Sequence record: MT446416.1
Origin: Escherichia virus TH47
Direction: 5' to 3' (one strand)
DNA length: 64,000 bases
Part shown: in pieces, positions 1 to 64,000 of the stretch
Numbering within the stretch: the stretch's first letter is position 1
Layout: the number at the start of each line of letters is the position of its first letter
Program-made: the position numbers and the translations under genes
Notes under the pieces: generated by a model
Told to the model about the DNA's origin: nothing
Database searches by the model: none
What the model saw: only the letters and a program-made list of their open reading frames with translations

Positions 1-302
1 CACCGTATGCACTTTCTAACTTCTCGCCAGTGTGATCATCAGTTAGTGAGTCATCCTCATAGTTCACGTCTACGCCCGTGATGTAAAACTGGCTATCGTC
101 TGGATCATTGAAATTAATTTTCTGAATGTTTACAATAACTGTATTGATTCCCAGGACACCGCCATCAGCCGTTACAAAGTACTGATAGTTTTCACAACCG
201 CCTGAATTGAAACCGTAATTAATTTCGGCCCGACCATCATTTAAACGCAGTGCCTGGGCGATGATTTCGTTTTCAAAGTTAGATTGAGCGATTGAGATCA
301 TT
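1..302 (-). CDS. hypothetical protein, C-terminus outside window
   Basis: ATG at 302 (minus) preceded by AGGAA; frame open to window edge. Confidence 0.5.
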
Positions 303-365
303 TTGTAGTTCCTTGTTTGCTTAAGATGGGACTATTATATAATAGCCCCGTTGTGTTGTCTAGTA

Positions 366-833
366 CTATTTCACGTTAATTTCAAAGTACTGCTCTTTGA
401 TGTTTTCCTGTTGGTAAATCTCGTTTAATGCTTTAAGATCTAACACCTGTTTACCTGCGGCCCGAATATACTTGTTAAGAGTCGCTAACAGCTTCTCAGG
501 CGTGTTTGTAGTCTTACGTGTTGGGATCTTATCGTGTCCCATAGCGTAGTACTGTTTACGTGGAATAGTACTGATAACGCTGCGGTACGGTTCCATGATC
601 AGCTTGTCTGTGTATTCGTCGCTATCCCCGAACTTCATACCGTGGATCGCAAAGGTCATCATCATGCGGTCGTTATCGCGGATATTGTGGGGGCAATCGG
701 CAAGCTCGCGAGTCAGTGACATAGTGATCCCCACGTCGCCACCCAGCGGTAAAGGTCGGGCGATAAAGAAACCGTTAGGGAATACTTTCAGGAAGTTTTC
801 TTGTACTGCTGCGACGAATTCGATGCTATTCAT
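366..833 (-). CDS. hypothetical early protein (155 aa)
   Basis: ORF with AAGGA RBS 8 nt upstream; promoter/stem-loop module directly upstream. Confidence 0.65.
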   Translation of the reverse strand: MNSIEFVAAVQENFLKVFPNGFFIARPLPLGGDVGITMSLTRELADCPHNIRDNDRMMMTFAIHGMKFGDSDEYTDKLIMEPYRSVISTIPRKQYYAMGHDKIPTRKTTNTPEKLLATLNKYIRAAGKQVLDLKALNEIYQQENIKEQYFEINVK

Positions 834-854
834 AATTCATTTCCTTAATTAGTG

Positions 855-913
855 GGGGAAGTTGTTTCCCCTCTCGATGAAAAACATTATACGCCAATTG
901 AGATAGTTTGCAA
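855..913 (-). promoter_or_regulatory. early promoter + 5'-UTR stem-loop module
   Basis: minus strand TTGCAA-N16-TATAAT, then hairpin GGGGAAnnnnnTTCCCC before RBS. Confidence 0.6.
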
Positions 914-1002
914 GTACTTTTTAAAAATAGTTTTCAGTACTCAATACTTATATAATAGATACACTTATGCACCCGGTGGGCTAGTGAGCTATCTCTCAAT
1001 GA

Positions 1003-1037
1003 ATATATAATAGCAAAATGGCTGACCGAAGTCAACC
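1003..1037 (-). promoter_or_regulatory. terminator-promoter cassette (copy a)
   Basis: minus-strand hairpin GGTTGAC-TTCG-GTCAGCC then T-rich tract; TTGACT inside stem serves as -35 for downstream TATTAT. Confidence 0.55.
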
Positions 1038-1048
1038 ACTTTTTTCAT

Positions 1049-1189
1049 TTATTTTTTAGCTTTTAGAATCGCCGCCTTTCGCGTCATGCCTTGCTTAATG
1101 TACTCCTTTACTTTCGCTTTACGTGCTTTCGCTTTATTTGCTTTCGTAAATGCCGAACAACTTTTATAGTTTAAACCTGTTGGATTCAT
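1049..1189 (-). CDS. small basic protein (46 aa)
   Basis: ATG directly after stop of upstream peptide gene (TAAATG); below ORF-track cutoff; followed by cassette terminator. Confidence 0.45.
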   Translation of the reverse strand: MNPTGLNYKSCSAFTKANKAKARKAKVKEYIKQGMTRKAAILKAKK

Positions 1190-1279
1190 TTAAATCACCA
1201 TAAAGAATAGATAGGTTACTAACAACGCCGCGATCAATGCACCGATCACCGCCGAACTGTAATAAGCAAATGATTTCAT
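1190..1279 (-). CDS. hydrophobic peptide (29 aa)
   Basis: ATGA start/stop overlap with upstream gene; single predicted transmembrane helix. Confidence 0.4.
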   Translation of the reverse strand: MKSFAYYSSAVIGALIAALLVTYLFFMVI

Positions 1280-1428
1280 TTTTTAGCCTGGAAGTAATGT
1301 TTAATTTGTGCGGCGGTCAGTGCACAATTTCGCAGGAAGTTTTCTGTATAACTGCGGCGAGTACTGAAAGAAAATTGACCTTTGCCGTTGCCGATAGTAA
1401 CATCAAACCGAGCGTTGTATTGTTTCAT
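1276..1428 (-). CDS. small protein (50 aa)
   Basis: ATG with GGAGA RBS; first gene behind module at 1448-1508. Confidence 0.45.
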   Translation of the reverse strand: MKQYNARFDVTIGNGKGQFSFSTRRSYTENFLRNCALTAAQIKHYFQAKK

Positions 1429-1447
1429 TTTGATTCTCCTTGTATCA

Positions 1448-1508
1448 GGGAGGAACCATTTCCCCCCCCTCTATGTAAAACATTATACAGTACTGAAAAC
1501 TAATTGCA
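1448..1508 (-). promoter_or_regulatory. early promoter + 5'-UTR stem-loop module
   Basis: TTGCAA-N16-TATAAT and GGGAGGAACCATTTCCCCCC hairpin. Confidence 0.6.
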
Positions 1509-1709
1509 AGTATTATTTTCTAAAAAATGATTGTATGCTGAATCAACCACTCTTTCGATAACATACGCCAACGGCCCGTATCCAACTACATGACTACAAT
1601 AGAAAGGACTACGATTAGAATCATCGTATGCAAATACTTTTTCAGGATCTGCATCAATCACATACATATTAACCTCTAAGATGTCGATCTTATCCTGTAC
1701 AGTAAGCAT
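1500..1709 (-). CDS. hypothetical protein (69 aa)
   Basis: internal ATG with AGGT RBS directly after stop of 1711..1962; the longer ORF-track version overlaps the neighbour. Confidence 0.45.
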   Translation of the reverse strand: MLTVQDKIDILEVNMYVIDADPEKVFAYDDSNRSPFYCSHVVGYGPLAYVIERVVDSAYNHFLENNTCN

Positions 1710-1710
1710 A

Positions 1711-1962
1711 TTAATTACCTTTTTCAATGTTTGATAATTCTTCCCAAAAACTTCCCGGATCAATATTATCATAATCCCCTGTAACGTCCTGTAACGCATT
1801 CTCAGGCTGTTTAACGGCTGGGGTAGCCATAGCCATTGCCTGGACTTGTTCGACGCTATAACGCTCATATAGGCGGCATTCTTCCGGTGTTAACATAGCA
1901 TCAATGCGTTTCATTGGTTTAATGATGCTTTCAACTTCATTCAGTACTTGATTAACGTTCAT
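1711..1962 (-). CDS. hypothetical acidic protein (83 aa)
   Basis: ATG with GAGGA RBS. Confidence 0.6.
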   Translation of the reverse strand: MNVNQVLNEVESIIKPMKRIDAMLTPEECRLYERYSVEQVQAMAMATPAVKQPENALQDVTGDYDNIDPGSFWEELSNIEKGN

Positions 1963-2013
1963 GGTATAATCCTCAATATAAGCGGCCTAAATCGACCGCT
2001 AACGATGTTTTGA

Positions 2014-2283
2014 TTAATAGGTGTATGGTTGACGCTCAAACAATGATTGCACGTTGTACGCCCCGCTAATGGGCTTCGCTGGTATGTCGATCTTATATTT
2101 CTCACGCTTAAAGATAATAAAACGGCAATTGTTCTTAACATCAAAATTGATTGAACGTTCCAGGAGTTTTCCATCGTGCACAAATACAAGATAACCGCTC
2201 GCTACTTGTTTTGTAGTACTGGTTGCAACCATTGACCGCCTAACATGCGTACCTGCATCGATTAAAGTACTGATATTTTTCAT
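2014..2283 (-). CDS. hypothetical protein (89 aa)
   Basis: ATG with AGAGGA RBS; promoter-like region and hairpin upstream (2290-2350). Confidence 0.6.
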   Translation of the reverse strand: MKNISTLIDAGTHVRRSMVATSTTKQVASGYLVFVHDGKLLERSINFDVKNNCRFIIFKREKYKIDIPAKPISGAYNVQSLFERQPYTY

Positions 2284-2363
2284 TTTACTATCCTCTTAAT
2301 TTGATTTAATTTCTTTCCCCTATGCAGACACTATATCAAAGTATCTGCATAAAGTAAAGCTAA

Positions 2364-2708
2364 TTAAAGATCTTTTTTGCGTTTAACATCAGTTACCGAA
2401 CTGTAAACAGTGATATTATTGTCACGGCAAAAACGGGAAAGATAAGAACCGCGTAAAAACTCTTTACCTTCCATATTAATAACCTTGCTAAATTCTTCCA
2501 TTGCTACAGTGTCAAAGTGATCCCCATAGCCATATTGGAACGGCACGTTTACTACTTCAATAAATTCGCCATTGATTTCAACATCTACCGTTAAAGAGAA
2601 ATAAGTATTACCATAAGACGCCTGGAACCAACGCCGGGCTGCAATATGTACAACTTCAACAGAAGACAGGTTGATGTTTTGTGCTGTGATAGTGTTGATG
2701 ATAGCCAT
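2364..2708 (-). CDS. hypothetical protein (114 aa)
   Basis: ATG with AAGAGGAA RBS; module upstream. Confidence 0.65.
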   Translation of the reverse strand: MAIINTITAQNINLSSVEVVHIAARRWFQASYGNTYFSLTVDVEINGEFIEVVNVPFQYGYGDHFDTVAMEEFSKVINMEGKEFLRGSYLSRFCRDNNITVYSSVTDVKRKKDL

Positions 2709-2726
2709 TTTTTGTTTCCTCTTAGT

Positions 2727-2782
2727 GGGGGAACCATTCCCCTTGATGTAATGTATTATACTTTATCTGATTTACTTTGCAA
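2727..2782 (-). promoter_or_regulatory. early promoter + stem-loop module
   Basis: TTGCAA-N16-TATAAT; hairpin GGGGGAACCATTCCCC. Confidence 0.6.
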
Positions 2783-2790
2783 GTACTTTT

Positions 2791-3018
2791 TTAATTTAAT
2801 TCATCCAGGCAAAGGATACGTTCTACACCTAAATCAGTTAAACTAATAGACGGCACTTGATAGGTTTCAATGTATGCTACACTTGCCCACTGACCGAACT
2901 CATTAACGGCCCAGGTATCCATTGCAAAATGCAATTCCGCACCTGCCTTGTTGGTAATGACTGCAACTACTTGTTCGTTGCCAGTAGTACCAGATACGCG
3001 AGTAATGATAATAGCCAT
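2791..3018 (-). CDS. hypothetical protein (75 aa)
   Basis: ATG at 3018 downstream of module; ORF-track N-terminal extension would run through the promoter module. Confidence 0.55.
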   Translation of the reverse strand: MAIIITRVSGTTGNEQVVAVITNKAGAELHFAMDTWAVNEFGQWASVAYIETYQVPSISLTDLGVERILCLDELN

Positions 3019-3038
3019 TGTTTTGATTCCTTTTATTT

Positions 3039-3103
3039 GGAGGGGAAACTGTTTCCCCCCCTCTCGATGTAAAACATTATACGCTAATCTCTTTATAGTG
3101 CAA
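3039..3103 (-). promoter_or_regulatory. early promoter + stem-loop module
   Basis: TTGCAC-N16-TATAAT; hairpin GGAGGGGAAACTGTTTCCCCCC. Confidence 0.6.
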
Positions 3104-3253
3104 GTACTTTTTATTACTTTTTGCAAAATACTTTAAACGCTCTCAATCGCTCTATAACAACATTAACGCCACCAGCTAGGGAAATGCATCAGATATTCAG
3201 TTTAATGCGTTAGAATCGTTTCTAGGCGGTGCTGGTGGCCTGGTAAACGGTAA

Positions 3254-3282
3254 ACACAAAAAATCCCACTGTTTAAGGTGGG
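3254..3282 (-). terminator. rho-independent terminator
   Basis: minus-strand hairpin CCCACCTTAAACAGTGGG followed by T-run, just after stop of 3306..3788. Confidence 0.6.
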
Positions 3283-3305
3283 CTAGTGATTCAGTACTTT
3301 AATTG

Positions 3306-3788
3306 TTATGCTTCAACTTTGCGATGAGCTTCGATCCATTCCTCGCGAGTCAATCCGCTTTCTTTGATAGCATCCAGTACTACCGAAATGCAGTTACCAC
3401 GCACCGGAATCAGATATTCTTCCCCGTTATCAAGTACTACCGCTACACGTTCTTGAATCCATTTTTTAGGCTTAGACTCCGGCTTATCTTCCCCATACTT
3501 AACCGCCAGGGCTTTTTGTGCCATCTCGGTAACTACTTCCATATCCAGCCCATCTACTACCGCCTGGATACTTTCAATTGTTGCTTGTAGTTCTGCTTCA
3601 CGGGCCGCCTTCGCTGCTTCAATCTCTGCCGCTTTATTTGCTTGTAGTTCTTTCGCAGTACTGTAAGCGATGTTAAAATTATTGCGAACCGCTTTCATGG
3701 TATCGTTATCCAGTTCAGCCAGGATCTCTGCCGCTACGTTAGTTTCATTTGCTACCAGTGCTTTGATGAATGATTTGATGTTAGCCAT
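3306..3788 (-). CDS. hypothetical coiled-coil protein (160 aa)
   Basis: ATG at 3788 with GAGGA RBS 8 nt upstream (ORF-track start is a TTG further up); Ala/Glu/Lys-rich heptad-like N-terminal half. Confidence 0.6.
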   Translation of the reverse strand: MANIKSFIKALVANETNVAAEILAELDNDTMKAVRNNFNIAYSTAKELQANKAAEIEAAKAAREAELQATIESIQAVVDGLDMEVVTEMAQKALAVKYGEDKPESKPKKWIQERVAVVLDNGEEYLIPVRGNCISVVLDAIKESGLTREEWIEAHRKVEA

Positions 3789-3889
3789 TAGATAAATCCT
3801 CAATTAAAGTTTAGTTTACGTTCATTAGTGTATCAAAGTTTAATCGACGTGTCCAGTTTTTCGTTCGACTTACTGGCGGTCTACTTAGT

Positions 3890-3939
3890 GTTCCCCGTCT
3901 TGATGTAATACATTCTACGCCTTTTTGCGGTAATGTCAA
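3890..3939 (-). promoter_or_regulatory. early promoter (degenerate module)
   Basis: TTGACA-N17-TAGAAT on minus strand; -35 abuts the stop codon of the HNH gene. Confidence 0.5.
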
Positions 3940-4500
3940 CTATCTTTTTGAATATTTTTTAATGTATCTCATAATCGCTGGCGGTGTAGTATTATACCTT
4001 TCAGCTAGTATAATTGAGTTAGCATCATGTGAATATGGTTTATACAGTTGTATAACTTCGTTAATCTCTTTTTCAGTTAGTTTTGTCCTAACATGCCTTA
4101 TACCTTCACTCTCATACTTCACTATTTTTTTAATAGGCGTTGCGTCGTCATGTATTCCGGTATCGTGTGCGTGTATTATGTTTTCCTTTCCGGTTGACCA
4201 TTCCAAATTACTGTAATGATTATTACTTTTATTTCTATCCTTATGATTAACCTGGACTTTCTTTCTTTTTGTTTTTTGTGCCCATTCTATTTGTGCAGGT
4301 GTCGGAGGGGGTAGATAGTTGGATGCAACCAATCTTTGAACATACTCAAAATGTTTTGATTTGTCTTCTCTTACAAGCGTTAATCTATGATACCCATCAG
4401 GGCGAATTGTTGGAGAAAGAATATTACTACCATAACGCCTAACATCCCCATACTCACTAATTTCATAAAGGGGATTCTCTTTTAATTGTTTCCATTCCAT
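3940..4500 (-). CDS. HNH homing endonuclease (I-HmuI/I-TevIII-like)
   Basis: N-terminal MEWKxLK..YEISEYG..DGYHRLTL and HNH core VNHKDRNKSNNHYSNLEWSTGKEN resemble the I-HmuI family (from memory). Confidence 0.8.
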   Translation of the reverse strand: MEWKQLKENPLYEISEYGDVRRYGSNILSPTIRPDGYHRLTLVREDKSKHFEYVQRLVASNYLPPPTPAQIEWAQKTKRKKVQVNHKDRNKSNNHYSNLEWSTGKENIIHAHDTGIHDDATPIKKIVKYESEGIRHVRTKLTEKEINEVIQLYKPYSHDANSIILAERYNTTPPAIMRYIKKYSKR

Positions 4501-4529
4501 TGATTTGATCCTTTTAGTTTCTCCTTTGT

Positions 4530-4574
4530 ATTATATCACACAAAAACAAAAAAAGCCCACTGTTTAAGGTGGGC
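4530..4574 (-). promoter_or_regulatory. terminator followed by extended -10 promoter
   Basis: hairpin GCCCACCTTAAACAGTGGGC + T-run, then TGTGATATAAT and RBS of the HNH gene. Confidence 0.55.
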
Positions 4575-4581
4575 TAGTGAT

Positions 4582-4881
4582 TTATAAACAGTTAATTACT
4601 CCTGTGTGCGTTACTTTCTCAGTATCCATTACAGTGACCGAACCGCGTTTAGTACTGGCATCATAATAAATTGTTGTGCTACCTTTCGCATCTTCTTCAT
4701 GGAACGGGCCGTTTTTAAATGCTTCTGGCTGGATCTCTAGATCCTTTAAAACAATATCGCCAGTTCTTTCTTCGGTCATTGCAACAGTGCACTGAATGAA
4801 TTTTTCACTACTTACATCTAACGACGCATTAACAGCGAAAGAGGAAACAGATAAAGCCAGGGAGATGATTGCTACTTTCAT
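4582..4881 (-). CDS. secreted small protein (99 aa)
   Basis: ATG at 4881 with AAGGA RBS; N-terminal signal-peptide-like MKVAIISLALSVSSFAVNA. Confidence 0.6.
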   Translation of the reverse strand: MKVAIISLALSVSSFAVNASLDVSSEKFIQCTVAMTEERTGDIVLKDLEIQPEAFKNGPFHEEDAKGSTTIYYDASTKRGSVTVMDTEKVTHTGVINCL

Positions 4882-4901
4882 TTGATTATCCTTAGTTACC
4901 A

Positions 4902-4955
4902 GGGGAACCGTTCCCCCTATGTAAAACATTATACGCGTTTAAAAACTATTATCAA
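4902..4955 (-). promoter_or_regulatory. early promoter + stem-loop module
   Basis: TTGATA-N16-TATAAT; hairpin GGGGAACCGTTCCCC. Confidence 0.6.
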
Positions 4956-4989
4956 GTACTTTAATATAAAAGTATTTGAAAAATAATTG

Positions 4990-5018
4990 TTGACAACTGC
5001 ATCCAGTACTGGCATAAT
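4990..5018 (+). promoter_or_regulatory. plus-strand sigma70-like promoter (CCAGTACTGG class)
   Basis: TTGACA-N17-CATAAT with CCAGTACTGG in spacer; back-to-back with minus module. Confidence 0.5.
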
Positions 5019-5024
5019 ACCTAC

Positions 5025-5118
5025 ATAAAGACAAAACAGTCTCCAACCCACCGGGTGCATAGATCCGTCTATTAAATGATTCAGTACTGCAAAATAAAGG
5101 GGATCAATTGATCCCCTC
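5025..5118 (+). ncRNA. candidate small RNA
   Basis: runs from promoter 4990-5018 through CCCACCGGGTGCA box (5047-5059) to perfect palindromic hairpin GGGGATCAATTGATCCCC (5099-5116); no ORF. Confidence 0.3.
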
Positions 5119-5122
5119 TGTA

Positions 5123-5344
5123 TTACTTAGTAAGGTATAAACAGAAGTCACCTTTATTTGCTACGCCGCCAGTGTAACGCGATGAATAGTTAGAAATATC
5201 TTGTACTTCTGCTATTACCAGTGTATCATCATTCATTTCGTCGCAGAAGCAAACGGCTGGATCTTTTACGCCGATATTGTCGGCATGTTCCCGCATAGAT
5301 TTAACCAGTGCTTCCAGTTGAGAAAGAGTAGTGATATTAGCCAT
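5123..5344 (-). CDS. hypothetical protein (73 aa)
   Basis: ATG at 5344 with GAGGA RBS; terminated by hairpin 5099-5116 + T-run. Confidence 0.55.
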   Translation of the reverse strand: MANITTLSQLEALVKSMREHADNIGVKDPAVCFCDEMNDDTLVIAEVQDISNYSSRYTGGVANKGDFCLYLTK

Positions 5345-5363
5345 TGTATTTTCCTCATTACCA

Positions 5364-5422
5364 GGGAGAACCATTTCTCCCCTCTATGTAAACTATTATA
5401 CAGTACTGGAAACTAATTGCAA
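5364..5422 (-). promoter_or_regulatory. early promoter + stem-loop module
   Basis: TTGCAA-N16-TATAAT; hairpin GGGAGAACCATTTCTCCC. Confidence 0.6.
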
Positions 5423-5534
5423 GTACTTAATGGTAAGATCCGCAACGGTTGCAGTAGTTTTATTTGTTCGATCATGATGCTTACTCCTGGTTAAAGGCGG
5501 GAACCATTCCCCGCCATTGTCACAGTACTGAATA

Positions 5535-5774
5535 TTACATTCCAACCATTGCAGCACGGATCGCAGTAGTGCTATACTTGAATCCGTCCGGCGTTGTAGT
5601 AGTACCGTTGGCTTTTAATCTGCGGTACATACATTCCGCTGCAATATCTTTCGTTTTACTTTGAGCGATGCAATTTTGAGCAATCCGGTACAATGATTCA
5701 TCGTTATTGATCCAAAGGCTTACATTCCAATGAGTTTTGTTTTTGTGTCCGTTGTAAGTTTTAGTACTAGCCAT
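5535..5774 (-). CDS. hypothetical protein (79 aa), paralog of 7563..7790
   Basis: shared motif T(K)T(F/Y)NGHKNxxHWNVSLWINNDESLY and C-terminal AAMVGM; GAGGA RBS. Confidence 0.7.
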   Translation of the reverse strand: MASTKTYNGHKNKTHWNVSLWINNDESLYRIAQNCIAQSKTKDIAAECMYRRLKANGTTTTPDGFKYSTTAIRAAMVGM

Positions 5775-5795
5775 TTTTTAATCCTCTTATATAGT

Positions 5796-5852
5796 GGGGA
5801 ACTATTCCCCACCTGATGTAAAGTATTATACGCTTTTAAACTTAGTTTGCAA
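5796..5852 (-). promoter_or_regulatory. early promoter + stem-loop module
   Basis: TTGCAA-N16-TATAAT; hairpin GGGGAACTATTCCCC; near-identical to module 7153-7209. Confidence 0.6.
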
Positions 5853-5863
5853 GTACTTTTTAA

Positions 5864-6475
5864 TTAATATGCGATTGATTCTACTACGCCATCAATAACA
5901 TTGAATTGATATTCGTTACCCTCAATCAGTGCCGTAATGTTTTCAGTAGTGAATTGATCCTTATATGCATTCTCTAAATCACGGTAAAACTTGCGTGACA
6001 ATTCACGAATAGTATCAGTTAGTAGTTTCTCAAGCTCATTAACTAACGTTTCTTGTTTTGAGGTTAAATCAGTGTAAGCCGATTCAATGTACCCGCTTAC
6101 AGTGTTCTCATGCGAGTAATGGGAGTGAGATCGCTTTACACTCATCGCCAAATCATCTTCATTCAGCAGGTGACGGATTGAGCGATACTTAGTTAATGCT
6201 CTTACCTTGCGTAAAAACTTCACTGCGTCAACGTGGTCAGTACTGATTGATGCACCGTCACCCTGGGACCAAAAACCACTGAATTGTATTTCAGCGTCAT
6301 TAATGCCATATTCTGGTAGTACTGTTTCTTTATAGTATTCAATTTCACTTTCAGAAAAATAATCGTCGTTTGTGTTTTTTTCACGTTCCCGAACCAGTTC
6401 GATAGCTGACGTTTTTTGTTCTGCGTTCAATTCAGAAAAATCCATAACATAAGTAGTAGTAGTGATAGTTTTCAT
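5864..6475 (-). CDS. hypothetical acidic protein (203 aa)
   Basis: ATG with GAGGG RBS; Asp/Glu-rich; two tandem promoters upstream. Confidence 0.65.
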   Translation of the reverse strand: MKTITTTTYVMDFSELNAEQKTSAIELVREREKNTNDDYFSESEIEYYKETVLPEYGINDAEIQFSGFWSQGDGASISTDHVDAVKFLRKVRALTKYRSIRHLLNEDDLAMSVKRSHSHYSHENTVSGYIESAYTDLTSKQETLVNELEKLLTDTIRELSRKFYRDLENAYKDQFTTENITALIEGNEYQFNVIDGVVESIAY

Positions 6476-6507
6476 TTTGTAACCCTCATTCAGTAGTTGA
6501 TGTAAGT

Positions 6508-6535
6508 ATTATACGCTTTTAAAAACAATTGTCAA
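6508..6535 (-). promoter_or_regulatory. sigma70-like promoter
   Basis: TTGACA-N16-TATAAT directly upstream of 5864..6475. Confidence 0.55.
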
Positions 6536-6586
6536 ACTATTTTATCAGGGGAGTTTTTCGTATGCCTTACTCCTGGGCTACTCAAC

Positions 6587-6653
6587 GGGGAGTTACTTAT
6601 TTCGTTCCCCGTCCTGATGTAATACATTATACGCCGTTAAACATAGTATGCAA
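6587..6653 (-). promoter_or_regulatory. early promoter + stem-loop module (second, tandem)
   Basis: TTGCAT-N16-TATAAT; hairpin GGGGAGTTACTTATTTCGTTCCCC; no ORF between it and the next promoter. Confidence 0.5.
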
Positions 6654-6696
6654 GTACTTTTTAAAATAGTTTTCAGTACTGAATAGTAAAAAGGTA

Positions 6697-6725
6697 TTGA
6701 CAGCACTATCCAGTACTGGCATAAT
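6697..6725 (+). promoter_or_regulatory. plus-strand promoter (CCAGTACTGG class)
   Basis: TTGACA-N17-CATAAT; followed by CCCACCGGGTGCA at 6747-6759. Confidence 0.5.
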
Positions 6726-6840
6726 ATACCCCATGACAACAGCTAACCCACCGGGTGCACAATTGTAACTGTACTAAACTACTTTTTCTATAGATACACT
6801 CCCGCACCCCGTGGGCCAAATTGTTCGTTTCAATAGATAC

Positions 6841-6869
6841 ATTATGCCAGTACTGACAAAATAAGTCAA
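6841..6869 (-). promoter_or_regulatory. minus-strand promoter (CCAGTACTGG class), convergent with 6697-6725
   Basis: TTGACT-N17-CATAAT on minus strand; followed by inverted CCCACGGGGTGCGG box (6804-6817). Confidence 0.5.
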
Positions 6870-6899
6870 TACTGGCAATTGTAAAGATTTGTAAACTAC

Positions 6900-7130
6900 T
6901 TATACTGCAATCGCGTCCAGGCTATAATAATAATAAGTGCCGTATTGGTGTACTTTATTACCTTTTATTTCAGTACTGAATGAATCCGAACGATTAGCAT
7001 ATGATGTTAATTTAAAGTACTTTGCTTTACTAATACGTTGCCATACACCGCAGATCCGCTGTAAGTAAGTAGTTTTATTAGTGGTAGTATCTTTTACGGT
7101 TTTAACTTCGGTCATATACATATTAGCCAT
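6900..7130 (-). CDS. hypothetical protein (76 aa)
   Basis: ATG at 7130 with AAGAGGA RBS; module upstream. Confidence 0.6.
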   Translation of the reverse strand: MANMYMTEVKTVKDTTTNKTTYLQRICGVWQRISKAKYFKLTSYANRSDSFSTEIKGNKVHQYGTYYYYSLDAIAV

Positions 7131-7152
7131 TTTTTTAATCCTCTTATGTAGT

Positions 7153-7209
7153 GGGGAAGTATTCCCCATCTGATATAAAGTATTATACGCTTTTAAACTT
7201 AGTATGCAA
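7153..7209 (-). promoter_or_regulatory. early promoter + stem-loop module
   Basis: TTGCAT-N16-TATAAT; hairpin GGGGAAGTATTCCCC. Confidence 0.6.
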
Positions 7210-7217
7210 GTACTTTT

Positions 7218-7481
7218 TTATAGTACTGCAATCTTTTTAGTACGGTACACGGTAACGCGATTGCCCTTGCGGTCGTGCTTTATTTCTACTACTCGCCGCG
7301 ATACACTATCAGGACTTTTTAACGCCGCCAACCAGTACTGTAAAGATCTGGCTTTACTTTGCTTTACTACCGCCCAACGTTTACCACGTTCCGATTGTCC
7401 GCCCATATCTTTAAACGTCGCCCCGTCCAGACGTGCGGCGATCCGTGCTTGTTCACGCGTCACAAAGTACATAATATTCAT
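7218..7481 (-). CDS. hypothetical basic protein (87 aa)
   Basis: ATG start; promoter-like TTGCAC...TATAAT upstream. Confidence 0.55.
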   Translation of the reverse strand: MNIMYFVTREQARIAARLDGATFKDMGGQSERGKRWAVVKQSKARSLQYWLAALKSPDSVSRRVVEIKHDRKGNRVTVYRTKKIAVL

Positions 7482-7562
7482 GCTGTTACCCCATCGTTGA
7501 CGTATAAAAGAAATCTATTATAAAGTACTATCACCGTGCAATAGTACTTTAAATATATTCTA

Positions 7563-7790
7563 TTACATTCCAACCATCGCCGCACGCACGCTTGATTTGC
7601 TATAACGTGCCCCATCAGGCGTGTGAGTACCTAAAAGGCGTAACATCCGCTCAACCGCTTTATCTCGCGTGTTGGTGCTTTTAATACTTTCCAGGGCCAA
7701 TTGGTACAGTGATTCATCGTTATTGATCCAAAGGCTTACATTCCAATGGTTGTAGTTTTTATGGCCGTTGAAAGTTTTAGTAGTAGTCAT
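7563..7790 (-). CDS. hypothetical protein (75 aa), paralog of 5535..5774
   Basis: paralog motifs as above; AAGAGGAA RBS. Confidence 0.7.
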   Translation of the reverse strand: MTTTKTFNGHKNYNHWNVSLWINNDESLYQLALESIKSTNTRDKAVERMLRLLGTHTPDGARYSKSSVRAAMVGM

Positions 7791-7810
7791 TTTTAATTCC
7801 TCTTAAGTGC

Positions 7811-7870
7811 AGCGGGAACCATTCCCGCTCTCGATGTAATACATTATACGCTATTTGATAGTACTGTCAA
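7811..7870 (-). promoter_or_regulatory. early promoter + stem-loop module
   Basis: TTGACA-N16-TATAAT; hairpin AGCGGGAACCATTCCCGCT; about 50 nt identical to module 8270-8330. Confidence 0.6.
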
Positions 7871-7883
7871 ACTAATTTTTAAC

Positions 7884-8246
7884 TTATTCGTAAATTTTGC
7901 CACTGTCAGCCCATACCAGGAAACGAGGCATATTATCCCATGCATCTTGTTTTAAATTTAAACCGTGTAATACTTCTGTACTTTCCATTCCTGGTACTGG
8001 TTTACTATACACCGCGAACATTTCACCCATATACTGATAAGCCATCGTTAAATCACTGGCGATCATCTTATGGATCATCGCATCAAGCATCACGGTAGCG
8101 GCGTATTGTTCACGCTTAAGCGGCAACATTGCAATAAGTCCACGATAAGCTGAAATGTGAATTTTTACCGTTTCTGCCGGAAGATCTTTCATCTCGTCGC
8201 GGAAGTTAACCAGGTTAGCAATAATTTTATTGATTTGTGTCGCCAT
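7884..8246 (-). CDS. hypothetical protein (120 aa)
   Basis: ATG with RBS; module upstream. Confidence 0.65.
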   Translation of the reverse strand: MATQINKIIANLVNFRDEMKDLPAETVKIHISAYRGLIAMLPLKREQYAATVMLDAMIHKMIASDLTMAYQYMGEMFAVYSKPVPGMESTEVLHGLNLKQDAWDNMPRFLVWADSGKIYE

Positions 8247-8269
8247 CGTTTTTAATCTCTCTTAAAGTG

Positions 8270-8330
8270 CAGCGGGAACCATTCCCGCTCTCGATGTAAT
8301 ACATTATACGCCGTTAAACATAGTATGCAA
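8270..8330 (-). promoter_or_regulatory. early promoter + stem-loop module
   Basis: TTGCAT-N16-TATAAT; hairpin AGCGGGAACCATTCCCGCT. Confidence 0.6.
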
Positions 8331-8380
8331 GTACTTTCTACAAATACTTTTAAAATAGTTTTCTTTCTATATAGGGGAAC

Positions 8381-8432
8381 TATCTTTCAGTACTATCTTT
8401 CAGTACTATCATTCAGTACTATCATTCAGTAC
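8381..8432. repeat. 4 x 13-bp direct repeat TATC(T/A)TTCAGTAC
   Basis: four contiguous units read directly. Confidence 0.85.
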
Positions 8433-8596
8433 TGAATCAATCCACTAAATCATCCCTATACCCCGTAAAACGGCCTCAGACGCATTCTAACGCATTAATA
8501 CACCTAAGCTATACATTTGCACCATTCCAATCATTCCAGGGCTTTACGGGCCGTTGAAACGCGTTAAATTATTTTCAATTATTTTGTTTTTAGGTA

Positions 8597-8624
8597 TTGA
8601 CTTGATCCTGAAAAAGCGTATAAT
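8597..8624 (+). promoter_or_regulatory. plus-strand sigma70-like promoter
   Basis: TTGACT-N16-TATAAT; CCCACAGGGTGCGG box about 30 nt downstream. Confidence 0.5.
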
Positions 8625-8813
8625 TACTACATAAGCCGGACACAAGGCACTAACCCACAGGGTGCGGAATTACGCCCAAAATTCAAGATATAAAAAAAGG
8701 ATACACTCCCGCACCCTAGCAGGTCAACGCACTTTCTCAGTACTGAAATATAGTACCATAGTACTTGCCAGGATAGCAAGCAAATTAATTAAAACTTTTT
8801 TGCTTCCAGGGTA

Positions 8814-8841
8814 TTGCTTTATTTTTTCAGTACTGTATAAT
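8814..8841 (+). promoter_or_regulatory. plus-strand promoter
   Basis: TTGCTT-N16-TATAAT; CCCACCGGGTGCA box at 8870-8882. Confidence 0.45.
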
Positions 8842-8937
8842 AGTTTCATCAAGTCGAGAAAGACTCAAGCCCACCGGGTGCATAGTTACGCCCAAAATTC
8901 AGTACTGAAAAAATTTTTAAAATATCTGTCCAGGCCG

Positions 8938-8966
8938 TTGACATTGCCCCCAGTTTATAAGATAAT
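8938..8966 (+). promoter_or_regulatory. plus-strand promoter
   Basis: TTGACA-N17-GATAAT; two GGGGAA...TCCCC-type hairpins downstream. Confidence 0.45.
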
Positions 8967-9059
8967 GATTCCAGATTCAGAAAAATCTAACTCCAGATAC
9001 TGCGGGGAAACTATCCCCACGCGGTAGGGGAACTATTGGAAAAAACAAAATAAAATTTT

Positions 9060-9200
9060 GATTTAGCCGTCTATACTTCCAGACGTGTAACCATCTAGCC
9101 GTTTAGCCGTCCAAACGTCTAGCCATCCAGCCATCCAGAAATCTAGCCGTTTAGCCGTCTAGATGGATAGCCATCTTTACTTCCATACTTCTGGAGGTCT
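9060..9200. repeat. iteron cluster (TAGCCRTY x about 9) with CCAAAATCC repeats just downstream
   Basis: tagccgtc / tagccgtt / tagccatc units within about 130 bp, interleaved with tctaga-type palindromes. Confidence 0.8.
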
Positions 9201-10099
9201 AGACATATCTACGTCCAAAATCCACCCAGGGTTACTACACCCAAAATCCGTCAGTACTATACCATAGATCTATCTTTTGAAAGGGAGTATTCAGTACTGC
9301 CATCATAGCCCTCACTATGTTACCCTAGGAGGATGAAGACTATCATGTAGTACTGAATACTGTTAGAGGGAATCCACCAGCTTGTGCTGGTGGCATAATG
9401 CTTTAGATTAAAATCAGTACTGACACCATTCTGTTAATATCAGTACTGTTATTACGATTTTCATATGAGGTTCAAAAAGATGTACCACCACAGGAGGAAC
9501 TATCTTTTCTGTACTGTCTCACGACAGGAGGTAGAGTAAATGAATTGTTCGCAGCAACTCATCTCTCTATGTAGAACATTATACAGTACTGAATCATAAT
9601 GTCAATAACTTTCTTTCACCATTCAGTACTGATATTCTTGAGAACTACCCGTCTACAAACATCATTATATCCCACAAATCATAAACGTCCCAACGTAAAT
9701 TTCAACTTTCGAAGATCCAACTTTTATTTCATAGGTACTCCAAAATTTTTAGGATCGAGATTTAGGATGGAGTACTAACCAACTTTTTGCTGGAGCCTCA
9801 AGGGGTAATTGAATTTTACCCCGAAGGGTAAAAGGGTAATTGAAATTAAGGTGAAAGTAATAATTCAGTACTAATCATTGCGTGATTACTTTTGATTACA
9901 TTTGATGTAATTTGCAAAATGGAAAAGGAGCTTGGAAACTAAAAAGTACGGTAGACTTCCTCTGCCTACTTAGTGGGATATCGACACCTTCAGTACTGAA
10001 TACTTTTGGGGCAGTACTGCTACGTTCTTGATTAAACGTGCACATTCCTGTACTCTATTACACTCTAGTACTCACTACTGATCAGTACTGATCACTACA

Positions 10100-10150
10100 G
10101 TGATTATAAATGATTACTTAAATGTTTATATATGATTACTTATGATTACT
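10100..10150. repeat. ATGATTACTTA direct repeats (3 copies)
   Basis: read directly. Confidence 0.7.
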
Positions 10151-10154
10151 TATG

Positions 10155-10175
10155 ACAAAGAGAAGCCAAAAGCTT
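10155..10175 (-). terminator. terminator of small-gene array
   Basis: hairpin GAGAAGC-nnnn-GCTTCTC followed by T-rich tract on minus strand. Confidence 0.5.
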
Positions 10176-10312
10176 CTCTGTAGAGTTACGGGGTTTAGCC
10201 TGGAGAGAATCCTAGTGATCGCATTTGTCCAGGCTGAATTTTAACAATTCGCCTGTACATAAAGGTTGTTCACTAGGAGCTTCCCCAGTCTCTATGTGCT
10301 CTATATGTTGAA

Positions 10313-10522
10313 TTACTTCCTATATATAAGTATTAACATATAGTAGTACTGATTATGCTGTACATTCTCTTTAATATTATAAGGGTCTATAGCAATCTCG
10401 GTACATCTGTTAAATGCATATCTATTAAATGCCAGTACTATTAGATTGTTAACCCATGCTTGTTCGTTTTCTTTTAGTTTACTTATATAGTACTCTTTAT
10501 ACTCTTTATACTCTTTATGCAT
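10313..10522 (-). CDS. small leader-family protein (69 aa)
   Basis: N-terminal MHKEYKEYKEYYISKL (9-bp unit repeated 3 times); C-terminal hydrophobic YxLILIY. Confidence 0.6.
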   Translation of the reverse strand: MHKEYKEYKEYYISKLKENEQAWVNNLIVLAFNRYAFNRCTEIAIDPYNIKENVQHNQYYYMLILIYRK

Positions 10523-10535
10523 AGTATTATCTCTA

Positions 10536-10718
10536 TTAATATGATAGTACTAGTGTTAGTACTGAGCACAATTGTTCTTTATAGTTCTTAGGGTATATAG
10601 AATCTTTTATGCACTCATTGAAGTGCCATAGGTATAATCTTGGGTCGCATTCTTTATATATTTTTACGGGGACGAATGTTAGTTTTCTTATATAGAAGTC
10701 TTTATGTTCTTTATTCAT
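10536..10718 (-). CDS. small leader-family protein (60 aa)
   Basis: MNKEHKDFYIRKL leader. Confidence 0.6.
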   Translation of the reverse strand: MNKEHKDFYIRKLTFVPVKIYKECDPRLYLWHFNECIKDSIYPKNYKEQLCSVLTLVLSY

Positions 10719-10920
10719 ATAGGAATAGTATACCTATGATGCCTGAGTACAGGTTAGTACTGTTATTATTGTCGTTTGCGTTTAAAGTCATTTGAATACA
10801 ATTATTGTAGCATAATCTGCCGAAATATGTATCAGTACTTAAAGGTGGTGTAGTTCTTAGAAACATTTGTTCTGATGTACTGAGGTGTTTGGAGTAGTAT
10901 TCTTTATGTTCTTTATTCAT
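10711..10920 (-). CDS. small leader-family protein (69 aa)
   Basis: MNKEHKEYYSKHL leader; body paralogous to 11285..11491 (CYNNCIQ...YSGIIGILFLYE). Confidence 0.65.
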   Translation of the reverse strand: MNKEHKEYYSKHLSTSEQMFLRTTPPLSTDTYFGRLCYNNCIQMTLNANDNNNSTNLYSGIIGILFLYE

Positions 10921-10925
10921 ATTAG

Positions 10926-11111
10926 TTAGTGTCTGTATATAAGTAATAGTAAGAATACGTACTGCACCTGTTCATCTTTAGTATTGAGTACTGTACGTAT
11001 TGCGTCATGGAACAAGAATATAGTACTTGGGTCATTAGAATTTAAGGGGTTTACGGGGACGGCGTGTTTGTAGTTCCCTTTAACAAATTGTATATAGTAT
11101 TCTTTATACAT
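10926..11111 (-). CDS. small leader-family protein (61 aa)
   Basis: MYKEYYIQFV leader. Confidence 0.6.
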   Translation of the reverse strand: MYKEYYIQFVKGNYKHAVPVNPLNSNDPSTIFLFHDAIRTVLNTKDEQVQYVFLLLLIYRH

Positions 11112-11112
11112 A

Positions 11113-11292
11113 TTAGTACCTGAATATTAGGGCGAGAATGTAGTACATATAATTTTGGTTCACAGCACAGTCAGTATGGTCAATGAATTGTTGGGTCTTT
11201 TTCTTATCCTTGAAATCTATTGGGTTTAGTAGTATAAGCATTTGGGAGTTTATATCCAGATGGCTTACGTAGAATTCTTTATAGTTATTCAT
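11113..11292 (-). CDS. small leader-family protein (59 aa)
   Basis: MNNYKEFYVSHL leader; ATGAATAA start/stop overlap with upstream gene; below ORF-track cutoff. Confidence 0.5.
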   Translation of the reverse strand: MNNYKEFYVSHLDINSQMLILLNPIDFKDKKKTQQFIDHTDCAVNQNYMYYILALIFRY

Positions 11293-11491
11293 AGAAGAAT
11301 ATTAGTCCTATTACACCTGAGTACATAATATTTTTGTTATTGTATTCTAATGCGTCTAGAGTACTACGTATACAATTATTAAAGCAATCTCTGGCGTGTT
11401 GTGTATCTAAACGTAAAGGTGATACACTCCTTAGAAACATTTGTTCTTCGTTGCTGAGGTATTTGGTGTAGAATTCTTTCTGTTCGTTCAT
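11285..11491 (-). CDS. small leader-family protein (68 aa)
   Basis: MNEQKEFYTKYL leader; CFNNCIR...YSGVIGLIFFYE. Confidence 0.65.
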   Translation of the reverse strand: MNEQKEFYTKYLSNEEQMFLRSVSPLRLDTQHARDCFNNCIRSTLDALEYNNKNIMYSGVIGLIFFYE

Positions 11492-11501
11492 ATTGGCCTC
11501 T

Positions 11502-11690
11502 TTAGTACACGAAAGCTAGGTACAGTACATGATACAGTACTTGATTATAGTTGTAATAATTTATCACGCATTTAGTGCACGTAATGAAGTAGTCTTTTTC
11601 GTAGTTTATTTCTATACCGCGAGGTTCATCTTCTAACAGATTACCTTGAAGGTGCGGTGGTAAATCTTTTATGTAGTATTCTTTATACAT
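11502..11690 (-). CDS. small leader-family protein (62 aa)
   Basis: conserved start MYKEYYIKDL at 11690; ORF-track N-terminal extension is read-through of the upstream copy. Confidence 0.55.
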   Translation of the reverse strand: MYKEYYIKDLPPHLQGNLLEDEPRGIEINYEKDYFITCTKCVINYYNYNQVLYHVLYLAFVY

Positions 11691-11691
11691 A

Positions 11692-11882
11692 TTAGTACCT
11701 GAATATAAGTAGGATAGTGTTATATAGTTGGTCATAACTACTACTATTTTCTATACTGCGTTCTATGCAGTTATTGAATCCCAGTACTGCCAAATCGTTA
11801 TCCAGGGGGGGACTTTATATCTGGCGTAGTATTCAAAAATGCTGGGGAGAAATTGTGTGTAGTATTCTTTGTGGTTGTTCAT
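11692..11882 (-). pseudogene. frameshifted leader-family member (poly-G7 tract 11805-11811)
   Basis: starts MNNHKEYYTQFL; frame breaks at the homopolymer; one extra C/G restores a 63-aa ORF ending ...GFNNCIERSIENSSSYDQLYNTILLIFRY. Confidence 0.5.
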
Positions 11883-11892
11883 ATTGTTCTCT

Positions 11893-12075
11893 TTAGTACT
11901 TATATATTAGGGCGAGGATGTAGTACAGTTTATATATTCTATCCTCGTACATTAGGGTGTACTTAGTACATTCTTGAAACATTGTTTTTGCGTCATCTTT
12001 TATGCCCAATGCAACGTTTGGTATATGGCTCTGTAGATGCATTGGAAGTTTCTCTATGTAGTATTCTTTATACAT
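11893..12075 (-). CDS. small leader-family protein (60 aa)
   Basis: conserved start MYKEYYIEKL at 12075 (ATGTATAA overlap with stop of 12068..12739). Confidence 0.55.
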   Translation of the reverse strand: MYKEYYIEKLPMHLQSHIPNVALGIKDDAKTMFQECTKYTLMYEDRIYKLYYILALIYKY

Positions 12076-12739
12076 AGTTTGAAATATACGTAATGAGGTG
12101 ATGAATTTTCTTATCAGTACTGATAAGTTCCTGTACATGTTTTGTTAGTTTGTACGCGTTTTTATAGAGTCCTGGATTATCGATTACAGTACTGTACATG
12201 AATTCTTCTTCTGGTGTTAATTCTTTGTTTTGTAGTTCTTTTAGGAATTGCAGTACTGTAATAGTTTCTTCTGTACGTTGCTGTTGGAAGAAATGCATGT
12301 TATCGTGTACTTTTTCTGAACCAATGCAGTACATATCGCCGATTTGGAATTGTGCTGTACGGATATCATGGGTGCTATTACAATTCCCGAAGAAGTATAC
12401 ATTCCCGAAAGATAGAATTATAGTGCACGGGATATTATCCAGGTGCATATAGATATAGATAGATGCGTCCTCTAGTGCTTTTGTGCTGGTATTAGTACTC
12501 AATACTTTTAAATCAGTATTATAGATATTCATATAATGAACAGCTATATTATTTTTCTTCATGTACAATTCAAGGTTCTTTGATACGTTAACTCCATTTG
12601 TACTGGTTTTTTTACTTTTCTTTAGGTTCTTTAGTACATTAGGGTGATAAGTATATGCATTAGTAATAGATTCAGCCTGGATGGATTGCAAGTACTTAAA
12701 GTGCTGTAGGTATCGTTTACTTTGTGGATTGAGTTTCAT
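12068..12739 (-). CDS. long leader-family protein (223 aa)
   Basis: N-terminal KRYLQHFKYL leader-like; C-terminal domain paralogous to 21657..22307. Confidence 0.6.
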   Translation of the reverse strand: MKLNPQSKRYLQHFKYLQSIQAESITNAYTYHPNVLKNLKKSKKTSTNGVNVSKNLELYMKKNNIAVHYMNIYNTDLKVLSTNTSTKALEDASIYIYMHLDNIPCTIILSFGNVYFFGNCNSTHDIRTAQFQIGDMYCIGSEKVHDNMHFFQQQRTEETITVLQFLKELQNKELTPEEEFMYSTVIDNPGLYKNAYKLTKHVQELISTDKKIHHLITYISNYV

Positions 12740-12750
12740 ATTGGTTTCCT

Positions 12751-12930
12751 TTATATAGATGCGAGTGCGAGGATTTCCCTGTAGGGATTATCTTGTGTTA
12801 GTGCGTGATGAATGCAGCTATTGAGATTAATATTTTTAGTACTGTTAGTTGCTAGGTTGTAGTACTTCACGAAGGTGTCGTACATGAAACGGTCTTTAAT
12901 GCTTATGTGTTCTATATAGTATTCTTGCAT
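12751..12930 (-). CDS. small leader-family protein (59 aa)
   Basis: conserved start MQEYYIEHI at 12930. Confidence 0.5.
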   Translation of the reverse strand: MQEYYIEHISIKDRFMYDTFVKYYNLATNSTKNINLNSCIHHALTQDNPYREILALASI

Positions 12931-12995
12931 ATTATTCCTTAGATTTAGATTAGTTTTAGTACTTCTCTGTACGTGTACTTTTCGTTTTGTGCTTC

Positions 12996-13118
12996 TACTG
13001 TACATGATAGAAAGTATCGTTTTTATCTCTTTTGTTCCCGACTGTGTAGTACCTTTGGAATTGATTATAAATGTATCTATCTTTGTGCTGAAGTTTATAG
13101 ATATAGAATTCTTGCATA
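12996..13118 (-). pseudogene. truncated leader-family copy
   Basis: MQEFYIYKL... ORF of 40 codons; flanking sequence duplicates 12921-12980. Confidence 0.35.
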
Positions 13119-13125
13119 GAGTACC

Positions 13126-13311
13126 TTAGATAGAGATTAGTTTTAGTACTTCAATATATGTGCGGTACTCTGCTTTAATTAAATTTGTACACACTGTAAG
13201 GGAACTTCTTTGTATAAGTTTATTGCCGCTTTTATACGCATTTCTCCACACATAGAGATGAGATCTTTCTGGCATAGATAGTTTATTTGTATAGTACTCA
13301 AATGTATTCAT
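13126..13311 (-). CDS. small leader-family protein (61 aa)
   Basis: start MNTFEYYTNKL at 13311. Confidence 0.5.
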   Translation of the reverse strand: MNTFEYYTNKLSMPERSHLYVWRNAYKSGNKLIQRSSLTVCTNLIKAEYRTYIEVLKLISI

Positions 13312-13321
13312 AGTATTCTCT

Positions 13322-13507
13322 TTACATATCAATAAGTTTCAGTACTGCTCTGTACGTGTACTTAGTTGTTAGTGTTTCTTTTATAGCAGTACAGAAGTAA
13401 TGTTGTTTGTCTCTAGTACTGACGCGTTTGTAGTACCATACATGGGAGTTGTGGCTGTACTTGTCCCTGTCGGATAGTTTTTGGTAATAGTAGCTTTTAT
13501 GATTCAT
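13322..13507 (-). CDS. small leader-family protein (61 aa)
   Basis: MNHKSYYYQKL leader. Confidence 0.55.
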   Translation of the reverse strand: MNHKSYYYQKLSDRDKYSHNSHVWYYKRVSTRDKQHYFCTAIKETLTTKYTYRAVLKLIDM

Positions 13508-13618
13508 TGTAATGTAATTAGCCTTATTATGTTAAAGTACTCGGTCCCTGGTACACCTTGTAGAATATTATCAACTACATTTATTTGGTGCAGGATGAGT
13601 ACATTCGGTGCGGATCTT

Positions 13619-13717
13619 TTAAGGTTTTTTTAAAGTACTGAATTCTTGTTTAAGGATGTTCTGCACATCTTTAGGGAGAATATCTAAGTAGTACTGATGA
13701 ATGTTCATAGTTTTCAT
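13619..13717 (-). pseudogene. truncated leader-family copy
   Basis: MKTMNIHQYYLDILPKD... stops after 32 codons; resembles N-terminus of 13916..14128. Confidence 0.35.
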
Positions 13718-13728
13718 ATAGTACTCTT

Positions 13729-13914
13729 TTAGAACTTAAAGATGAGGTTCATGATAGATAAGTACTTAGTTTCAGGAAATTGATGTTCTATTGCATAACG
13801 TGTCGCCAGTCTGAAGTCAAATTTATAAAAGGGAGTATTCATATCCAGAGGTTCATTGGGGAATGAATCTCGGTATTGCTTGTGCAGCTTACTACAGTAG
13901 AATTCTTTATACAT
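13729..13914 (-). CDS. small leader-family protein (61 aa)
   Basis: MYKEFYCSKL leader. Confidence 0.6.
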   Translation of the reverse strand: MYKEFYCSKLHKQYRDSFPNEPLDMNTPFYKFDFRLATRYAIEHQFPETKYLSIMNLIFKF

Positions 13915-13915
13915 A

Positions 13916-14128
13916 TTAGTGCTCGATTAATAGGGTAAGGATGTAATAGTATTGCATACTTTCTACCCCTTGTAAAGCATTTCTTATTTTATTATTCCTG
14001 TACGAGTTCAAGAGTTTAGGACAATGTTTGAGGTTTATATAATTATTTTGTGTATACAGTAGGCTTTCTCGTAGACCTTTTGTTGGTAGTGCATCGATGT
14101 AGTACTGTTCAATGTTCATAGTGTTCAT
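13916..14128 (-). CDS. small leader-family protein (70 aa)
   Basis: MNTMNIEQYYIDAL leader. Confidence 0.55.
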   Translation of the reverse strand: MNTMNIEQYYIDALPTKGLRESLLYTQNNYINLKHCPKLLNSYRNNKIRNALQGVESMQYYYILTLLIEH

Positions 14129-14352
14129 AGAGCTACCAGTACTAAGATTTTTGATAATTGTTTATTGCTATCCCCGCAGATGTTGCTGTGTAAAATACTC
14201 GCGGTGAGGGTATCAAGTGCACTGTTCAGCATAAGGTTACATCCAGTACTGTTATGTGTTTTTAGCTCTATCAGCCACGAACTATCCGCGAGAAACTTCG
14301 CGTACTCTAGTTCAGTTAGAGTATTGATGTAGTACTTAAGTGTAGTTGTCAT
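14125..14352 (-). CDS. small leader-family protein (75 aa), first gene of array
   Basis: MTTTLKYYINTL; AAGGAG RBS; promoter 14378-14406. Confidence 0.6.
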   Translation of the reverse strand: MTTTLKYYINTLTELEYAKFLADSSWLIELKTHNSTGCNLMLNSALDTLTASILHSNICGDSNKQLSKILVLVAL

Positions 14353-14377
14353 GTACAGTTCTCCTTATATTCCTTCT

Positions 14378-14406
14378 ATAGTACACCAGTACTGAAAGGA
14401 TGTCAA
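14378..14406 (-). promoter_or_regulatory. promoter of small-gene array
   Basis: TTGACA-N17-TACTAT on minus strand, divergent from the first RCC1-like gene promoter. Confidence 0.55.
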
Positions 14407-14410
14407 GGGT

Positions 14411-14450
14411 TTTGTTTATGGGGTAAATATGATATAATGAATAAAGGAGG
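14411..14450 (+). promoter_or_regulatory. promoter/RBS cassette of RCC1-like gene 1
   Basis: TTGTTT-N16-TATAAT then AAGGAGG 5 nt before ATG; same TATAAT-AAGGAGG cassette upstream of genes 3, 4 and 6. Confidence 0.5.
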
Positions 14451-14455
14451 GAAAT

Positions 14456-15577
14456 ATGTTACCTTTTGTTAGAATGTTTGATTATGGAAATGAAGCACCT
14501 GATCCTAGTTCGGGATTTCGAATAATAAGTACAGGAGACGCATTACTATTAATTACTGAGAGTGGTGATTTGTGGGTGCGTGGTTATAACCGTTATGGCA
14601 AGTTAGGTATAGGTAATAACACCACTACCTATGTACTTGATTGGACGAAGGTTAGAAGTGATGTGAAGTTTGCGTGTGGTAGTGGATTGGTAACAGTTAT
14701 CTTTACTAAGGATAATCGTATATTGTACTGTGGTGACAAATGGTTTGAAACGGGTGGTGTTGGTAGTGCACAGATTTTCACATGGACAGATGTTACGCAC
14801 CAATTTGGGGTAGTAGATTTGAGTACAGTAAGGGATATGAAAATGTCTTATTACACGATTGGATTATTGACTACTAATAATCAATTATACGCTAAGGGAT
14901 TTGATAATAACCTATCATTTGGTGGGGTTACTAATAAGGCGACTGCTGTGTTTATTGCGAATAATGTACAAGAGTTGTATACGAGTTTAGTTAGTACTAT
15001 CTACGTTGATACAAGTGGTATATTACATCGTTGTGGCATGAGTGATAACGGTTCGTTGGGTAATAATGGTAGTTTAACTTCGTATCTAAGTTATTCACAG
15101 CCTGGTATGACGATTAAGGACATTGGAATGATGACTACGAACACTGGGTTATTATATACTGATTCTAGTGCACGCACGAGATATTTTATTGCTGGACAGA
15201 ACTTGAATAAACAGATGGGTAATGCGGCGTCTGCGAGTGCCATTACGAGTACTTACACAGAGCTTTCTGGTAGTGTTGATAAGTTTTCTTCTTTATGGGA
15301 GAATGATGGGATATTGATGACATTTGCTGTGGGTAAGAACACTAATCAGTTATTTTATGCTGGGACGAATACTTTTCATGCGAGTGGTGGTGAATCTTCA
15401 TATGCGGATACATATGAGTTAGTCCCGATGGTGTTTAATGACATACAGGAAGTGTTATGTGCACAGCGTTTATCGGTGGTACATGATTCTACGAAGTGGT
15501 ATTACTGTGGTGATGCTAATTCAATGTATGGTTTACCGGACGTAAGTACTTTTACTGAGTTACCGTTGCCCTTTTAA
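14456..15577 (+). CDS. RCC1-like repeat (beta-propeller) protein, paralog 1
   Basis: 373 aa; leader MLPFVRMFDYGN; repeated G-x-N-x-x-G-x-LG-x-G blocks. Confidence 0.7.
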   Translation: MLPFVRMFDYGNEAPDPSSGFRIISTGDALLLITESGDLWVRGYNRYGKLGIGNNTTTYVLDWTKVRSDVKFACGSGLVTVIFTKDNRILYCGDKWFETGGVGSAQIFTWTDVTHQFGVVDLSTVRDMKMSYYTIGLLTTNNQLYAKGFDNNLSFGGVTNKATAVFIANNVQELYTSLVSTIYVDTSGILHRCGMSDNGSLGNNGSLTSYLSYSQPGMTIKDIGMMTTNTGLLYTDSSARTRYFIAGQNLNKQMGNAASASAITSTYTELSGSVDKFSSLWENDGILMTFAVGKNTNQLFYAGTNTFHASGGESSYADTYELVPMVFNDIQEVLCAQRLSVVHDSTKWYYCGDANSMYGLPDVSTFTELPLPF

Positions 15578-15585
15578 TAATAGGT

Positions 15586-15616
15586 CAGTACTGAAATATG
15601 TACTGGTATTTTTTGT
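15586..15616 (+). terminator. candidate terminator
   Basis: CAGTA...TACTG hairpin followed by T-run. Confidence 0.4.
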
Positions 15617-15654
15617 AAATACTATATAATTATTTTAATTTTGGAGATTTAATC

Positions 15655-16824
15655 ATGTTACCTTTTGTTAGAATGTTTGATTATGGGAATGTAGCACCTG
15701 CACCACCGAAATTTAAAAAAATACTCACCAATAACTACAACGTTGCAGTTTTAACAAGCAGTGGGGATTTATATGTACGTGGGAATAATCAAAACGGTCA
15801 ATTGGGTTTAGGTCACAAAGAAAAAGTTACTACATGGACGTTTAGTACTTCTGGTGTTCAAGATTTTTGGTTTGGTAGTTCAACACTAGTGGTTAAAAAA
15901 ACCGATGATGAAATATGGTACAGTGGACAGTCAACCTCTGTTGGTATGCCAGGGGCATCTGTATCGGGGTGGACTTCTGCCATGCCGACATTCAATACAT
16001 TAACATTACCAATATTAGATATGGCAGTTAGTAATCAGACTACAAGTGTATTACTATCAGACCGAACAATATGGAGTACTGGGGTAGGAAGTAATGGTCA
16101 ATTGGGTAATGGAACTGCGACGAACAACATTTCAGGTAAATTCGTCAAAAGTACTGTTTCGACAGAAGAAGAACAATTACCAGTTAAATTGTTTGCCAGT
16201 AATTTAATGCATGGATATGTTACCGAGAACGGCTGGTTATACTACACTGGGCAACCCAATGCAGTTAGCACTAATGGCAGTGCGGTATATAGTGTTTATA
16301 CTAGTGCTCCTATTAGTCTAAGGAATACCATTAATATCAAGTACTATACAAATAATGGAACTTCGATGGCGATGGCTATTGGTACAGATCCAAATGGTAA
16401 GACCGTACTTGCTAATGGTGGCCCTAGGATATTTGGTGCACAGGCTGACGGAGTAAATGGTCAACTAAGTAATATTAGGCCATTTGCTGTTCAAACCGAA
16501 TCATTGATGCCTCCTGGGGATTTGGTAAGTATTGCTCATAATACTTCATATTATAACCAAGTTATTGCTACAACAGATGGTATATATTGTTGCGGCTACA
16601 ACCAATCTACACACGCTGGTATGTTAGGCATTGGTACATCTACTAACGCATTAGTATATACCAAAGCAATCGTACCTGATGGTTTTGATTATAGTAAATC
16701 GCAAATGGCAGGTGAGTATAACCGTACTTATATAACTGATGGTAATTTTGTATATAGTACAGGGACAGATGTCACATATGGTGGCATTAATAGCTTAGAA
16801 TTTGTAATAGATTCACCATTATAA
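15655..16824 (+). CDS. RCC1-like repeat protein, paralog 2
   Basis: 389 aa; MLPFVRMFDYGN; NGQLGLG / NGQLGNG motifs. Confidence 0.75.
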   Translation: MLPFVRMFDYGNVAPAPPKFKKILTNNYNVAVLTSSGDLYVRGNNQNGQLGLGHKEKVTTWTFSTSGVQDFWFGSSTLVVKKTDDEIWYSGQSTSVGMPGASVSGWTSAMPTFNTLTLPILDMAVSNQTTSVLLSDRTIWSTGVGSNGQLGNGTATNNISGKFVKSTVSTEEEQLPVKLFASNLMHGYVTENGWLYYTGQPNAVSTNGSAVYSVYTSAPISLRNTINIKYYTNNGTSMAMAIGTDPNGKTVLANGGPRIFGAQADGVNGQLSNIRPFAVQTESLMPPGDLVSIAHNTSYYNQVIATTDGIYCCGYNQSTHAGMLGIGTSTNALVYTKAIVPDGFDYSKSQMAGEYNRTYITDGNFVYSTGTDVTYGGINSLEFVIDSPL

Positions 16825-16832
16825 AAAGAAAA

Positions 16833-16862
16833 GCCAGTACTTGATACTGGCTTTTCTTTTTG
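16833..16862 (+). terminator. rho-independent terminator
   Basis: GCCAGTACTTGATACTGGC hairpin + TTTTCTTTT. Confidence 0.65.
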
Positions 16863-16897
16863 TATTAAATATAGTATAATGAATAAAGGAGGGAATT

Positions 16898-18007
16898 ATG
16901 TTACCTTTTGTTAGAATGTTTGATTACGGGAATATTGCACCTGAAGCTCCAAAGATAAAGAAAGTACTGTGCGGTCGTGATAATTTGTACGTCCTCTATG
17001 GCGATGGCTCACTTTATGGTTGTGGGGATAATGCGTATTTTCAGTTAAACGTTAAAAATGCAGCAACAAGAAATACTTGGATATTAATTTCAGAAGGTGT
17101 TACTGATGTATGGGCTGGGGCGTACAATATTCTTTATCTCAAGGGTGAAGAATTCATAATGCATGGAGTTACCACACAATTAGGCACAGGAGATACTATG
17201 ATTCCGTTGGGTGGTTTGAATGTTACTTCTTCATTTCCACATATATCTAATATTAAAATGATATCAATTGGTGCAGATACAATGCACTACGTTGATGCTA
17301 GTGGTTCGATTGTTTATGGTAGAGGCATGAATGGTAACTATTCACTCGGTGGTGGGTATTCCACGGCTCAGAGTACTTTTGTTTCAGTTATTAATACCGG
17401 AGCTAATACAGTCCTTGATATATTGGGTACACAGAATAACACATTAATATTAACATCAAATGGTGAACTTCTCGGTTGTGGGAGTAGTGGGTATGGTTCA
17501 CTTGGCGTAAGTCCAGGACAGTATACTACACTAGTAAGCAGGTTAACCAGTGTTAAACTGTTTGGTGGTAACAGTACTGGTACTCTTGCTTATTCAGCCA
17601 GCAATATATACAACGCAGGTTGGCAGTATGTTGGTCAACTTGGTAACGGTATTACAACGAACACACTACTATATCCATTTGCATTAAACTCCACTACTAT
17701 TGATAGTAAGATACATAAAATATCAAAATCAAGTACAACTTCACGTGTTAATATGTACGCAACAACCGAAGGAAAGATATATAGTACTGGTGAATTTGGT
17801 AGAAATGGTTCTGGTGGTAGTTTGAGTAGATTCACCAATACACTAACTTTAGATAATTACAACCCAGAAAAATCAGCATTATACACATGTGCAAATTTTA
17901 GTATAGTATTTGATGGTAATAATCAAATTTATGCTTGTGGTTCTTTTTTGTATGTGCCAGGTCCTATTACCACGAACTCATGGTCTGCAATTACAATGCC
18001 GAAATGA
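16898..18007 (+). CDS. RCC1-like repeat protein, paralog 3
   Basis: 369 aa; MLPFVRMFDYGN; upstream TATAAT-AAGGAGG cassette. Confidence 0.7.
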   Translation: MLPFVRMFDYGNIAPEAPKIKKVLCGRDNLYVLYGDGSLYGCGDNAYFQLNVKNAATRNTWILISEGVTDVWAGAYNILYLKGEEFIMHGVTTQLGTGDTMIPLGGLNVTSSFPHISNIKMISIGADTMHYVDASGSIVYGRGMNGNYSLGGGYSTAQSTFVSVINTGANTVLDILGTQNNTLILTSNGELLGCGSSGYGSLGVSPGQYTTLVSRLTSVKLFGGNSTGTLAYSASNIYNAGWQYVGQLGNGITTNTLLYPFALNSTTIDSKIHKISKSSTTSRVNMYATTEGKIYSTGEFGRNGSGGSLSRFTNTLTLDNYNPEKSALYTCANFSIVFDGNNQIYACGSFLYVPGPITTNSWSAITMPK

Positions 18008-18021
18008 TACTATAAAACTAT

Positions 18022-18051
18022 GCCAGTACTTGATACTGGCTTTTCTTTTTG
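18022..18051 (+). terminator. rho-independent terminator
   Basis: same GCCAGTACTTGATACTGGC hairpin + T-run. Confidence 0.65.
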
Positions 18052-18085
18052 ATTAAATATAGTATAAAGAATAAAGGAGGGAATT

Positions 18086-19243
18086 ATGTTACCTTTTGCT
18101 AGAATGGTTAAGTACGGAAATAGAGTTCCAGTACCTGTTGGGATTAAGAAGATAAACTCTGTCGGTACTAGTCAGATGATATTGACGAATACAGGCGACG
18201 TGTATGCATATGGTCAAAACACCAACTGGAGATTTGGTAGTGGTAGTTCTAGTGAGATTAGTGGGGGAGTTCCACAGATGGTAATGCAGGGTGTATCGGA
18301 TATGATATGTCATCCCAGATGTACATTATTAATAATGTCTGATGGACGTTATCTTGCTGCTGGGAACTCTACAGTACTGGGAGGTAGTTCAGGATTGAAT
18401 TATGTAGATGTTAGTTCTAAGTTCGCTACATTAGGAACTATCAAGAAAATTGATTTTACCCGAAGGAACAGTACTTCGTATACAGTATATGCATTAAACA
18501 CTGATGGTGATTTATATGGTATTGGATATGGAAACCGTGGTCAATTGGGGTTAGGTAAAAATAATAGTTTAGGTGCATTTACGAAGATAAACACCAATTG
18601 CAGGAATTTTGTAAGTTGTTCTTATGAGACGATAGTGGCTCTTAAGAATGATAATACTGCGTGGTTCTGTGGAAATTATTCGTTTATTAGTGGTAATACT
18701 GATGTTACTACATTTACTAACCTTGGTGATACTGCAATACTTAATATCTACGGTAATGGTTTAAATGGTGAGTTGTTATACACAAAAAGTGATGGTTTAT
18801 ATTTCCGTGGTTTAGCGTCGAACCGATATGGTTATTCATTCAGTTTAGAACAGCGTGCAATTAATAGCAAGATTACATTGCCGTTTGCTTATGATGTAAG
18901 TACGTTTAAGATTCTCACAGATGAACAGACAACAACCGTCAGTGTGTGGATTTCCAATTCAGACGTTCATTATGGGGTTGGTGCAAATAGCAGTAACACT
19001 AACAGAATGGGATTCACCAACCCAACTATGCCAGGTGCTGGTTCAAACTTTACATTACAGGATTTCAGTTCAGTGCAGGGCACTATTGAGACTGTTGTTA
19101 GTGCAAGTTATTATACAACTCTTATAAACTCTAATGGGAAAGTATTTGGCAGTGGGCCTTTTGATGATGATTCTTTAACTTATTTTCCTGGGAATAATCC
19201 AAAACTGATGAACTACACAGAAATTAAATTGAATATAAATTAG
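18086..19243 (+). CDS. RCC1-like repeat protein, paralog 4
   Basis: 385 aa; MLPFARMVKYGN; NRGQLGLG. Confidence 0.7.
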   Translation: MLPFARMVKYGNRVPVPVGIKKINSVGTSQMILTNTGDVYAYGQNTNWRFGSGSSSEISGGVPQMVMQGVSDMICHPRCTLLIMSDGRYLAAGNSTVLGGSSGLNYVDVSSKFATLGTIKKIDFTRRNSTSYTVYALNTDGDLYGIGYGNRGQLGLGKNNSLGAFTKINTNCRNFVSCSYETIVALKNDNTAWFCGNYSFISGNTDVTTFTNLGDTAILNIYGNGLNGELLYTKSDGLYFRGLASNRYGYSFSLEQRAINSKITLPFAYDVSTFKILTDEQTTTVSVWISNSDVHYGVGANSSNTNRMGFTNPTMPGAGSNFTLQDFSSVQGTIETVVSASYYTTLINSNGKVFGSGPFDDDSLTYFPGNNPKLMNYTEIKLNIN

Positions 19244-19255
19244 GAGAGAATAATT

Positions 19256-20416
19256 ATGTTACCTTTTGCTAGAATGGTTAAGTACGGAAACATTGCACCA
19301 TCCCCTGCTGCCATTAAAAAATTAGTTACCGGATATAACTGGGTTATGGTATTGGGTAGTAATGGTAAATTATATACCCGTGGTGCCAATTCAAGTGGTC
19401 AGTTGGGTTTAGGAGACAATACAGCCAGAACATCATGGACATTAACTGCATCGGATGTCATTGATGTATGGTGTGGTCAGTATGCCACAATGATTCACAA
19501 ATCAGATGGTACATATCAATACACAGGGAAACAATACAATGTGTGTATGGGTACATCATCTGTTAATGCATGGACTTCTATGCAAACTCTTATTAATCAA
19601 GTTAATTCTCAAGGAACAATTACAGAAATATCACTAGGAAATAACTTCATTTCAATACTTATGAGTAATGGGACCATTTGGTGTGGTGGTTATAACACAG
19701 GAGGACAGCTTGGCAATGCTTCTTATTCTAACAGTTTTACTACATTAGTAAAATCAATTATACCAAGTGGTGCGGTTCCGAAAAGGATTATTGCAGGTAT
19801 AAACATGTGTTCATTTATTGCCGAAAGTGGTAGATTATATTACACAGGTGAAGTTAATGGTGATACTAACAGTACTTCAACCGTGAGTTTTTATAATGTA
19901 TTCACATTGTCAGATAGATTACCAGCAACTGTTAGTACTATAGCATTTATAAGTACTGTTAATGATATGGTGCAAGGTATTGCAAGAAACAAAAGCACGT
20001 CAGTTGTTTCAGTGTACACAGGTGGTGATCAATTATATGGACAGGCTGCTACTGGTACTGATACTACAACAAAAATATTGACAACTGTTGTGGCAAATCA
20101 ACCACAAGGAAATATATTAGATATAGGATATGGGTACGGATATTACTCTAACTTTGTTATTACTGACACAGGTGTATACGTTGCTGGTAATAACTCAGCG
20201 ACTTCATACTATGGACAATTAAGTACAGGTTCAACTACTAACGTATTAACTTACACTAAGTCTATTACTCCTGATTTAAATTTCAATGATGTTAAAATCC
20301 AAAGTTGCTATGGTAAAACATATATGACAGATGGAAACAAAATATATTCAAGTGGTACTAACCTAGTATCTGGTGGTACTGCTAGTACTATATTTGTTGA
20401 AGATTCACCAATTTAA
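19256..20416 (+). CDS. RCC1-like repeat protein, paralog 5
   Basis: 386 aa; MLPFARMVKYGN; 12-nt spacer from paralog 4 (co-transcribed). Confidence 0.75.
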   Translation: MLPFARMVKYGNIAPSPAAIKKLVTGYNWVMVLGSNGKLYTRGANSSGQLGLGDNTARTSWTLTASDVIDVWCGQYATMIHKSDGTYQYTGKQYNVCMGTSSVNAWTSMQTLINQVNSQGTITEISLGNNFISILMSNGTIWCGGYNTGGQLGNASYSNSFTTLVKSIIPSGAVPKRIIAGINMCSFIAESGRLYYTGEVNGDTNSTSTVSFYNVFTLSDRLPATVSTIAFISTVNDMVQGIARNKSTSVVSVYTGGDQLYGQAATGTDTTTKILTTVVANQPQGNILDIGYGYGYYSNFVITDTGVYVAGNNSATSYYGQLSTGSTTNVLTYTKSITPDLNFNDVKIQSCYGKTYMTDGNKIYSSGTNLVSGGTASTIFVEDSPI

Positions 20417-20423
20417 AATAATG

Positions 20424-20452
20424 CCAGTACTCTGTACTGGTATTCTTATTTG
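20424..20452 (+). terminator. rho-independent terminator
   Basis: CCAGTACTCTGTACTGG hairpin + T-rich tract. Confidence 0.55.
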
Positions 20453-20486
20453 TATTAAATATAGTATAATGAATAAAGGAGGAATT

Positions 20487-21623
20487 ATGTTACCTTTTGC
20501 AAGAATGGTTAAGTACGGGAATATAAAAGTAAAGAGTACTATCCAAAAAGTTATCCTTGGTGGTGGTGGTCAATGTGTGGTAACATTACTCAGTGATGGT
20601 AGAGTGTATGGACGTGGTTACAACACTACACATGGGTTAGGTACTGGTACAACAACATTCGTAAGTGATTGGGTATTAATGGGCGATAATATTGTTGATA
20701 TCCATTCAAATGGTGTTCCTGGCACATTCCTTATCACCAAAGAAAATAGAATTTTGTATTCTGGTTGGGCGACACCAATCAATGGTACAACTGCACATTA
20801 TACACGTTTCACTGATTTAACATCAACTGTATTTGCTGCGGTGGATGTTAGTAATATTAAAACAATTACTGGAAATATTAATGCTACAATGGTCCTGTTG
20901 AATGATGGTTCTCTTTATGGTAGTGGTGCAAATACAGGTGTTATTGGTAATGGTAGAAATGTTGCATTATCAACACAAACATATGTAACTAATGATGTGA
21001 GAGAAGTAAAAACATATGGATCCATGACTACTATAACAAAAAATAACAATCAAATACTGGGTAGTGGTCTTTTATACCACGGCGTGAACGGTACAAATTC
21101 AATAATAAACACGTCTTCATATACATTACTGTACACATTACCGAGTTCTGATTGTTTTCAATTTGCATTTGATGAATATACATTTGGATATGTTGACCCT
21201 AGCACTAATACTTCTTATATAAGAGGTATACCAATAAATGGTTCATTGGGTAATGGTGTTACTAATAATACAGCAGTTACAACATGGGTTACTAAAGTTT
21301 GGAATACACCAATTGATAGTTCTATACCTAATAAATCACATACACTTAACCATGTCTCCTTGTTCAATGATGGAAACTTATGGACAACTGGTGCATCTAA
21401 TGTCGGTTATTCCAATGGTACAAATAGCACAACAGCTAATACTTGGACCAGTTCATCTAATTTACCATTCAACACCAATAACATCACAGACTATGCGTTG
21501 GGTAGTAATATTACTGTGGTGGTAATCGACTACAGGTCTATGTACATACTAGCTAACAACTTAATTGCTGGAACTACATCAACCACTTACAAATTTGAGC
21601 CATATAATTCTCCACCAGTTTAA
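20487..21623 (+). CDS. RCC1-like repeat protein, paralog 6
   Basis: conserved start MLPFARMVKYGN at 20487 after AAGGAGG; ORF-track extension to 20373 rejected. Confidence 0.7.
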   Translation: MLPFARMVKYGNIKVKSTIQKVILGGGGQCVVTLLSDGRVYGRGYNTTHGLGTGTTTFVSDWVLMGDNIVDIHSNGVPGTFLITKENRILYSGWATPINGTTAHYTRFTDLTSTVFAAVDVSNIKTITGNINATMVLLNDGSLYGSGANTGVIGNGRNVALSTQTYVTNDVREVKTYGSMTTITKNNNQILGSGLLYHGVNGTNSIINTSSYTLLYTLPSSDCFQFAFDEYTFGYVDPSTNTSYIRGIPINGSLGNGVTNNTAVTTWVTKVWNTPIDSSIPNKSHTLNHVSLFNDGNLWTTGASNVGYSNGTNSTTANTWTSSSNLPFNTNNITDYALGSNITVVVIDYRSMYILANNLIAGTTSTTYKFEPYNSPPV

Positions 21624-21629
21624 TATAAT

Positions 21630-21658
21630 GCCAGTACTTGAGTACTGGCTTTTCTTTT
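21630..21658. terminator. bidirectional terminator
   Basis: GCCAGTACTTGAGTACTGGC hairpin flanked by T-run, between convergent genes. Confidence 0.6.
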
Positions 21659-22307
21659 ACATATTATATAATGTGAATGCAGTCACTTTACCAGTTGTTG
21701 TTAGTTCATTATAAAGATACTCCAAGATTCTCGCACACTCTAAGTATATCTCGATATCATCATGAATAAGTGAGTACTGGAATAGCTGTTCTTCAGATAA
21801 TTTGTATTGACTCCCTCTTAATGAATTGAGAATATCTTTCACATCATCAAGTACTGGGTAAAGTACGAAATCTTCATCATATTTTGAAGCAATAAATTCA
21901 AATCCACCACCATCAGTACTAGATATACCAATCAGTACTTTATCAATCAAGTTAATGTTTATATAACGGTTGTGATTTGGGTGAATTGAAATCTCAAACA
22001 TACGAGTACTGTTACAATCAACATCAATATACAAATATACATCATTGAATTTATAAGTTAAGCAACCATACTCAATGTAATCAGAGCAAATAATTGATGA
22101 ATTTTTTCTCGTCTCTGCGTAATGCATATTGATATTCTTTTTACGCATAAGTAATTCGAACTTTGCACTAAACTTACCACCAGTAAGATAATTAGTATTA
22201 GGACGTTTGTAACTGGCAACTGGCCTATGGGATGATGAAAAGTATCTTTTTGTGAATCGTTTCTGTTTAGTGAAATATTCTTGATAGAACTTATTTCTTT
22301 TATTCAT
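21657..22307 (-). CDS. long leader-family protein (216 aa)
   Basis: start MNKRNKFYQEYF at 22307 with GAGG RBS; C-terminal domain paralogous to 12068..12739 and FQYS family. Confidence 0.6.
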   Translation of the reverse strand: MNKRNKFYQEYFTKQKRFTKRYFSSSHRPVASYKRPNTNYLTGGKFSAKFELLMRKKNINMHYAETRKNSSIICSDYIEYGCLTYKFNDVYLYIDVDCNSTRMFEISIHPNHNRYININLIDKVLIGISSTDGGGFEFIASKYDEDFVLYPVLDDVKDILNSLRGSQYKLSEEQLFQYSLIHDDIEIYLECARILEYLYNELTTTGKVTAFTLYNM

Positions 22308-22385
22308 GAGTGCCTCAATTAAATTGCTGTAAAATTGTACGTTATAAAATGAGTAAATAAAGTATAACACAAGGAGATTTTTATT

Positions 22386-23510
22386 ATGTTACCTTTCGTA
22401 TTGTTATTTGATTATGGGAACGAAAAACAAGAAAGTTCTTATGATGTTAGTGTATATGGAAACAATAACTACATTTTAAATAAACAAACTGGAAACCTTT
22501 TTGCATCTGGTGCTGCGGCATTTATGGGTGATAACACCGTTAAGTATTATATTACCCAAATCGAATCAAATGTTCATAGCTGTGAGATAGGCTTCCTATC
22601 ATCATGGATAATTAAGAAGGACAAAACTGTTTTCATTTTAGGAAACAAAAGTTCAATTGGTCTAACCGATTCGACCACATCATGGTTTGAAATTACAAAT
22701 TTATTTTCTGCTGTTCCTGAAATATGGGACAACCTATTTGAATGTAAAGTTCAATTGGGATATAACTGCATACGTGTTATGACACCACTAGGTTCAATCT
22801 ATGCGATTGGCACAAACACTTATGGTGCATTGGGTACTGGTACTACATCCTCATCAACTTCGTTCGTTAAAAGTGGTGCTGTGGATGCTGTACGCATGGA
22901 ATCAACTGAACGTTCAGTTTTCTATCAAAACAGTTCTGGAAAATGGTTTGGATGTGGTGATAACACATATGGTATACTAGGTCTAGGAACTACCGCCAGT
23001 CGTGTAAACTCATACACCGCACCAGTATGGACTAATGCAGAAGCTGTTAGCTTCTCTAACCGTGGTATCATATACAGCCTCAATGGTACTCTATACTCAT
23101 GTGGTGACAAAGTTAATGGTCAGCTAGGGGATGGATATACACAAAGCATAGACGCTGCCAGGAGCACACCATACACCATAGGAACCGCATTCCAAATTGG
23201 TAAGGCAATAACATCAGCTACACAAGCATCAGCCAACGTATTCATTGGTAAAGATAATAAGTTCTATGGTACTGGTAGTATTGCTGCTGGTATAAATGGT
23301 AGTGCTAGTGCTACATTAAGTAAAGTTACTGCGTTATCAGCATCACTACCACCTGACATTACATACAATGATATTATAACATTTAATACAGGGACCGTAA
23401 CTTTTATTCAAGCAAAAGGACAACTATATTATGTTGGTAGAAGAACTTACATAGATAATAGTTCAGACGTTACCACACAGTTCAGTTTAATTGGTGGCTT
23501 AGATAATTAA
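22386..23510 (+). CDS. RCC1-like repeat protein, paralog 7
   Basis: 374 aa; MLPFVLLFDYGN; YGALGTG / YGILGLG / NGQLGDG. Confidence 0.7.
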   Translation: MLPFVLLFDYGNEKQESSYDVSVYGNNNYILNKQTGNLFASGAAAFMGDNTVKYYITQIESNVHSCEIGFLSSWIIKKDKTVFILGNKSSIGLTDSTTSWFEITNLFSAVPEIWDNLFECKVQLGYNCIRVMTPLGSIYAIGTNTYGALGTGTTSSSTSFVKSGAVDAVRMESTERSVFYQNSSGKWFGCGDNTYGILGLGTTASRVNSYTAPVWTNAEAVSFSNRGIIYSLNGTLYSCGDKVNGQLGDGYTQSIDAARSTPYTIGTAFQIGKAITSATQASANVFIGKDNKFYGTGSIAAGINGSASATLSKVTALSASLPPDITYNDIITFNTGTVTFIQAKGQLYYVGRRTYIDNSSDVTTQFSLIGGLDN

Positions 23511-23517
23511 AATTAAT

Positions 23518-23548
23518 CCAGTACTATAATAGTACTGGATTTTTTATT
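23518..23548. terminator. bidirectional terminator
   Basis: CCAGTACTATAATAGTACTGG hairpin + T6. Confidence 0.6.
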
Positions 23549-23918
23549 ATAACATACGTTTTTTACGAATAGTATTGTGGATATTTTTTAAGTAGTTCAC
23601 ACCTTTACACAACCCATAAAATACACCAGCACATACACCAAATACAGGTATCATACATGCAAACATCGTTATCAATTCCCACATCTCCATGCCATCTTGA
23701 TTCGGTCCAAGGTCAAAGATAACAACCGAAACCAAACCTGTGATACTTAGCATATAATATGCCATGAAGATAAAAAAAGAAACAATACCAACATCAGAGC
23801 GAACTGAATTTAGCATATTATATACTGGGGTTACACAGAAGTAATACAATAACCAAACCAAAGAGCCTAAACTAAACACAATAATAGTAATGATCGAAAA
23901 TATTTCACGATAACTCAT
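23547..23918 (-). CDS. small polytopic membrane protein, family member 1
   Basis: 123 aa, 3-4 hydrophobic helices, basic C-terminal tail. Confidence 0.6.
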   Translation of the reverse strand: MSYREIFSIITIIVFSLGSLVWLLYYFCVTPVYNMLNSVRSDVGIVSFFIFMAYYMLSITGLVSVVIFDLGPNQDGMEMWELITMFACMIPVFGVCAGVFYGLCKGVNYLKNIHNTIRKKRML

Positions 23919-23919
23919 T

Positions 23920-24282
23920 TTAGTTCCTCTTACCTAAACGCTCATGGATTTCGGAAATCTTATTATACATCCACGCCATCAACTCAACGGATGCACAGAG
24001 AATAACCACACACAGTGTTAGTGAACATACCATAATACCAAATGTTATAAAATTCAAACTCGATGTTAATAATGCAACCAGCATTAGAATAAAACCAAAA
24101 TTGAATGCTGTACTCAACACAGTATATGCTGGACTATATCTCCTTTGTATTACATCATATATATTTGATAATGGTCGCTTATGGAAGTACTTCCCAATGC
24201 ACACGAATGCATTCAGTGAGAAGATAAATGTATACGCCATTACCATTAATTGACCAATAAAAGATAATTCAATATTATTCAT
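23920..24282 (-). CDS. small polytopic membrane protein, family member 2
   Basis: 120 aa; 1-nt gap to neighbour. Confidence 0.6.
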   Translation of the reverse strand: MNNIELSFIGQLMVMAYTFIFSLNAFVCIGKYFHKRPLSNIYDVIQRRYSPAYTVLSTAFNFGFILMLVALLTSSLNFITFGIMVCSLTLCVVILCASVELMAWMYNKISEIHERLGKRN

Positions 24283-24283
24283 G

Positions 24284-24655
24284 TTATCCTCGTTTGCGGT
24301 ATTTGATGCTTTGGTGCATTCTCTGAAAATGTGGAACTAATACATATTGTACGGTTTGCCAAATTACCATCAGATTATGGACAGCACCACCGAGTAGACC
24401 AAACATTAGACAGATAATTACCAGTACTGGATCACCATCTACCATACCCCATTTGAATATATGTAAAATCCATACAGTGATAAGTAGTAATAAACTAATC
24501 CAATACGTAGTAAAAAATCCCGCATGTAATTCATAATCATCAGCAATTTCATCGTATACGGTTTCCAAGAAGGATACACAGAAGAACTTGCCAATAATAA
24601 CAATTGTACTAATAAACAACATAGCAGTTAATATAATAAGTGCAATTTCCATCAC
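24284..24655 (-). CDS. small polytopic membrane protein, family member 3
   Basis: 123 aa. Confidence 0.6.
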   Translation of the reverse strand: MMEIALIILTAMLFISTIVIIGKFFCVSFLETVYDEIADDYELHAGFFTTYWISLLLLITVWILHIFKWGMVDGDPVLVIICLMFGLLGGAVHNLMVIWQTVQYVLVPHFQRMHQSIKYRKRG

Positions 24656-24966
24656 ATCCCTCGTTTACGCTTTTGATTGCGTCTAAATTCGGTTAGCCCA
24701 CGAATAATCGGTGGCATCAGACTACATAAAAAAATAACAGTTGTTGGCAATAACATGAAGTCAATCATTGCTGTATTAACAGGTGGATCACATACCAAAT
24801 AATACAAACACGTAATACTAATTATGGTTGACCCAATAAAAAGAATACAAAATTCTTTTATCTGTTTTTCAACATAATCAAACATCTTCAATACAAATAA
24901 AAATCCAACCCAACACATAATAAAATAGAATGAATACAACGTGTAAATCAATGTTACGATATCCAT
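24652..24966 (-). CDS. small polytopic membrane protein, family member 4
   Basis: 104 aa; ATGA overlap. Confidence 0.6.
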   Translation of the reverse strand: MDIVTLIYTLYSFYFIMCWVGFLFVLKMFDYVEKQIKEFCILFIGSTIISITCLYYLVCDPPVNTAMIDFMLLPTTVIFLCSLMPPIIRGLTEFRRNQKRKRGM

Positions 24967-25304
24967 TAGTACCTCGCATCAGGAACTTTAGAACGCAATT
25001 TATGAACGGCTGGGATCAACAACAAACTTACATATGCAATAGTTGAACCCCAATAGAATACTAATATAATTGGTTCACCATTAGAACGTAAACCTCTACT
25101 AATCATTGAGTAGTGAATAATAGGCATAAACATCGCCATAAAAAACCATGCGTGTAATTTTAATTGCAGCATGTTATCAGAGATGAATACTGAAATTGGT
25201 CGTTTAAAGAACCACATCAGAAAGTAGAACCCAGCACTAACAATATAGTACATAGTACTAACTTTCATATACCACGGCATTAAGTGTAAAAAATATTCCA
25301 TCAT
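24966..25304 (-). CDS. small polytopic membrane protein, family member 5
   Basis: 112 aa; W(F/Y)FK(R/K) motif after first helix. Confidence 0.6.
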   Translation of the reverse strand: MMEYFLHLMPWYMKVSTMYYIVSAGFYFLMWFFKRPISVFISDNMLQLKLHAWFFMAMFMPIIHYSMISRGLRSNGEPIILVFYWGSTIAYVSLLLIPAVHKLRSKVPDARY

Positions 25305-25648
25305 TCCTCCGGTATCTTGTTTCGAAGTTCAATCATAACACAACAAAGTTTAATGAACAAGTAAAAAACTACACATATCATACCTATGGTTCCATAAACG
25401 ACTGAAAAAGCTGGTAGTGCTTTTCCGGCGAGAACAGCCACAACACATGCTATAAATGTTGATGCAAACAATGATTGATTAATGAAAGAATTCATAAAAT
25501 CTTCACCATTACGCTTATAGAATTGTCGTTTAAAATACCATCCTAGAAACATAACTACCCAAAATGTTACATAACCTGTTAGAATAATCCCTGCAATTGA
25601 ATGTGCAACAGAACTACTCTTTAAAAACTCAAGATAAGATTCAAACAT
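25301..25648 (-). CDS. small polytopic membrane protein, family member 6
   Basis: 115 aa. Confidence 0.6.
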   Translation of the reverse strand: MFESYLEFLKSSSVAHSIAGIILTGYVTFWVVMFLGWYFKRQFYKRNGEDFMNSFINQSLFASTFIACVVAVLAGKALPAFSVVYGTIGMICVVFYLFIKLCCVMIELRNKIPEE

Positions 25649-25986
25649 TAGAAGTCCCCACGAATTTTTGCTCTACCATTAATGATGAGATTAAACAAGT
25701 ATATCAGCACCCAAATTAGTAATCCAAGGAATACAATATATTGTGATATTGAGTTCAACTGTGGATTAGCACAATAAATTAAGTGTGCGATAAGACCAAC
25801 AATTGCAAACATACCTTGGATAATAGTGAAAAGAAGTAGTGAAATGTTTCCATCAGGATACAGTTTGAAAACGATTTTCTTTTTAAAATACCATAGTACT
25901 ACAACTAGTGCATGATAAAAGAAAAAACCAAACAGATAAATCAAAGTAATACTAAGCATTGTATCTGAATTAAAAAACTCAAGCAT
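25648..25986 (-). CDS. small polytopic membrane protein, family member 7
   Basis: 112 aa; first gene behind promoter 26016-26044. Confidence 0.6.
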   Translation of the reverse strand: MLEFFNSDTMLSITLIYLFGFFFYHALVVVLWYFKKKIVFKLYPDGNISLLLFTIIQGMFAIVGLIAHLIYCANPQLNSISQYIVFLGLLIWVLIYLFNLIINGRAKIRGDF

Positions 25987-26015
25987 ATCGTATCTCCGGT
26001 GGTGAATATTAAGTT

Positions 26016-26044
26016 ATAGTACTACACTATGGTAGTACTGTCAA
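26016..26044 (-). promoter_or_regulatory. promoter of membrane-protein operon
   Basis: TTGACA-N17-TACTAT on minus strand (same type as small-array promoter). Confidence 0.5.
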
Positions 26045-26053
26045 TACATGTAA

Positions 26054-26824
26054 TTAAATTTTCTCAAGGAACAAGTTTTCGCACTGCTCTTCCCAATCAT
26101 ACGGGTTGTTGTTGTATACTGCTGAAATCAACAGAGGCATACGCAGTGAAGGAGCACGAAGTGCATCTTCATGTTTCAGCATCCAATTCAGGATTGCTTT
26201 GCTACCATTACTATTAACACCTTTAGTTGACAGGATGTTGGTCTTGTTCATTACGTTTTCAATGTGAATCATGATATCGCTTTTAGTCTGGATCTGTAAG
26301 TCAACATACACAGAGCGAGACATAAGAGCAGCATAGTGAGCAGACATTTTGGTTTTAGCTTTAGCATTCAGTGCTAAATCTTTGTTAGTAATGAATACGA
26401 TACGACCGTTAAAATCAAAGCTGTTAGGGATACCGTTGGTAGTTAAGTACTTAGAGCTAGTCATGTAAGACACAGTACGTTTACCGCTGTCCAGTACTGC
26501 TTTGAGCAGGTTCATACCGTCTTCTGAATCAAAGATGCTGTCCATATCATCCAGTACTAATACGTTAGTGCTGTGACGATTCTTGTACAGAACTTCATAC
26601 AGAGCAAGAGTAGTCATCTTACCACTGATAGTAACTACGTTCCATTCTGCTGCGTCATGAGCTTTCTGGAGGCGTTGTGACAGGGTGTAAGTCTTACCAA
26701 CACCAGGTGCACCGCTGACAACCATACTTTTTACAGTACTGCTATCATCGAGCAAACACTCAAGAGCAACCATCATGGAGTTGAAGTTTTTCTGGATTTG
26801 AATGCTACGTGCTTCTCTGGTCAT
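26054..26824 (-). CDS. AAA+/P-loop ATPase
   Basis: Walker A GAPGVGKT and Walker B VLVLDDMD; 256 aa. Confidence 0.75.
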   Translation of the reverse strand: MTREARSIQIQKNFNSMMVALECLLDDSSTVKSMVVSGAPGVGKTYTLSQRLQKAHDAAEWNVVTISGKMTTLALYEVLYKNRHSTNVLVLDDMDSIFDSEDGMNLLKAVLDSGKRTVSYMTSSKYLTTNGIPNSFDFNGRIVFITNKDLALNAKAKTKMSAHYAALMSRSVYVDLQIQTKSDIMIHIENVMNKTNILSTKGVNSNGSKAILNWMLKHEDALRAPSLRMPLLISAVYNNNPYDWEEQCENLFLEKI

Positions 26825-26852
26825 TTCGTTATCCTCATCAGTTGATGAAATA

Positions 26853-26885
26853 ATTATAGCAAAAAGGGCTGACCGAAGTCAACCC
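26853..26885 (-). promoter_or_regulatory. terminator-promoter cassette (copy b)
   Basis: GGGTTGACTTCGGTCAGCCC hairpin + T5, TTGACT(-35)-N18-TATAAT, then GAGGA RBS. Confidence 0.6.
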
Positions 26886-26895
26886 TTTTGTATTG

Positions 26896-28044
26896 TTATT
26901 TCTTGTCTAAGATTTGTACTTCACCATAAATCTGTACGATTTGCTTTTCTGGATTACCTTCGATAAGTTTTAGAAAAGATTTCAGTACTGCAACGTGGTC
27001 TTCATAGTATGCAATCCTAATGAAGTTGTAACCGTTGTTGATGGCGTACTCAGTTTTTATTGCGTCTTTTATCTTTCTTTGTTCAAAAGCACTTTTGCCG
27101 CCCCATAATTTGATTGATTGAAAATGTTGTACTCCATCATATTCCAGAAGGATTCGTTTACTTTCAATAAATCGATCAAAAGGTAATGGCTTTTTGAACT
27201 TACAATCAATGAAGCGTTTCTCTTTTATGGTATCATCTTCTAACATACCATCAATATCAACTAAATTCTTACTCTCACCTGATGAACAGGTAGGACATGA
27301 AGACTCAGATGATATATAGTTATGATATGATGGATAAAATGGGTTATTACAATCATTACACTGTAAATGTAATTTTGTTTTTGATGTTTCATAAACACCT
27401 CCCACAAATCCAATAAAGGTATTATTACAAACTGCGTTTCTTTTATCTATTTCATATTTGACTACTAGAATATTCAAACGAATCTTTTTTGCCGAGCTGT
27501 AATCACGACATTCAACACAATTATGACCATTAAGAAAATCATAAATGTTCTCACATAAACGAGTATGGTTGTTTTTACATTTGTACCAAAATTTAGATTT
27601 GAATTTTGTAGTAAATTCACCTTCAAATTTGATAAATGTAATAGATTCACGTTTACACTCTTTTTGTATTTCTTTTAATGCATCAGATTCAGATATTTTG
27701 ATAGTGTTTTGGTACTCTTTTCTTTTCTTCTTACCACATATCTGACATCCACCAGAGATAAGATAACTTTTCAGTGAACTTGTACATAAAGTGCTGCATG
27801 TTCCACATCTAAACAGAACTTTATTCTTTTCTAGTCCAAAAAATTGATTACTGTTTGATATCTGTAAGCCAAAAATAGTATCTTCTTTTTCAATGGCTTT
27901 TAGTTTAATTTCATCAATTCTAACGATAGTTTTTTTATTTTTTACAGGAACATTTTCTATTTTCATGTACTCAAATTTAGTACATAATTCTTCAATAATA
28001 TAAACTTTCTCACCATCTTCATTTAAATAGTACTTTTCAAACAT
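26896..28044 (-). CDS. zinc-ribbon-repeat protein with C-terminal PD-(D/E)xK-like (DUF559/Vsr-like) nuclease domain
   Basis: multiple CxxC pairs; C-terminal ...DCKF...LLEYDGVQHF...FIRIAY pattern. Confidence 0.55.
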   Translation of the reverse strand: MFEKYYLNEDGEKVYIIEELCTKFEYMKIENVPVKNKKTIVRIDEIKLKAIEKEDTIFGLQISNSNQFFGLEKNKVLFRCGTCSTLCTSSLKSYLISGGCQICGKKKRKEYQNTIKISESDALKEIQKECKRESITFIKFEGEFTTKFKSKFWYKCKNNHTRLCENIYDFLNGHNCVECRDYSSAKKIRLNILVVKYEIDKRNAVCNNTFIGFVGGVYETSKTKLHLQCNDCNNPFYPSYHNYISSESSCPTCSSGESKNLVDIDGMLEDDTIKEKRFIDCKFKKPLPFDRFIESKRILLEYDGVQHFQSIKLWGGKSAFEQRKIKDAIKTEYAINNGYNFIRIAYYEDHVAVLKSFLKLIEGNPEKQIVQIYGEVQILDKK

Positions 28045-28060
28045 TACTCAATACTCCTTT

Positions 28061-28273
28061 TCAGTACTGAACCCGTCCAGCACCATTAATCTTAGCCTGA
28101 ATCTTATCTTTTTCGACAAGACCTTCTTTGTAATCGATGGACGTATTATCGCACTGAATTACATCTAAGTCAAGTACTTCTTGTGTACTTAATGAAGTAT
28201 TGTCTGCAATTTGTTGTAAAGTAATGATATCAGTACCGAAGAATTCTGCTAAACGTATAAAAGATAATTTCAT
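28061..28273 (-). CDS. hypothetical protein (70 aa)
   Basis: ORF co-oriented and tightly spaced with downstream nuclease gene. Confidence 0.5.
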   Translation of the reverse strand: MKLSFIRLAEFFGTDIITLQQIADNTSLSTQEVLDLDVIQCDNTSIDYKEGLVEKDKIQAKINGAGRVQY

Positions 28274-28299
28274 GTGTTACCTCTTAAGTTGATGAAATA

Positions 28300-28331
28300 A
28301 TTATAGCAAAAAGGGCCGACCGAAGTCAACC
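28300..28331 (-). promoter_or_regulatory. terminator-promoter cassette (copy c)
   Basis: same hairpin and TATAAT. Confidence 0.6.
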
Positions 28332-29116
28332 ATGTTTGAAAGGATTTTTTAATGGTTTTAGTACTGTATGTATTCTGCTGTGTAGTTCTTCTTCCCACAA
28401 AACATTTACATTATAAACTAAATCATTGTAATCACTGTACTCAAATATAAAATCATACTTTTCATCAAAAGTATGAGAAATCAATTTCATTTTCATCAGT
28501 ACAATAGAACTTTTAAATTTATATGTTTCTTTTTCTTCTCCGGTTTTTGAGATTGGTATATTTTTTACAAATTCTTTGAATTCATCATCAGTCATAGTTT
28601 AACCATATATTATTTAACCAGTATTAGTCCCAATATAGTCACTCCATAAATTATATATATTGTTTTCAACACAATCATCATCGCTTAATTCTATCATTGA
28701 TGATATAAGTACTGATACGGTTTGTGTGTTCAAATCGGTATCGCGATGTTTCAACCACCATTTCAGGGTGAGGGTGAGTGTTCGTGCTGTGTTTGGATTA
28801 TTTGTAAATTTATATCTGGTGGTATCGAGAATCATTTTAAATCTTCTTTCATTTAATTATATAAACAAAGTACTCATGTAATTTTAATTACTTTTGTATA
28901 TTGAATCACATTGTCTACTCAATAGTTTATAGTATGCTTTACCACGAGGAAATAGTTTACGTGTATGTTCTCCTTTTCCCCACGGTCCTAAATATGTTTT
29001 ACGCGTGTCATGATTATTAAAGTTCTTTGATACAGTTGATTTTGTACCAATAGGATCTTTCTTACTAAAATAGATAGACATTATAAAGTTTTCTCTTTAC
29101 TAAGTTTATGTATTAA

Positions 29117-29136
29117 CGGACTGACCGAAGTCAACC
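29117..29136 (-). terminator. cassette hairpin (copy d, degenerate promoter)
   Basis: GGGTTGACTTCGGTCAGTCC downstream of denV stop. Confidence 0.5.
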
Positions 29137-29143
29137 CTTTCCT

Positions 29144-29659
29144 TTAATAATTATTCATTTCATCTTTGATTTGTTCTTCAATTTCGTCGAACATATCAGT
29201 ACTAGATTCTATATTACTACTTACGTCCTGCATATCTTTAACGTACTGTGGGCGTTCAACGTCAGTAAATTTATACCACTTAGGCTTCATCTGGAGCTTC
29301 TCAATCAAACGCTCACGAGACATTTTAATCTCTGACTCCGATGGTACGTAGTCATTACAAAACTCAGCAGGGAAGCCGCTAATGTCGTTTACTTCAGTGT
29401 TTTGAATCTTCATACCACGACGCAAACATTCATTAACAATATCAATATGACGCTTCTGTAAGTACAATAACTTGTTGTAGAAGAATGTTACATGACCTGA
29501 ACCTAACAGGTAAGTACTGTTAATTTTGAAATCACGGACTCGCTTACGTGCTTGAACATGTTTTTGTACAGCACCAAACACACGTGGGAGTTCACGATAT
29601 TCAGCCATCAGATGTTGGTCAGCAAGTTCTTTAACGTGTACTAAGTTAATGCGTGTCAT
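29144..29659 (-). CDS. denV: pyrimidine-dimer DNA glycosylase (endonuclease V) homolog
   Basis: N-terminal [35 protein letters not shown] closely matches T4 DenV as recalled; about 35-aa acidic C-terminal extension. Confidence 0.85.
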
Positions 29660-29687
29660 GTATTCATCCTCTCGTTTCGATGAAATG

Positions 29688-29719
29688 ATTATAGCAAAAA
29701 GGGCTGACCGAAGTCAACC
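29688..29719 (-). promoter_or_regulatory. terminator-promoter cassette (copy e)
   Basis: hairpin + TATAAT upstream of denV. Confidence 0.6.
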
Positions 29720-29728
29720 TTTTTCTTA

Positions 29729-31252
29729 TTATTGTTTTACCCCGCCCCACTTTTCATAGATTGCAATAATCTTATACAAGTTTGTGATGTTAGTTGTTTC
29801 CGTGTAACCATCTTTCATTTCATTTTTGGTAAGTACACCTTTACCAAAAATCCTCTTACACTCCTGTTCTGCTGACCTACAACTTTTGGGAGTGCTGAAA
29901 TGATAATACAACATTGAAGAAACTTTATATATACATTTATTGTCTTGGTGCTTCTGGCGGCGACCATGAACCTTTTCAATTCCATATTTCAATGCAATAG
30001 GTAACTCACCATCATAGATCACATGAATGTATGCAAATTGTTGATTATGATTAGAACATTCGGGGCAACCGGAACCACCAAGGTGAGCATTTGGAGTTAT
30101 TTTGAACTCACCATGTTCGCTACATTCAACCTTAACTAATTTATGTGCATTCACATAATTCGTTTTAGGATATGTGTACTTCCCATTATGTACTTTAGAT
30201 GCCTTTTCAATAAATTCAGGTGTACTAGAACGTTCACATCCTGAACATTTAGAACAACCATTTTTTTCATGTAGATGGTGTGTTGGTTGCTGCGTGAACA
30301 CACCATGTTCTTTACAAACAATCGATACTTTAGTTTTTAAGTTTTTATATTTAACTAAAGAATAATCATATTTGTCTCCATGTATTTCATGTGCTTTTTT
30401 GATGAACGTTTCGGTAGTTAACGCCATCTTTCCACTACACTCTAAACAACCATTGCCAGCCACATGTTTACTGGCAAGTTGCTCAAAATCACCATGTTCT
30501 GGACATGTAATTATAACTTTTCCACGTCCATTTATATAGATAGTTTTATCATATGAATATTTGTCACCGTGAACTTCTTTACATTTTTTGATGAAATCCG
30601 GGGTGTCTTTATATCTATACGTACCACTACATTTAGCACATTTAAAACCACTTAGGTGGTTTGCTGGGGTTTGTTCAAAATCACCATGTTCTTTGCATGT
30701 TATTGTAACTTTGGTTTTTGAGTTGATGTACACAACTTTATCGTATGTGTACTCAAAATTATGTTTAACATTTGCCTTCATGATAAAGTGCTCATTCGTA
30801 GAAACTCTTCCCAAGTGTACAATTGAACCGTCTTTATTCATCTTAGTGCATAAATTACATCCACGTTTTTTTCTTAAATGATCACTAACTCTTTTCTCAA
30901 AATCACCATGTTCTGGACATGTTATAATTACTCTAGAAGAATTAGAAACATCATCTTGTACCTTATCATAAAGGTACACATCACCAAAAATAGCACGAGA
31001 CTGTTCGATGAATTTAGCTTTACCCTTTCGAAAGTGTAGTCCATTTTTTGTATATCTACATTTTTTGCAGCCAGATGACCGTAAATGAGTTCCAGCAATT
31101 TGTTCGAACTCACCATGTTCTGGACATGTAATAATCACTGAGGTTCTTGAATTAACATAAACCACTTTAGTATAATCGTACTTAAAATTATGCAATTTAT
31201 TCGCTTGTTTTACAAACTCTTCTTTATTCATTGCGACTGGCATTGTATTCAT
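29729..31252 (-). CDS. zinc-ribbon-repeat protein with C-terminal GIY-YIG-superfamily (T5orf172-like) domain
   Basis: repeated ITCPEHGDFEQ...C..C modules; C-terminal AYIHVIYDG...LKYGIE...DGYTET. Confidence 0.55.
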   Translation of the reverse strand: MNTMPVAMNKEEFVKQANKLHNFKYDYTKVVYVNSRTSVIITCPEHGEFEQIAGTHLRSSGCKKCRYTKNGLHFRKGKAKFIEQSRAIFGDVYLYDKVQDDVSNSSRVIITCPEHGDFEKRVSDHLRKKRGCNLCTKMNKDGSIVHLGRVSTNEHFIMKANVKHNFEYTYDKVVYINSKTKVTITCKEHGDFEQTPANHLSGFKCAKCSGTYRYKDTPDFIKKCKEVHGDKYSYDKTIYINGRGKVIITCPEHGDFEQLASKHVAGNGCLECSGKMALTTETFIKKAHEIHGDKYDYSLVKYKNLKTKVSIVCKEHGVFTQQPTHHLHEKNGCSKCSGCERSSTPEFIEKASKVHNGKYTYPKTNYVNAHKLVKVECSEHGEFKITPNAHLGGSGCPECSNHNQQFAYIHVIYDGELPIALKYGIEKVHGRRQKHQDNKCIYKVSSMLYYHFSTPKSCRSAEQECKRIFGKGVLTKNEMKDGYTETTNITNLYKIIAIYEKWGGVKQ

Positions 31253-31272
31253 CCTCTCGTCTTGATGAAATA

Positions 31273-31305
31273 ATTATAGCAAAAAGGGCTGACCGAAGTC
31301 AACCC
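31273..31305 (-). promoter_or_regulatory. terminator-promoter cassette (copy f)
   Basis: same element. Confidence 0.6.
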
Positions 31306-31712
31306 TTTTTTCTTTCAATCAAACATAGTCTACCAGAATGTACCATGCGATGGTGATTAGAACAAAGAATCATACACTTTCGAATTTCATCTTTGATAGA
31401 TTCTCGACTTTTACTGAACATAGAACTTGGTGTATGTTCTTTGGTATTAGGATCAAGATGGTGAAAGTCTAAACATTCTGGATACTTCATCATACAAATA
31501 CTACAACCATAAAATGATTTAACTCTGGTCATGAAATCTTTATTTTTTCTTTTGATTTCTTCAAGTTTTTTGACCTCAGTTTTTTTATTTCTGGTTTTCT
31601 TACTGGTAATATTTCTACAATCGTTGCATGTATTTCTATGTTTCCCAGTATCACTTCTTATACCAAATTCACTAATGTTTTTTTCAATATTACATGTAAT
31701 ACACTTCTTCAT
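31299..31712 (-). CDS. HNH endonuclease (137 aa)
   Basis: CSICMM...CLDFHHLDPNTKE...CMILCSNHHRMVH; extra CxxC pairs. Confidence 0.7.
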   Translation of the reverse strand: MKKCITCNIEKNISEFGIRSDTGKHRNTCNDCRNITSKKTRNKKTEVKKLEEIKRKNKDFMTRVKSFYGCSICMMKYPECLDFHHLDPNTKEHTPSSMFSKSRESIKDEIRKCMILCSNHHRMVHSGRLCLIERKKG

Positions 31713-33555
31713 TGTTTAATCCATTTATTCAACAATACCCAACTTCACAATCTCATACCCGTCCAGATAGCCGTAGTAACACTCAGGTGTTTCATAAGAT
31801 GAACCATCATGGATGCCCTGGCATTGACTTTTGGAATTCTCAAGCAATCGTTGCAGTACTGATACGTCATCATGAACGTAATACAAGTTAGCATATAGGT
31901 CAGTTACAATACAGTACTCCAACATGTCAAATGTATCAATCGAAATTTCAACCTTAGCAAATCGTTTCTTTTCTTTATTACACAATGCGTACATATTAAT
32001 CTCCATAATCAAGTTTAACCAACTTACCACACAGATACCCAAAGTTTTCAGGCTTCGCATCTGAATAGAAGAAGTCAGTACTTAACTCTGAATTCAATGC
32101 TAAAGCACACAACTCCACCCAAAATAAACCCCTATGTTGTACTGGCTTACAACGTTTCTGTACAGTTACTAGTCCAGTACATGATGACCACAAAGTAGGA
32201 CAGATACCAGTATCACTACGCTTGGAGTACTGCATCCATCAGTCGATTACGAGTACGTAGTTTCATATAAGTTATCCTTATTTCAAAGAATCATAGTAAG
32301 CAGTGTCAAAGATTGGAGTCATAATAACATAGTCAATACGGTCAATGTAAGTTGAACTCCACATTTCTGGTTTGTCATAAAATTGACGCTCGCGTTCATT
32401 CATACGAGTCAGTACTTCTTCCAATTTACTACGTGAAGCCATCAATGTATTACGCGATCCATAAGTGAAGTACTCAGTCCATTGATATTCATATTCAGTA
32501 CTGATAGATTGAATAGTACCATCTTTGAAATGAGCTAAGGCATATCCTTTCTCTACAAAGTTATCAGGTGGAAGAACACCATCTGGATTAGTTTTCAATG
32601 CTTTGGTTAACTTTTCTTTAATTTCAGTTAACGTGCATACTGAACGAATGTTCTTCAGGTTTGATACTTGAAAATCACTGTACTTTCCAAAGAAAAATAC
32701 ACGCCAATCTTTAGGTTCATTATCAGATACGGTAATATTCGGATGATGGGCGAGTAAACGAAGAAGGCCAGCTTTGTGACCGTTAATGTAGATCTCATGG
32801 ATGTGGTTAGCAGTTTTCTTAAAAGTAATCATGACAATTCCTCGATTGTGGGGATGAGAAGTTCATCCCCTTGATAAACATTATACAGTACTGAATGAGT
32901 TTGTCAACTCAAAATAAATTCATTTCATGTGCGTATTGTGGTTCAAGATGCGATAAGTTTTTGAAGCTTTCTTTCAACTCAGCATCATCTACATACACCG
33001 TGCCTGGTACATTCCCCATAGTGAAACCTACCCACACAGTCATGTCACCAGTCCCTAAGCGTGGCATTGATAGCGAACCATCAGGTGAAACATCAAACGC
33101 TACACTGAAGTCATCAGTAACAACGTCATAACCATTTTCGAGAATAATACATCCACTATCTTTAAGCTTCTGAATGTGGATAGCAGCCTCTACAGCACGT
33201 TTGAAGTTATAGTAAGACTCTTTATCCTCAAACATTGATTGTTTAATCAGACGCTTGTTTAGCTCGGTTACTTTGTGCATTTGACGCATTACTTATCCAT
33301 CTCCAACAGTTGTAGAATTTCATAAGAGCCTGGTGGTGCTGGATTCCTGATCTCAGGGAATTGAGTACTTTTAGGATTACCACCAGCATTAAATTCATCA
33401 AGTAATGATTCGAGTTCATTCCTATCATGAACAACAAACACGCAATATCCAGTACCTTCTTCAAGAACAGTAGTTGAACCCGCACAATCCCATACTGTAT
33501 CAATACATAATAATTCTTTAGTGTTTTTGTTACGCAATGCAAACATATATGTCTC

Positions 33556-33924
33556 CTATCGATTCGGCATATTCTTTCGTAGTCGCAAGAGAAATTCAAC
33601 CACTGACCATGTTGAAATGAAGGTAATATAAGTTGCCAAGAATCCGGTAAGAATAAATGCAACCAGCGTACTACCATTTGGTCCATCTGCTTTAATACCA
33701 ATTATACCATCAACTACAGTGAAACATGTAGCCATTAGCGTGTAGCAGACGTACAACACAAAGAAGAACTCATTCTCCATTGAAGGGTAGAAACGGTTAA
33801 ACACTTTATAAAATTTAAAGTACAGTAGGATTATACCAACAAAGACATAAAATGTAAACAGGGTTGTTATAATATATGAGATTAGGTTCAAATTATACAT
33901 ATTAACGCTCCGGTAAATTATCAC
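33556..33924 (-). CDS. small polytopic membrane protein (family, second cluster)
   Basis: 122 aa; FKFYKVFNRFYP motif; C-terminal RLRKNMPNR. Confidence 0.6.
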   Translation of the reverse strand: MIIYRSVNMYNLNLISYIITTLFTFYVFVGIILLYFKFYKVFNRFYPSMENEFFFVLYVCYTLMATCFTVVDGIIGIKADGPNGSTLVAFILTGFLATYITFISTWSVVEFLLRLRKNMPNR

Positions 33925-34249
33925 GTAAGGTTTTAATTCGATTATACAATTTCACTGAAACATTACCAAATATACCATATCCAAGTACTAAAATGTATGC
34001 AATAAGCATAGTAATAATTACTATAGTGCCAAAACTATAATGTACACTACTGATACCCAATGTAGTTTCAACGATTATTTGGGAAAGAGAAAGAATCAAA
34101 AGTACAACTACAATAGGATGATTTGGATACATCCTATTAAATAGTGTTTTGTACTTGAAGAAGCAAAGCACTCCACCAAATAAGAAGTAAACAATGTAAA
34201 TGCAAGCAACAGCATAGGCAAACACGTTAGTGTAATAAATCATTATCAA
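33902..34249 (-). CDS. small polytopic membrane protein (family)
   Basis: 115 aa; FKYKTLFNRMYP; C-terminal LRDNLPER. Confidence 0.6.
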   Translation of the reverse strand: MIMIYYTNVFAYAVACIYIVYFLFGGVLCFFKYKTLFNRMYPNHPIVVVLLILSLSQIIVETTLGISSVHYSFGTIVIITMLIAYILVLGYGIFGNVSVKLYNRIKTLRDNLPER

Positions 34250-34252
34250 TCC

Positions 34253-34591
34253 TTATTTTTCAGGGATATTAGAACGCCATACATCAAGGCGATGGATCAG
34301 CTCAAAAAACAACCATACTGGAAAGAAAGATATCATAACACCAAGTGATAACCCGGTCAATACCGATACCAGATTTAATTCATCAGTACTATATCCACAT
34401 ATCAGTACTTCTAATATTCCCCACGTACACGCACAGAATACCAAGAATGAAATCGGTGCATCATAATAGATACGTTCATATAAAGTAGTGTATCGGAAGA
34501 ATGCAATAATGTAGCAAAACATGAAATATACCCACATCAATGACACTACATAGAATGACACTTTATTAATTAATTCAAAATTTTGTTCCAT
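34253..34591 (-). CDS. small polytopic membrane protein (family)
   Basis: 112 aa; FRYTTLYERIYY; C-terminal WRSNIPEK. Confidence 0.6.
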   Translation of the reverse strand: MEQNFELINKVSFYVVSLMWVYFMFCYIIAFFRYTTLYERIYYDAPISFLVFCACTWGILEVLICGYSTDELNLVSVLTGLSLGVMISFFPVWLFFELIHRLDVWRSNIPEK

Positions 34592-34885
34592 TTTATACCT
34601 TCAAATATTCAGAAAATAATGCATGAGCTTCTTCTATATTCTTGAGATAATACATATGATATAGATTTGGTTGACCATTTTTATAACTTAAATCGAAGTA
34701 CTTTAAACTATGCACCTTCATGACAAAAACAAATAATGACTTAAAACCAATCTCACCGTACTTAATAAACAGTTCATCTAAATGAATGTAACTCTTAGTT
34801 TCAGATAATTCCTTCACATCAGCTTCAATTTCTTGTAAGCGAAGTTTACCGATTAAGTTTTCAAATGAACGCATGATGTTGTTCC

Positions 34886-35299
34886 TTATGCTGGTACACA
34901 ATTTTTTATAATGAATACACGTTTCATGAATGAACTTTCATATACGTACTTCAGTTTACCATTTTCACGCATACGATGAAACACATCTTTACCACTAGTA
35001 CTCCAGGTTGAACCAGTCTCTGTATCAACATTGTTCATAACACCAGATGTTACGTTCACCCCGTACTTGAAGCTAAAGGTACTACCTTCTTCTACCAGAG
35101 GGATTGGTGTACTACGTTCATGTTCCAGTACAAGTTTACTGCCGATGATGTTGTACGAAGTTAGATTGCATTTTAAAACACCCATCTCTTGTGCAGTTGG
35201 GTAATTCTTCTCAAACAAATCAGATACTTCATTTGCATAACAAACTGAACTAATCATCAGAAGTAATGAACTGATAGAACGGAAAATAACTTTTAACAT
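34886..35299 (-). CDS. secreted protein (137 aa)
   Basis: signal-peptide-like N-terminus; cassette copy upstream. Confidence 0.6.
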   Translation of the reverse strand: MLKVIFRSISSLLLMISSVCYANEVSDLFEKNYPTAQEMGVLKCNLTSYNIIGSKLVLEHERSTPIPLVEEGSTFSFKYGVNVTSGVMNNVDTETGSTWSTSGKDVFHRMRENGKLKYVYESSFMKRVFIIKNCVPA

Positions 35300-35325
35300 G
35301 TTTGCCTCCAGTAGTTGATGAAATG

Positions 35326-35358
35326 ATTATAGCAAAAAGGGCCGACCGAAGTCAACCC
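35326..35358 (-). promoter_or_regulatory. terminator-promoter cassette (copy g)
   Basis: same element. Confidence 0.6.
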
Positions 35359-35363
35359 TTTTT

Positions 35364-35976
35364 TTATATTTTACATATTATGTCTGGTTTTGGCTTTTCA
35401 TTCTTTGGCTTTTCAAATGGATTTGGCTTAGGGGACTTTTTATCTTTGTCATCTTTAGCTTTCTTTTTGTTTTCTTTTTTATCCGATTTGTCAGCTTTGT
35501 CTTTCTTATCCTTGGAATCTTTGTCAGCTTTAGATTGTGGTTCCTCACATACAGCAGCTTTTGGCTCCGGCATATCACATGAGTTATCCACAGGTTTAAT
35601 GAACTCTTTACAGTTGTAGAAGTATAAACTTTCATTGGTAGTAAGATTGTGGAATCTAAAGGTATTTTCACCATTAGTATATACTTTCTTAGTACTCTCA
35701 ATATCATTACACATTGCAACCGTGTCACCGGAATTCATGCTCGACACCTAGTACATCAGATTTACGTTCAGATAGTATTCCAGACGTATATCGATCTTTG
35801 TTATCAAATGCATTGAACCCTATAGTTTTATTATTGTCATGTACTAATCCTCTAGTGTAAGACTTAGTATAGAACTCACCGTTTCTAAACTCCTGTCTAG
35901 CAATGGAGCACTGGTATTCAGTACTATAAGCTATATCAGTAAACAATACAAGTGAAAATAAAACATATTTAAACAT
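35364..35976 (-). pseudogene. split gene (two frames) paralogous to 34886..35299; C-terminal Lys-rich low-complexity tail
   Basis: ORFs 35725..35976 (signal peptide) and 35364..35747 overlap by 23 nt in +1 frame; together they resemble the single 34886 protein. Confidence 0.45.
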
Positions 35977-36022
35977 TGCATTACCTCTTATAAAAACCCT
36001 CTACAATATTTACAAAAAAAAA

Positions 36023-36040
36023 GGTTGACCGAAGTCAACC
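36023..36040 (-). terminator. cassette hairpin (copy h)
   Basis: perfect GGTTGAC-CGAA-GTCAACC palindrome with 9-nt T-run on minus strand. Confidence 0.6.
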
Positions 36041-36050
36041 TTTTAAATGT

Positions 36051-37580
36051 TTATTTTTGATACTTGCTCATGATATCTTTTTCCCAAGAAGTTACGTTAC
36101 CATTGTCGTAATCCTTGAATGAGTTATCAAGTGTAGTTAGTGCATACTCATATGCTTCTGGTGATTCGATGTCAACATCATCTGCACCATTGACTAAATC
36201 AGACCAAGCCTTTTGAAGTTTACGAGCATTATTACCAACATTATTTTTAATCCAACTAATGTTTCTGTTGATACTTTTACTATCAGCCCCGGCTTTTTTA
36301 CCAATCTCTGATATCCACATCATTAGCTTTTGAAGTTCATGAATTGAGTTATCGTTCATTTCACGATCTTTAGAAAGTTCTGCTTCCATACCATCGGAAC
36401 CAGTACTGTCAGATGAACCAACGTCAATTCCATTTTTAGCTAATAGTTTACCAAGTTCAAAGAATGCAGCTTCAGCAGGGAAGTCATAACCTTTCTCTTT
36501 GTAGTTATTCCATGCACTATCAAACTCGTCAACAAAACGGTTAGCATAATCTGGATTTTTAACTAATGCTTTATATACTGCCATTGCATGTTCAAAACCT
36601 TCTTTATCTGACCCAAACTCTTCCATCTCAGGACGATGAATGTATCCATCCATATCAACGGTATCAGGTAGTTCTTCTTGCTCAGGCTCAACATCTTTCT
36701 GTTCAACTGCACCTTCTTCATCTTTACGTAGTAGATATCCATCAGGTGTCACTTTCTCACCATGTTCTGCTTCATACTTTTTCATGGTATTGAATGCAGC
36801 ATCCATAGCTGTTACGAAGCGACTTTTCTCACCTTGTACATAAGATTTAAGTGCACTATTAACAGCGTCAGATACGAGCTTAACCTTATCGTCTTTACCT
36901 TCTAAACGGTTTTCAAGTTTAGCCAGTACATTCTTGACTTGCTGGGCATTAGCACGGTCTGCTTTACCAATACTATCAAAAGTTTTAAGAATACCATCAA
37001 GACTTGCTTCACCCTGTTCAGGTTCTTTGGAATCTTCTTTGTGTGTACCTTCAAGTGCACGCATGATAGTACTGAATACTTCAGTAGGTTCAGTGCTCTT
37101 ATTACCTTTCATTGCATCAAGTACAGCTTGTGCTTTACCTTTGAGTTCTTCTTTAGGAACTGCCTGTAGTGCTTTGACAATACCCTGAATCAACTGTGGT
37201 TTGTTAGCAAATATCTTACCTAAGTTATCAGAAAGTTCTTTGACAGGGTTAGATGCTTTTGATTGTGCAGGTGCTTCTGGTTCTACTTCTGGACGTTCTT
37301 GTGCATTATCCATTGCAGCTAGTTGTTCTTTTTGATGAGCATTAAGTAATCCCAAAGCATTCATGTATTTTAATTTTTCATGTGGATTCATTTTGGAAGT
37401 ATCTGTTACTTCACCTGGCTTTGCATTTTCTACACCTTGTGCACCAGTGCTTTGGTTACGACTCATTTTTCTACCACTATGATAGTTTCCAGCAGGGCGG
37501 TACTCCGACTTGCGTTTTGAATGTTGAACAATTGCACCATTTCTGTGCTTCATATCACCATTATTATAATCACTAGGCAT
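36051..37580 (-). CDS. large hydrophilic protein (509 aa)
   Basis: long ORF, basic N-terminus, acidic and coiled-coil-like body; no recognised domain. Confidence 0.65.
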   Translation of the reverse strand: MPSDYNNGDMKHRNGAIVQHSKRKSEYRPAGNYHSGRKMSRNQSTGAQGVENAKPGEVTDTSKMNPHEKLKYMNALGLLNAHQKEQLAAMDNAQERPEVEPEAPAQSKASNPVKELSDNLGKIFANKPQLIQGIVKALQAVPKEELKGKAQAVLDAMKGNKSTEPTEVFSTIMRALEGTHKEDSKEPEQGEASLDGILKTFDSIGKADRANAQQVKNVLAKLENRLEGKDDKVKLVSDAVNSALKSYVQGEKSRFVTAMDAAFNTMKKYEAEHGEKVTPDGYLLRKDEEGAVEQKDVEPEQEELPDTVDMDGYIHRPEMEEFGSDKEGFEHAMAVYKALVKNPDYANRFVDEFDSAWNNYKEKGYDFPAEAAFFELGKLLAKNGIDVGSSDSTGSDGMEAELSKDREMNDNSIHELQKLMMWISEIGKKAGADSKSINRNISWIKNNVGNNARKLQKAWSDLVNGADDVDIESPEAYEYALTTLDNSFKDYDNGNVTSWEKDIMSKYQK

Positions 37581-37623
37581 CGTGTGCCCTCCTTTAACAT
37601 AAAATATATTATTATTTATTATA

Positions 37624-38808
37624 CTACTTAATACTGTTCACATCAAGTTCTTGTACATTATATGATTCAATTATTTTTATTAATTTTTCATATTCCGATT
37701 CATTGATTGTTTCAGTATACCCGTCCAAATAATTTATTTTATCAATAACTTTTCTTTTTATGCCACTCATATGTTTAATAAAATATTCAAGTTCTTTGAT
37801 TAAAATACCATCAGCACTGTAATATGTTTTATATTTTTCAGTTCTAAATAAGTTTTTATTATATTGTTCAAATCTGTATATATAGTTGTTTGTTATACCA
37901 AATTTATAATATAACCTACCATTACCTAGTACTCGATGTATATAAAAATACCCAGGTTTACTTGGGTCATATCCACCTCGACTACAACTTGGACAACCTC
38001 TTTTCTTTTGAACAATATTTTGATATCGAGTTGTCCATTCAGGATGTTCACATTCTGAACATTTTAATGTAATTAATGTATGTACATTTTTATATATAAA
38101 TGGTTTATAAGTATATCCGTTAGATGTGCAAATTTCATTAAGTCTTTTAATTGATTCATCTTGTGAAAGACAAAGTTTTCTAGCTGTGGATTGATTTCCA
38201 CATTTTGCACATCCATTACCTTGATATACAAATTTATCATAACTTAAACTAAATTCATCATGGTCGGGATTGCAACATTTTAATGTAATTTTAGTTCTAT
38301 TATTTTTATATTCAAAAGGTTTATAAGTATATCCAGTAGTATTACATATGTTATTTACATTTAATTCTGCTTGTTGTTGGGTTAATTTTAACTTTCCACC
38401 ACATTCAATACATCCATTTTTCTTATTAACTAAAGAATTATAATTAGTTTCATGTGGTTTATGGGAGGCAACTCCACAATGAATTATTATTTTTGTTCCT
38501 ATAGCACCTTTAAAATCAAAGGGTTCATAAGTATATCCTTTTAATTCACATATTTCATGAACTTTAGTTCTTGCTGTTTTTTCTTTTAAAGAATTTCTTC
38601 CTTTACATTCTGGACACCCAGTTCTTTTATAAATGAATTTACTAAATTTACATTTCCATTCTTCATGTTTAAAGTTATCACATTTAAGTTCTAATATTGT
38701 TTTAGTGTTAATATAAGTGAAAGGTTTATATGTATAATTTTGTTCTAAACATCTGTTCGCTACTATTTTTTCAGCTTCTTCTTGTGTTAATCGTATCCCA
38801 CTAGCCAT
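37624..38808 (-). CDS. zinc-ribbon-repeat protein with C-terminal GIY-YIG-superfamily (T5orf172-like) domain
   Basis: four C..H..C..C modules; C-terminal GYFYIHRV...YKFGIT...DGYTETINESEY. Confidence 0.55.
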   Translation of the reverse strand: MASGIRLTQEEAEKIVANRCLEQNYTYKPFTYINTKTILELKCDNFKHEEWKCKFSKFIYKRTGCPECKGRNSLKEKTARTKVHEICELKGYTYEPFDFKGAIGTKIIIHCGVASHKPHETNYNSLVNKKNGCIECGGKLKLTQQQAELNVNNICNTTGYTYKPFEYKNNRTKITLKCCNPDHDEFSLSYDKFVYQGNGCAKCGNQSTARKLCLSQDESIKRLNEICTSNGYTYKPFIYKNVHTLITLKCSECEHPEWTTRYQNIVQKKRGCPSCSRGGYDPSKPGYFYIHRVLGNGRLYYKFGITNNYIYRFEQYNKNLFRTEKYKTYYSADGILIKELEYFIKHMSGIKRKVIDKINYLDGYTETINESEYEKLIKIIESYNVQELDVNSIK

Positions 38809-38852
38809 GAAATATAATCCTTGAATCTTTGTTATTTCATATATTTACTATA

Positions 38853-38880
38853 TAAAAAAAAGGCTGACCGAAGTCAACCC
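38853..38880 (-). promoter_or_regulatory. terminator-promoter cassette (copy i)
   Basis: same hairpin. Confidence 0.55.
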
Positions 38881-39110
38881 CTTTTAATTATTTTTTAAAC
38901 TTATGTTTTTCGCCGTCAATAGAGTTCACGATGACATCATGAATCTTGCGAAGGTTATGAGTTTTCTTTAGTGCTTCATGTAGTGCACGGAATGCTGCGT
39001 GTACTGTTGCCTTGAAGTGCTCTTTAGGAGTCACTTTAAGTTTCTCAATGATATCACGTACATAAATTGGATGATCTTCAAATACACGATTCAATTCATG
39101 GCCTAGTGAT

Positions 39111-39271
39111 TATAAACTGAAAGCTTTTTCGCGTGAAGGACGATCATGTGCAAGACTTTGGTCAGGCTTTAGTAGACCTAGTGAATCAAGATACTTATGC
39201 TTATGTGCATTATCAATTCCAGAAATATCCACATCATGCGATGGATCTTTCTTATTCCATTTATCAACCAT
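39111..39271 (-). CDS. small protein (53 aa)
   Basis: ATG ORF filling gap in ORF track; below cutoff. Confidence 0.35.
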
Positions 39272-42200
39272 TTCACACTCCTTAAAGAGATAAATTACTT
39301 TAATATTTATACTTCATGTGCTGTTTATTTCCACAGACACTTAAGATTATATCACATATGAAATGGTTGTTCCAAAGTCAAATCAGTACTGTTTAAGTTC
39401 TGAACTGAAGATAAAGGAATCCATATCTTCTAGTGTTAACTTCAAGTCCGGTGTGTACTTTAATATCACACATTCAGGTTTCTTAATGGCAGCTTGATAG
39501 GCAGCAATTGCCAACTGTTGAAGCTGCTCTGGTGTGTAGTTCATGCGTTCTGCATTGAATACGATGTTGTTAATATCACCACCTGGCAGCTTCTCAAACT
39601 CACGCATAACAGCAGCCATCACATCATCAGATGTATTCTTATAAGCCCAATGAGGTAGTTGCATAACATCATAAATCTCGCCATTGTCGTTCATAAGAGA
39701 GATCCATTTTTTACCGTCCGATGAACTAAACAGACGACCTTTAATAGCAATGTTCTCTACCAAATTAACAAAGGCAAATATGTCTTGCTCATTTAGTTCA
39801 ATGCTATTAACGTTAATCCAACCCATACTACATCTCCAGTTATAAATCACGAACGACATTCATTAAACACAATTTGGGCTTTATCGCATTCAAAACCCAT
39901 ATGCATTCTTTGTAAGTTGCTATTATAGCATCTAAATGCTCAGTTACAATGCTTTCTTGAAAATATTCTTCTTCATTGAGTTTTGCTAAATTAGTCACAT
40001 CACATGTAGGTACTATAGGTCTGGATTGTACACCCATTCCATTATTGATATTGGTAAAATGTAAAAAATTGTACTTCACCACACCGTTATCTACACTTAT
40101 GATGCATGTCAAATGTTCCAACTCAGTTAGTTCGGTATTACAAGTGACATGAATGAATCCAGCATTATAGGCTCTATAATCATCTACTAATATCTCAAAA
40201 TCATTACGTTCAAATATAAGTGAAATGAGTTTGTCTTGTGGTTTAACCTTCTGAAATTTTACCGAATTTACGTATGATACTTTAATCTTAGATGAAATTA
40301 TCTTTTTACTAAGTGCAGTTAATTCTTCTTTAGCCTTAAAAGTTAAAGTTATAGGTCTAAATCTAGAACTTTTGTTCTTCTTTGATACTTTGAACTTACC
40401 TTTTCTATTCATTAATTAAACCCCACATAAAGTAAAAGGGATGGCATATTACCAACCCTATATCTTTTATTTTTTAATAGATTCATAAAGCAGAAACAAC
40501 CAAATAAACATTGATGAACAAACTACTACTGGGATTAATGTAAATTCAGTAAAGAATAAAAGTATTCCATAAGTTAGTATGCAACATAAGTTTACGTACA
40601 TAATTGCTTCTGCATTTTTATTTTTCATTTTATATGCAATGAATGTTGGTGACCACATTACCAAAAATGCAAACAACGCACATATGATGATTACAGTTTC
40701 CATATTACACCTCCGCAAAATAATGTTCTGTACTGCTATTATTTACAGAGAATATCTAAAAAAATTGATCTAGATCAATTTTTAGTCACTTTACAATTTG
40801 AATCTTTTTTGTACTGAACAATCACATTGTTCTTAAGGAAGATGATGGTCCCATAGGAACCTTGGGCTGCAACTTCAACAATATGGTTCTTATATGTTTC
40901 AGTATACCCTTCCATCTCGTTGATACACACTACATGATACTTTGGTTTAGCACATACAACAGTACTCAAGAATAGCAGTACTAGTACTAGATATTTCATT
41001 TTATTACCTTATAAACAAGAACAGGAATCCTTTTACGGATTCCTATAATTTAGTCCTTTAATGTACCATTGTGTAAACGATTATACACATCATTGCGACG
41101 CAACGCAACAATATCTTCAGCGTACTTCATTGTAAACGCCCATGCTTTTGGATGCACATTAAGCTTCATACGAATGCGATTCTTCATCAATTCACCGCTT
41201 AGGCGAACAAACTCATGAACACCACGACTTCCGTACTCTGAAATCAAATCATTGATGTACATGTTGCGAAGGGTTTCGTCTGTACATTCTTTAACCATTT
41301 CTACGTCTGCCACGATGCTTGCATTTACTGAAGTACTGATCATTTTTAAGTTACCTTATTTGAATTGGACTGTAATTTTATCACCTTCAACTACGAACTT
41401 ACAGTCGTAGCGACGGGCCATATCCATATACATATGCTCAGAATACCACGGAACATCAATATCAGGATGCTCTGCGTATTGTAGCACTTCACGGTCACCA
41501 ACAGTAGTGATGACGAAAGGAATGTTCATCTCTCGCAAAAACAACTCAGCACCTGGTGAACGATTGACAAACTCAGTGTCGTTACGCAAAGTAAAACCAT
41601 TGTATTGTAATTTAAGCTTCATGATTATCCTCTAAGTTAATACCATTCTTTTAAACCATCAAGTTCGGCTATGTGAGTAATTATAACACAGATCACACTG
41701 AGGTCAAGCATTATTTGCTCATAATTTAATTTTATTCTATCATCATTGTATGCTCTAAAAACAACATCAAAGTCGAAGTAGTTATCGTTTTCATCATTCA
41801 TTGGAATGATTCTATATCTACGCCTACCATCATCATTGAATACAGTTAAACACTGTTTAAATTTCTTCATTATCTGTGTATTCAATGCATTGTAATATGC
41901 AACATCATATTGTGTACAACGTGGGTCATTGGGTAGATAAAACGATACAAATTTTTTTAATTCTATTTGAGTCTTATCCATATACAGCCTCATGTATTAC
42001 TCTTTTACTTTGGCGGTACTCATCCTTTGCTTCTTTCACTGACATGATACGAACCAGTTTAGCACTACCACAATAGTACTGAACCTGACTACGACCAATG
42101 TCAACATGATTATCAGGAACTTCATATACTGATACAGCAAACCCTGCACGATGTAATTTACCCAAGTCCATAGTAAAGAACTTAAACAAATCATTCAAAC

Positions 42201-42443
42201 TCTGACAGCCAAATGCCCAGCCACGTTTGATTGAATAGATTCCATCTTCAGTTGGTTCTGGTTGGAATTGCGAAGGCGTGGTCATGCACAAACGGTCAAA
42301 TCCATTTTTAGTACTGTATCGTGAAGAGTACCGTGCGAACGGACCTACTGTTTTTGCTGGATCTAAGTTAGGTTCAATATAACTGAATTTAAGTTCAAAA
42401 CGATATACGTACATAATTAAAATCCCCAGTATTTGATGAAATA

Positions 42444-42475
42444 ATTATAACAAAAAAGGCTGACCGAAGTCAACC
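42444..42475 (-). promoter_or_regulatory. terminator-promoter cassette (copy j)
   Basis: same element; TGA stop of 42470..42691 lies inside the stem. Confidence 0.6.
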
Positions 42476-45400
42476 TTTATTTTGAAGTTCTTGAACTAAT
42501 TGTCGTACTTCTTTGATGTTATGACACTGCTTTACAGTGAAGTAATCATACTTACGACCATAGGTTCTTGGGTCATCACCTTCCATATACTGCTGCACAT
42601 CAAAGATTTGTAAGTAGGGATGCTGCATAACACGAATGTTATCACATTGATAAATCAACATATGTTTAGTCCTCATATTTACACAAGCCACCGAATGTTG
42701 CCTGTTTTGCTGCCTTACGCATCATCACAAGTTTAACATACTGTTCGCCATTACTTTCTTCATATACATCAACTTGAAGAAATGCAAGCATATTGGGATC
42801 AGTATCATTCGAGTACTGCGTAAAACTAATGTCACCTACAGTATGTTCTTTAACAAAATTATACACTTCACCGTCGATATAAACGATAGTATGGTCATCG
42901 CTATCACCTTGGTAAATGTGTTTAATATCACCTTCAGTACAGACTAGTCCAGGTAATGGTTCTGCATAAGACATACCACACACAATCATACAAACAAAAA
43001 ACAAAATTACTTTCATGATTTGTTTCCTTTGGATAAAATTGATTTCTTCACTTTGTACTGCTTGTAGTTATTATACCAAACATCGGTTACATAAATCAAG
43101 TACCAAAGTGATGGATATAATGCTAGACCAATAAAAACTGAAAAAATACTTGTATTAATAAAATCAATACAGTACAGTGTAAATGCAAAGATTAGAATAC
43201 CAATGGTAATCATACTAGCTGTATATGGTACACTATCAGATGCAAACCATGAATCAATCTTACTAATTAAAGTATACTTTCCAGTACTAACAGCATAAAC
43301 AATTGCTACTATACCAAATAATGCCATTGAAATAGTTATTACTGAGTTAATAAGAATCGGAGTAATTAATACATAAAGCATTACATCGTTTATCATTTGT
43401 TATACCTTAAAGTTCACAATGAATATTCAATTTATCAATATCCTGATCGCGTTTGTTCGACGAATCTTGATAAATGTCTATGTAAATATCCCCATCCTTT
43501 GTCTTGGGGTCCACTATCAATATTACATTTGCTATTATACCAGCATCTGATTTATATGTCGATACCTTTTTATTCCCAATCAAACTCTCGGCCCTGAAAC
43601 GGTAAACCTCATTATCTACGACAATATTGTTTCCATTTTGTGGGTCATTAGAAAGTACATGCCATGTTCCATCGTTTCCCATACAATCAAGGGAAGCAGG
43701 TACGGCTGTACTGAACCTTGAATAAAGCATGAATACTACAAACACCATTATCATTCTTATATATTTTTTCATTATAACCTCTAACGAGTAATACTTCTAT
43801 ACAAATAATATGTACAGAAGTATTTAATACTATTAGAGAATTTTTGAACGTTACTTCTTGCTAGTTAGTTTTTCTTTCAGGATATCAATCCAAATGGAAA
43901 CTTTACCAGCAAACAATGCATTAGCAAACCATACAATTCCAACAATGTTCTCAACTAAATTCATAATTGAAACAAAAGGTCCAATTGGGAATACAAAACT
44001 TACTAACCATGACAGTACTGAAATAAGTACTACAACAAAGAAGATTCGTGCAATAGGTGAGTCTAGCATAAACAACTCACGAAACTCATCACGCTCGGTT
44101 TCGTCTTTAATGAAGAATTCGAAAACCATAACCAATAACAGAATTAGAGCAGGAATTGAAATTAGAACTGATAACATGTTTTATATCCTCAAGTTTAAGT
44201 GTTAAGTTTCAGACTACAAGAACCATTATACAGTACTACGAACGTTTGTCAACATTTGTTTCTTCAATAAGCATAAGATAACTTAACACGAAGAGTAATA
44301 CAGATACAATGTCAATAACGGTGAAGCTTACTGGAATGATAATAGACACTAGAACGAGTGCCACGTTTAGCAAGAATACAGTAGTGATATCTACCAGCTT
44401 TCGTTTAGTGGCTACTGCTACTAGTGTAGGGTAGAACATAAACAATAATGCAACTACAAAACTCAATACTAGATACATTTCTTTTTCACCTTAAGAAAAT
44501 TATAACATAAAACAACCTCAACATCTGGCTCATCATACAAGTACTCAAAGCGTTCTTTACTACGCTTAGTACCGATGTACTCACCATTCTTATGCCAACG
44601 CCACCCACCACTCTCTGGTTGGTCAGACTTCAGTACTGGATGATAGCACATGACAATTTCTTCTGGACCTTCAATAAGGTTCTTGTACTTCGTCAAAATC
44701 TGTTCAAGCGTATCTGCTACACCATAAGATGGGTGCATAAGATAAGACTCAGGACGTGGACGACCACTTGGCAGAATGTCATCAGTACTATTAAAGATAG
44801 CACGGAAGTCTTCTGACGTGTATAAACTTCCATCTTCATGGATCATTGGATATTCATCCACTACATCATAATCAGTGAAGTGCTCGATGGCATGTTCAGG
44901 TCTGTAACCTGCGAGAATACCTGTATGTTTCGTCTGTACAATAGTCATAACAGATGTACTATTGTTTACATTAGGATCATGAATCTCAGCCCAAAAAGGA
45001 TGATGAGGATCAAATGTAGCATTAACTAAAGTACAATCACCAATGTAGTCGAAATTAGTTTCTTTAAAGTTCAAAGAAACACCACGCAATGCCCAATCAG
45101 GAGAAGTGATGAAATTAAGATTTACTAACATAGTATCCTCAGTTGCAGTTGTTTTTTGATGTAGTTATTGTATCAGAGACGTGTCAATTTGTACAACATT
45201 TATTGTAACTATTTCGTACATATATTCAATTGCATTGAACTCTGCATACCACTCTACAATCTCACAAGCAGCATCAACTTGGTTTTTCGCATTAACACGT
45301 CTGGCATAGGTGCTGCTCATTTTGAATCTACCATATTCATAGACATTGTAGACACCATGACACCACCACATCTTAGTCATTAATGCTAGGCCATACAGTG

Positions 45401-48400
45401 AATTGTAAGTCTTGGTATTCAAATTTACCAATATCATTCTTCTTACGGAATGATTCTTCAACCTGAATTTCTGCGTCGTACTGACCATCGGCCTTTACTA
45501 CGTACTTAAAATTTTCTACATGTGAAAAACGATACCCTTCTCCGTCTTGCTTGGATACTTGTACTGACCCTTCAACTAGATATAAATTCATTTGTCATTC
45601 TCCATCATATTCTGTGAGTATTACACTATGTACTGTTTCAACATAGCGTTGTGTTTTTGGTGTGTTGTACTTAGTTACTTCATCAAACAATTTAAATAGA
45701 GCATGTGTGGGGCTTAATGCACGAACAAATACATCAATCTTCTGAACTTCTTTCTTATAACCACGTACATTATTAAACTCAGATACATGCTCATAAACAA
45801 TGTAGTAACGATTCATATATTAAGTAGTTCCATAAATTCATCGATCAAGGAAGTTCTAATGCACATAACAAATTCAAAATCAACATCGATAGTATCGAGT
45901 AGTTTGAACAACTTTGGTACATTTGGATCATTCAACTGGAAGTTATGAATCAAGCTCTGTTGAAACACACTTTCTTCAGTACTGTAATCAATAACAAAAT
46001 ATTCAGCTACACCTGGTGGTGAATAAACATCATATAATATCTGACGTTTATTGTGTGTTTCTGAACCAGGACAATATATAAGTTCTATTTCATACGAACC
46101 TGCCGAGGATCTATCATAAAACACAATTTCAGTACTGATTATTTCACTACCATCACTACGTTCATAAAAACATACATCGGCATATCGTTTACCATTGGGC
46201 TTCAAAATCTCATGAGTTGTTTTACCATAACATTTATCAGTTTCAATGTGAATTTTGTCTTGATATTCAGAACGTCTTACATCATTTCCACGATTAAACA
46301 ATAAGATTAACAACTCATTAATATCCATTATTTCGCCTCAATGACTTTAAGGTTAACGAAATCACCTTTTACTTTCATGCATTTGAATTCAGTGCGAGTT
46401 TCATCCCCACTATCGCGAGGCCAATGAGTAGCAGAGTAGCACTGGTCTGGTGTTTTATATACACCTTCACCAATAGTACGAGTGATTTCACCATTGGTGA
46501 GAACTACTGCGAGATATAAAGTAAACATGATATTCGCCTTAGAATAATTTATTAATAATAGCACCCACCGCAAGAACTGCAATAATTACAGATACCCACA
46601 TTACTGCATTCACTGTACCAGTTAGTTCTTTATCAAACTCCCTGCACTTCTTACGGTACTCTTCCCACTCTTTGTTATTCACACTGCCGCTCCTAATAGG
46701 TCGGTAGCTTTCTTCAGTACTACGTCAATGGTTTCCAGTACTGCACCTTTGTGTTCAATTGATACAATATTATTATAAGTATCAAGGTCCAAGTACTCCA
46801 TATATTCAGTTTTGAATACACGAACATCAGTACTGGTGATTTTAAGATCGCAACCTTTATCCCAGATGACCTGCATCATTTCATTGGTAGTCATTATTCA
46901 ACCTTATCATAAACAAGTTTGTGTGTACTTATTACTTTGTTGAGGTGTCCTGGACAATCATATACATACAGACGCTCCTGACGTTTTTCCCAACTCCCAC
47001 AAATACGTCCTGCTTGTGTACATATTTCATATTCGTTAATAAAAGACTTACCTGTGAATGTACAATCCTGACGAACTAAGTCTTTTGCACTAAACCTGCC
47101 GTCATCATTACATGCTGTAAGAAACATTGTACAGAATACAAAGACAACAGTCAATAGTTTTTTAATCATTGAACATCACCCCAACGGAAGCCATTCATAT
47201 AATTTAAATTCACCTCAACGAGTTCATGTGTTTTTGTACACCAAATTGACAGAGTTTTTGTAAAATCACCTGGTGAACTTTCATATTTCACACAATATCC
47301 TTCGATACGGAGAACCGAATGAGTCCATAATTCCCACTCAATCCAAATTTCATTTGGGTGATATACAATATCTTCGTTTAACTTGTGATATTCATCCAGT
47401 GGAAGCTGTGTAGTGATATCAATATATTTTACATTTCGACTGAGTTTTTCAAGCTGATATCGTGTATTAGCTAGATATTCTTCGTCATTCAGACGAGTTA
47501 ATAAACCTGCTGCACGGGTTGTATCAAGACTCATTGTTATTCTCCATGAACCACAGATGTATCCACGCGAACTGTACCACTCATATAAGACGTAGTAGTG
47601 TTTGCATTAGGGCAATAAACTGTATACAAGGTTACGCCAGAACCATCCTTTTGCATACGATAAATCTTACATCCTGCTTCTTGTAATTCAATAGGGAGAA
47701 TAAAATCACTTGTGCGTTCTTTGGTTGAAGCGTCACATGCAGTGAGTAAAAATGCAACGAGTACTGCTACGATATATTTCATTAACGAACCTCCACTTCT
47801 TGAGAAAGAGCATGAGTCAGTGCATTTGAATTCGAACCATTCATTTCATGCTGACATACAAACATAATGGCATCTTGTACTGAACCTGCGATTTCATACT
47901 CACGACCTTCAGGATCAGTTACCAGGTGTTCAACGATGCAACCACCACTAAGTACAGAAGCACCAGTACTTACACTAATTCTGTAACCTAAAAAATCAAA
48001 CTGCATACATGCGTCAGTAGGTTTCATCCAATAACCGCTGTTTTGATTCAAATCGATGATTACAAAACCTTGAGTGTTAGTTTGAAACATAGTTAATTCC
48101 TCATTTAATTTAAAAGGGCGGGAACGCAGTGACGAGTACGATTATGCTGTCTTTCCTTTCACTGCATTCCCTTTGATATAAACATTATACAGTACTGATA
48201 TCTTATGTCAAGTATTAATCACCAAAAATCATCAGATACCCAAACCAACCCACACAGACGACTAAGCTAACAATACCAAAGACAATCTCTAAAGTCATGT
48301 TGCATCCTTAATCAAGGATTTTATATTCAATATGACCAAAGTATCCAGCCTCAAGGATGCGATTACCATCAGCATCTTCCAAATCCCACCCACGGGATGT

Positions 48401-48714
48401 TTCGGCAATAATAGTCATGATGTGACCTTTAGTGAAGGTTCCACTCATAGTGGATACATCCTCAAGTAATTGAACCTTCTTACCAACATTTGTATTTGAT
48501 TTAAACATACTTTACCCTTATTCGTTGATTACGTCAAGTACTTTGTCCAGTTTCTTACCAATACTATCCTTTGGTTTCTCACCATTCTGGAATACATTAG
48601 TACTGCAATACTCAGGACGGGTATTAGGGAACTTCTCGTTCATCCAGGAGTGACCATATACACCAAGAATGATACCTACGATAAGAATGATGATTTGCAT
48701 GATATATCCTCTAA

Positions 48715-49509
48715 TTAAATTACATACGGTTTATAGTAATGAATCTCGTTTGCGATTGCAGTGAAGACTTTATTATTAAATCTTTCACCATAATCACGAA
48801 GTGATTCACCTTCTTCGCTTTCAATGAAGTAATTATATACTGGTAGACGTGCGTTGTCAACACCTATAAATGATTTCATGTAAATTTGTACTAAACGATT
48901 CATTCCTTCATTTAAGCATTGCACCTCAAAGTGCTTGATACCTTTGTCTAAATGTTTGAATGCATTAATGATACCACGTTTAAAATCACGCTGCATAGTA
49001 CTGAATAAATTCTCAGGGAACACGGTAATAGGTGACATTGATTTAAGAATGTATGTATCTTTGGCATTCTTAATGTACTCAATAAAGCAGTAGTTAACGT
49101 CCGGCTCAATTGAACGATCCGCGTTATGATACCAGTGTTTAAACTCACTGTACTCAGCAAACTTATGCTGGCGTAATGCGTTACAATCCTCACACAGTGC
49201 AGTTATGTTCTCTTTATCATTACCGCCCTGGAGACAGTCCAGTACATTATGGTCTAACGTCATGCGTACAAGGCGTTTACCTTTAAGTACATAAGGTCTG
49301 AATTTATAACGGTCTTTAGTACTGTGCTTATGTAAAGTGAATACCACATTGGATTCACCACAACAATCACATTTAAAGCCATCACGTGACATTACATGAA
49401 TGAGTTTTCGAGTATTTGGGCCGAACTCAGATTTAGTAATGTTGCCGACAATTTCTGATGGGTCGTAGTATTTTGAATTCCGGCGAATCAATTCATCTAT
49501 AGTGCTCAT
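48715..49509 (-). CDS. HNH endonuclease-domain protein (264 aa)
   Basis: CDCCGESN...DHNVLDCLQGGNDKENITALCEDCN HNH core. Confidence 0.7.
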   Translation of the reverse strand: MSTIDELIRRNSKYYDPSEIVGNITKSEFGPNTRKLIHVMSRDGFKCDCCGESNVVFTLHKHSTKDRYKFRPYVLKGKRLVRMTLDHNVLDCLQGGNDKENITALCEDCNALRQHKFAEYSEFKHWYHNADRSIEPDVNYCFIEYIKNAKDTYILKSMSPITVFPENLFSTMQRDFKRGIINAFKHLDKGIKHFEVQCLNEGMNRLVQIYMKSFIGVDNARLPVYNYFIESEEGESLRDYGERFNNKVFTAIANEIHYYKPYVI

Positions 49510-49949
49510 TTTACATTAATCCTTCTATGCTACAACCAATAAGTACTTTTTTCACTTCAATAACTCGTACCAAATAGAATCCATTTGAAAAGTTAAAACT
49601 ATACATTTGTACTAAGGCATCTGCTTCAGATTTCGCACGGATACATGATAGATATAGTTCTCGTATATCGCCATCCAACGATGCTTGTTTCTCGTCATTG
49701 ATAACAATAGAACGAATCTCAAAACGAACACCATAACTCATTCTGTTTGTCCAACAATTAGTTTTTCTTTAGTATTACTATTGTAACACCACATTAATTC
49801 TTCACCAACTGTTCTAAGTGAAACGCTGTTTACTTGTTCATACGTACTGTCACGTACTGCAATGCATTGATTCATTGAATTCATTGGGGTGATTTGTACA
49901 CCAGATTGTGGTGAAAGAGCAATAATTAAAAAGATTACTGAATTCATTA

Positions 49950-50552
49950 GATATTCCTCAATGGTTAATCATCCATCTCTTCGAGATGTCTGTTCGCTTC
50001 TAATACTACGTATTCTACGCGAATGAATCATAACTGTCAAGGACTTTTAATATTGACGGGATTTGTTGAGGACTTTTTCATCCCCCGCAGGGGAATGATG
50101 GTAAGAAAAAAGAGACAATTAAGTCTCTTCTTGACGCTGATGGCATCGGATTTTATTGTATCGTGAATTTAGGACGGATCTATATTGTAATAAATCAATC
50201 GCAAACGGAAGCGGGTTGCTCTGTTTCTCCCTATCACGGTCATATGCAACGGTCACTGGTCTTTTCATCCCAGCACTCACTTAAAACTCCATACAATCGA
50301 AGTTCAAGCTGTCTTATAATAAGACTCCCTTAGCAAATCTGGTAAGGTGCGATCCTTATATGTCTATCGAGGAACTCTCGGTATGCTTATCGGAGTTCTT
50401 TATACAGCCGCATTGCCGTGAGGGGTTCAAACTATGCCCACATCTAACGGGTTTCTTTTGCTGTTCGTTCTGTAGCACAACTCATCTGCCCTCTACATTT
50501 TCGAGTGGTTCAGGATTATTTTATTCTAAATGAGCTACAGGTTTTTTTTATT
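49950..50552. other. GC-elevated ORF-free island (candidate structured RNA or decayed element)
   Basis: no ORF of 60 aa or more in any frame; visibly higher GC than flanks; several hairpins; promoter TTGACA-N17-TAGAAT at its minus-strand 3' edge. Confidence 0.3.
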
Positions 50553-51197
50553 CTAAATTTTACTTAATGACAAAGTAATACGTCCATTAAGTAAATCATC
50601 GTTTAAAACATCAATTCTACGTTGTAAACCTTTTATTACACCATCTGACACACTATTATTATATTTTTTAATAATATCAGAAAGATGTTCTTTTTTGGCT
50701 AATTGCCATTTTGCATGAGCTTCTTCAGGTGTGGGAAATGCACCCAAATGATATTTTTTCTTATTTTTGTAAATTTGTGCATAATATGGATTTTTGTATT
50801 CAAAACTCATATTTTTTTTAGGTATATGATAACAAACACCAAGTGGTTGATTTTTATTATTTTTGTCAATGATACACATGTTTATTTCATTTGGTACAAA
50901 TGAACACGTTTCAGGAGAATACATTTTTTTATTACCGTCGATTAAATCTTTATCTAATTCATAACCATCTTTGTAATTTGATATATACCATTCTTTAAAT
51001 TTAGAGTATGTTTTCCATTCATCACATATAATAACTCCTATATATGTTTTATGAGTTTCTTGATACTTTTCAGAATAACATCGTTTTATCATATCTTTCC
51101 ATGTATAATAAACTTTACTATAAACACTTTTTTTTGTGGAATCACCTTTAACATCATTGATTCCAAAACCATATACCAATTTCATATTAAATTCCAA
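50553..51197 (-). CDS. putative freestanding homing-endonuclease-like protein
   Basis: N-terminal YGFGINDV...YYTWKDMIKRCYS...ICDEW resembles N-terminal domains of phage HNH-type endonucleases (memory only). Confidence 0.4.
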   Translation of the reverse strand: MEFNMKLVYGFGINDVKGDSTKKSVYSKVYYTWKDMIKRCYSEKYQETHKTYIGVIICDEWKTYSKFKEWYISNYKDGYELDKDLIDGNKKMYSPETCSFVPNEINMCIIDKNNKNQPLGVCYHIPKKNMSFEYKNPYYAQIYKNKKKYHLGAFPTPEEAHAKWQLAKKEHLSDIIKKYNNSVSDGVIKGLQRRIDVLNDDLLNGRITLSLSKI

Positions 51198-51253
51198 TTA
51201 TGGTTATCATACTAACATTGTATCACACTTTCTAAATTTGTCCCATAAAAAAA

Positions 51254-51273
51254 GGGCTGACAGAAGTCAACCC
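51254..51273 (-). terminator. cassette-type terminator (copy k)
   Basis: GGGTTGACTTCTGTCAGCCC + T8 directly after sigma gene stop. Confidence 0.6.
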
Positions 51274-51280
51274 TTTAATC

Positions 51281-52246
51281 TTAAAAATCTTCGAACTCAT
51301 AACCTTTTGTCTTAACCATCTTACGCAGTCGTTCCATTGCTTCAGAGTACTTACGGTGCAATGAAGAACGAGCAGTCATGACCTTACCCTTCTCATCTTC
51401 AAAACCACTCTCAATGATTTCTCGTAGCGTTTCTGGTTCAGAATAAGAACCAATACCATGTACACGTTCAATCAATTCACGGTCTTTGGCAGATAGGTTA
51501 CTCATCATTTCTGCAATACTTTGTACCAGTGGGGTACTGACAGTTTCTACGCCTAAGTTGTAATCAGGTTCAACTGAAGTAACAATGTCAGATAATGTAC
51601 TTTCTGAATCATTACTCATTTTCATATTCAATGCTACATAAGTGTTATTGTAAGTTAGACAATTCTTAACGTGTTGAATCTCAATACCAGTCTCTTTTGA
51701 CACCATCTCAGGAGTTGGGTATTTACCATGTTTCCTTTGATACTCTTCAACACAACGTTTCACATAAATGTTATTAACACTCATATAACGTGGGAAATGC
51801 ACTAGATAATTAGCATCTGCACTTTCGTTATAGATTGTCATGTACACAGTTGTTGTTGCATATGTAATGAACTTAACATTTTTGGTAGTGTCGAACGTAT
51901 GAATTGCTCGCATTAAACCTTCAACACCATAAGAAATCTTATCTTCAAATGGGATAAAACATGTACATTTACGTGCAACACTTACTACCATTGGATAGTT
52001 GTAGCGAACCAAAAGGTCAATGTTCTTTTCAACGTCAATACCATCACGCACTGCTTGGATGAGCATTTCATTCGTTATACCTTTAGGGCGAGTTAAACTG
52101 ATACCTGTTTTTGGTTTCTCAAACTTGTGACCGTCATGTTCTTCTTCATCAACCGAATCTAGAGCCTCTAAGACGTTGACTTCTTCACTAGCAAAACACT
52201 CATCCAGTACTTCTTCAAAAATTGCATTTAAATCAAGCTTTTTCAC
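51281..52246 (-). CDS. sigma-70 family RNA polymerase sigma factor
   Basis: region 2: YGVEGLMRAIHTFD...FITYATTTV...HFPRYM; region 4-like LSAKDRELIERVHG...ARSSLHRKYSEAMERLRK. Confidence 0.75.
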   Translation of the reverse strand: MKKLDLNAIFEEVLDECFASEEVNVLEALDSVDEEEHDGHKFEKPKTGISLTRPKGITNEMLIQAVRDGIDVEKNIDLLVRYNYPMVVSVARKCTCFIPFEDKISYGVEGLMRAIHTFDTTKNVKFITYATTTVYMTIYNESADANYLVHFPRYMSVNNIYVKRCVEEYQRKHGKYPTPEMVSKETGIEIQHVKNCLTYNNTYVALNMKMSNDSESTLSDIVTSVEPDYNLGVETVSTPLVQSIAEMMSNLSAKDRELIERVHGIGSYSEPETLREIIESGFEDEKGKVMTARSSLHRKYSEAMERLRKMVKTKGYEFEDF

Positions 52247-53838
52247 TTACTTCTCCTAATGAATGAAATCAAAAACGGTATACATTAATATTATCATCGG
52301 TATAGATATCATGGTTATGAACATCCATGAAGGTATCAAATACCTTATCAAGAAGAGTATTATACTCTTCATGTAATGCTGCATCAAGCATGTATTCACC
52401 ACCACTACCCATAAAGAATGTATAATCATTATGGAGATAATCAATCTTCTTGGTAAACTTACCCTTATTAATGATTAAGTGAATGATGTAATCTTTTGAC
52501 ACAAGAACACAGTGACAACTCGCCTTGCGGTCTGGTATCACAGTCTCTTGTGAAATCAAGTATCTCAGTACTTTGTTAATTTCACTAACCTCACCGCAAG
52601 CACTAAACAGTCGGTCGTGTACATACAATGTTTTTTGTGAAACTACACCATAACTAAGTTTTGGCTTCAACGGGAATAGGTTCAAAAATGAACGCTGCTC
52701 AGTTGATGTCACTTTTGAATCAGTAAGTAATACTCCCAAGCGTTTATCAATATAAACAGTTGTCATATTAAACCTTATCTAAAAATTTAGCATAGATATA
52801 AAATTCTTTATCGTTGAATACATTAATTCTAATATCGAAGCGTTGAAGTGTATTCATGTATAATGAACTTTTTAAATAAAAATACAATGCAACAAATTCA
52901 GATATATGCATATTCTTTTTATTATTACATAAATTCTTTAGCATTTTAATGCTATCAAAATCATCTTTATCATATCTGTACTGGAAAAAATTGTATCTAT
53001 TTGAACGGCACTCATAGATGAGAAGGGCCATTATATCAATACATGCTTGAGATTTACAGTACTTATTCAATACAGGGTAATCACCAGTACATAATGCTAC
53101 GAAGATTTTATGTGCAAGTGTTGCTTTGCCTTCAATCGTATAATAGCCAAAAAATTTAATGATTAAGTAATGTATAAATCTAAGCATTGGATTTAGAATT
53201 TCTCCGAAATTACAAGTGTATCATCATAGTCATCAGCAACGGAGTTCAGTACTTCCAAATTACTTTCACCAGAAATACTTTGTACTTCGTTCAAAAGATA
53301 GTTTAGATCAACAGTTGTTACTTTTTCTGAATCAAACACACAGAAAGTCAATTCAGCGTTTGGACAGATCTTCTTCAGATTATCAGCAACAACTTGTTTG
53401 AAGTTAAAAGATGGGGAAGCAACCAGGTTAACTGCAACGAGAATAGATTTCATAATGTTTTCCTTTTTAGCTGATAATTAAATTAGGAGCACATTGTACT
53501 CCATGTTATTGGTTAAGTCAAATACTTTTAGATACCGAGTACTGAATTCAATTCTTTACGCTTGTTATATGAATCAGATTCAAACTTGCTTTTCTTATTG
53601 AAAAGGGATTCGATATCCTTATAGATAGCTTCGATGGATTTAGTTACAACCCATTCGGATTCCTGAAGCATAGCTTGAAGACGTGCGTACTCAACTTTGA
53701 TAGTACTGCGAAGTTCTTCACAAGCTTCTTCGTTCTTAATTAGTGCTTCACTAAGTTCTTTGACCTTATCGATGTTCATAAGTTCCTTACCATTTCCTAG
53801 TTTTGATGTAATAATTATATATCTCTCAATAACTCACG

Positions 53839-54270
53839 TCAACTGTTTTCCGTACCTTTCTCTGCCATTTTGGTGATGTGCCATTTGAGTACTGATTTGT
53901 GTACCATAAAAAATGTGAATGCAAAGACTGTAATGGCTGCTGAAGTAACACTATTAGATAAAGACCCAAGTTGGATGTTAGTACCTAAAATAACAATAAA
54001 TGGATACAACACAATAAATCTACTGTAAGGTTCGTCTCCAGTATCACGGATAAATACAAGCCTTTCATGATCAGTATCCATTGTGACAATTACAATTGGA
54101 AAGAACATAAGTGCAGACATAAGAGCAATACCAATTTGTGCTACATTGGAAATTGTAAACCACAAAGGATTTAAACCATATGAAATGTTATTTTCAGTAC
54201 AGTAATATCCGAATGTATTGAATGTACAAACTAAAAATACAAAAATGCAAATCTTATTGTATGCCCTCAT
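53839..54270 (-). CDS. polytopic membrane protein (143 aa), paralog of 54267..54704
   Basis: several hydrophobic helices; RLVFIRDTG vs RLLFVKVFG motif. Confidence 0.6.
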   Translation of the reverse strand: MRAYNKICIFVFLVCTFNTFGYYCTENNISYGLNPLWFTISNVAQIGIALMSALMFFPIVIVTMDTDHERLVFIRDTGDEPYSRFIVLYPFIVILGTNIQLGSLSNSVTSAAITVFAFTFFMVHKSVLKWHITKMAEKGTENS

Positions 54271-54704
54271 TTGTTTAGCTCCGTTAATTTTCGTTTAACT
54301 TCAAGATCATAATACTCATCAGCATATGAGTTTTGAACAGTTCTTGTATATTCCAACATTACAAACATAGAACCACACACCCACAGATAAGTATAGTAAT
54401 CAAATACAAAAGCATAGATAATACATGGTATTAAAATAAATGTAAACACAAAACTATATCTCTTAGTACCGAATACTTTAACAAAAAGCAGACGGCGGTA
54501 ATCACGTGCAAATGTATGAATACATATAGAAAATATAATCAATGAATACCATGAAATGCCCTGGATTACACCTGAAACATTTACAAGTTTATGTCCGTCT
54601 GGAAACCCCAGTGCATTAAGCACTGGAGCCATAACCCAACCAATAATAGCAATAAGAAATAGATACTTTGCATTGCTAAGTGTGAACATTATTTCAGTCC
54701 CCAT
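54267..54704 (-). CDS. polytopic membrane protein (145 aa)
   Basis: as above. Confidence 0.6.
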   Translation of the reverse strand: MGTEIMFTLSNAKYLFLIAIIGWVMAPVLNALGFPDGHKLVNVSGVIQGISWYSLIIFSICIHTFARDYRRLLFVKVFGTKRYSFVFTFILIPCIIYAFVFDYYTYLWVCGSMFVMLEYTRTVQNSYADEYYDLEVKRKLTELNK

Positions 54705-57026
54705 GCCTTTTTAATAGCATCCACTGCGTTCTGGTCTACGACTTCCTGTTTAGTAGCACTGGCTTGTAGTTTATCAACTACATAGTTCTTAGCATCTTTT
54801 TCAATCATAAACTTACCATCAACTAAACACCCAAATACTTTAGAGTTACGTGCTGGGTATGTCCCGATTTCATCAAGAGTACGAACTTTCTTATCAACTA
54901 CAATTGCTTTGATGTAACCAGTTTCCAGTACTGTAGTAATGACAGTCATTTCGATTGCAATTGGTGACTCTTCCCAGAATGCAATCCACTTTGTGAAGCT
55001 GCGATCCGGTGAATCTTTTGTTGGCTTCAGTTTAATTGCACTGTTGAAAATGTACTGCTTGAATCCATCTTCAACCACTTCACTGATACTTAGGTAACCT
55101 TCACGTTCTTCTGCGTTGCGTTTGAATTGAGTAGCTAATACGTCCATCGTTAAATCCTCTTGTCAGTTATTGCGGTACGAAGCTATTATACTACCATTTA
55201 CTATTTGGAGTCAACACATTTCAACAAGTATTTTTCTATGTATCTTATATGTGATGGTGGTAACAGTAAGTTTTCGTATCTAACCCTGTACACACTACAA
55301 TCTCCTAGATGAAAATGACTGGTAGGATACAAGTCAGTTCTAATACTAACACGTTTACGATTATCAGTAAAGTTAATTAATGATTTTGGATTGTTATTAG
55401 CATGAGTTCTTACAAAGTATTCAATTTCATTGAGTGCTTTTTCGTCGTATACATACTTGTCAAACACACCTAGTGTAAAGTACCTTGGATGGTACATATA
55501 TGAGAATAACAATGCAGGAATATACTTCTTTATCCCTTCGTGTTTTGCAATAGCTGAAGCATATGCAAAATGTGATGCATCAGAGAAGATGTTAAGAAAA
55601 ATGAAATATGACACTAATAAACCTAGAATCAGCAAAAGTGTCATTCAAAACCTCTGTATTTTTCATATACTTCAACACATTCCATGATCTTGTCATCATC
55701 AGTCATGTCATAACCCTGAAGAAATTCTTCTTTATCAACATTAGCAGCCATCATGTCATCATCCGAAATCCTTGAATCATAGAATGTGTACATATCTTTA
55801 TAGTACTGCTTGTTGTGCTGTTCATCCTTAACCTTAGCATACCCAGCACAAAACGATGGTGATTTAACTACATTCCATTTATGCTTTTTGATAGGCTTAT
55901 CATTAGCATGTTTTTCACGGTATTGCTGGCGGTAACGTTCACGCATCTCAGGCATGTATTCTTCCGCAGTACGTTTTGGTTGGGCTTTCCCTGTTCCAAT
56001 CGTCTTGATTGTTTGACGCTGGTCTTCCGCATGTACTGGTGCAACAAAGCAGGAAGTACTGAATACAACAGCAGTGATTACTAGAAAGTGTTTAAACATA
56101 ATCAAACCTCTTTTACAATAATGTCGATTTGCACAGGAATAGCAATCTCACTATTGCATGAATAAACATCTGCACAGTACTCAATATCTAGTACTTCATA
56201 GTATTTTTCAAAGCCACAGATTGTAAGATTCAACGTAGCACCAATAGCTGGCAATACGGGAAAGGATAAAAATGCAATTTTAGAATTAAATTCTTCATTA
56301 ATATCTTGATATACAGTGGCAGTAATCATAATGGTAACTCCTGAAGTGGTTTAATAATACTCAGTACTGGGTGATTTTCAATCATCGGTCGCCCTGGTAC
56401 ACCTGTTAGCACAACTGGAATCGAACTAATGTCTTTTACATAGTTGAATCCCTCAAATGTGAATTCTTGCTTTTTCTCATTATACAATACCCACAGAATA
56501 ACGTCAGCTTTTTTCTGTATATTTTTTAACTGTCGAGTACTAACACATGGTCCAAAGTCTGTCCACGATTTGTACTTGATACCTTTCACTTCAATTCTTA
56601 AGTTGTTTACTTTGATATCACATTCACCATCACGACCATCACTTTGGAACGCTGGATCAATGTTAAGTGCAATACCTGAATAGTTTTCAATTTCATTAAA
56701 AAGTACAAATGATGCATGTTCACATACCATCCCTACAAAATGACTGTGAGCGTGATTAAATCCATACGGCGATTTACTTGCAGGTGCAAGAATCTTATAT
56801 CGTTCAGATTTCTCAATTGCTTTAGCCATAAAAGAATCAGCTTCATCTTTGTATAGCTTAACAGTCATTTTGCCATTTTTCAGTACTAAACGTTTTTCTA
56901 CAACACTCATAAAATCCCCTTATTGATATTCCATTTAAGTATACGTCAAAAACACAACTCAGTCAAGGTGCTTTTTTACCTATCCAGAATAAATACGTTA
57001 TAATAATTATACCAATGGAGGGATGA

Positions 57027-58184
57027 ATGTCAAGATCGATTGCTGCTGCTGGACGATATAAGTTCGGTGAATGTGGATATGTAGTCGATGGTGCAATTCT
57101 CAACGATGGGACTAAACTCAAAAATGTTCGAATCTATCGTCATAGAAGCCATAGATTATATGATTTACTTGATCCTGTAAGTAATGTAATTTATCGTAAA
57201 GTACAAATTACAACAAAGGATATACAAGGATATCAATTAAACTACAACAAAACTAATGATCAAATCCTAAGTGAAATAAGAAAGAACTCTTTTTTCGTAA
57301 GAGGATACTCAGATGCTAAACTTGAATCAGATCCTACTGGGTTTGTTTATAAGTTTCTTTTGCACAAAACAATTCTAGGTAGTTCACAAACACTATATAA
57401 TATGTACACCCCTGAATGCGGGATTATAGATAGAGATATAGACAACATCCTTATGTTCCCAACGTTCGTAGGTGATGATTTGGTAGGTGGTCGCCTATTC
57501 AACGCAGGTTCAGCCATTGATACAACTGGAATGCGTATTACCGTTATACTTCCTGACGGAACCGAGTACTTCACAACTGAAATAATTGATGATGTTTTTA
57601 GTATTCCAGTTGATCCAATTACTCAATCCGGTAAAGGAACCATCATACTCACTTCTGACATATATAATACCAAAACTATTGAATTTGATATACTAGAAAG
57701 CGGCGAAGATATTGACTTCGTTACTTCAGTACTTCTATCTCAGTTTGAGTACACGTCCGATGGTATGTACATGGCAACTGTACCAGCTACTGTGCATGAG
57801 CGTGGTGAGTATCTTGCTCTACAAGCATACAGTGGTGATTTATTCCAAATTGGAGTAGACCTCATTGTAGATCCTAGCGGTAATATTACTGTGTACCAAA
57901 CTGATGATGCTCCAATCTCATTGAGTATTATTGGTAAAACCTTACACACCACTCCATATCACAACACGTATACTGATAGTGATTGGGTAGTTGATGGTGA
58001 TTCTATGTACACACTGTCCATTCCTGCCAGTGAACATGGTAAAATCCTCCCACAAGTTCAAGTCTATGCTGAAGACAATCACGTTGTACTAAGTGAAGTT
58101 GAACTAGATGCCGATGATAATGTTGTATTAAAAGTTGTTGAACCATTTGGCTGTACTGTAGTCATTGTTGGTTATAACGCATAA
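57027..58184 (+). CDS. hypothetical protein (385 aa), plus-strand
   Basis: GGAGGG RBS; ends at bidirectional terminator. Confidence 0.65.
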   Translation: MSRSIAAAGRYKFGECGYVVDGAILNDGTKLKNVRIYRHRSHRLYDLLDPVSNVIYRKVQITTKDIQGYQLNYNKTNDQILSEIRKNSFFVRGYSDAKLESDPTGFVYKFLLHKTILGSSQTLYNMYTPECGIIDRDIDNILMFPTFVGDDLVGGRLFNAGSAIDTTGMRITVILPDGTEYFTTEIIDDVFSIPVDPITQSGKGTIILTSDIYNTKTIEFDILESGEDIDFVTSVLLSQFEYTSDGMYMATVPATVHERGEYLALQAYSGDLFQIGVDLIVDPSGNITVYQTDDAPISLSIIGKTLHTTPYHNTYTDSDWVVDGDSMYTLSIPASEHGKILPQVQVYAEDNHVVLSEVELDADDNVVLKVVEPFGCTVVIVGYNA

Positions 58185-58220
58185 CAAAAAAGCCACTACA
58201 ATGTAGTGGCTTTTCTTTTA
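58185..58220. terminator. bidirectional terminator
   Basis: GCCACTACAATGTAGTGGC hairpin flanked by A-run and T-run. Confidence 0.65.
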
Positions 58221-61207
58221 TCTATATCTTATTTGAAGTTTTTACGTAGAACTTCTTCCAGTGTTTGTTCTGGATTAGCAATTGCAACAGTGTAAATCAA
58301 ATCTTTGAATGCCTGTACTGCTTGCTCAGTTGCTTCTTTACCGAAGTTAGCTGAAATACTGCTAAACATATTTTCAGCACGTTCAGAACTAATTAGTTCA
58401 TTAACAAAGGTATCAATCTCTTTTTTGAGTTGTCCAGTTGTCATGTCACCAATTAGCATTTCATCAACTTCTGGCTTTTCATCAGTACTAACACGTACAT
58501 TTGTAAAGCCAAATACATCATCCAGTGAACCAAAACTATGTTTAACTTTAGAAACAATAGATGGCTTGGTGCGTTCTACTGGTTCTACTGGTTCTTCTTG
58601 TTTCTCTTCAGAATCAGTACTTGATTCGTATGGCTTGGTGAACATATGAGTGAGAACGTCATCAATGTTTTTAATCATACCTTCAACACGTTCTTCAGTT
58701 TTCTTAGTAACTTCTTTGAATGCTTGCTCAAGTAGACGATCTTGAACTGTAGTACGTACATCACCAACAACACCACGTAATTTTTCATTACACTGGTCTA
58801 GAATTGATAATAGTTCACCACTTTTAATTTTGTCAACCAATAAATCAAGGTCAGATTTAACTTCAGGTTTCTTCTCAATACCATTTAGTAAGCTGTTAAG
58901 CTCTTGAGCACCCTCAATCGCTTCTTGATGACTGGTAAATTGAACAGGCACATCAACACCATCTAGAACGATATTGAGTACTTTACCATCTACATAAGCG
59001 TAAGAGTAATATTCTTTTTTGAAGGAAATGGTTTTGAAGAAAATGTTGCTCATATTGTTACTCCTTATTTCCCAGATGCTGGGTATGTTTTAAACATATA
59101 GTGACATTGTACTAAATCATTGAATTTCAATCCAAAATCTTTAGTACCCATCAGTGTGTGATAAAAATAATGTGAAATCTCATTGGTTTCTGCATCTTTA
59201 ATATAGATACCGAACTCGGTACAGCAGAACTGAACGACTTCATTATAACCTACTAATTTCGAAACAACAAGTACTTGATCATAAGAATTTGCATCAAAAC
59301 GAATGATATACATATCTTCAGTTTCAGGATGCACAATCATACCACCACGTGAAATGATTTTGACAAAATTCTCGCTCAAGTACTGAATTGTTGAACTCAT
59401 GTCCATCTACGACTCCTTGCGTATAACACGTCCTGTTAAGTGCTCATCTGCACAGAACTTCATTATAAATGCCTTAAGATAGAAGTTGTCTAAGATGCGG
59501 TATGCTTGCTTCTTCATAACAACTTCCTTCTTTTCTACATCTACAATTATATCATGTTCTTCATGAAGTTCCTGGATCATTTTGTAAGTTTGGAAATTTA
59601 GTACGCTCATAACCACCTATATCCTCCATTTCCCATAAAATTCCAATCGCAACTGAAAGATCATGGTGAATTTGAAAATAGCCATGTGCAGCAGTGTAGA
59701 TATAACCATGCTTGGTTATTGCATAACCCCACTTCTTACTCTCCGAATGCATCGCACGCTTCAATGCATATGGTGATCGGGGTAGCTTCTCTGGCTCTGG
59801 CTCACGGTTTTCGTTGTAAATCTCTTGTTCGATTCTCAACGCTTTATGATATGAGTATACATGAATTAGACGACAAAGTACAATAGTAATGCAACAAATA
59901 ATTGTAAAATATATCAGATTAATCATTTCAACCTCTGCATAGAAACGTACTCGTTGATTGCATCAACTAAATCATATCCAGACATCACCGTATCATTGAT
60001 GGTCACATTGTACTTTTTACGAACTTGTGTACCATCTGTTTTACTGTATAGTGATCCATCTGGTTGAATTGTTAAAGTATTGTTTAGAATAAAATCAAAC
60101 ATTTCTTCTTTTGATAGATTTACAGTACGTGTGTCAATATGATCAGTACTTACCAATTCACGAGTATGTTTGACACCGTACTCGGTGTGTTCACCTACAC
60201 TACGATGCAATACCTTTAACTGCTCGGCTGCTGTCTCTTCATCATAGACATGAATAGTTTCAGTACTGTATACAATATCTTGAATATTACCAGTACTTAC
60301 TTCTGTCCATGTATCTTTGAAATGTGTTTTGATTGTTTTCATAGTAGTTCGTATTAGTTATATGAAGTGAATAAATCAATATTTGCATCATCTACACTGA
60401 TTAATTTACCAGTTGAACTAACAAACACAATATTACCACCAGGGGTGAGTTGAACACGCTGGTTTACTGAATATTGATCACTAAGGTTATAATTAGCCCA
60501 TTCAACTACATAACGCTGTTCAACACCATTAGTATCATAAAGATAAACGTGTGTAACATCACGCATTTTTAAACGTTCTAGTAGTGTTGAGTTATCCATG
60601 AAATCAGATGGTGTGTCACTACGTAATGCGATACCGAACTCACCAATACCAGTACGAATAGTTAGACCGTTGGAAAAACGACTACAAAGAGTTTTCTCGT
60701 CAGCAATATGCATCCATAAAACATTCTTTACTTCAATCTCAATGAACTCACAATTTTCAAAAACTAAACCTACTTTAGAAACCTTACCATTAAATTGCAT
60801 CATAAACTCCTGTTTTTTTGTATTTTAAAATAAAATCTCTTGCTGCTTTCATAAGTTTAAATGGAATAGCTAATTCTTTAACAGTACTATCCATGAAATG
60901 TTCTTCTTCTGTATCATAGAATGTTGACATGTAATGGTCACAATCGTCAATTCTATCCCAGAAATCGGATGTACTTGGCTTGTTAGCGATGACAGTTATT
61001 TGTTTATCAGTTTTAGTATAGGAGGCATGTATCGTTAATCCAACATCACCCTTTTCAACACGAATTATAAACGAATTATTAGATGTATAACTCAGCCAAC
61101 AATCTTCACCGAAGTATACAGTACTGTGTTTCTTCTCAAATGTATTACTGTTTTCAAGTACATCAATGACAATATCAACCGCATTGTCACTTAAAATTTT
61201 GACCATA

Positions 61208-61612
61208 TCATCTTCCTCGTAGGTTTCTGGCAATTTCAAAGATACCATTAATGTTGTCAACTGTCAATCCACACATATCGTATACAGTAGATAGCTGAAA
61301 GAACATATCTTCATCTATAGTAACATGTTCAATCTGCATTTGCAAGAGCACTTCACCAAGAAAATGATCGTATGTTTGTATCTTAAAAGAATCATAATAT
61401 ATATCAATGAAGAATTTTGGCACACCATAGAACGAAACGACAAGTACAATGTTGTCAGAAGCTTCACATGGAACACTCAATGTATTTTTAAATGAACGGT
61501 ATTCAAATGTGTACGGGTCCACGTCACATGTATAGAATGAACTACACCCTTCAGAAAATATTACACCATTTTCAATTAGCATAGATAGTGCATGTGGTGG
61601 AATTTTCAACAT
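61208..61612 (-). CDS. FQYS-family protein (134 aa)
   Basis: C-terminal IDEDMFFQLSTVYDMCGLTVDNINGIFEIARNL. Confidence 0.55.
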   Translation of the reverse strand: MLKIPPHALSMLIENGVIFSEGCSSFYTCDVDPYTFEYRSFKNTLSVPCEASDNIVLVVSFYGVPKFFIDIYYDSFKIQTYDHFLGEVLLQMQIEHVTIDEDMFFQLSTVYDMCGLTVDNINGIFEIARNLRGR

Positions 61613-61620
61613 TTCAATGT

Positions 61621-62037
61621 TTATCCTTTATTTTGTTGTACGTTATTATGTAGTACACCACAAATATAAAATAATTTACTTAGATTAGAATAACTTATGT
61701 TAGTTAGATCGTATACGAAATTTAGTTGCATATACATATCTTCAGTTAAATCATACAATGATTCGTCCACATCAATTACAATTTTCTTTGTAGTGTCAAT
61801 CTCTACTTTATTAGGCCATACATCAATAACATAATCATCACCATGTTTTTCAGATATGGAAATGAAAACATTATCGCTTTGTTCTAAAAACTCCATGTAT
61901 CCGTTAAGAAATGATCCAGTTATTATCTCATATTCACCAGAATGATACGTTGTTCTGGACTCAAATTCATTTAAAAATATCAAACGATATGTTTGGTTGA
62001 TATACTCATCAATTAAACTAATAACTTCTTTATTCAT
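61621..62037 (-). CDS. FQYS-family protein (138 aa)
   Basis: start MNKEVISL at 62037 with GGGGA RBS; C-terminal ESLYDLTEDMYMQLNFVYDLTNISYSNLSKLFYICGVL. Confidence 0.5.
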   Translation of the reverse strand: MNKEVISLIDEYINQTYRLIFLNEFESRTTYHSGEYEIITGSFLNGYMEFLEQSDNVFISISEKHGDDYVIDVWPNKVEIDTTKKIVIDVDESLYDLTEDMYMQLNFVYDLTNISYSNLSKLFYICGVLHNNVQQNKG

Positions 62038-62766
62038 TACATTAATCCCCACAAGAAAAAAGGCCGATTCATAATGAATCAGCCTTAAGTATAACACAGT
62101 AGAAGTAAAAATGTCAACTTCTAAAATACAGTATCAAAGAGGAATAAAAAAGATACTGTTAGAGGGTAACGAATATAATGAACCATGAGGGTGATATCAT
62201 TATACTTTAAAAGAGTGATAGCTTCTAGACAAAAGGAGGAATTCAGTACCGACTAGAAGCTATCCGGTTAAACGATTTCAGTACTGAATGTTTAGTTTAG
62301 GATGAGTATGTCCATCTTCGATTTGCTTTAGAATCGAGTCGCGGATCTCCACTGCACCCTGATAACTGTATTTATCGTTCGGAACTACCCATGTATATTC
62401 ACCATCAGTGGTTTTAAAATCAATACATGGATTGTCTCTGTATTCAGATGCAATGATTGATATAACATGCAATGAATTCAATGAATGATTTGTATAAGGA
62501 TAATTGTTATTGTCTCGGAACGTGAATGTTTTTAGTTCATCAGGTGCAACAATAAATTCCATTATTCATCCTCGTACTTCTTGAATGGTGGAACATCTAC
62601 CTTGAAGTCTTTGCACATCTTAGTTGCACGAACTTCAGTATTGTTGTGGTAATTTTTATTAAATTCATAAGAAACATAATTACGAATACCAGGTGTATGA
62701 ATAATAGCAAGAACCAATGTACGACCAAATAAGCATAACAAATTCAAAAACATATTAAGCTCCGAG

Positions 62767-63126
62767 TTATGGATTAATCAAACGACACATACCAACTATA
62801 ACATTTATCTCTTCTAATGTCAAGTCACCAATGTCATTTATCATTGAGTACTGGAATAATGACTCTTCTGTGTACTCAAAATCACGTACTGCTATAAAAA
62901 TTGGCTCCTTAGAAACATCTAATGTTATCTTAGCCATTGTACTATATAAATCAAATTGATACAAAATATTAGGAGAAGTATATGCTATGTATATATTATT
63001 ACATTCTGATGGATGTACCAGTGTGAATCCATCATAACATAATATTTTTATGTTAGGATCATCAAAATTACCAGTATAAAGATTCTTACGAACATCTTGC
63101 ATTATACAAGTTATTAAACTAGTCAT
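62767..63126 (-). CDS. FQYS-family protein (119 aa)
   Basis: C-terminal EESLFQYSMINDIGDLTLEEINVIVGMCRL. Confidence 0.6.
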   Translation of the reverse strand: MTSLITCIMQDVRKNLYTGNFDDPNIKILCYDGFTLVHPSECNNIYIAYTSPNILYQFDLYSTMAKITLDVSKEPIFIAVRDFEYTEESLFQYSMINDIGDLTLEEINVIVGMCRLINP

Positions 63127-63535
63127 TAAACGGATTTAGAACCTCTTCTGGAATTAATCTTTGAACTTTAAGTATAGCATTAATGTCCTCAAATGTCAAT
63201 CCATTTAGATCGTTTACGAGACAGTACTGAAAGAATTTTTCTTCAGTATCTATATCGTCAAAATTCAATTCAATTCTAGTGTCAATATAATCACTATTTA
63301 CATTAGCAATTCTGATTTTAACTCGTTCAAAATACACATCAAATGAATAAAAATGATCATTGATTTCATAACCAAGAAAAATATTAAAACATTTACTCAA
63401 ATCAGTGGTTTCGTTCAAATCGCCATCATAGCAAAAAACTCTAACTTCACCAATATCTTCTAATTGTACATCATGCAGTGACCATGCGTTGTTTTTTAAT
63501 ACGTAGTTCACCATTTTAACAATGTTGTATTTCAT
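63119..63535 (-). CDS. FQYS-family protein (138 aa)
   Basis: C-terminal EEKFFQYCLVNDLNGLTFEDINAILKVQRL. Confidence 0.6.
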   Translation of the reverse strand: MKYNIVKMVNYVLKNNAWSLHDVQLEDIGEVRVFCYDGDLNETTDLSKCFNIFLGYEINDHFYSFDVYFERVKIRIANVNSDYIDTRIELNFDDIDTEEKFFQYCLVNDLNGLTFEDINAILKVQRLIPEEVLNPFND

Positions 63536-63552
63536 AGTGTACCTTAAAAAAT

Positions 63553-63960
63553 TTATTTACGATTCCTTGCGGAGTTCTTGTTCCTCGCTCTGAATGTTGG
63601 TGTCATCGAATGACAATTAGGGCAAAGGATTTTTAAATTCGGTAGGTCATTATTTGTAGCATCACCATCAATGTGCTCAACTTCTGTCAGTACTGCACCA
63701 TCAACTGGGTGACGTTTATCCCATCCACATTCTTCACATGCAGTTCCGCGTGTTTCATGTAGATATCTTCTCACAAATGGGCATAACTGTATGGTAATAC
63801 CTTTATATCCAGGATGTTCACCGTTAAGCCATTTATCAACTTTCTGTTGATATTGTAGCTCTTGTTGACATGCAACACTACAATATTTTGTTTGGCCCTT
63901 TCGAACCAATTCAATTTTACAACATGTACAATAACGTTTTTCTTTCATATAGTTCTCCAT
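63553..63960 (-). CDS. HNH endonuclease (135 aa)
   Basis: HIDGDATNNDLPNLKILCPNCH core plus N-terminal CxxC pairs. Confidence 0.7.
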   Translation of the reverse strand: MENYMKEKRYCTCCKIELVRKGQTKYCSVACQQELQYQQKVDKWLNGEHPGYKGITIQLCPFVRRYLHETRGTACEECGWDKRHPVDGAVLTEVEHIDGDATNNDLPNLKILCPNCHSMTPTFRARNKNSARNRK

Positions 63961-64000
63961 ATATTATGGAGTATTTATATGTAAGAAAAATATCATTTTT

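Follow-up and report, generated by a model that had tools for sequence, protein, structure and literature searches.

Location and content of the block

The block at positions 8350-10300 lies in a 64,000-nucleotide stretch of Escherichia virus TH47 (MT446416.1), here called the window. The window is DNA of an Asteriusvirus-type jumbo coliphage (the 121Q/PBECO4/G17 group), to judge from its sequence matches. In 34 jumbo coliphage records, a match of 88-95% identity covers at least 80% of the block, and the relatives' hosts are E. coli and Salmonella.

The block is a gene-free, composite cis-acting region. The original prediction described it as a non-coding interval with minus-strand genes on both flanks, and both parts of this description hold. 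None of the four longest ORFs in the block, which include a 121-aa ORF with a GTG start, matches a PHROG family, and alignments among relatives contain many indels; lacking PHROG matches, the small ORFs were rejected as genes. All six flanking ORFs that were tested match PHROG families, each of unknown function. ARAGORN detects neither a tRNA nor a tmRNA in the window.

The repeats listed in the original prediction are all present at or near their predicted positions, far beyond chance. They include four 13-bp direct repeats (predicted at 8381-8432), a hairpin with a TTGT loop, GGGTAATTGAA repeats (near 9800-9840) and ATGATTACTTA repeats (near 10100-10150). The prediction overlooked the most frequent motif, CAGTACTG, and the genome end that lies inside the block. 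It offered an origin, a packaging site, a partition site or a regulatory switch, and the end of a long direct terminal repeat (DTR) was not among these options. The elements of the block are collected in Table 1.

Table 1. Sequence elements in and beside the gene-free block
Feature	Position	Strand	Basis and remarks
Promoter-like TTGCAT-16-TATAAT	8304-8330	-	Read from sequence; serves first DTR gene (7884-8246)
13-bp tandem units ACTATC(T/A)TTCAGT, four	8379-8433	.	TRF, 4.2 copies, 97% matches
CAGTACTG, 12 exact copies plus near-copies	8427, 8738, 8828, 8900, 9292, 9415, 9441, 9584, 9624, 9991, 10012, 10083	.	Span 8427-10090
P1, predicted promoter TTGACT-16-TATAAT	8597-8624	+	11/12 consensus match
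P1 downstream conserved box AACCCACAGGGTGC	8652-8665	+	Sequence
P1 long stem GGGTGCGG/CCGCACCC	8662-8717	+	Fold
TTACGCCCAAAATTC, two further copies of the 9209-9249 repeat	8670-8684, 8886-8900	+	Repeat search
P2, predicted promoter TTGCTT-16-TATAAT	8814-8841	+	By eye; TG before second hexamer
P2 downstream box AAGCCCACCGGGTGC	8867-8881	+	Sequence
P3, predicted promoter TTGACA-17-GATAAT	8938-8966	+	11/12 consensus match
8-bp array, 19 in-register units, plurality consensus AGACGTCT	9065-9216	.	PWM test, repeat search; equals met-box consensus
CTAC(G/A)(T/C)CCAAAATCC, two copies	9209-9249	+	Repeat search
Hairpin CCACCAGC-TTGT-GCTGGTGG	9375-9394	.	Perfect 8-bp stem; folding z = -2.9
Predicted leftward promoter TTGACA-16-TATAAT	9578-9605	-	12/12 sigma-70 consensus; CAGTACTG in spacer
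Inverted repeat AGGTACTCC/GGAGTACT around two copies of TTTAGGAT(C/G)GAG(A/T)	9734-9777	.	TRF 9748-9772
GGGTAATTGAA, two copies	9803, 9834		First within hairpin GGGGTAA/TTACCCC, 9802-9822
TGATTAC-type units, 10-bp period	9883-9915	+	TRF, period 10; 55-87 bp inside end
Imperfect palindrome AAGTAcGGTAGA-cttcc-TCTGCCTACTT	9944-9971	.	Fold; inferred end 9970/9971 at its edge
ATGATTACTTA/TGATTAC units, 10-bp period, second group	10101-10155	+	TRF; 131-185 bp outside end, on unique side

The genome end

As shown by homology, the packaged genome end, which is the junction between the DTR and unique DNA, would lie within the block, between 9970 and 9971. Its position is inferred from relatives that are 92-94% identical to the window. 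The records of G17 and WPEC5 end at the base aligned to 9970, and those of BF17, vB_Ec-M-J and fEgEco12 start at it. Because five related genome ends map to this base, 8350-9970 is taken as the last 1.6 kb of the DTR. The remainder, 9971-10300, would be the start of unique DNA (~330 bp). Packaging, or a virion DNA end, was among the options first proposed, and it is supported by these five ends, one of which has been confirmed by PhageTerm and digests.

The repeat of G17 comprises 1-20,668 and 350,150-370,817, and its last base aligns to 9970 in the window. The duplication is apparent from a constant 350,149-bp offset of duplicated features and from the left-end sequence, which also starts the right copy. 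The G17 counterpart of 8350-9970 is repeated ~19-20.7 kb from the opposite end. The block occurs at two places in at least ten related records, and in these and G17 its repeat side is present twice per virion genome.

DTRs of the relatives are ~20 kb long, and the annotation of vB_Ec-M-J places 'Direct Terminal Repeats' at 1-21,525. Published read coverage supports the terminal repeat of G17 (PMC6563267). DTRs of 20,993 bp and 20,668 bp were determined by PhageTerm for fEgEco12, in this case along with restriction digests (PMC13070987), and for Sharanji (PMC11895373), respectively. The published DTR of UE-S1, at 8.3 kb, is at odds with the ~20-kb repeats of its relatives and was set aside; it is flagged as a probable mis-assignment in the fEgEco12 paper (PMC13070987).

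The junction also marks a change in the DNA. Conservation is high up to ~9982 and then collapses, ~12 bp past the junction. G+C content drops from 0.36-0.42 to 0.31-0.36 at 10,000-10,500, where the GC skew flips sign.

Homologous DNA is present in the DTRs of G17, vB_Ec-M-J, fEgEco12, Muenster, fENko-Kae01 and CBB. The Asteriusvirus members among these share the end position of the window, and their termini likewise lack genes, the adjacent genes being directed away from the end. The layout recurs in other genera: in Muenster and fENko-Kae01, whose repeats are annotated from PhageTerm, the terminal ~0.8-1.3 kb contain no genes, and the genes beyond are directed away from the end. In fHe-Yen9-04, whose ends are not annotated, a terminal stretch in this length range has the same arrangement. 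Short pieces of the block recur in the terminal repeats of Muenster, fENko-Kae01 and CBB, and in fHe-Yen9-04. For the annotated DTRs of related jumbo phages, records mark the boundaries only, or nothing, and the internal anatomy of the block is described in none of the records and papers examined.

Candidate terminase recognition sites

The TGATTAC-type units form one group on each side of the end, and both groups have the same positions in G17 as in the window. The group inside the DTR was not mentioned in the original prediction. The inverted repeat at 9734-9777 is the most conserved element near the end. Five Asteriusvirus sequences agree completely (100%) over the interval 9700-9749, which overlaps this repeat. 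DNA with 93% identity to the element is found in Klebsiella phage fENko-Kae01 and Salmonella phage Munch, 86-128 nt from where each record starts, and the fENko-Kae01 copy is inside the annotated DTR. The TGATTAC units and this inverted repeat are the likeliest candidates for terminase recognition sites. The terminase would recognize concatemers in the block and cut at the edge of the imperfect palindrome.

Promoters and their modules

Near-consensus sigma-70 promoters number 31 in the window, compared with 5.2 expected. Promoter-like sites overall are not above expectation between 7500 and 11000 (11 sites versus 12.1 in shuffled sequences), and only near-perfect sites are enriched. The three plus-strand promoter-like units that had been proposed are present as P1, P2 and P3. 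Paralogues of the P1 module are found at 4990 and 6697. The P2 spacer is filled next to the -10 hexamer by CAGTACTG (8828-8835), and DNA downstream of P2 (8868-8910) is 90.7% identical to DNA within the terminal repeat of Pectobacterium phage CBB. P3 points into the 8-bp array by way of a structured leader of ~90 nt (8973-9064; fold z = -3.05). Yersinia phage fHe-Yen9-04 has the same order of elements: a promoter, the conserved leader motif seen at P3, and then an 8-bp array.

The leftward promoter at 9605-9578 points at the array and the DTR genes, and is convergent with P1-P3. The promoter-like site at 8330-8304 is followed by a GC hairpin leader (-12.6 kcal/mol) and a ribosome-binding site. 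This module recurs at 7843-7870/7800-7850 and in other parts of the DTR, and the twin promoter at 7870-7843 matches the consensus at 12 of 12 positions. The DTR gene set is made up of dozens of small genes on the minus strand, and many of these have a promoter-like site and a terminator-like hairpin of their own.

The proposal of a regulatory region is thus supported at the level of sequence signals, namely divergent and convergent near-consensus sigma-70 promoters and an operator-like palindrome. The block would act as a control region of the terminal-repeat gene set. Host sigma-70 polymerase would start leftward into the DTR genes at 9605-9578 and 8330-8304, and P1-P3 would either give rise to short noncoding RNAs or act convergently with the leftward promoter.

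The palindrome CAGTACTG is found 58 times in the window, compared with 0.92 expected. The density of AGTACT is 10.8/kb in the block versus 3.6/kb in the window, and nine promoter-like sites carry CAGTACTG in their spacers. The palindrome would serve as an operator for some regulator. LexA and TrpR were considered as binders and set aside, since the half-site arrangement presumably does not fit their operators.

The 8-bp array

The original prediction described a cluster of TAGCCRTY iterons. The array is real, and it is better seen as 19 units with a strict 8-bp period. Its plurality consensus is that of the met box, to which the methionine repressor MetJ binds. Under the published thresholds for MetJ sites, at least two adjacent 8-bp boxes must each reach at least one quarter of the consensus score and together at least the consensus score (matrix of Augustus and Spicer). 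These thresholds are passed by 17 of the 19 units, as 14 consecutive boxes (9065-9176; 102.8 bits) and three more (9185-9208; 17.8 bits). The maximum in 300 simulated 64-kb sequences was four boxes or 21.7 bits, and no comparable array exists elsewhere in the 64 kb. As a positive control, the MetJ matrix recovered the metJ/metB and metF operators of E. coli, with four boxes each. Indels in the array among relatives are multiples of 8 bp.

The array resembles E. coli MetJ operators in its contiguous units, strict register, consensus AGACGTCT, equal per-box scores and passing of the site criteria. It differs in having 14+3 boxes instead of four, in lying ~90 nt downstream of the P3 start instead of over a promoter, and in its location in the terminal repeat of a virulent phage instead of upstream of methionine genes. 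In approximately half of its units met-box position 3 is C and not A (AGCC), a base that only 10% of natural half-boxes have there. The resulting AGCC/GTCT asymmetry is consistent along the array and is unexpected for a symmetric dimer.

Met-box-like arrays also occur inside the DTRs of Demerecviridae and Autographiviridae. In Providencia Demerecviridae the array is inside the annotated LTR, and similar arrays are found in Demerecviridae of Vibrio and Aeromonas. In the T5-like phage PR1 one lies within the LTR, 770-840 bp short of its inner end, and a 42-kb T7-like phage has one in its 260-bp terminal repeat. The array-bearing groups are Rak2-like jumbo myoviruses, Demerecviridae and the T7-like Ermolevavirus PGT2. 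No such array is present in the stretches examined at the termini of Muenster and fENko-Kae01, and none comparable at the LTR end of T5 (8,500-11,000). MetJ homologues have been reported only in five gammaproteobacterial orders, which include enterobacteria and exclude xanthomonads. Hosts from three MetJ-bearing orders are named in 94 of the 95 array-bearing records; the other is labelled as a Xanthomonas phage. Judged from these orders and from the relatives' hosts, the host of the present phage encodes MetJ. A tblastn search of 50,697 phage records with E. coli MetJ, which addressed a phage-encoded MetJ, found only host-contaminated records. Literature searches found nothing relevant that links MetJ, the met box or AGACGTCT to phages or terminal repeats.

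The array would be bound cooperatively by a protein of the ribbon-helix-helix type, which is predicted to be most probably host MetJ with S-adenosylmethionine (SAM). The bound array would become a long nucleoprotein filament, 750-900 bp away from the DNA end, that could block convergent transcription or titrate MetJ. A tentative proposal, which we hold at somewhat less than even odds, is that the array is a MetJ super-operator of 17-19 boxes that recruits or titrates host MetJ (with SAM) at the genome end, and is one of a class in the DTRs of three phage families. If this reading holds, the class of arrays inside phage direct terminal repeats was previously unremarked.

Some ribbon-helix-helix proteins, among them omega and ParG, have tandem arrays of 7-8-bp units as their binding sites. 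With this precedent, the array might instead be bound by a phage-encoded protein, either a small ribbon-helix-helix protein or one of terminase small-subunit type. Its likeness to met boxes would then be fortuitous, and it would serve packaging or segregation as a 'centromere' of the omega/ParG/ParR type. The array is always within terminal repeats, which suggests an end-related role, selection by a symmetric MetJ dimer would not be expected to yield its AGCC/GTCT asymmetry, and the Xanthomonas-labelled record has a host outside the MetJ orders. However, three phage families are not expected to share such a protein, and nearly all array-bearing records name hosts from MetJ-bearing orders. Genuine E. 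coli operators have equal per-box scores, the plurality consensus coincides exactly with that of the met box, the phage records searched contain no MetJ homologue save for host contamination, and no par genes are recognized beside the block. A phage-encoded ligand is therefore judged unlikely, though it deserves more weight than any of the rival readings of the whole block that are weighed below.

Comparison with T5 and T7

The closest analogue of the block is the untranslated 'Repeat Region 3' of T5, located where the terminal repeat has its inner end, and the block would work in a similar way. This T5 region is 1.2 kb in length, is untranslated, lies mostly in the LTR but reaches 270 bp into the unique sequence, and abounds in repeats and palindromes. 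The block has the same design: it occupies the inner end of a long direct terminal repeat, has no genes over more than 1 kb, overruns the junction by ~330 bp, contains nested direct repeats together with inverted repeats and palindromic sequences, and is better conserved among relatives than adjacent small genes are. In contrast to the T5 region, the block has the met-box-like array and CAGTACTG palindromes. It has no detectable sequence similarity to T5, and it lacks the paired DnaA boxes of the iss region, which are arranged as IRD'-spacer-IRC' and conserved in 25 of the 25 T5-like phages compared. The T5 repeat is 10 kb, versus ~20 kb in the relatives of the window, which belongs to a roughly 350-kb myovirus. 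An early guess from the layout that the window is T5 itself was rejected, since its BLAST matches are Asteriusvirus jumbo phages.

The ends of T7 offer a second comparison. The T7 terminal repeat is 160 bp, and its ends carry the short-repeat arrays SRL and SRR, the early promoters A1-A3, and phiOL and phiOR. In both phages, short direct-repeat arrays adjoin or lie inside the terminal repeat, a cluster of very strong promoters for host polymerase occupies a gene-free leader near the DNA end, and promoters point toward the concatemer junction. The T7 repeat units have another sequence and a longer, irregular spacing, whereas the array in the block keeps a strict 8-bp register. In a further contrast to T7, no promoters for a phage RNA polymerase were identified in the block.

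Alternative explanations

The block is probably the noncoding distal end of the long DTR of an Asteriusvirus-type jumbo coliphage, together with the first ~330 bp of unique DNA, and has roles in packaging, transcription control and interaction with host factors. It could instead be a replication origin, as first proposed, in which the array and other repeats are iterons for an initiator and the promoters prime or activate unwinding. The dense direct repeats, strong promoters and AT-rich stretches are consistent with this idea, as is the sign change in GC skew at ~10,000-10,500, which occurs despite minus-strand genes on both sides. T4-type origins combine a promoter with an unwinding element, and in T7 origins are located close to the genome ends, so an origin could coexist with an end region. 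However, DnaA boxes (TTWTNCACA, TNWTNCACA) are absent from 8350-10300 and from 1-9970, versus 11 elsewhere in the window, and IHF consensus sites are not enriched (one match in the block). The 8-mers are contiguous, instead of being spaced 17-22-bp iterons, and none of the six flanking ORFs tested is a recognizable initiator gene. Similar arrays occur in a T7-like phage, within its 260-bp terminal repeat, and in a T5-like phage, within its LTR, and the origins of T5 itself map near the genome centre. Moreover, skew and G+C content change where the repeat meets unique DNA and where the gene set changes as well. An origin is thus improbable. The related idea of a partition site found no support, because no par genes are recognized nearby and the relatives are virulent. 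None of the six flanking ORFs tested is recognizable as a parA/parB, parR/parM or tubR/tubZ gene, the G17 annotation has nothing par-like near the block, and similar arrays are found in 42-kb virulent podoviruses.

Two further explanations take up other features of the block, and both appear as doubtful as an origin. One is a locus for transcriptional control or small RNAs only, in which the block produces several small noncoding RNAs from P1-P3 and regulates early genes, and the coincidence with the DNA end is incidental. The P1, P2, 4990 and 6697 units form a paralogous family in which a promoter is followed by ~25 nt and then AACCCACNGGGTGC. By eye, the GGGTG/CGCCC stem has G-T/T-G pairs that form only on plus-strand RNA, and the A4/fEgEco12 variant retains this stem. 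Leaders fold with z-scores of -2 to -3, and pieces of the modules are conserved in jumbo phages of Klebsiella and Pectobacterium. However, these structure scores are modest, and the P2 transcript is no more stable than its shuffled counterparts. No Rfam family matches: the only covariance-model hit, to skipping-rope (E = 0.49), reaches 19.7 bits where the gathering score is 36.7. Such a locus would also leave unexplained the five coinciding genome ends, the conserved element near the end and the TGATTAC repeats that straddle it. The other is a stop signal for DNA injection, by analogy with T5: the terminal repeat would enter first, and transfer would pause at the block until early proteins are made. 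Both the position and the build of the block recall T5 Repeat Region 3, the repeat is full of small, promoter-rich genes of early-function type, and the T5-like phage PR1 has its array close to the inner LTR end. Against this, the paired DnaA boxes typical of T5-like iss regions are absent, no sequence similarity to T5 is detectable, and Tequintavirus is not among the matches listed.

Implications

The analysis converts an unannotated 2-kb gap in dozens of jumbo coliphage genomes, which are considered for therapy, into a mapped functional region. It yields an exact DNA end, candidate terminase repeats, promoters of the DTR gene set and a palindrome, operator-like and spread throughout the genome. 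They offer precise targets to engineering and to studies of the cutting and packaging of 350-kb genomes. If MetJ binds the array, then three phage families have independently placed the operator array of a host metabolic repressor inside their terminal repeats. A terminal-repeat function (end protection, junction processing or a transcriptional roadblock), or derepression of host methionine/SAM metabolism, would then be coupled to a host repressor. No paper was found that ties phage genome ends to methionine or SAM status.

Other repeats and hairpins

Each of the 13-bp tandem units bears a CAGTACTA/G motif. The units lie 50-105 bp upstream of the 8330-8304 promoter, and their copy number differs among relatives. 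The motif CCAAAATYC occurs at 8676, 8892, 9215 and 9241, and these are four of its five copies in the whole 64 kb.

The hairpin at 9375-9394 is not a classical terminator, because a T-run is absent on both strands. A terminator scan was negative and this function was rejected, although ARNOLD annotates a terminator in G17. Among relatives the hairpin loop is either TTGT or its reverse complement, ACAA, as if flipped.

The DTR end

Over most of its length, the block at window 8350-10300 shares 88-95% identity with 34 records of ~350-kb coliphages and Salmonella phages belonging to the 121Q/PBECO4/G17 group (genus Asteriusvirus), and it is present twice in records of 366-386 kb. In the linear G17 record, the constant 350,149-bp offset between duplicated annotated features and the recurrence of the left-end sequence at 350,150 indicate a second copy of positions 1-20,668 at 350,150-370,817. 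The last bases of this record (...CTCTGCCTACT) align to window 9970, the WPEC5 record ends at the base matching 9970, and the BF17, vB_Ec-M-J, and fEgEco12 records start at that base in reverse orientation. The vB_Ec-M-J record annotates 'Direct Terminal Repeats' at 1-21,525, and PhageTerm gave repeats of 20,993 bp in fEgEco12, with which restriction digests agree (PMC13070987), and of 20,668 bp in Sharanji (PMC11895373). Because the record ends of relatives map to 9970, and given these published ends, homology places the genome end within the block, such that the direct terminal repeat (DTR) would have its final 1.6 kb at 8350-9970, and the rest of the block (9971-10300) would be unique DNA. 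Conservation is high to about 9982 and collapses past it, which is consistent with a DTR end at 9970. Similarly, a drop in G+C from 0.36-0.42 to 0.31-0.36 and a change in the sign of GC skew at 10,000-10,500 are consistent with a repeat/unique junction.

On the plus strand, GC skew runs at about +0.15 to +0.2 in 10.5-14 kb versus about -0.04 to -0.19 in 6-10 kb. The gene sets at 10300-14350 and 1-8250, both on the minus strand, have opposite coding-strand skews, and G+C is ~5 points lower in the former. For UE-S1 (record ON568341), the published terminal repeat of 8,298 bp (PMC12805682) conflicts with the 20-21.5-kb repeats stated or measured for five other Asteriusvirus phages, and the 8.3-kb value was doubted by the fEgEco12 authors (PMC13070987). 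The block lies at 117.5-119.6 kb of the UE-S1 record.

More distant jumbo phages share this layout, having a gene-free terminal stretch of ~0.8-1.3 kb, with genes directed away from the end. Repeats are annotated from PhageTerm in Muenster and fENko-Kae01, and the layout is seen in fHe-Yen9-04, whose ends carry no annotation. Short pieces of the block are found again in the terminal repeats of these three phages and of CBB.

Elements of the block

Direct reading of the sequence recovered every feature listed in the original prediction, including the 13-bp direct repeats (ACTATC(T/A)TTCAGT, 4.2 copies, 97% matches) and three plus-strand promoter-like units (P1 to P3; see the table), and the block feature is real. 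Overlooked were the palindrome CAGTACTG, which is the commonest motif of the block, and the first of two TGATTAC groups. Tested as an iteron origin and as a partition centromere, the block failed to show the defining features of either, so that the suggested roles as a replication origin or partition site are not supported. The block was also predicted to lack genes. It is indeed non-coding: its four longest ORFs have no PHROG match, versus matches for all six flanking ORFs tested, and relatives differ by many indels within it. This non-coding DNA carries promoter, palindrome, and met-box-like signals that are statistically exceptional and conserved. Rfam and ARAGORN searches found nothing. 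A weak Rfam match to skipping-rope RNA at 8241-8299 (minus strand; 19.7 bits versus a gathering score of 36.7, E = 0.49), located where the first gene has its hairpin leader, is most likely due to chance.

Features of the block and similar arrays in other phages
Feature	Position	Strand	Remarks
Promoter and hairpin leader of first DTR gene	8304-8330	-	module recurs before other DTR genes
Four 13-bp units carrying CAGTACTA/G	8379-8433		upstream of 8304-8330 promoter
P1	8597-8624	+	one of four-copy family, with P2, 4990, and 6697
P2	8814-8841	+	same family
YTACRYCCAAAATYC, four copies	8670, 8886, 9209, 9235
P3	8938-8966	+	directed through structured leader (z = -3.05) into array
8-bp array	9065-9216		19 consecutive units, one register
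Hairpin CCACCAGC-TTGT-GCTGGTGG	9375-9394		perfect stem; loop TTGT or ACAA among relatives
Perfect 12/12 sigma-70 promoter	9605-9578	-	CAGTACTG in spacer; leftward, converges with P1-P3
Conserved element	9734-9777		most conserved element near end
GGGTAATTGAA, two copies	9803, 9834
TGATTAC units, 10-bp period	9883-9915, 10101-10155		both sides of end; same positions in G17
Imperfect palindrome AAGTAcGGTAGA/TCTGCCTACTT	9944-9971		genome end one base inside right edge
Providencia phage PR1 array	record 9624-9691		770-840 bp from inner end of 10,461-bp LTR
PGT2 array	about nt 38-110 of 260-bp repeat		inside terminal repeat
Aeromonas phage AhSzq-1 array, 28 boxes	3537-3760 of analysed stretch		non-coding DNA
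Vibrio phage Pontus array, 15 boxes	484-603 of analysed stretch		non-coding DNA

The conserved element at 9734-9777 has 93% identity with a stretch lying 86-128 nt into the fENko-Kae01 and Munch records, counted from their starts. The hairpin loop is TTGT in the window, BF17, vB_Ec-M-J, and WPEC5, and its reverse complement, ACAA, in G17, 121Q, UE-S1, and fEgEco12. The palindrome is flipped as a whole from one close relative to another.

A met-box-like array

The predicted cluster of TAGCC-type repeats is present, but its 'iterons' are consecutive single-register units whose plurality consensus, AGACGTCT, is the met-box consensus bound by MetJ, the methionine repressor, of E. coli. Scored with the half-box matrix and the site thresholds that Augustus and Spicer published for MetJ (PMC3228920), the window contains one 14-box site of 102.8 bits (9065-9176), followed by three further same-phase boxes at 9185-9208; the sole other site in the 64 kb scores 13.0 bits. 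The maximum among 300 simulated 64-kb sequences was 4 boxes and 21.7 bits, and the E. coli K-12 positive controls gave 4 boxes each, with 31.2 bits for the metJ/metB operator and 24.9 bits for metF. The array mean of 6.4 bits per box is within the range of natural operators (4.5-10.3). Arrays in relatives comprise 12-15 boxes, with indels that come in whole 8-bp steps. C at position 3 (AGCC) is found in half of the array units and in 10% of natural half-boxes. Such asymmetry would be unusual in sites for a symmetric dimer, such as the predicted binder MetJ.

Similar arrays are found in Eneladusvirus-type jumbo phages, GAP32, and CBB, in Demerecviridae of Vibrio, Aeromonas, and Providencia, and in the T7-like Ermolevavirus PGT2/phiKT. 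The analysed stretches of T5, Muenster, and fENko-Kae01 have no such array. Wherever ends are annotated, the arrays are inside the terminal repeat, a location established for PR1 and PGT2, with those of AhSzq-1 and Pontus placed in non-coding DNA only; the window array is 754-905 bp from the end. Hosts belong to Enterobacterales, Vibrionales, or Aeromonadales in 94 of the 95 array-bearing records, the exception being labelled a Xanthomonas phage, and MetJ homologues are confined to five gammaproteobacterial orders that include these three. The host correlation is weaker than this raw count implies, because the lineages are few. No detectable MetJ homologue is encoded among the phage records, and a literature search found no published link of MetJ or met boxes to phage ends. 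It is unexpected for three families of DTR phages to share a met-box-like array, which is cheap to test.

Promoters, leaders, and a recurrent palindrome

TTGACA-16/18-TATAAT sites matching at least 11 of 12 positions number 31 in the window versus 5.2 expected, which suggests that expression depends mostly on the sigma-70 polymerase of the host. All four plus-strand near-consensus sites are in the DTR part (4990-8966), where there are no plus-strand genes. In the family of P1 and P2, a promoter is followed after ~25 nt by the box AACCCACNGGGTGC. The plus-strand modules at 4985-5125 and 6692-6835 consist of TTGACA-N8-CCAGTACTGG-CATAAT and then AACCCACCGGGTGC, and are located in intergenic gaps of minus-strand terminal-repeat genes. 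The 4990 module points at a GC hairpin (5101-5118, GGGGATC-aatt-GATCCCC), a layout as if making an RNA of ~90 nt.

The CAGTACTG palindrome occurs 12 times in the block and 58 times in the window (0.92 expected), for example at 1488, 5004, 5401, 6711, 6848, 8828, 9584, 32886, and 48190. Its density is 2.2/kb in 1-9970 versus about 0.7/kb beyond the terminal repeat. In nine promoter-like sites it adjoins the -10 hexamer, in the pattern TTGACA-N8-CAGTACTG-(G)-[T/C]ATAAT. The terminal blocks of both fENko-Kae01 and Muenster also have the palindrome, which looks like an operator for some conserved DNA-binding protein. Its core, AGTACT, is present 228 times in the window, ~10x the expectation estimated from base composition, in coding as well as non-coding DNA; its density in the block is 10.8/kb.

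Many small terminal-repeat genes are preceded by a repeated minus-strand leader module (7800-7870, 8260-8330, ~4900-4960, ~5350-5420, and ~6590-6650). It comprises a consensus promoter, an ATGTA(A/T)TACATCGAGAG-type sequence, a GC hairpin (AGCGGGAA-tgg-TTCCCGCT), a ribosome-binding site, and ATG. Beyond the terminal repeat there is another recurrent class of promoter, namely six near-identical promoter-like minus-strand sites with an 18-nt spacer, TTGACT-TCGGTC(A/G)GCC(C/T)TTTTTG(C/T)-TATAAT (26853-26882, 28300-28329, 29688-29717, 31273-31302, 35326-35355, and 42444-42473).

Related systems and possible function

The main identity of the block, as the end of a long terminal repeat, comes from records of and papers on relatives; those examined contain no description of its internal anatomy. 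The nearest analogue is Repeat Region 3 of T5, whose description the block fits: an untranslated 1.2-kb nest of repeats and palindromes, mostly in the LTR with a 270-bp overrun into unique DNA, and conserved better than adjacent ORFs. However, the paired DnaA boxes that T5-like phages conserve are absent from the block, and no sequence in common with T5 was detected; it may therefore work like Repeat Region 3 without being a member of it. The ends of T7 are a looser analogue, with arrays of short repeats next to the terminal repeat, a strong early promoter cluster, and promoters facing the junction.

Terminase might recognize the 9734-9777 element, the phased TGATTAC repeats, or both, and cut at the palindrome at 9944-9971. 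Leftward promoters would drive the terminal-repeat genes, and P1-P3 might yield short non-coding RNAs or, across the array, disturb the convergent promoter at 9605. MetJ bound to S-adenosylmethionine, or perhaps another ribbon-helix-helix protein, could coat the array, which might then form a roadblock or a nucleoprotein complex associated with the end, or serve as a sink for MetJ. Conceivably, the block might also stop injection as in T5.

The window's terminal-repeat gene region is ~6.6 kb shorter than that of G17 over the homologous span (window 1-8350 versus G17 4058-19037), and only 25-57% of the window's first 25 kb is alignable to any relative, so that the DTR is highly variable in its small genes. 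In contrast, the non-coding end block is conserved.

Follow-up and report, generated by a model that had tools for sequence, protein, structure and literature searches.

Positions 10313 to 14352 on the minus strand of the window (the whole 64,000-nt stretch of Escherichia virus TH47, MT446416.1, that was analysed) carry 14 intact ORFs of 59-75 aa each, almost certainly a real protein family encoded in one operon. The genome is that of an Asteriusvirus, a PBECO4/121Q-type jumbo coliphage, and the family, an old one, is confined to this genus. The proteins (~60 aa) are predicted to fold as four-helix mini-domains, and we tentatively propose that they are early accessory proteins, each with a different putative partner.

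Besides the intact ORFs, the array holds three broken copies and an embedded 223-aa gene (Table 1). Genes are packed head to tail, with intergenic gaps of -8, -4, 1, 1, 5, 10, 10, 11, and 13 nt and start/stop overlaps of the ATGAATAA type, confirming both this arrangement and the count of at least 14 intact genes of 59-75 aa given in an earlier note on this DNA. Gene B would be 67 aa long if the ATG at 14119 is its start, and gene E has the C-terminus ...AVLKLIDM. Residue identities of the M-slot gene alternate in blocks, 37 of them matching J2 and 34 matching M.

Table 1. Features of the array and its flanks (window coordinates; E, expectation value).
Feature	Position	Strand	Basis or remark
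Direct terminal repeat boundary, hairpin and T-run	9951..9970	-	genome-end mapping; terminator-like site in scan
30-nt insertion with 9-bp hairpin at 10159-10179	10156..10185	-	alignment of relatives
Noncoding 3' element	10186..10286	-	near-invariant in relatives
Gene S, 69 aa, last gene of operon	10313..10522	-	phrog_11711 1.5e-17; in 13/13 isolates
Gene R, 60 aa	10536..10718	-	ORF call; leave-one-out HMM E = 1.8e-4
Gene P, 69 aa	10711..10920	-	nearest paralog gene C, 53-55% identity
Gene O, 61 aa	10926..11111	-	phrog_11711 match 6e-10
Gene N, 59 aa	11113..11292	-	8-nt overlap of its start with the gene C stop
Gene C, 68 aa	11285..11491	-	phrog_11711 match 3e-13; leave-out E ~1e-12
M-slot gene, 62 aa, J2-type/M-type mosaic look	11502..11690	-	residue comparison
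L-type broken copy	11692..11882	-	single C5-to-C7 homopolymer change
Gene J, 60 aa, sequence behind structure model	11893..12075	-	phrog_11711 4e-20; AF2 pLDDT 92.8
Embedded 223-aa gene	12068..12739	-	same position in every array
Gene I, 59 aa, E-I subfamily	12751..12930	-	leave-one-out E = 2.6e-5
F-type broken copy	12945..13117	-	single A6-to-A5 homopolymer change and stop two codons early
Gene G, 61 aa, E-I subfamily	13126..13311	-	leave-one-out E = 5e-6
Gene E, 61 aa, E-I subfamily	13322..13507	-	leave-one-out E = 1.5e-5
U-type pseudogene	13508..13717	-	DNA alignment with the U genes of UB and phAPEC6, intact in both phages
Gene D, 61 aa	13729..13914	-	phrog_11711 match 4e-16; leave-out E ~1e-12
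Gene B, 70 aa, B-like subfamily	13916..14128	-	group leave-out E = 7e-5 to 2e-3
Gene A, 75 aa, first gene of operon	14125..14352	-	ORF call; in 13/13 isolates
RBS AAGGAG, strong, for first gene	14361..14366	-	invariant in relatives
Sigma70-type promoter	14378..14406	-	consensus scan score 10/12; near-invariant in 14 relatives

A profile HMM built from the copies and then searched unites 13 of the 14 intact ORFs statistically in one family, with leave-one-out E-values of 1e-5 to 1e-13 for 11 members, and a member HMM found no matches outside the array in six frames of the 64-kb window. Membership of gene A is doubtful (leave-out E = 2.1; best non-circular E = 0.06). The shared N-terminal, central, and C-terminal motifs described in the earlier note were recovered as (K)EYYIxKL, F..C(T/I), and a Y(Y)xILxLIY(R/K)Y helix. 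The first of these had been called a leader, but a detachable signal is not supported, with homology running over the whole protein length and the motif being a predicted core helix. Catalogued in part only, as phrog_11711, the family is matched to this entry end to end by the D, J, C, O, and S members (E = 6e-10 to 4e-20), and the tag is carried by 9 of the 21 array genes in the SHEFM2K annotation; the entry has no function, fold, or genomic description attached. Genes A, B, E, G, and I gave no PHROG match and are linked to the other members through the profile tests of the present analysis. Members have pI values from 5.1 to 9.6, without pattern, and are not membrane proteins (KD19 hydropathy maximum 1.23).

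The embedded 223-aa ORF, previously listed as a long member, falls in a separate PHROG and matched the family neither by HMM (E >18) nor by hhalign (probability 0.15%; best case E = 0.14-0.24). Three broken copies exist, as had been claimed, but the description of two of them as truncated does not hold, all three being frameshifted at homopolymer runs. Several lesions occur only in the U-type copy (it is frameshifted after an A-run, has gained an in-frame stop, and lacks its terminal one), while the F-type and L-type copies have one frameshifting homopolymer indel each, and neither of these broken alleles was found in an IMG/VR search. The F-type copy could be a genuine pseudogene, or its break could stem from a sequencing error. 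At least one copy in the array is a true pseudogene; 11 of the 13 isolates contain no broken copies.

Pooled omega in the annotated frame was 0.46-0.52 (Fisher p = 2e-6 to 2e-9), a value near 0.5 being also compatible with weakly constrained genes of marginal function, and in frames +1 and +2 it was 0.95-1.35 and not significant. Per-orthogroup values ranged from 0.05 to 0.6, with 0.05-0.15 in some slots and 0.05 for gene G orthologs, so that conservation is slot-specific, paralogs having an identity of only 15-53%. Synonymous variants are used for codons in conserved columns. Comparative substitution data thus show that the array genes are translated and that purifying selection on them is relaxed. 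These ORFs are very short and many are omitted by several annotation pipelines, as might be expected if they were spurious and their shared N-terminal codons an untranslated nucleotide repeat. On sequence grounds that reading is effectively refuted, its probability being close to nil, by a selection signal confined to the annotated frame, by the synonymous codons at conserved columns, and by full-length homology, to which a confident AF2 fold can be added.

Comparison with sister phages revealed 14 to 21 intact copies per isolate genome, with 13 of 22 slots variable and nine universal, and a conserved gene order in 13 isolates and several metagenomic contigs; the architecture is kept even in a lineage with <60% identical proteins. 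Individual slots are shown to be dispensable. The variation in copies and slots among close relatives bears out the proposal of a tandem multigene family, whose origin by in-situ duplication is supported by these sequences. Paralogs within a genome are only 15-59% identical, with none above 64% in any genome, and because of this divergence recent duplications or births were not seen. The terms "hyperplastic" and "rapid birth-and-death" used in the earlier note are not supported, given a fixed gene order, the lack of recent duplication, and slots under purifying selection (omega 0.05-0.6), and for the same reasons copy-number variation is loss-dominated. A pair of supposedly duplicated flanking sequences is indeed similar (78% identity against 52 +/- 4% in random pairs), but represents merely a gene-end/RBS/gene-start junction common to neighbouring paralogs.

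Upstream of gene A, a promoter that had already been recognized consists of TTGACA (14406-14401), a 17-nt spacer containing the palindrome CAGTACTG (14387-14394), and TACTAT (14383-14378). No further promoters of the TTGACA-N8/9-CAGTACTG-TATAAT class were found within the array, and the presence of one near-invariant promoter together with tight coupling points to a single operon. Adjacent terminal-repeat genes are driven by the same promoter class, and the RCC1-like neighbour genes, whose products are virion proteins (PMC7247149), have a different signal (TAAATA..TATAAT without a -35 box). The array is the last transcription unit ahead of a ~21-kb terminal repeat (repeat sizes from PMC13070987), and position 1 of vB_Ec-M-J and fEgEco12 maps to window position 9970 with 96% identity over 1500 nt. 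Within the noncoding 3' element, a 61-nt core is better conserved than the genes (93% identity in the divergent contig L002); the element has an RNA fold z-score of -4.7, with no informative covariation and no Rfam match. A terminator had been placed at 10155-10175, where a hairpin does exist; however, it lies in a 30-nt insertion that is unique to the window (absent in 15/15 relatives alignable downstream of gene S), has a weak T-tail, and was not called in a terminator scan. The hairpin and T-run at 9951-9970, 96% conserved in L002, is the likely operon terminator.

The AF2 model of gene J comprises four helices (pLDDT 92.8) and has no structural match outside the family in PDB or BFVD. Conserved columns are spaced i, i+3/4, i+7, as a helix packing face would be, and the paralogs have only a hydrophobic and aromatic core in common, formed by the (K)EYYIxKL helix, the helix 3 face F..C(T/I)..(A)(L/I), and the C-terminal YYxILxLIYxY helix, with loops and exposed positions that vary among paralogs and are retained inside each orthologous slot. 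A conserved core with a variable surface is expected of any small fold after long divergence and is no proof of different partners. The monomer model is also compatible with the conserved aromatic face being an oligomer interface. Pfam and PDB profile searches with the family gave no match, no HTH/RHH fold match was found, and no similarity in sequence or fold to characterised host-takeover, anti-defence, or regulatory proteins was detected.

T4 internal-protein loci are variable between phages and consist of small genes sharing an N-terminal capsid-targeting sequence (MKTYQEFIAE). The array resembles them as a small gene set that differs from phage to phage and has a superficially similar N-terminal motif, and the phage encodes a T4-type prohead protease and has RCC1-like neighbours in the virion (PMC7247149), all of which would suit proteins that are carried in the capsid and enter the cell by injection, their N-terminal leader having been cut by that protease. 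This option is disfavoured and very unlikely: similarity covers the whole protein, beyond any leader, the N-terminal helix sits in the core of the AF2 model, and the protease site is not conserved, an (L/I/V)xE site occurring in the first 25 residues in only 39 of 168 members and at no fixed position. Furthermore, the array has a sigma70-type promoter whereas the adjacent virion genes have another signal, and its annotated members (gp540c-548c) are missing from the 62-protein virion proteome of phAPEC6, in which a 4.7-kDa protein was nevertheless detected (PMC7247149). The array thus lacks three defining features of internal-protein loci: a conserved protease site, similarity limited to the N-terminus, and detection in virions. 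The small proteins could also be dedicated partners (chaperones, adaptors, or inhibitors) of the adjacent divergent array of RCC1-like beta-propeller virion proteins (eleven genes in phAPEC6; PMC7247149), given that two multigene arrays stand back to back around a common 103-nt control region and both differ between phages; we consider this decidedly unlikely, as promoter class and transcription-unit architecture are unlike between the arrays and no copy-number correlation was established.

Co-assembly of the paralogs into an intracellular hetero-oligomer via Tyr/Leu/Ile-rich terminal helices would be served by the stoichiometric co-expression that coupling would yield, and agrees with aromatic or hydrophobic conserved positions and a conserved slot order. 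Such an assembly is nonetheless quite improbable, since phages missing as many as one in three subunits are viable, the monomer model is confident and self-contained, and pI is patternless. The wide pI range, together with the lack of HTH/RHH, Pfam, or PDB profile matches, likewise makes it highly improbable that the members are nucleic-acid-binding regulators (transcription factors or RNA binders), even though they are small and helical, some are basic (pI up to 9.6), and a hugely over-represented genome palindrome needs a reader protein. Finally, the genes may be weakly constrained "filler" with little present function, tolerated in a jumbo capsid and slowly decaying, as is suggested by omega ~0.5, loss-dominated variation with pseudogenes, and the absence of a detectable function in the comparisons made. 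We regard this as fairly unlikely in view of an omega significantly <1 in the annotated frame only, nine universal slots, strong constraint in some slots, an invariant promoter, and an architecture that outlasts extensive protein divergence.

In T4-type hyperplastic regions, small accessory ORFs, most of them early, are clustered. Such regions resemble the array in having numerous small ORFs under host-type promoters, content that varies among relatives, individually dispensable genes, and a presumed host-interaction role; they differ in being composed of unrelated ORFs exchanged by recombination, whereas the array is one homologous family in fixed order with no recent gain. In large eukaryotic DNA viruses, the MGF110/360 families of ASFV and the terminal families of poxviruses are tandem paralogs near terminal repeats with non-essential members. 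Like these, the array lies beside the terminal repeat of a large linear genome and its individually non-essential copies are gained or lost between isolates, but proteins and hosts are unrelated and the array shows no sign of recent amplification. With just 16 copies in 121Q, 15-50% identical, the array is not the tandem array of small genes published for jumbo phages; its fold is also different, all-helical and without a metal site. Both are cases of jumbo-phage genomes growing by small-gene tandem duplication.

The T5 pre-early region consists of early genes in a long terminal repeat, and is comparable to the array in terminal-repeat adjacency, the array itself being single-copy and outside the repeat. 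The related phage PA5oct expresses its terminal-repeat genes early, by means of host RNA polymerase (PMC7318152); the array, just outside its own repeat rather than within it, adjoins that repeat and has the promoter class of the repeat genes. A region of short early ORFs in phage CBB is marked by RpoD-like promoters (PMC5259590). From promoter type and these analogies, the array is probably expressed early. Sequence and fold comparisons gave no positive evidence for an anti-defence or immunity role, and that the proteins are diversified binders is a possibility we put forward with some doubt. Under the proposed reading as early accessory proteins, host RNA polymerase would transcribe the operon at an early stage of infection, all paralogs would be co-produced through translational coupling, and each would use the common scaffold to bind its own partner, a host factor or defence component, such that the array would constitute an accessory host-interaction set whose content differs between phages.

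On the minus strand, the array contains 14 intact ORFs of 59-75 aa, one ORF of 223 aa and three broken copies, in the slot order A B D (U) E G (F) I /223 aa/ J (L) M* C N O P R S, where round brackets denote broken copies and slot names were assigned by comparison with relatives. The closest match to the window, vB_Ec-M-J, is only ~91% identical; the Asteriusvirus phages PBECO4, 121Q, G17 and phAPEC6 also match. Coordinates of all features discussed are summarized in the table.

Coordinates of the small-gene array and of neighbouring features in the window
Feature	Coordinates	Strand	Remark
Small-gene array	10313-14352	-	slots A to S
Gene A	14125-14352	-	first slot
Gene S	10313-10522	-	last slot
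Copy U	13508-13717	-	broken
Copy F	12945-13117	-	broken
Copy L	11692-11882	-	broken
223-aa ORF	12068-12739	-	embedded in array
Mixed-type gene	11502-11690	-	J2-like and M-like blocks
Array promoter	14378-14406	-	upstream of gene A
CAGTACTG palindrome, examples	14387-14394; 9584-9591; 8600-10100		first copy lies in array promoter
Noncoding 3' element	10186-10286		core ~10186-10246
Insertion	10156-10185		30 nt
Hairpin in insertion	10159-10179		perfect, 9 bp
Terminus hairpin and T-run	9951-9970		GTAGGCAGAGGAAGTCTAC then CGTACTTTTT
Region lacking a convincing ORF	8250-10312		~2 kb, rich in CAGTACTG sites
Repeat with 8-nt period	9068-9180
TGATTACTTA repeats	9883-9915; 10101-10155
Perfect promoter	9605-9578	-	TTGACA-16-TATAAT
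RCC1-like array	14456-23510	+	seven paralogs, divergent from small-gene array
Gap between RCC1-like genes 6 and 7	21624-22385		760 nt
237-aa ORF	21657-22370	-	only ORF in the gap

The earlier note had described an array of small paralogs at this locus and proposed alignment and HMM building from the 14 copies followed by profile searches; when run, these unified the family and returned a catalogue match, phrog_11711. When the 14 ORFs were made into an HMM and the full 64-kb window was searched in six-frame translation, the only matches were those ORFs and their broken siblings. Paralogs share 15-53% pairwise identity, and BLAST consequently divides the family into four small clusters. Membership was judged by a match at E < 1e-3 to a profile built without the member or its subfamily, against a background of the window's 1811 six-frame segments. 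Leave-one-out profiles recovered 12 of the 14 members at this threshold (B, 0.003; A, 2.1). With whole subfamilies removed, E-values were 1e-8 to 1e-14 for C/P, ~1e-12 for D, and 5e-6 to 3e-3 for the B-like genes. Best values in the E-I subfamily (slots E to I) were 3e-5 to 5e-4 for E, G and H, 1.1e-3 for I and 6e-3 for F, with medians up to 0.3, and these weak scores make it a distant relative. Based on the two leave-out analyses, 13 members are supported as one family by profile comparison and A is doubtful: membership of gene A was not borne out (best group leave-out value 0.06), and what suggests its kinship is limited to position, size, and a YYIxxL motif and hydrophobic C-terminus. Full-length HMM matches to phrog_11711 were obtained with J, C, S, D and O, and none with A, B, E, G or I. 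The mixed-type gene alternates between J2-like and M-like blocks and is about as close to one type as to the other, with 37 residues identical to J2 and 34 to M, a pattern suggestive of gene conversion or of recombination among adjacent paralogs.

The 223-aa ORF, which had been counted as a long member of the array, is not a detectable one, as three profile tests rejected both the whole ORF and its C-terminal domain (HMM E-values of 18 to 490; hhalign probability 0.15%). In the best case, 168 family sequences aligned with its C-terminal 72 aa colinearly over 55 columns at E = 0.14-0.24. The C-terminal 65 residues thus align colinearly, and in the AlphaFold2 (AF2) model they have a four-helix pattern similar to that of the family, a likeness that is no more than suggestive. 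The embedded gene has an omega (dN/dS) of 0.41-0.48, and a related-locus scan seeded with its protein returned solely 121Q.

For the small proteins, AlphaFold2 run on the 14-sequence alignment (pLDDT 92.8, pTM 0.77) predicts helices at residues 3-8, 12-15, 27-42 and 46-58. Conservation extends over all 39 orthogroups at columns Y7, Y8 and L12; F36, C39, T/I40 and L/I44; and Y53, Y54, I56, L57, L59, I60, Y61 and Y63. Because these columns form a helix-face pattern, with all intervening positions variable, the N-terminal KEYYIxKL 'leader' of the earlier note is instead predicted to be one core helix. A cleavable leader was rejected, an (L/I)xE prohead-protease site occurring in only 39 of 168 members at scattered positions, as was a membrane tail or secreted protein (maximum 19-residue Kyte-Doolittle mean 1.23; longest uncharged run 13 residues).

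With orthologs pooled for each pairing of the window with one of four relatives, dN/dS was 0.46-0.52 in the annotated frame (Fisher p 2e-6 to 2e-9) and 0.95-1.35, not significant, in the two shifted frames; slot by slot it ranged from 0.05 to 0.6. Codons within conserved columns vary synonymously, one column containing five different Leu codons. Selection specific to the annotated frame, together with this codon usage, shows that the array genes are translated, and leads us to reject the alternative of an untranslated nucleotide repeat, which the earlier note had named as its refutation.

All three broken copies, which correspond to the three ~200-nt gaps in the array, are disrupted at homopolymers. 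Copy U has further lesions and is a real pseudogene. Copies F and L have one homopolymer indel each, and since these are single lesions and neither allele is seen elsewhere (the exact alleles are absent from IMG/VR), they may be sequencing errors. A search of complete E. coli genomes for closer relatives by which to judge the frameshifts gave no match. The 14 broken copies in the CMSTMSU record (locus L009), which is flagged UNVERIFIED, probably reflect sequence quality. Several current annotations miss half of the family genes, the annotated fraction being 0/19 in UB (L011), 5/17 in PBECO4 (L015) and 8/18 in phAPEC6 (L013; gp540c-543c and gp545c-548c).

By tblastn, the family occurs in 31 phage records, invariably at this locus; every record is an Asteriusvirus phage of Escherichia or Salmonella. 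When 1.84 billion representative proteins were searched exhaustively with the profile, just 30 clusters matched, all of 41-75 aa, and a word-indexed search gave 56 matches, all to the same phage group or short contigs. Presence and absence of members were compared across 13 isolates, as had been proposed, and follow the conserved order A B [C] D [U] E F G F H I /223/ [V] J K J L M [C] N O P [Q] R [T] S, in which 13 of 22 slots are variable and nine are universal. The expected copy-number difference among close relatives was confirmed, intact copies numbering 14 in the window and SD-6_S16, 16 in 121Q, 17 in G17 and PBECO4, 18 in phAPEC6, 19 in UB and fEgEco12, 20 in vB_Ec-M-J and slurp01, and 21 in BF17, SHEFM2K and E9.1; the window thus has the joint-smallest set. 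The label 'hyperplastic', with recent duplication and shuffled order, did not hold: order is conserved, and the most similar paralogs of a genome share 48-59% identity in isolates, and 63% in one contig. With copies of one isolate never exceeding 59% mutual identity, the expansion predates the genus and today's variation is mostly loss, and the array is less dynamic than first proposed. A divergent metagenomic contig (L002, Logan SRR4426300) retains the architecture; its version of the 223-aa gene is 40% identical, and of its 14 intact family genes only 1 reaches 60% identity to a reference slot. Together with locus L003 it represents a more divergent phage lineage with the same architecture, 3' element and terminus hairpin included, in which nearly all family genes are of different sequence types.

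Upstream of gene A lie TTGACA-17-TACTAT (10/12 in a consensus scan) and the RBS AAGGAG, both near-invariant in 14 relatives. The promoter placed here by the earlier note therefore stands as a putative sigma70-type promoter, its -35 and -10 hexamers being kept in relatives and its 17-nt spacer lying within the 16-18-nt criterion. Downstream genes are spaced by -8 to +13 nt, often without an RBS of their own, which implies that they are translationally coupled. The promoter fits a class, TTGACA-N8/9-CAGTACTG-TATAAT, that recurs ahead of terminal-repeat genes. Terminal-repeat genes of the related phage PA5oct are transcribed early and require host RNA polymerase (PMC7318152), and phage CBB has RpoD-like promoters at a region of short early ORFs (PMC5259590). 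From this shared class and these precedents we infer probable early expression of the array; a search of the accessible literature found no Asteriusvirus transcriptome. The CAGTACTG palindrome occurs 58 times in the whole window (0.9 expected) and its core AGTACT 228 times (21 expected). A subset of copies has a fixed place in sigma70-like promoters, including that of the array, and most others lie inside genes, which suggests a phage-specific promoter element or a binding site for a phage protein. A literature search for the palindrome returned primer sequences only.

Both the vB_Ec-M-J and the fEgEco12 genome have their position 1 at window position 9970. These genomes have direct terminal repeats of 21.5 kb and 21.0 kb, respectively, the latter experimentally confirmed (PMC13070987). 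Window sequence below 9970 is thus terminal-repeat DNA, and the array is the final operon in unique sequence, reading toward the right terminal repeat. The terminus starts with a conserved hairpin and T-run exactly at the repeat boundary. The intrinsic terminator proposed at 10155-10175 was not upheld: a 9-bp hairpin is present, but its tail is UUUGUCAU and a terminator scanner made no call; the conserved hairpin with a T-run is instead the one at 9969-9951. This hairpin sits in an insertion found only in the window, absent from 15/15 relatives aligned downstream of gene S, and may represent a small hairpin insertion. Directly after gene S lies a noncoding element that is near-invariant in all relatives, folds stably (z = -4.7), and has a core 93% identical even in the L002 lineage, whose proteins are <60% identical. 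At ~215 nt from the repeat boundary, it could act in cis in forming the genome ends, or be an RNA element. An RNA reading of the region after gene S was tried and set aside, since the fold showed no informative covariation and matched no Rfam family, and tRNA and Rfam scans of the window were both empty.

Signals in the RCC1-like array differ from the promoter of the small-gene array: upstream of most of its genes (five of seven) stands a TAAATA..TATAAT-like sequence that lacks a -35 box, and hairpin terminators of their own follow two of the genes. The 237-aa ORF has no Pfam match, and its region could be a decayed RCC1 copy.

With respect to function, the family may consist of accessory proteins, each paralog having a different binding partner, a reading to which we give somewhat less than an even chance. 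It draws on the small, soluble nature of the proteins, the early-type promoter and the sharing of the fold core alone, and also on slots that are individually conserved, single slots that are dispensable, and annotated members that go undetected in virions. One rival is that the array proteins are injected, like T4-type internal proteins; injection had been listed in the earlier note beside anti-defence and immunity. The 62 proteins identified in phAPEC6 virions do not include gp540c-548c, although only 8/18 family genes of that phage were annotated (PMC7247149). RCC1-like genes do encode virion proteins in phAPEC6 (PMC7247149), and the small proteins might be their partners; the RCC1-like array is the more plastic of the two, since its first gene lacks a close ortholog (26-29% identity at the same position in most relatives, 52% in UB).

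Near-neutral filler would suit an omega near 0.5, which is high (0.17 in the adjacent terminal-repeat gene), and has to be set beside the annotated-frame selection. A regulatory role is a further rival; sequence and fold comparison gave no similarity to characterised regulator, defence or anti-defence families, searches of Pfam, PHROGs, NCBIfam and PADLOC matched only phrog_11711 and phrog_29152, and a PDB sequence-profile search gave no match to the family. Within the preferred reading of accessory binders, a more specific proposal, which we consider unlikely, is that the array is a natural library on one 60-residue four-helix scaffold, with at least 39 sequence types, each of which, at infection onset, would neutralise its own host factor or anti-phage defence protein, the set helping to fix host range. 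A bolder variant, and a rival to separate binders, would have the paralogs co-assemble as one hetero-oligomeric structure.

Small-gene tandem expansions in jumbo phages are already known (PMC5646251, PMC7824862), and part of this family is already clustered, and catalogued without function, as phrog_11711; searchable papers do not describe the family itself. What is new is the union of the upstream subfamilies with phrog_11711, a confident predicted fold, the slot map, and placement at the terminal-repeat junction. The present result is mainly a tidier description of an uncharacterised, single-lineage family and an annotation correction. Asteriusvirus phages are under development as therapy against APEC, UPEC and O157, so accessory-array content that possibly affects host range has practical relevance. 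The array would be a good screening target, for which natural 14- to 21-copy variants exist for comparison, and if the binder hypothesis is true, it would yield, on one compact scaffold, at least a dozen new small proteins that inhibit E. coli proteins or defence systems.

Follow-up and report, generated by a model that had tools for sequence, protein, structure and literature searches.

The seven RCC1-like ORFs on the plus strand of the window (the complete stretch of 64,000 nucleotides analysed) probably encode late accessory virion proteins, with a retained 12-residue N-terminal tag that docks interchangeable heads on a virion component; we place the probability of this reading at roughly 0.6. 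The source phage is an Asteriusvirus jumbo coliphage of the PBECO4/121Q/phAPEC6 group, and all of the proteomic evidence comes from relatives of this phage (phAPEC6, CBB and JP4).

Organization of the two gene arrays

An earlier note, made from the DNA letters, described two arrays diverging from one intergenic hub, and this layout matches the ORF map. Small ORFs occupy the minus strand at 10313-14352, the seven RCC1-like ORFs lie on the plus strand at 14456-23510, and the hub between them (14353-14455) is 103 bp long and carries promoter and ribosome-binding site motifs. On the minus strand of the hub, a sigma70-like promoter (TTGACA-17-TACTAT, 14406 to 14378) is directed at the small-gene operon, and the plus strand contains a late-type core TAAATA (14424-14429), TATAAT and the ribosome-binding site AAAGGAGGG ahead of R1.

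The plus-strand genes R1 (14456-15577, 373 aa), R2 (15655-16824, 389 aa) and R3 (16898-18007, 369 aa) encode RCC1-like propellers with the tag MLPFVRMFDYGN. R4 (18086-19243, 385 aa), R5 (19256-20416, 386 aa) and R6 (20487-21623, 378 aa) encode propellers with the tag MLPFARMVKYGN, and R7 (22386-23510, 374 aa) has the divergent tag MLPFVLLFDYGN. The listed ORF of R6 starts at GTG 20373, which was rejected as an over-extension, and the ATG at 20487 was taken instead. A 237-aa ORF on the opposite strand (phrog_34359, 21657-22370, minus) is located between R6 and R7, and is a weak paralog of the ORF at 12068-12739 within the small-gene array. In GenBank the RCC1-like proteins are called "DNA condensation protein" or "regulator of chromosome condensation", labels that are regarded as name transfers; the net charge of the proteins is near neutral.

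A conserved N-terminal tag outside the predicted propeller fold

The tag consensus of R1-R7 (residues 1-12) is MLPF[VA]RM[FV][DK]YGN, in which M1, L2, P3, F4, Y10, G11 and N12 are invariant in all seven copies. Mean pairwise identity was 0.81 in alignment columns 1-12 compared with 0.21 elsewhere, and the best other 12-column window reached 0.41, in agreement with the earlier claim that the N-terminal peptide of this family is far more conserved than the rest. A degenerate DNA pattern of the leader matched precisely the seven RCC1-like starts, with no match in 100 shuffles. Among 40 distinct leader DNAs, four codons were used for Pro3, three for Gly11, and two each for Phe4, Arg6, Tyr10 and Asn12; constant amino acids with drifting synonymous codons point to selection on the tag at the protein level.

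In RCC1-type propellers the ring is closed by N- and C-terminal strands, and residues 1-12 could in principle be such a structural element, e.g. a "velcro" strand closing the last blade. The AlphaFold2 model of R2 (mean pLDDT 90.4), which matches the folds of UVR8, HERC2 and RCC1, argues against this: the propeller begins near residue 20, with the first strand formed by residues 20-25, and residues 1-10 form a short helix of low confidence (pLDDT 52), so that the tag is predicted to lie outside the propeller fold. Moreover, the same peptide is present on non-propeller proteins (see below), and cellular RCC1-like homologs (P0021-P0023) have no tag, which makes a role within the propeller extremely improbable. 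The nearest cellular homologs bear secretion or surface-anchor domains, namely a T9SS sorting domain in P0021 and Listeria-Bacteroides repeats in P0022.

Expression signals of the tagged genes

With the exception of R5, each RCC1-like gene has a cassette of its own, comprising a terminator, a T4-like late-promoter core TAAATA and a strong ribosome-binding site. The late-promoter-like motif TAAATAnnnTATAA is found on the plus strand ahead of R2 (15616-15629), and the same motif at 14424, 16866, 18054, 20456 and 22354 ahead of R1, R3, R4, R6 and R7, respectively. R2 is followed by a terminator hairpin, CCAGTACT..ATACTGG plus a T-run (16834-16850, plus strand), and equivalent hairpins are located at 15584-15607, 18023-18039, 20424-20440, 21631-21648 and 23518-23538. 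Only 12 nt separate R4 from R5, and therefore R5 lacks a terminator and promoter of its own.

In phAPEC6, TAAATA is 3.5-fold depleted genome-wide; it lies 31-32 nt upstream of the ATG of tagged genes and 15-75 nt before 29 of the 54 other virion genes detected by MS, including those of the major capsid protein and sheath. The authors of the CBB study independently noted ATAAATA ahead of structural genes (PMC5259590), and there is a gp55-like late sigma factor. Apart from the RCC1-like genes, the window has a single plus-strand gene (57027-58184); with the late motif upstream at 56990-57003, it encodes an untagged protein with 75% identity to the phAPEC6 virion protein gp077 (10 peptides). By these motifs, the RCC1-like array appears to be served by late-type promoters with the same core as bona fide structural genes.

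The similarity of the cassettes raises the question of whether the conserved N-termini are a by-product at the DNA level, kept alike by gene conversion, duplication or selection on translation initiation, with the peptide itself functionless. DNA identity does continue into the upstream region, across ribosome-binding site, promoter and terminator, and tag variants are homogenised per genome and swapped between orthologs: R2 and its phAPEC6 ortholog gp003 are 92% identical overall, yet differ at four of their first 13 residues, a case in which the tag variant appears to track the genome rather than the gene. However, the invariant residues survive synonymous codon changes, they are kept across genera with different upstream DNA (CBB, Serratia BF and Hallingskeid), and operonic genes without the cassette (R5 and many Hallingskeid and CBB genes) have equally conserved tags. 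A mere DNA by-product is thus very improbable. In the docking interpretation, the cassette together with the tag would serve as a fixed 5' joint for recombination, which would explain both the turnover of heads and the tag variants that follow the genome and not the gene.

The tag on unrelated proteins of related phages

The tag was also found on non-RCC1 proteins in phAPEC6, CBB, GAP32, Serratia BF and Erwinia Hallingskeid, and is common to at least five unrelated protein families (Kelch, ConA/LamG-like, glycine-rich and others) in at least four genera. Its general form is M-[LI]-P-F-x-[RI]-[MIL]-x-x-[YF]-[GA]-N, with a short Pro-rich linker next in many copies. In phAPEC6 a tagged glycine-rich ORF (phrog_4474, 7325-8059) has the same cassette. 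GAP32_002, BF_0548 and Hallingskeid CDS0082 are tagged members of the ConA/LamG-like phrog_6011, a body that has a different N-terminus in rV5-like phages, and in Hallingskeid CDS0073 the tag heads a Kelch propeller. In CBB the tag is joined to Kelch, Laminin_G_3, phrog_6011 and SP19_190-like bodies (CBB_536, 537 and 548-554). For the RCC1-like array, the proposal that the leader is a modular signal is therefore borne out: it lies outside the predicted fold, is selected at the protein level and is found on unrelated families.

Tagged proteins in virions and retention of the tag

Eight of the ten annotated tagged proteins of phAPEC6 were detected in its virion proteome (PMC7247149), including gp003 and gp009, the latter being the ortholog of R3 (75% identity). 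In CBB the number was seven of nine, with coverage of up to 51% (PMC5259590). The enrichment is significant in both phages (hypergeometric, p=6e-7 for phAPEC6 and p=2e-6 for CBB), and the JP4 virion list has three entries containing MLPF, two of which read as RCC1-like (PMC12648861). These data from relatives support the suggestion that the RCC1-like array is virion-targeted.

The phAPEC6 list also holds non-structural proteins, i.e. topoisomerase, UvsX, SSB and thymidylate synthase (PMC7247149), indicating that abundant late proteins could co-purify, and the RCC1-like proteins of phAPEC6 had low peptide counts (1-5). The tag might then act inside the infected cell, in recognition by a phage chaperone or Clp/ClpS or in localisation, with virion detection as carry-over. 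These phages encode ClpP and a Clp ATPase, CBB also has a ClpS-like adaptor, and the tag begins with Met-Leu; Leu is an N-degron if Met1 is removed, although this is speculative for the tag. Nevertheless, an intracellular role is improbable, as the enrichment is strong and recurs in each of three independent proteomes from two genera, with high coverage in CBB, and the majority of the other non-structural proteins that are late or abundant went undetected in virions.

Purified CBB virions yielded tryptic peptides from within the tag (LFEYANVIIPPNYK, YANVIVEYATK and LLQYGNK). The first six residues (MLPFxR) were absent from the MS peptides, which remains compatible with slight trimming at the N-terminus. 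Over roughly the first 30 residues, no Glu or (L/I)-x-E site is conserved, and R2 and R4 have none. Because of the in-tag peptides and the missing cleavage site, the tag is considered to be kept in the mature particle of these relatives, unlike the T4 capsid-targeting sequence, and the same observations contradict the idea of a leader removed by a prohead protease.

They also weigh against T4-style targeting as a whole, in which the tag would bind the scaffolding core and be cleaved by a gp21-like protease, and the proteins would be packed in the head and ejected as effectors. T-even internal-protein loci are similar in that diverse proteins have only an N-terminal peptide of about 10 residues in common (PMC3012670). 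[quoted passage not shown] However, the tag has no similarity to MKTYQEFIAE, and the tagged proteins (12% charged and 41% S/T/N/G residues, n=63) resemble the tail fibre gp256 and contrast with scaffold and core proteins such as gp226c or gp228c, being low in charge and rich in S/T/N/G. Their pI of 4.9-9.2 is ill-suited to DNA-binding proteins, and the lectin or propeller bodies are typical surface modules. T4-style targeting is therefore unlikely.

The most likely function of the tag is that of a docking peptide. Each product would consist of a globular binding-type domain (in the window, a 7-bladed RCC1-like propeller) behind the tag, which would insert into one common virion site, so that many different heads could use the same socket; we infer both this mechanism and its place on the virion. 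From composition and analogy, external display, e.g. on the hair-like appendages of phAPEC6 and CBB particles, is somewhat favoured, and an internal, possibly ejected, location is doubtful. None of the solved virion structures contains a protein of this kind.

The minus-strand small-gene array

The small-gene array (10313-14352, minus strand) consists of about 15 abutting or overlapping genes for all-alpha proteins of 59-75 aa (phrog_11711), with a 223-aa ORF (phrog_29152, 12068-12739, minus strand) embedded among them. In 14 aligned copies the N-terminal motif KEYYIxxL was the most conserved part (0.48-0.49 in 8-column windows versus 0.07-0.24 in the middle), as had been noted, but "far more conserved" overstates the difference, since conservation is also seen in a C-terminal YxxILxLI helix (0.33) and in a central FxxC patch. 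AlphaFold2 assigned the N-terminal motif to helix 1 of a compact fold with five helices (pLDDT 81-90), so that there is no detachable leader. The promoter is of sigma70 type, no late motif was found for this array, and none of its proteins is in the phAPEC6 or JP4 virion lists; together with the integral helix, this leaves the proposed virion targeting of the small proteins unsupported. As noted earlier, the T4 leader begins MKTYQEF (T4 IPII and IPIII both start MKTYQEFIAE), but the likeness of MYKEYYI to it is superficial. The array forms an early-type operon for small helical proteins that is separate from the tag system and unrelated to it, and its products are probably host-takeover or anti-defence factors, as we infer.

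Comparison with known systems

Eukaryotic RCC1 and RCC1-like domains (UVR8, the HERC2 RLD and RPGR) share the 7-bladed propeller fold and repeat signature, but the phage proteins, with their near-neutral net charge, give no sign of a Ran-GEF or chromatin function. In phiKZ and SPN3US, paralogous inner-body and ejection proteins of the head likewise have identical N-termini followed by divergent sequence (SPN3US gp53 and gp54 have 15 identical N-terminal residues and 34% identity overall), and it has been proposed that their propeptides direct proteins into the prohead. However, those propeptides are usually at least 100 residues long, have A/S-x-E sites and are removed, and the phage lineage is unrelated.

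The T4 capsid-targeting sequence (IPI, IPII, IPIII and Alt) resembles the tag in that a short peptide at the N-terminus, of 10 residues in T4 and 12 in the tag, is the sole shared part of diverse proteins from a variable locus, which end up in the virion and have their own expression signals per gene, favouring cassette exchange. In contrast, the T4 peptide is cut after Glu by gp21, leaving the cargo free in the head, and the cargos are small basic proteins rather than 22-43 kDa propellers or lectin-like domains of fibre-like composition.

Branched receptor-binding-protein systems (K1-5/SP6, KP32/KP34, Menlow and PhiK64-1/RaK2) differ in their cargos: those known are tailspikes or fibres that form trimers, have depolymerase domains and dock on T4gp10-like branching domains. 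The tag is instead joined to RCC1 and Kelch propellers, ConA/LamG-like and glycine-rich domains, and Pfam found no T4gp10-like partner in the fibre and baseplate proteins of phAPEC6. Their uncleaved N-terminal docking peptides on secondary receptor-binding proteins, phage-group specific and from 7 to about 20 residues long, are also used by Rak2-like relatives, the jumbo phages PhiK64-1 and RaK2 (PMC6872550, PMC13352976). As with the tag, several such proteins are encoded per genome, and interchangeable heads are placed on a common virion site, as is proposed for the tagged proteins.

Organization of the locus

In a megablast search of GenBank phages, positions 10000-24000 matched only Salmonella phages and jumbo coliphages of the PBECO4/121Q/phAPEC6/G17 group, i.e. 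Asteriusvirus, with genomes of 320-386 kb. The best match showed 95% identity over no more than 36% of the query, and none of the records reached 80% coverage, indicating that the locus is hypervariable within the genus. Almost all genes of the 64-kb window lie on the minus strand, the exceptions being seven RCC1-like genes and one gene at 57027-58184. The ORF map agrees with the layout described in the earlier note: about 15 small genes (10313-14352, minus strand) and seven RCC1-like genes encoding proteins of 369-389 aa (14456-23510, plus strand) diverge from a hub of 103 bp (14353-14455).

The RCC1 array is directly followed by seven abutting paralogous genes (23547-25986, minus strand) for hydrophobic proteins of about 104-123 aa, a run syntenic with CBB_539-546, which are annotated as 'putative membrane protein'. 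Each array also contains one ORF of a weakly related pair (22% identity, E 5e-4), at 12068-12739 (minus strand, phrog_29152) and 21657-22370 (minus strand, phrog_34359), the latter antisense between the sixth and seventh RCC1-like genes. The palindrome AGTACT occurs 228 times in the window (21.7 expected from base composition), and phAPEC6 has 918 copies. Within the window it is densest at about 6000-14000; it is frequent inside the small genes and makes up the stems of the hairpin terminators that separate the RCC1 genes.

The RCC1-like proteins and their leader

The Pfam families RCC1, RCC1_2 and WD40_RLD matched all seven large proteins, R1 to R7 (14456-15577, 15655-16824, 16898-18007, 18086-19243, 19256-20416, 20487-21623 and 22386-23510). 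For R2, AlphaFold2 modelling from 23 sequences gave a single-chain seven-bladed propeller formed by repeated RCC1 motifs, as in an RCC1-like domain (mean pLDDT 90.4, pTM 0.88). This fold matched UVR8, HERC2 (RLD) and RCC1 (Foldseek E ~1e-20; PDB profile search 1.5e-54), and no phage structures were among these matches. A homolog search with the R2 protein returned at least 23 matches. Arrays of this kind carry chromosome or DNA condensation names across dozens of jumbo-phage genomes, but the GenBank names 'regulator of chromosome condensation' and 'DNA condensation protein' are unsupported here, and any function in chromatin or DNA condensation is putative; the proteins have pI values of 4.9-9.2 and few charged residues (12%).

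The seven proteins share only 21-26% overall identity, with M1, L2, P3, F4, Y10, G11 and N12 invariant. Mean pairwise identity was 0.81 over alignment columns 1-12 and 0.21 over the remainder, the next-best 12-column window reaching 0.41. A degenerate DNA pattern for this leader, hereafter the tag, matched exactly the seven RCC1 starts in the window and nothing in 100 shuffles. The R6 ORF reads in frame upstream to a GTG (20373-20486); gene callers often over-extend tagged genes, which hides the true MLPF start (e.g. database entries P0004 and P0010, and JP4_581).

Conservation purely at the DNA level was rejected on two grounds, variation among synonymous codons and retention of the tag in different genera. 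In a set of 40 distinct leader DNAs (eight sources), Pro3 used four codons, Gly11 three, and Phe4, Arg6, Tyr10 and Asn12 two each, while the residues stayed fixed. A role as a ring-closing 'velcro' strand was also rejected, since residues 1-10 of the R2 model form a short helix outside the propeller (pLDDT only 52), whose first strand is residues 20-25, and since the tag also occurs on folds other than propellers.

Tagged proteins in virions of related phages

The evidence on virions comes from the published proteomes of the relatives phAPEC6, CBB and JP4. The phAPEC6 virion proteome (PMC7247149, Table 1) contains gp003, 005, 006, 007, 009, 010, 549 and 551, i.e. eight of the ten annotated tagged proteins, including the orthologs of R2 and R3; this list also includes clear non-structural proteins, which shows that there is some carry-over. 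In CBB (PMC5259590) seven of nine tagged proteins were detected; peptide numbers reached 8 and coverage 51%. Tagged proteins were enriched in the virions of both phages (hypergeometric, 6e-7 for phAPEC6 and 2e-6 for CBB). The JP4 virion list, for which the supplement gives protein-level data only, includes three entries containing MLPF, of which the two examined (JP4_581 and JP4_577, one peptide each) are RCC1-like. These proteomes uphold the earlier suggestion that proteins of the RCC1 array are present in virions.

Transcription signals

R1-R4, R6 and R7 are self-contained units, R5 being the exception as it begins 12 nt past R4. Each unit comprises a terminator hairpin, CCAGTACT..AGTACTGG followed by a T-run, with TAAATAnnnTATAA(T) next, some 32 nt upstream of the ATG, and AAAGGAGG last. 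Of the seven copies of the TAAATAnnnTATAA motif in the window, six lie upstream of RCC1 genes and one (from 56990) upstream of the plus-strand gene at 57027-58184, which has no tag and is an ortholog of the phAPEC6 virion protein gp077 (phrog_10468, 75% identity).

The core TAAATA was examined in the whole phAPEC6 genome and for the 62 virion proteins of its published proteome. Of the 54 virion genes that are not RCC1-like, 29 have it 15-75 nt upstream, among them those for the major capsid protein (TATAAATA), sheath and scaffold. Genome-wide the motif is 3.5-fold depleted (230 sites against ~809 expected), and 36 of the 230 sites fall in the upstream windows of virion genes, which make up ~0.5% of the sequence. 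The authors of the CBB study independently described ATAAATA upstream of structural genes in CBB and GAP32, noting its similarity to the T4 late promoter, and phAPEC6 encodes a gp55-like late sigma factor. From these observations we infer that the RCC1 array is expressed late. The ORF at 51281-52246 (minus strand) corresponds in position and length to phAPEC6 gp066c, for which the annotation is RpoD-like sigma-70 factor, and is on that ground a candidate second phage sigma besides the gp55-like factor.

On its minus strand the hub carries a TTGACA-17-TACTAT promoter facing the small genes, which abut or overlap each other and have no TAAATA among them, the make-up of an early-type operon. The two arrays would therefore share the hub but not a regulon.

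Fate of the leader

By analogy with the T4 capsid targeting sequence (CTS), which is removed from its proteins, the earlier note had suggested that the leaders could be packaging or export signals, with processed forms lacking them to be looked for in virions. The prohead proteases of T4 and of giant phages all cut after Glu, and in our translations both T4 IPII and IPIII start with MKTYQEFIAE. In the alignments, neither a conserved Glu nor an (L/I)xE site was found downstream of the tag or in the small-gene family, and R2 and R4 have no Glu in their first 38 or more residues. The deciding evidence is the CBB peptide report (supplementary file 6), which lists three fully tryptic peptides from inside the tag: LFEYANVIIPPNYK (CBB_536 residues 7-20, preceded by R), YANVIVEYATK (CBB_548 residues 10-20) and LLQYGNK (CBB_553 residues 7-13). 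These place the second half of the tag, from residue 7 onward, in mature virions. The 6-mer MLPFxR was absent from the CBB virion peptides, as expected for its size, and trimming of a few N-terminal residues is thus formally possible. Cleavage of the T4 type was rejected, first by the missing site and then by the tag peptides; of the two properties on which the earlier note had let its proposal turn, virion presence was borne out and removal of the leader was not.

The small-gene family

The earlier description of a conserved leader in both arrays suits the RCC1 family closely but applies to the small family only in a loose sense, because blocks at the C-terminus (YxxILxLI, 0.33) and in the centre (FxxC) are conserved along with the N-terminal KEYYIxxL (highest, 0.48-0.49). 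The likeness of MYKEYYI to the T4 leader holds for composition but goes no further, the IAE site being missing. The phrog_11711 profile matched, along its entire length, four of seven small proteins tested (E 6e-10 to 4e-20), and divergent copies align to those. No Pfam family matched, and tblastn confined the family to Escherichia and Salmonella jumbo phages. An AlphaFold2 model of one small protein (pLDDT 82.7) has five helices, with KEYYI in helix 1 (pLDDT 81-90), and gave no fold match in a Foldseek search of the PDB. On this model the N-terminal conservation reflects the protein core and not a targeting signal.

No small proteins (gp540c-548c) are in the phAPEC6 virion list, and none of the family is in that of JP4. 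Together with the position of the motif inside a helix, this argues against the virion targeting once suggested for this array. Given its sigma70-type promoter, operon packing and absence from the two lists, we take the array for an ordinary family of early genes that is diversifying rapidly, whose products might act in host takeover or anti-defence.

Distribution and modularity of the tag

There are seven copies of the tag in the window, 13 in phAPEC6, nine in CBB and ten in the locus of Erwinia phage Hallingskeid. Those of phAPEC6 are 15 tagged ORFs (13 unique), all within one array. Three of them (2434-3543, 6063-7253 and 7325-8059) are unannotated in its record (MK817115), and would have been invisible to the published MS search if absent from its database. 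The ORF at 7325-8059 encodes a tagged glycine-rich protein of 244 aa (phrog_4474) behind the same upstream cassette of terminator, late promoter and ribosome-binding site; the annotated gp004 (7716-8018) is another frame inside it. The start of the phAPEC6 record repeats its end, duplicating gp550 and gp551 (positions 3 and 1218 versus 350178 and 351393), which suggests that the sequence as deposited still includes its terminal redundancy.

Other genera keep the tag as M[LI]PFx[RI][MIL]xx[YF][GA]N on several bodies. RCC1 bodies are tagged in GAP32_001 and eight Hallingskeid genes, Kelch propellers in Hallingskeid CDS0073 (Pfam E 6.5e-30) and CBB 550, 552 and 554, Laminin_G_3 bodies in CBB 548 and 551, and SP19_190-like bodies in CBB 536 and 537. 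The 'virion structural protein' phrog_6011, weakly Laminin_G_3/ConA-like, is tagged in GAP32_002, Serratia phage BF_0548, Hallingskeid CDS0082, and CBB 549 and 553, but in 150-kb rV5-like phages it has a different N-terminus (e.g. MEEMLLVGGG in 4MG gp182). The tag is therefore a module, specific to this clade, that has been joined to five or more unrelated bodies. A scan of IMG/VR with the back-translated tag found only one contig, with nine copies, all RCC1-like or glycine-rich.

R2 and phAPEC6 gp003 are 92% identical, yet four of their first 13 residues differ (VRMFDYGNV versus GRMIKYGNI; 15655-15693 of the window and 4823-4861 of phAPEC6 segment L004). The orthologs P0009, P0013 and phAPEC6-2434 likewise share a common body and have three tag variants. 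Tag variants track the genome rather than the gene and are homogenised within a genome, a pattern that indicates concerted evolution of the 5' cassette and fits cassette-mediated exchange, co-adaptation to a single partner, or both. With the tag as a fixed recombination joint, the extreme gene turnover at the locus would be explained.

A proposed docking function

The tag is an amphipathic peptide of 12 residues that is retained and independent of the fold, and many copies continue into a Pro-rich linker (e.g. xAPxP). Since it lies outside the fold and occurs on many different heads, all virion-associated, the best explanation is that it serves as a docking peptide, through which the various heads would be mounted on a single socket of the particle.

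We put the probability that the socket is external at roughly 55%, with an internal location at about one chance in four and the remainder going to other arrangements. An outside location is supported by the binding-type folds of the bodies and by a fibre-like composition: the tagged proteins (n=63) have only 12% charged residues and 41% S/T/N/G, similar to tail fibre gp256 (10% and 49%), whereas scaffold gp226c and gp228c reach 32% and 43% charged residues. The closest cellular homologs of the RCC1-like bodies carry secretion or surface domains, and both phAPEC6 and CBB have unexplained hairs, for which four of the six candidate genes named by the CBB authors are tagged. In favor of an inside location, phAPEC6 has an inner body, for which its authors proposed the RCC1-like proteins; composition speaks weakly against tagged cargo inside the head.

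As for the socket, which in branched receptor-binding systems is a T4gp10-like branching domain, Pfam found no such domain, usually visible only by profile-profile or structural methods, in the phAPEC6 fibre and baseplate proteins gp244, 245, 247, 248, 253, 256, 314c or 323c, and nothing in the PDB matched the sequences of the phrog_6011 body, 4MG gp182 or gp314c. The C-terminal 180 residues of phAPEC6 gp256 (39072-44597 of segment L007) match 9cuy/9mjn, a 'putative tail fiber protein' (E 4e-30), and this solved structure may inform the fibre apparatus of the clade.

More tentatively, the tag could act throughout the Rak2-like group of jumbo phages (Asteriusvirus, Mimasvirus, Eneladusvirus and relatives) as a universal uncleaved 'plug' that mounts any protein bearing it on one virion socket, maybe on the hair-like appendages of phAPEC6 and CBB, and displays swappable lectin or propeller adhesins; we hold this broader proposal to be a real but minority possibility. 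If true, it would represent monomeric-module display, differing from packaging by a T4 CTS as well as from the branching of trimeric tail fibres, and a ready handle for putting foreign proteins onto jumbo-phage particles. If the tag alone suffices for incorporation, its 12 residues could be used to decorate very large phage particles or to load them. The tag places the RCC1 genes and their Kelch, LamG-like and glycine-rich neighbours in one functional class of tag-mounted virion proteins, reveals unannotated or mis-framed genes in reference records, and is a testable candidate for two open observations in the clade, one being the hair-like appendages and the other the inner body of the capsid.

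Comparison with known systems

The phAPEC6 and CBB papers both list the proteins as structural; keyword searches of the two texts gave no reference to a common N-terminus, and a string search with tag sequences found no description in the searchable literature. RCC1 and late promoters are both absent from the Sharanji and PA5oct publications. N-terminal virion-targeting and docking peptides are already known as kinds; what is new in this tag is its sequence, clade-wide distribution, range of cargo folds and uncleaved state.

Like the T4 CTS, the tag is a short N-terminal peptide on unrelated proteins (RCC1, Kelch, ConA/LamG-like, glycine-rich and SP19_190-like bodies) that are found in purified virions of the relatives. 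Unlike the CTS, which is cut at its (L/I)-x-E site, it has no conserved Glu and is kept in CBB virions, and MLPFVRMFDYGN and MKTYQEFIAE have only Met1 in common.

[quoted passage not shown] As in those systems, the peptide is short and group-specific, precedes divergent bodies, occurs several times per genome and is kept in the mature virion (from residue 7 in CBB). The branched RBPs differ in being trimeric fibres or tailspikes that bind or degrade a receptor on the host surface, whereas the bodies here are single-chain seven-bladed and Kelch propellers and ConA-like domains, with no beta-helix or fibre fold among those predicted. By analogy, the nearest documented mechanism for the tag would be the N-terminal attachment peptide of secondary RBPs in branched systems.

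What the first reader, a model, noticed from the sequence alone, without database searches (positions are those of the whole stretch)
11692..11882. Poly-G(7) tract frameshift splits an otherwise intact family member
The copy starting MNNHKEYYTQFL at 11882 terminates shortly after a run of seven G at 11805-11811 (C7 on the coding strand). Adding one nucleotide to the run restores a 63-aa ORF ending ...GFNNCIERSIENSSSYDQLYNTILLIFRY, which fits the family consensus. This is either a fresh pseudogene, a sequencing length error, or a slippage-prone phase-variable or programmed-frameshift site.
Basis: seen in the sequence. Interest (0 to 1): 0.6.

Follow-up and report, generated by a model that had tools for sequence, protein, structure and literature searches.

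The report
Frameshifted small gene in jumbo phage
One copy of a many-copy small gene family in an E. coli jumbo phage is broken by two extra C's in a run of C's that is five long in every relative, so it is most likely a recent, ordinary gene-killing slippage mutation and not a programmed frameshift or an on/off switch.

Summary
On the minus strand an ATG at 11882 opens MNNHKEYYTQFL..., a C7 run lies at 11811-11805, and the frame stops after 39 aa at 11763. One added C gives a 63-aa ORF.

The window is an Asteriusvirus-like (PBECO4/121Q) E. coli jumbo phage. The gene belongs to a minus-strand tandem array of 17 small genes (phrog_11711, unknown function).

Relatives show C8 is not the ancestral state. 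In 17 other genomes or contigs the site is 5 nt long (CCCCC, CCCTC or CCCTA) and the ORF is intact at 60-62 aa. All 17 database protein orthologues are 60 or 62 aa, and none reads VPPL. The window therefore carries a +2 expansion, C5 to C7.

Two more array members are also broken at homopolymers (A6 to A7, A6 to A5). None of about 160 copies in nine relatives is frameshifted. The window's 107 other orthologous ORFs are intact, and its other homopolymer length changes are almost all intergenic. This favours real mutations over random sequencing error.

C_CCC_CCC is in phase as a -1 slippery heptamer. It has no stimulatory structure (z = -0.18) and is not conserved.

Verdict: fresh pseudogene (~0.68), artefact (~0.18), functional recoding or phase variation (~0.06).

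The parts
11763..11882 (-). Truncated 0-frame ORF of the frameshifted family member. It encodes 39 aa: 25 native N-terminal residues, an extra Pro, then 13 out-of-frame residues, ending at TAG.
11805..11811 (-). C7 homopolymer (G7 on the + strand). It is a +2 expansion of the 5-nt tract found in all relatives. It begins at a third codon position, so it reads GT[C CCC CCC], an in-phase X_XXY_YYZ heptamer.
11692..11804 (-). Out-of-frame remainder of the gene: 37 codons plus the TAA stop, LDNDLAVLGFNNCIERSIENSSSYDQLYNTILLIFRY. It is identical in protein sequence to the orthologue consensus and encodes helices 3 and 4 of the predicted fold.
10313..14352 (-). Tandem head-to-tail array of 17 small (59-75 aa) paralogous genes, interrupted by one 223-aa gene at 12068-12739. 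The five typical members scanned match phrog_11711; the sixth, the 75-aa gene at 14125-14352, does not. The finding is one member of this array.
13504..13717 (-). Second frameshifted array member, the orthologue of the 70-aa EcMJ_587. The run at 13625-13631 is A7, against A6 in relatives (+1), and the 0-frame stops after 32 aa.
12945..13117 (-). Third frameshifted array member, the orthologue of a 59-aa gene in BF17, fEgEco12, SP27 and vB_Ec-M-J. The run at 13020-13024 is A5, against A6 in relatives (-1), and the 0-frame stops after 40 aa.

Best explanation
The gene is a recently inactivated copy (a fresh pseudogene, or at best a truncated product) of a small four-helix protein of unknown function.

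It belongs to a tandem multi-copy family (phrog_11711) in an Asteriusvirus-like E. coli jumbo phage.

Replication slippage lengthened an ancestral C5 tract to C7. This was either one +2 step or two +1 steps, and both C6 and C7 are out of frame.

Translation now leaves the native frame after residue 25-26 and stops at 39 aa. The product lacks helices 3 and 4, the most conserved part of the fold.

The lesion is specific to this lineage and belongs to a local pattern of decay: three of the 17 array members in this genome carry homopolymer frameshifts.

Shown: the tract, the frame break, the ancestral state, the uniqueness of the lesion, and the lack of recoding signals.

Inferred: that the mutation is real and not an assembly error, that it arose by slippage, and that the truncated product is non-functional.

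Because C_CCC_CCC happens to be in phase, a trace of the 63-aa product (well under 1%) may arise by unprogrammed -1 slippage.
For: Ancestral state. The tract is 5 nt and the ORF is an intact 60-62 aa in 17 other genomes or contigs: 14 phage records, two metagenome contigs and one Logan contig. The Logan contig L027 is the closest relative for this gene: 95.3% identical over 1577 nt and sharing the EYY N-terminus.

Protein databases. All 17 distinct orthologous proteins, seen on more than 160 contigs, are 60 or 62 aa and none reads VPPL.

Selection on the intact gene. Among the 13 distinct orthologous DNA sequences, all 180 nt long from HKEYY to the stop, 11 variable codons are purely synonymous and 8 change the amino acid. 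The intact gene is therefore under purifying selection in relatives.

Freshness. The window's downstream segment has no further lesion, which is consistent with a recent event.

Argument against random error:
- All three frameshifts in the 64-kb window lie in the 4-kb array, while 107 other orthologous ORFs (38 kb, 172 runs of 5 or more) are intact. P is about 7e-4 under a uniform per-run error model.
- Homopolymer length differences elsewhere are almost all intergenic.
- Window-specific substitutions look selection-filtered: 270 synonymous to 266 non-synonymous, with a third-position excess of 142/128/346.

Loss of function. The AlphaFold2 model (pLDDT 92) has four helices, and the shift falls between helices 2 and 3.
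Against: All three frameshifts sit in homopolymers and are unique to this genome, while about 160 copies in nine relatives have none. That pattern would also fit platform-specific homopolymer miscalls.

No reads are available, and the window's own genome was not found in any collection for an independent check.

No experiment shows that the 39-aa product is inactive or that no full-length protein is made.
Confidence: 0.68

Rival explanations
1. Sequencing or assembly artefact. The true tract is C5 (or C8) and the gene is intact. The consensus miscalled the homopolymer length, as it did in the two A-runs of the other broken array members.
For: All three frameshifts are homopolymer length changes unique to this sequence. 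The downstream reading frame is perfectly preserved. One related record of doubtful quality, CMSTMSU (UNVERIFIED_ORG), shows single-base deletions in this same gene, so such artefacts do occur in this phage group.
Against: Errors do not respect gene importance, yet none of 107 other orthologous ORFs with 172 runs of 5 or more is shifted (P about 7e-4).

The remaining homopolymer differences are almost all intergenic.

The window's unique substitutions carry a selection signature.

A +2 overcall of a 5-mer in a consensus is atypical for the platforms I know of. Ion Torrent and 454 mostly err by one base on longer runs, and Nanopore tends to shorten runs. This point rests on my own knowledge.

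G/C runs are not systematically longer in the window: two are longer and two are shorter than in vB_Ec-M-J.
Confidence: 0.18
2. Functional recoding. C_CCC_CCC acts as a -1 ribosomal frameshift site, or as a transcriptional slippage site. The locus then makes both a 39-aa product and a 63-aa full-length protein in a set ratio.
For: The heptamer is in the correct phase. Sharma et al. 2014 (PMC4066793) list C_CCC_CCC among the more efficient -1 motifs in E. coli. A -1 shift yields exactly ...KVPPLDND..., the C8 product. 'Savior indel plus low compensatory frameshifting' is documented for the G-run of herpesvirus thymidine kinase (PMC5009743).
Against: The site is absent from all relatives, which encode the protein in one frame.

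The 90 nt downstream fold no better than shuffles (z = -0.18), and I read no Shine-Dalgarno-like element upstream.

Motifs without stimulators gave only 2-10 times a 0.055% background in E. coli (PMC4066793).

The two other frameshifted array members would need different shifts: +1 or -2 for one and a weak -1 for the other, by my reading. No common mechanism is therefore indicated.
Confidence: 0.05
3. Phase-variable contingency tract. The C run changes length at high frequency in the phage population and switches this family member on (C5 or C8) and off (C6 or C7).
For: A G/C run of 7 is long enough to be slippage-prone. A single +1 step to C8 would restore the frame. The tract has evidently changed length at least once in this lineage.
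Against: No length polymorphism appears among 17 related DNA sequences or 17 protein variants. Five of the 13 distinct orthologous DNA sequences interrupt the run (CCCTC, CCCTA), which stabilises it. The only other frameshifted copy, in the unverified CMSTMSU record, still carries a run of five C's.

Known contingency loci keep long tracts of varying length across strains; this point rests on established knowledge.

The other G/C runs of 7 or more in the window are non-coding.
Confidence: 0.04

Closest known systems
Frameshift pseudogenes created by homopolymer slippage in multi-copy or accessory phage and bacterial genes
   Same: There is a lineage-specific length change in a mononucleotide run. 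Orthologues are intact and under purifying selection in relatives. No compensating signal is present. The affected gene belongs to a redundant paralogous family whose content varies between genomes.
   Different: The change is +2 and not the usual single-base step. Three members of one array are hit in the same genome, while nine relatives have none. This hints at relaxed selection on the array in this lineage.
Herpes simplex virus thymidine kinase G-run 'savior indel' with low-level compensatory frameshifting (reviewed in Atkins et al. 2016, PMC5009743)
   Same: A G/C homopolymer of about 7 in a viral gene carries an indel that breaks the frame. The run itself is slippery enough to allow a trace of full-length product.
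   Different: For thymidine kinase the indel has a demonstrated selective advantage and the frameshifting was measured. Here no advantage, no product and no measurement are known.
Programmed -1 ribosomal frameshift sites of E. coli and its phages and insertion sequences (dnaX, IS911, IS3, tail-assembly chaperone G/GT)
   Same: An in-phase X_XXY_YYZ heptamer, C_CCC_CCC, is listed as efficient in E. coli by Sharma et al. 2014.
   Different: There is no downstream stem-loop or pseudoknot and no upstream SD-like element. The site is not conserved, because relatives encode the protein in a single frame. The 0-frame product has no evident role.
Phase-variable (contingency) homopolymer tracts, such as the poly-G/C tracts of Neisseria, Haemophilus and Campylobacter genes
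   Same: A poly-C tract lies inside a coding sequence, and its length sets the reading frame.
   Different: No tract-length variation is seen among relatives. The ancestral tract is short (5) and often interrupted.

Membership tests
phrog_11711 small-protein family (tandem array of Asteriusvirus phages) | Full-length match to the family profile | tested here: met
   The repaired 62-aa sequence matches profile positions 1-62 of 62 at E = 1.4e-22. Four intact neighbours match at E = 5e-8 to 4e-20.
phrog_11711 small-protein family (tandem array of Asteriusvirus phages) | Location in the syntenic head-to-tail array, with orthologues in related phages | tested here: met
   Orthologue cluster 8 is present and intact in all nine relatives compared, at the same array position. 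It is annotated as 121Q gp260 and G17_00057.
Frameshift pseudogene | The reading frame is disrupted relative to intact orthologues that are under purifying selection | tested here: met
   C7 is compared with a 5-nt tract in 17 related sequences. Variable codons split 11 synonymous to 8 amino-acid-changing.
Frameshift pseudogene | No functional product is made | not testable with these tools
   This needs proteomics or genetics. The structure model only shows that helices 3-4 would be lost.
Programmed -1 ribosomal frameshift site | Slippery heptamer X_XXY_YYZ in the 0-frame phase | tested here: met
   The C run starts at codon position 3, giving GT[C CCC CCC] TGG. The motif is listed as efficient in E. 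coli (PMC4066793).
Programmed -1 ribosomal frameshift site | Stimulatory element: a downstream stem-loop or pseudoknot, or an upstream SD-like sequence | tested here: not met
   The 90 nt downstream fold at -13.3 kcal/mol, against a shuffle mean of -12.8 (z = -0.18). No GGAGG-like element is seen in the 30 nt upstream (read).
Programmed -1 ribosomal frameshift site | Conservation of the shift site and the two-frame gene architecture in relatives | tested here: not met
   All relatives encode the protein in one frame with a 5-nt tract.
Programmed -1 ribosomal frameshift site | Measured frameshifting efficiency above background | not testable with these tools
   This needs a reporter assay or mass spectrometry.
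Phase-variable contingency locus | Hypermutable simple-sequence tract within the coding sequence or promoter | tested here: inconclusive
   C7 is present. That length is at the lower margin of tracts known to switch at high rates, a point that rests on my own knowledge.
Phase-variable contingency locus | Tract-length polymorphism among related strains | tested here: not met
   The site is always 5 nt, and is interrupted in 5 of the 13 distinct orthologous DNA sequences. All database proteins are 60 or 62 aa.
Phase-variable contingency locus | Length heterogeneity within one population | not testable with these tools
   No reads are available.
Transcriptional slippage site | Long homopolymer run in the template. 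Productive bacterial examples are typically about 9 or more A or T (PMC5009743 and my own knowledge). | tested here: inconclusive
   The run is only C7, which makes a G/C-rich hybrid. No bacterial precedent was found in the text searched.

The most novel reading that the evidence does not exclude
The C7 tract is a real and maintained feature. It makes this family member leaky or switchable, either through unstimulated -1 slippage on C_CCC_CCC or through C7 to C8 replication slippage in the phage population. Together with the two A-run frameshifts, this would mean the phage tunes the dosage of individual array members through homopolymer length.
Probability: 0.06. Interest if true: 0.5.

Novelty: new member of a known kind. 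Interest (0 to 1): 0.15.

Why it matters
The finding matters little by itself. It is an annotation point: one gene, and in fact three genes, of a hypothetical-protein array should be flagged as frameshifted in this genome.

Two modest values follow:
- The intact orthologues are under purifying selection in all relatives, yet three copies are lost here. This marks the phrog_11711 array as individually dispensable, in this lineage at least.
- The locus is a natural, in-phase C_CCC_CCC without stimulators in an E. coli phage. It could serve as a simple test case for unprogrammed frameshift 'rescue'.

Tried and rejected
Tests of the recoding and phase-variation readings:
- Programmed frameshift was rejected. 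No structure lies downstream and the site is absent from relatives.
- Phase variation was rejected for lack of tract-length variation among relatives.

Tests of assembly quality:
- A systematic G/C homopolymer over-call was rejected. Two G/C runs are longer and two are shorter than in vB_Ec-M-J, and the A/T runs are roughly balanced.
- A generally error-laden assembly was rejected. 107 orthologous ORFs are intact, singleton substitutions carry a selection signature, and the other homopolymer indels are almost all intergenic.

Searches for the same lineage elsewhere:
- Exact-protein look-ups for five window proteins found only one 95%-identical Logan contig, which has C5.
- Gapped-pattern scans gave one IMG/VR contig and two metagenome contigs, all with a 5-nt tract, and no genome-collection hit.

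Searches for the family's function:
- Pfam gave no hit and PHROGs gave only an unknown-function family.
- The AlphaFold2 model is confident, but Foldseek against PDB and BFVD found no analogue beyond the orthologue.

Other checks:
- A downstream restart at TTG 11793 (33 aa) was considered and dismissed, because I read no ribosome-binding site there.
- A literature search for Asteriusvirus plus frameshift found nothing relevant.

Full report
**What is there**

Reading the minus strand, an ATG at 11882 opens MNNHKEYYTQFLPSIFEYYARYKV. A run of exactly seven C follows at 11811-11805, which is G7 on the + strand. The frame then reads PPWITIWQYWDSITA and stops at TAG 11765-11763, giving 39 aa.

I recomputed the repairs:
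- C8 (+1) gives a 63-aa ORF ending ...GFNNCIERSIENSSSYDQLYNTILLIFRY.
- C5 (-2) gives a 62-aa ORF with the same tail.
- C6 is also out of frame.

**Context**

The window is 35% GC. It matches E. coli and Salmonella jumbo phages of the genus Asteriusvirus (PBECO4, 121Q, G17, BF17, vB_Ec-M-J and others). Identity is 87-92% in this region and 95-98% in more conserved parts. No record in the collection is the same genome.

The gene is one of 17 small genes (59-75 aa) packed head to tail on the minus strand from 14352 to 10313. One 223-aa gene interrupts the array. Members share an N-terminal KE[YF]Y motif and a hydrophobic ...LI[FY]RY tail.

Five typical members scanned match PHROG family phrog_11711 (unknown function) over its full length. 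A sixth gene scanned, the divergent 75-aa gene at 14125-14352, gave no match. Pfam has nothing.

An AlphaFold2 model of the orthologue P0001, built with the window's paralogues as the alignment, is confident (pLDDT 92). It shows four helices at residues 3-9, 14-21, 29-44 and 48-60. Foldseek found no analogue in PDB or BFVD other than the orthologue itself.

The frameshift falls between helices 2 and 3. The 39-aa product therefore lacks the longer and better conserved half of the fold.

**The ancestral state is C5, not C8**

I extracted the orthologous site from 14 phage records, two metagenome contigs and one Logan contig.

- The stretch between AAAGT and TGGATAAC is 5 nt in all of them. It reads CCCCC, CCCTC or CCCTA, and UE-S1 reads CCCCCTC-GAT.
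- The ORF is intact at 60 or 62 aa.
- The 13 distinct DNA sequences are all exactly 180 nt from HKEYY to the stop.
- The closest relative for this gene is Logan contig L027. It is 95.3% identical over 1577 nt, shares the window's EYY residues, and also has C5.
- In the protein collection the orthologue group holds 17 distinct sequences seen on more than 160 contigs. All are 60 or 62 aa with a single residue (Pro, or Leu in one variant) where C8 would give two Pro. None reads VPPL.

The window therefore carries a +2 expansion of a C5 tract.

The only other broken copy is in CMSTMSU, a record flagged UNVERIFIED_ORG. It has two single-base deletions at other positions in the gene.

Among the intact orthologues, 11 variable codons are purely synonymous and 8 change the amino acid. 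The gene is thus under purifying selection in relatives.

In the window, the 37 codons after the tract are still identical in protein sequence to the consensus. This fits a recent event.

**It is not alone**

I ran a tblastn of mechanical ORFs from vB_Ec-M-J against the window. I also made an orthologue table across ten arrays. Together they show two more frameshifted array members in the window.

- Window 13717-13504 has A7 at 13631-13625, where relatives have A6.
- Window 13117-12945 has A5 at 13024-13020, where relatives have A6.

None of the roughly 160 family copies in the nine other genomes is frameshifted.

**Real mutation or sequencing error?**

No reads are available, so I used indirect tests.

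1. All three frameshifts lie in the 4-kb array. The 107 other orthologous ORFs of the window (38 kb, 172 homopolymer runs of 5 or more) are intact. If errors struck runs uniformly, the chance that all three fall in the array is about 7e-4.
2. The other homopolymer length differences between the window and three relatives are almost all intergenic. This is what selection-filtered real indels look like.
3. Codon changes unique to the window across 10,009 aligned codons split 270 synonymous to 266 non-synonymous. They show a clear third-position excess (142/128/346). This is broadly like the relatives' own unique changes, though with a somewhat higher non-synonymous share (0.99 against 0.56-0.82). 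The sequence is a naturally diverged genome and not a noisy one.
4. G/C runs are not systematically longer in the window.
5. From my own knowledge, a +2 overcall of a 5-mer in a consensus is atypical for common platforms.

Against this, three homopolymer frameshifts unique to one genome is also what platform error would look like. I leave about 0.18 on the artefact explanation.

The window also carries two premature stop substitutions relative to vB_Ec-M-J.
- GAA to TAA at codon 54 of the gene at 39271-38891, which relatives annotate as a virion structural protein.
- TGG to TGA at codon 71 of 78 of the gene at 28273-28040.

Relatives carry occasional premature stops too. Point lesions of this kind are part of normal variation in this group.

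**Programmed frameshift or phase variation?**

The C run begins at a third codon position, so the mRNA reads GT[C CCC CCC] TGG. This is an in-phase X_XXY_YYZ heptamer, and a -1 shift would give ...KVPPLDND..., the C8 product.

Sharma et al. 2014 list C_CCC_CCC among the more efficient -1 motifs in E. coli (PMC4066793). In the same study, motifs without stimulators reached only 2-10 times a background of 0.055%.

Three observations count against a programmed site here.
- The 90 nt downstream fold no better than shuffles (z = -0.18).
- I read no SD-like element upstream.
- The downstream sequence is the same as in relatives that need no frameshift.

Conservation is the hallmark of programmed recoding, and it is absent.

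Contingency loci show tract-length variation among strains. Here there is none, and 5 of the 13 distinct orthologous DNA sequences interrupt the run.

The two other broken genes would need different shifts, by my reading. No shared mechanism is suggested.

The most that can be said is that a trace of full-length product might arise by unprogrammed slippage. This would resemble the herpesvirus thymidine kinase G-run case reviewed by Atkins et al. 2016 (PMC5009743).

**Verdict**

The finding is a lineage-specific C5 to C7 slippage frameshift that has recently inactivated one member of a redundant small-gene array.

This is an ordinary kind of event and a new instance of a known kind. The only mildly unusual point is that three members of the array are broken in this one genome while relatives keep all of theirs. 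That suggests relaxed selection on the array in this lineage, or, less likely, local sequence error.

Noticed in passing
window 13504-13717 (-), A7 at 13625-13631: A second member of the same array is frameshifted. It is the orthologue of the 70-aa EcMJ_587 and has A7 where vB_Ec-M-J, BF17 and fEgEco12 have A6. The 0-frame stops after 32 aa.
   Followed up: yes
window 12945-13117 (-), A5 at 13020-13024: A third array member is frameshifted. It has A5 where BF17, fEgEco12 and two metagenome contigs have A6. The 0-frame stops after 40 aa.
   Followed up: yes
window 38891-39271 (-): The orthologue of a 127-aa protein, annotated in 121Q (gp199), WPEC3, fEgEco12 and others as a virion structural protein, carries an internal TAA. 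Codon 54 is GAA (Glu) in vB_Ec-M-J. The gene is otherwise 98-99% identical to relatives. No tRNA gene, and hence no suppressor, was found in the window.
   Followed up: partly
window 28040-28273 (-): A 78-aa gene, the orthologue of EcMJ_561, has TGA where vB_Ec-M-J has TGG at codon 71. This removes the last 8 residues.
   Followed up: partly
window 1440-1495 and 3035-3090 (similar units recur through about 800-10300): Repeated intergenic units hold a G/C-rich hairpin (for example GGGAGG...CCCCCCCC, with C8 at 1462-1469 and C7 at 3055-3061). The conserved motif TCTCGATGTAAAACATTATAC follows. On the minus strand this reads as a TATAAT-like box upstream of the hairpin. The C-run lengths differ from vB_Ec-M-J by up to 2 nt. 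These are probably promoter and 5' stem-loop units of early small genes.
   Followed up: no
window 14456-23510 (+): A tandem array of eight paralogous 369-416 aa proteins, which relatives annotate as RCC1-like 'regulator of chromosome condensation'. One minus-strand ORF at 21657-22370 lies inside the array. It sits directly beside the small-gene array. vB_Ec-M-J has 14 RCC1-like copies, so copy number varies.
   Followed up: no
window about 32231-32238: About 560 nt present in vB_Ec-M-J (L017 37448-38009) are missing from the window. The missing stretch holds EcMJ_553, EcMJ_554 and the first 43 codons of EcMJ_555. Window 27080-31240 aligns only patchily to that relative.
   Followed up: no
L011 (CMSTMSU, MH494197.1) 345-530: This related record, flagged UNVERIFIED_ORG, has two single-base deletions in the orthologue of the finding's gene and one fewer A than UE-S1 in an A-run of the neighbouring gene. 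The record looks error-prone.
   Followed up: partly
orthologue of the finding in Turkey3, vB_Ec-M-J, UB, PBECO4, BF17, phAPEC6 and SP27 (L001-L005, L012, L013): The intact 60-62 aa orthologue is left unannotated in seven related records. It is annotated in 121Q (gp260), G17 and ELP-22. A longer shadow ORF on the opposite strand may be misleading the gene callers.
   Followed up: partly
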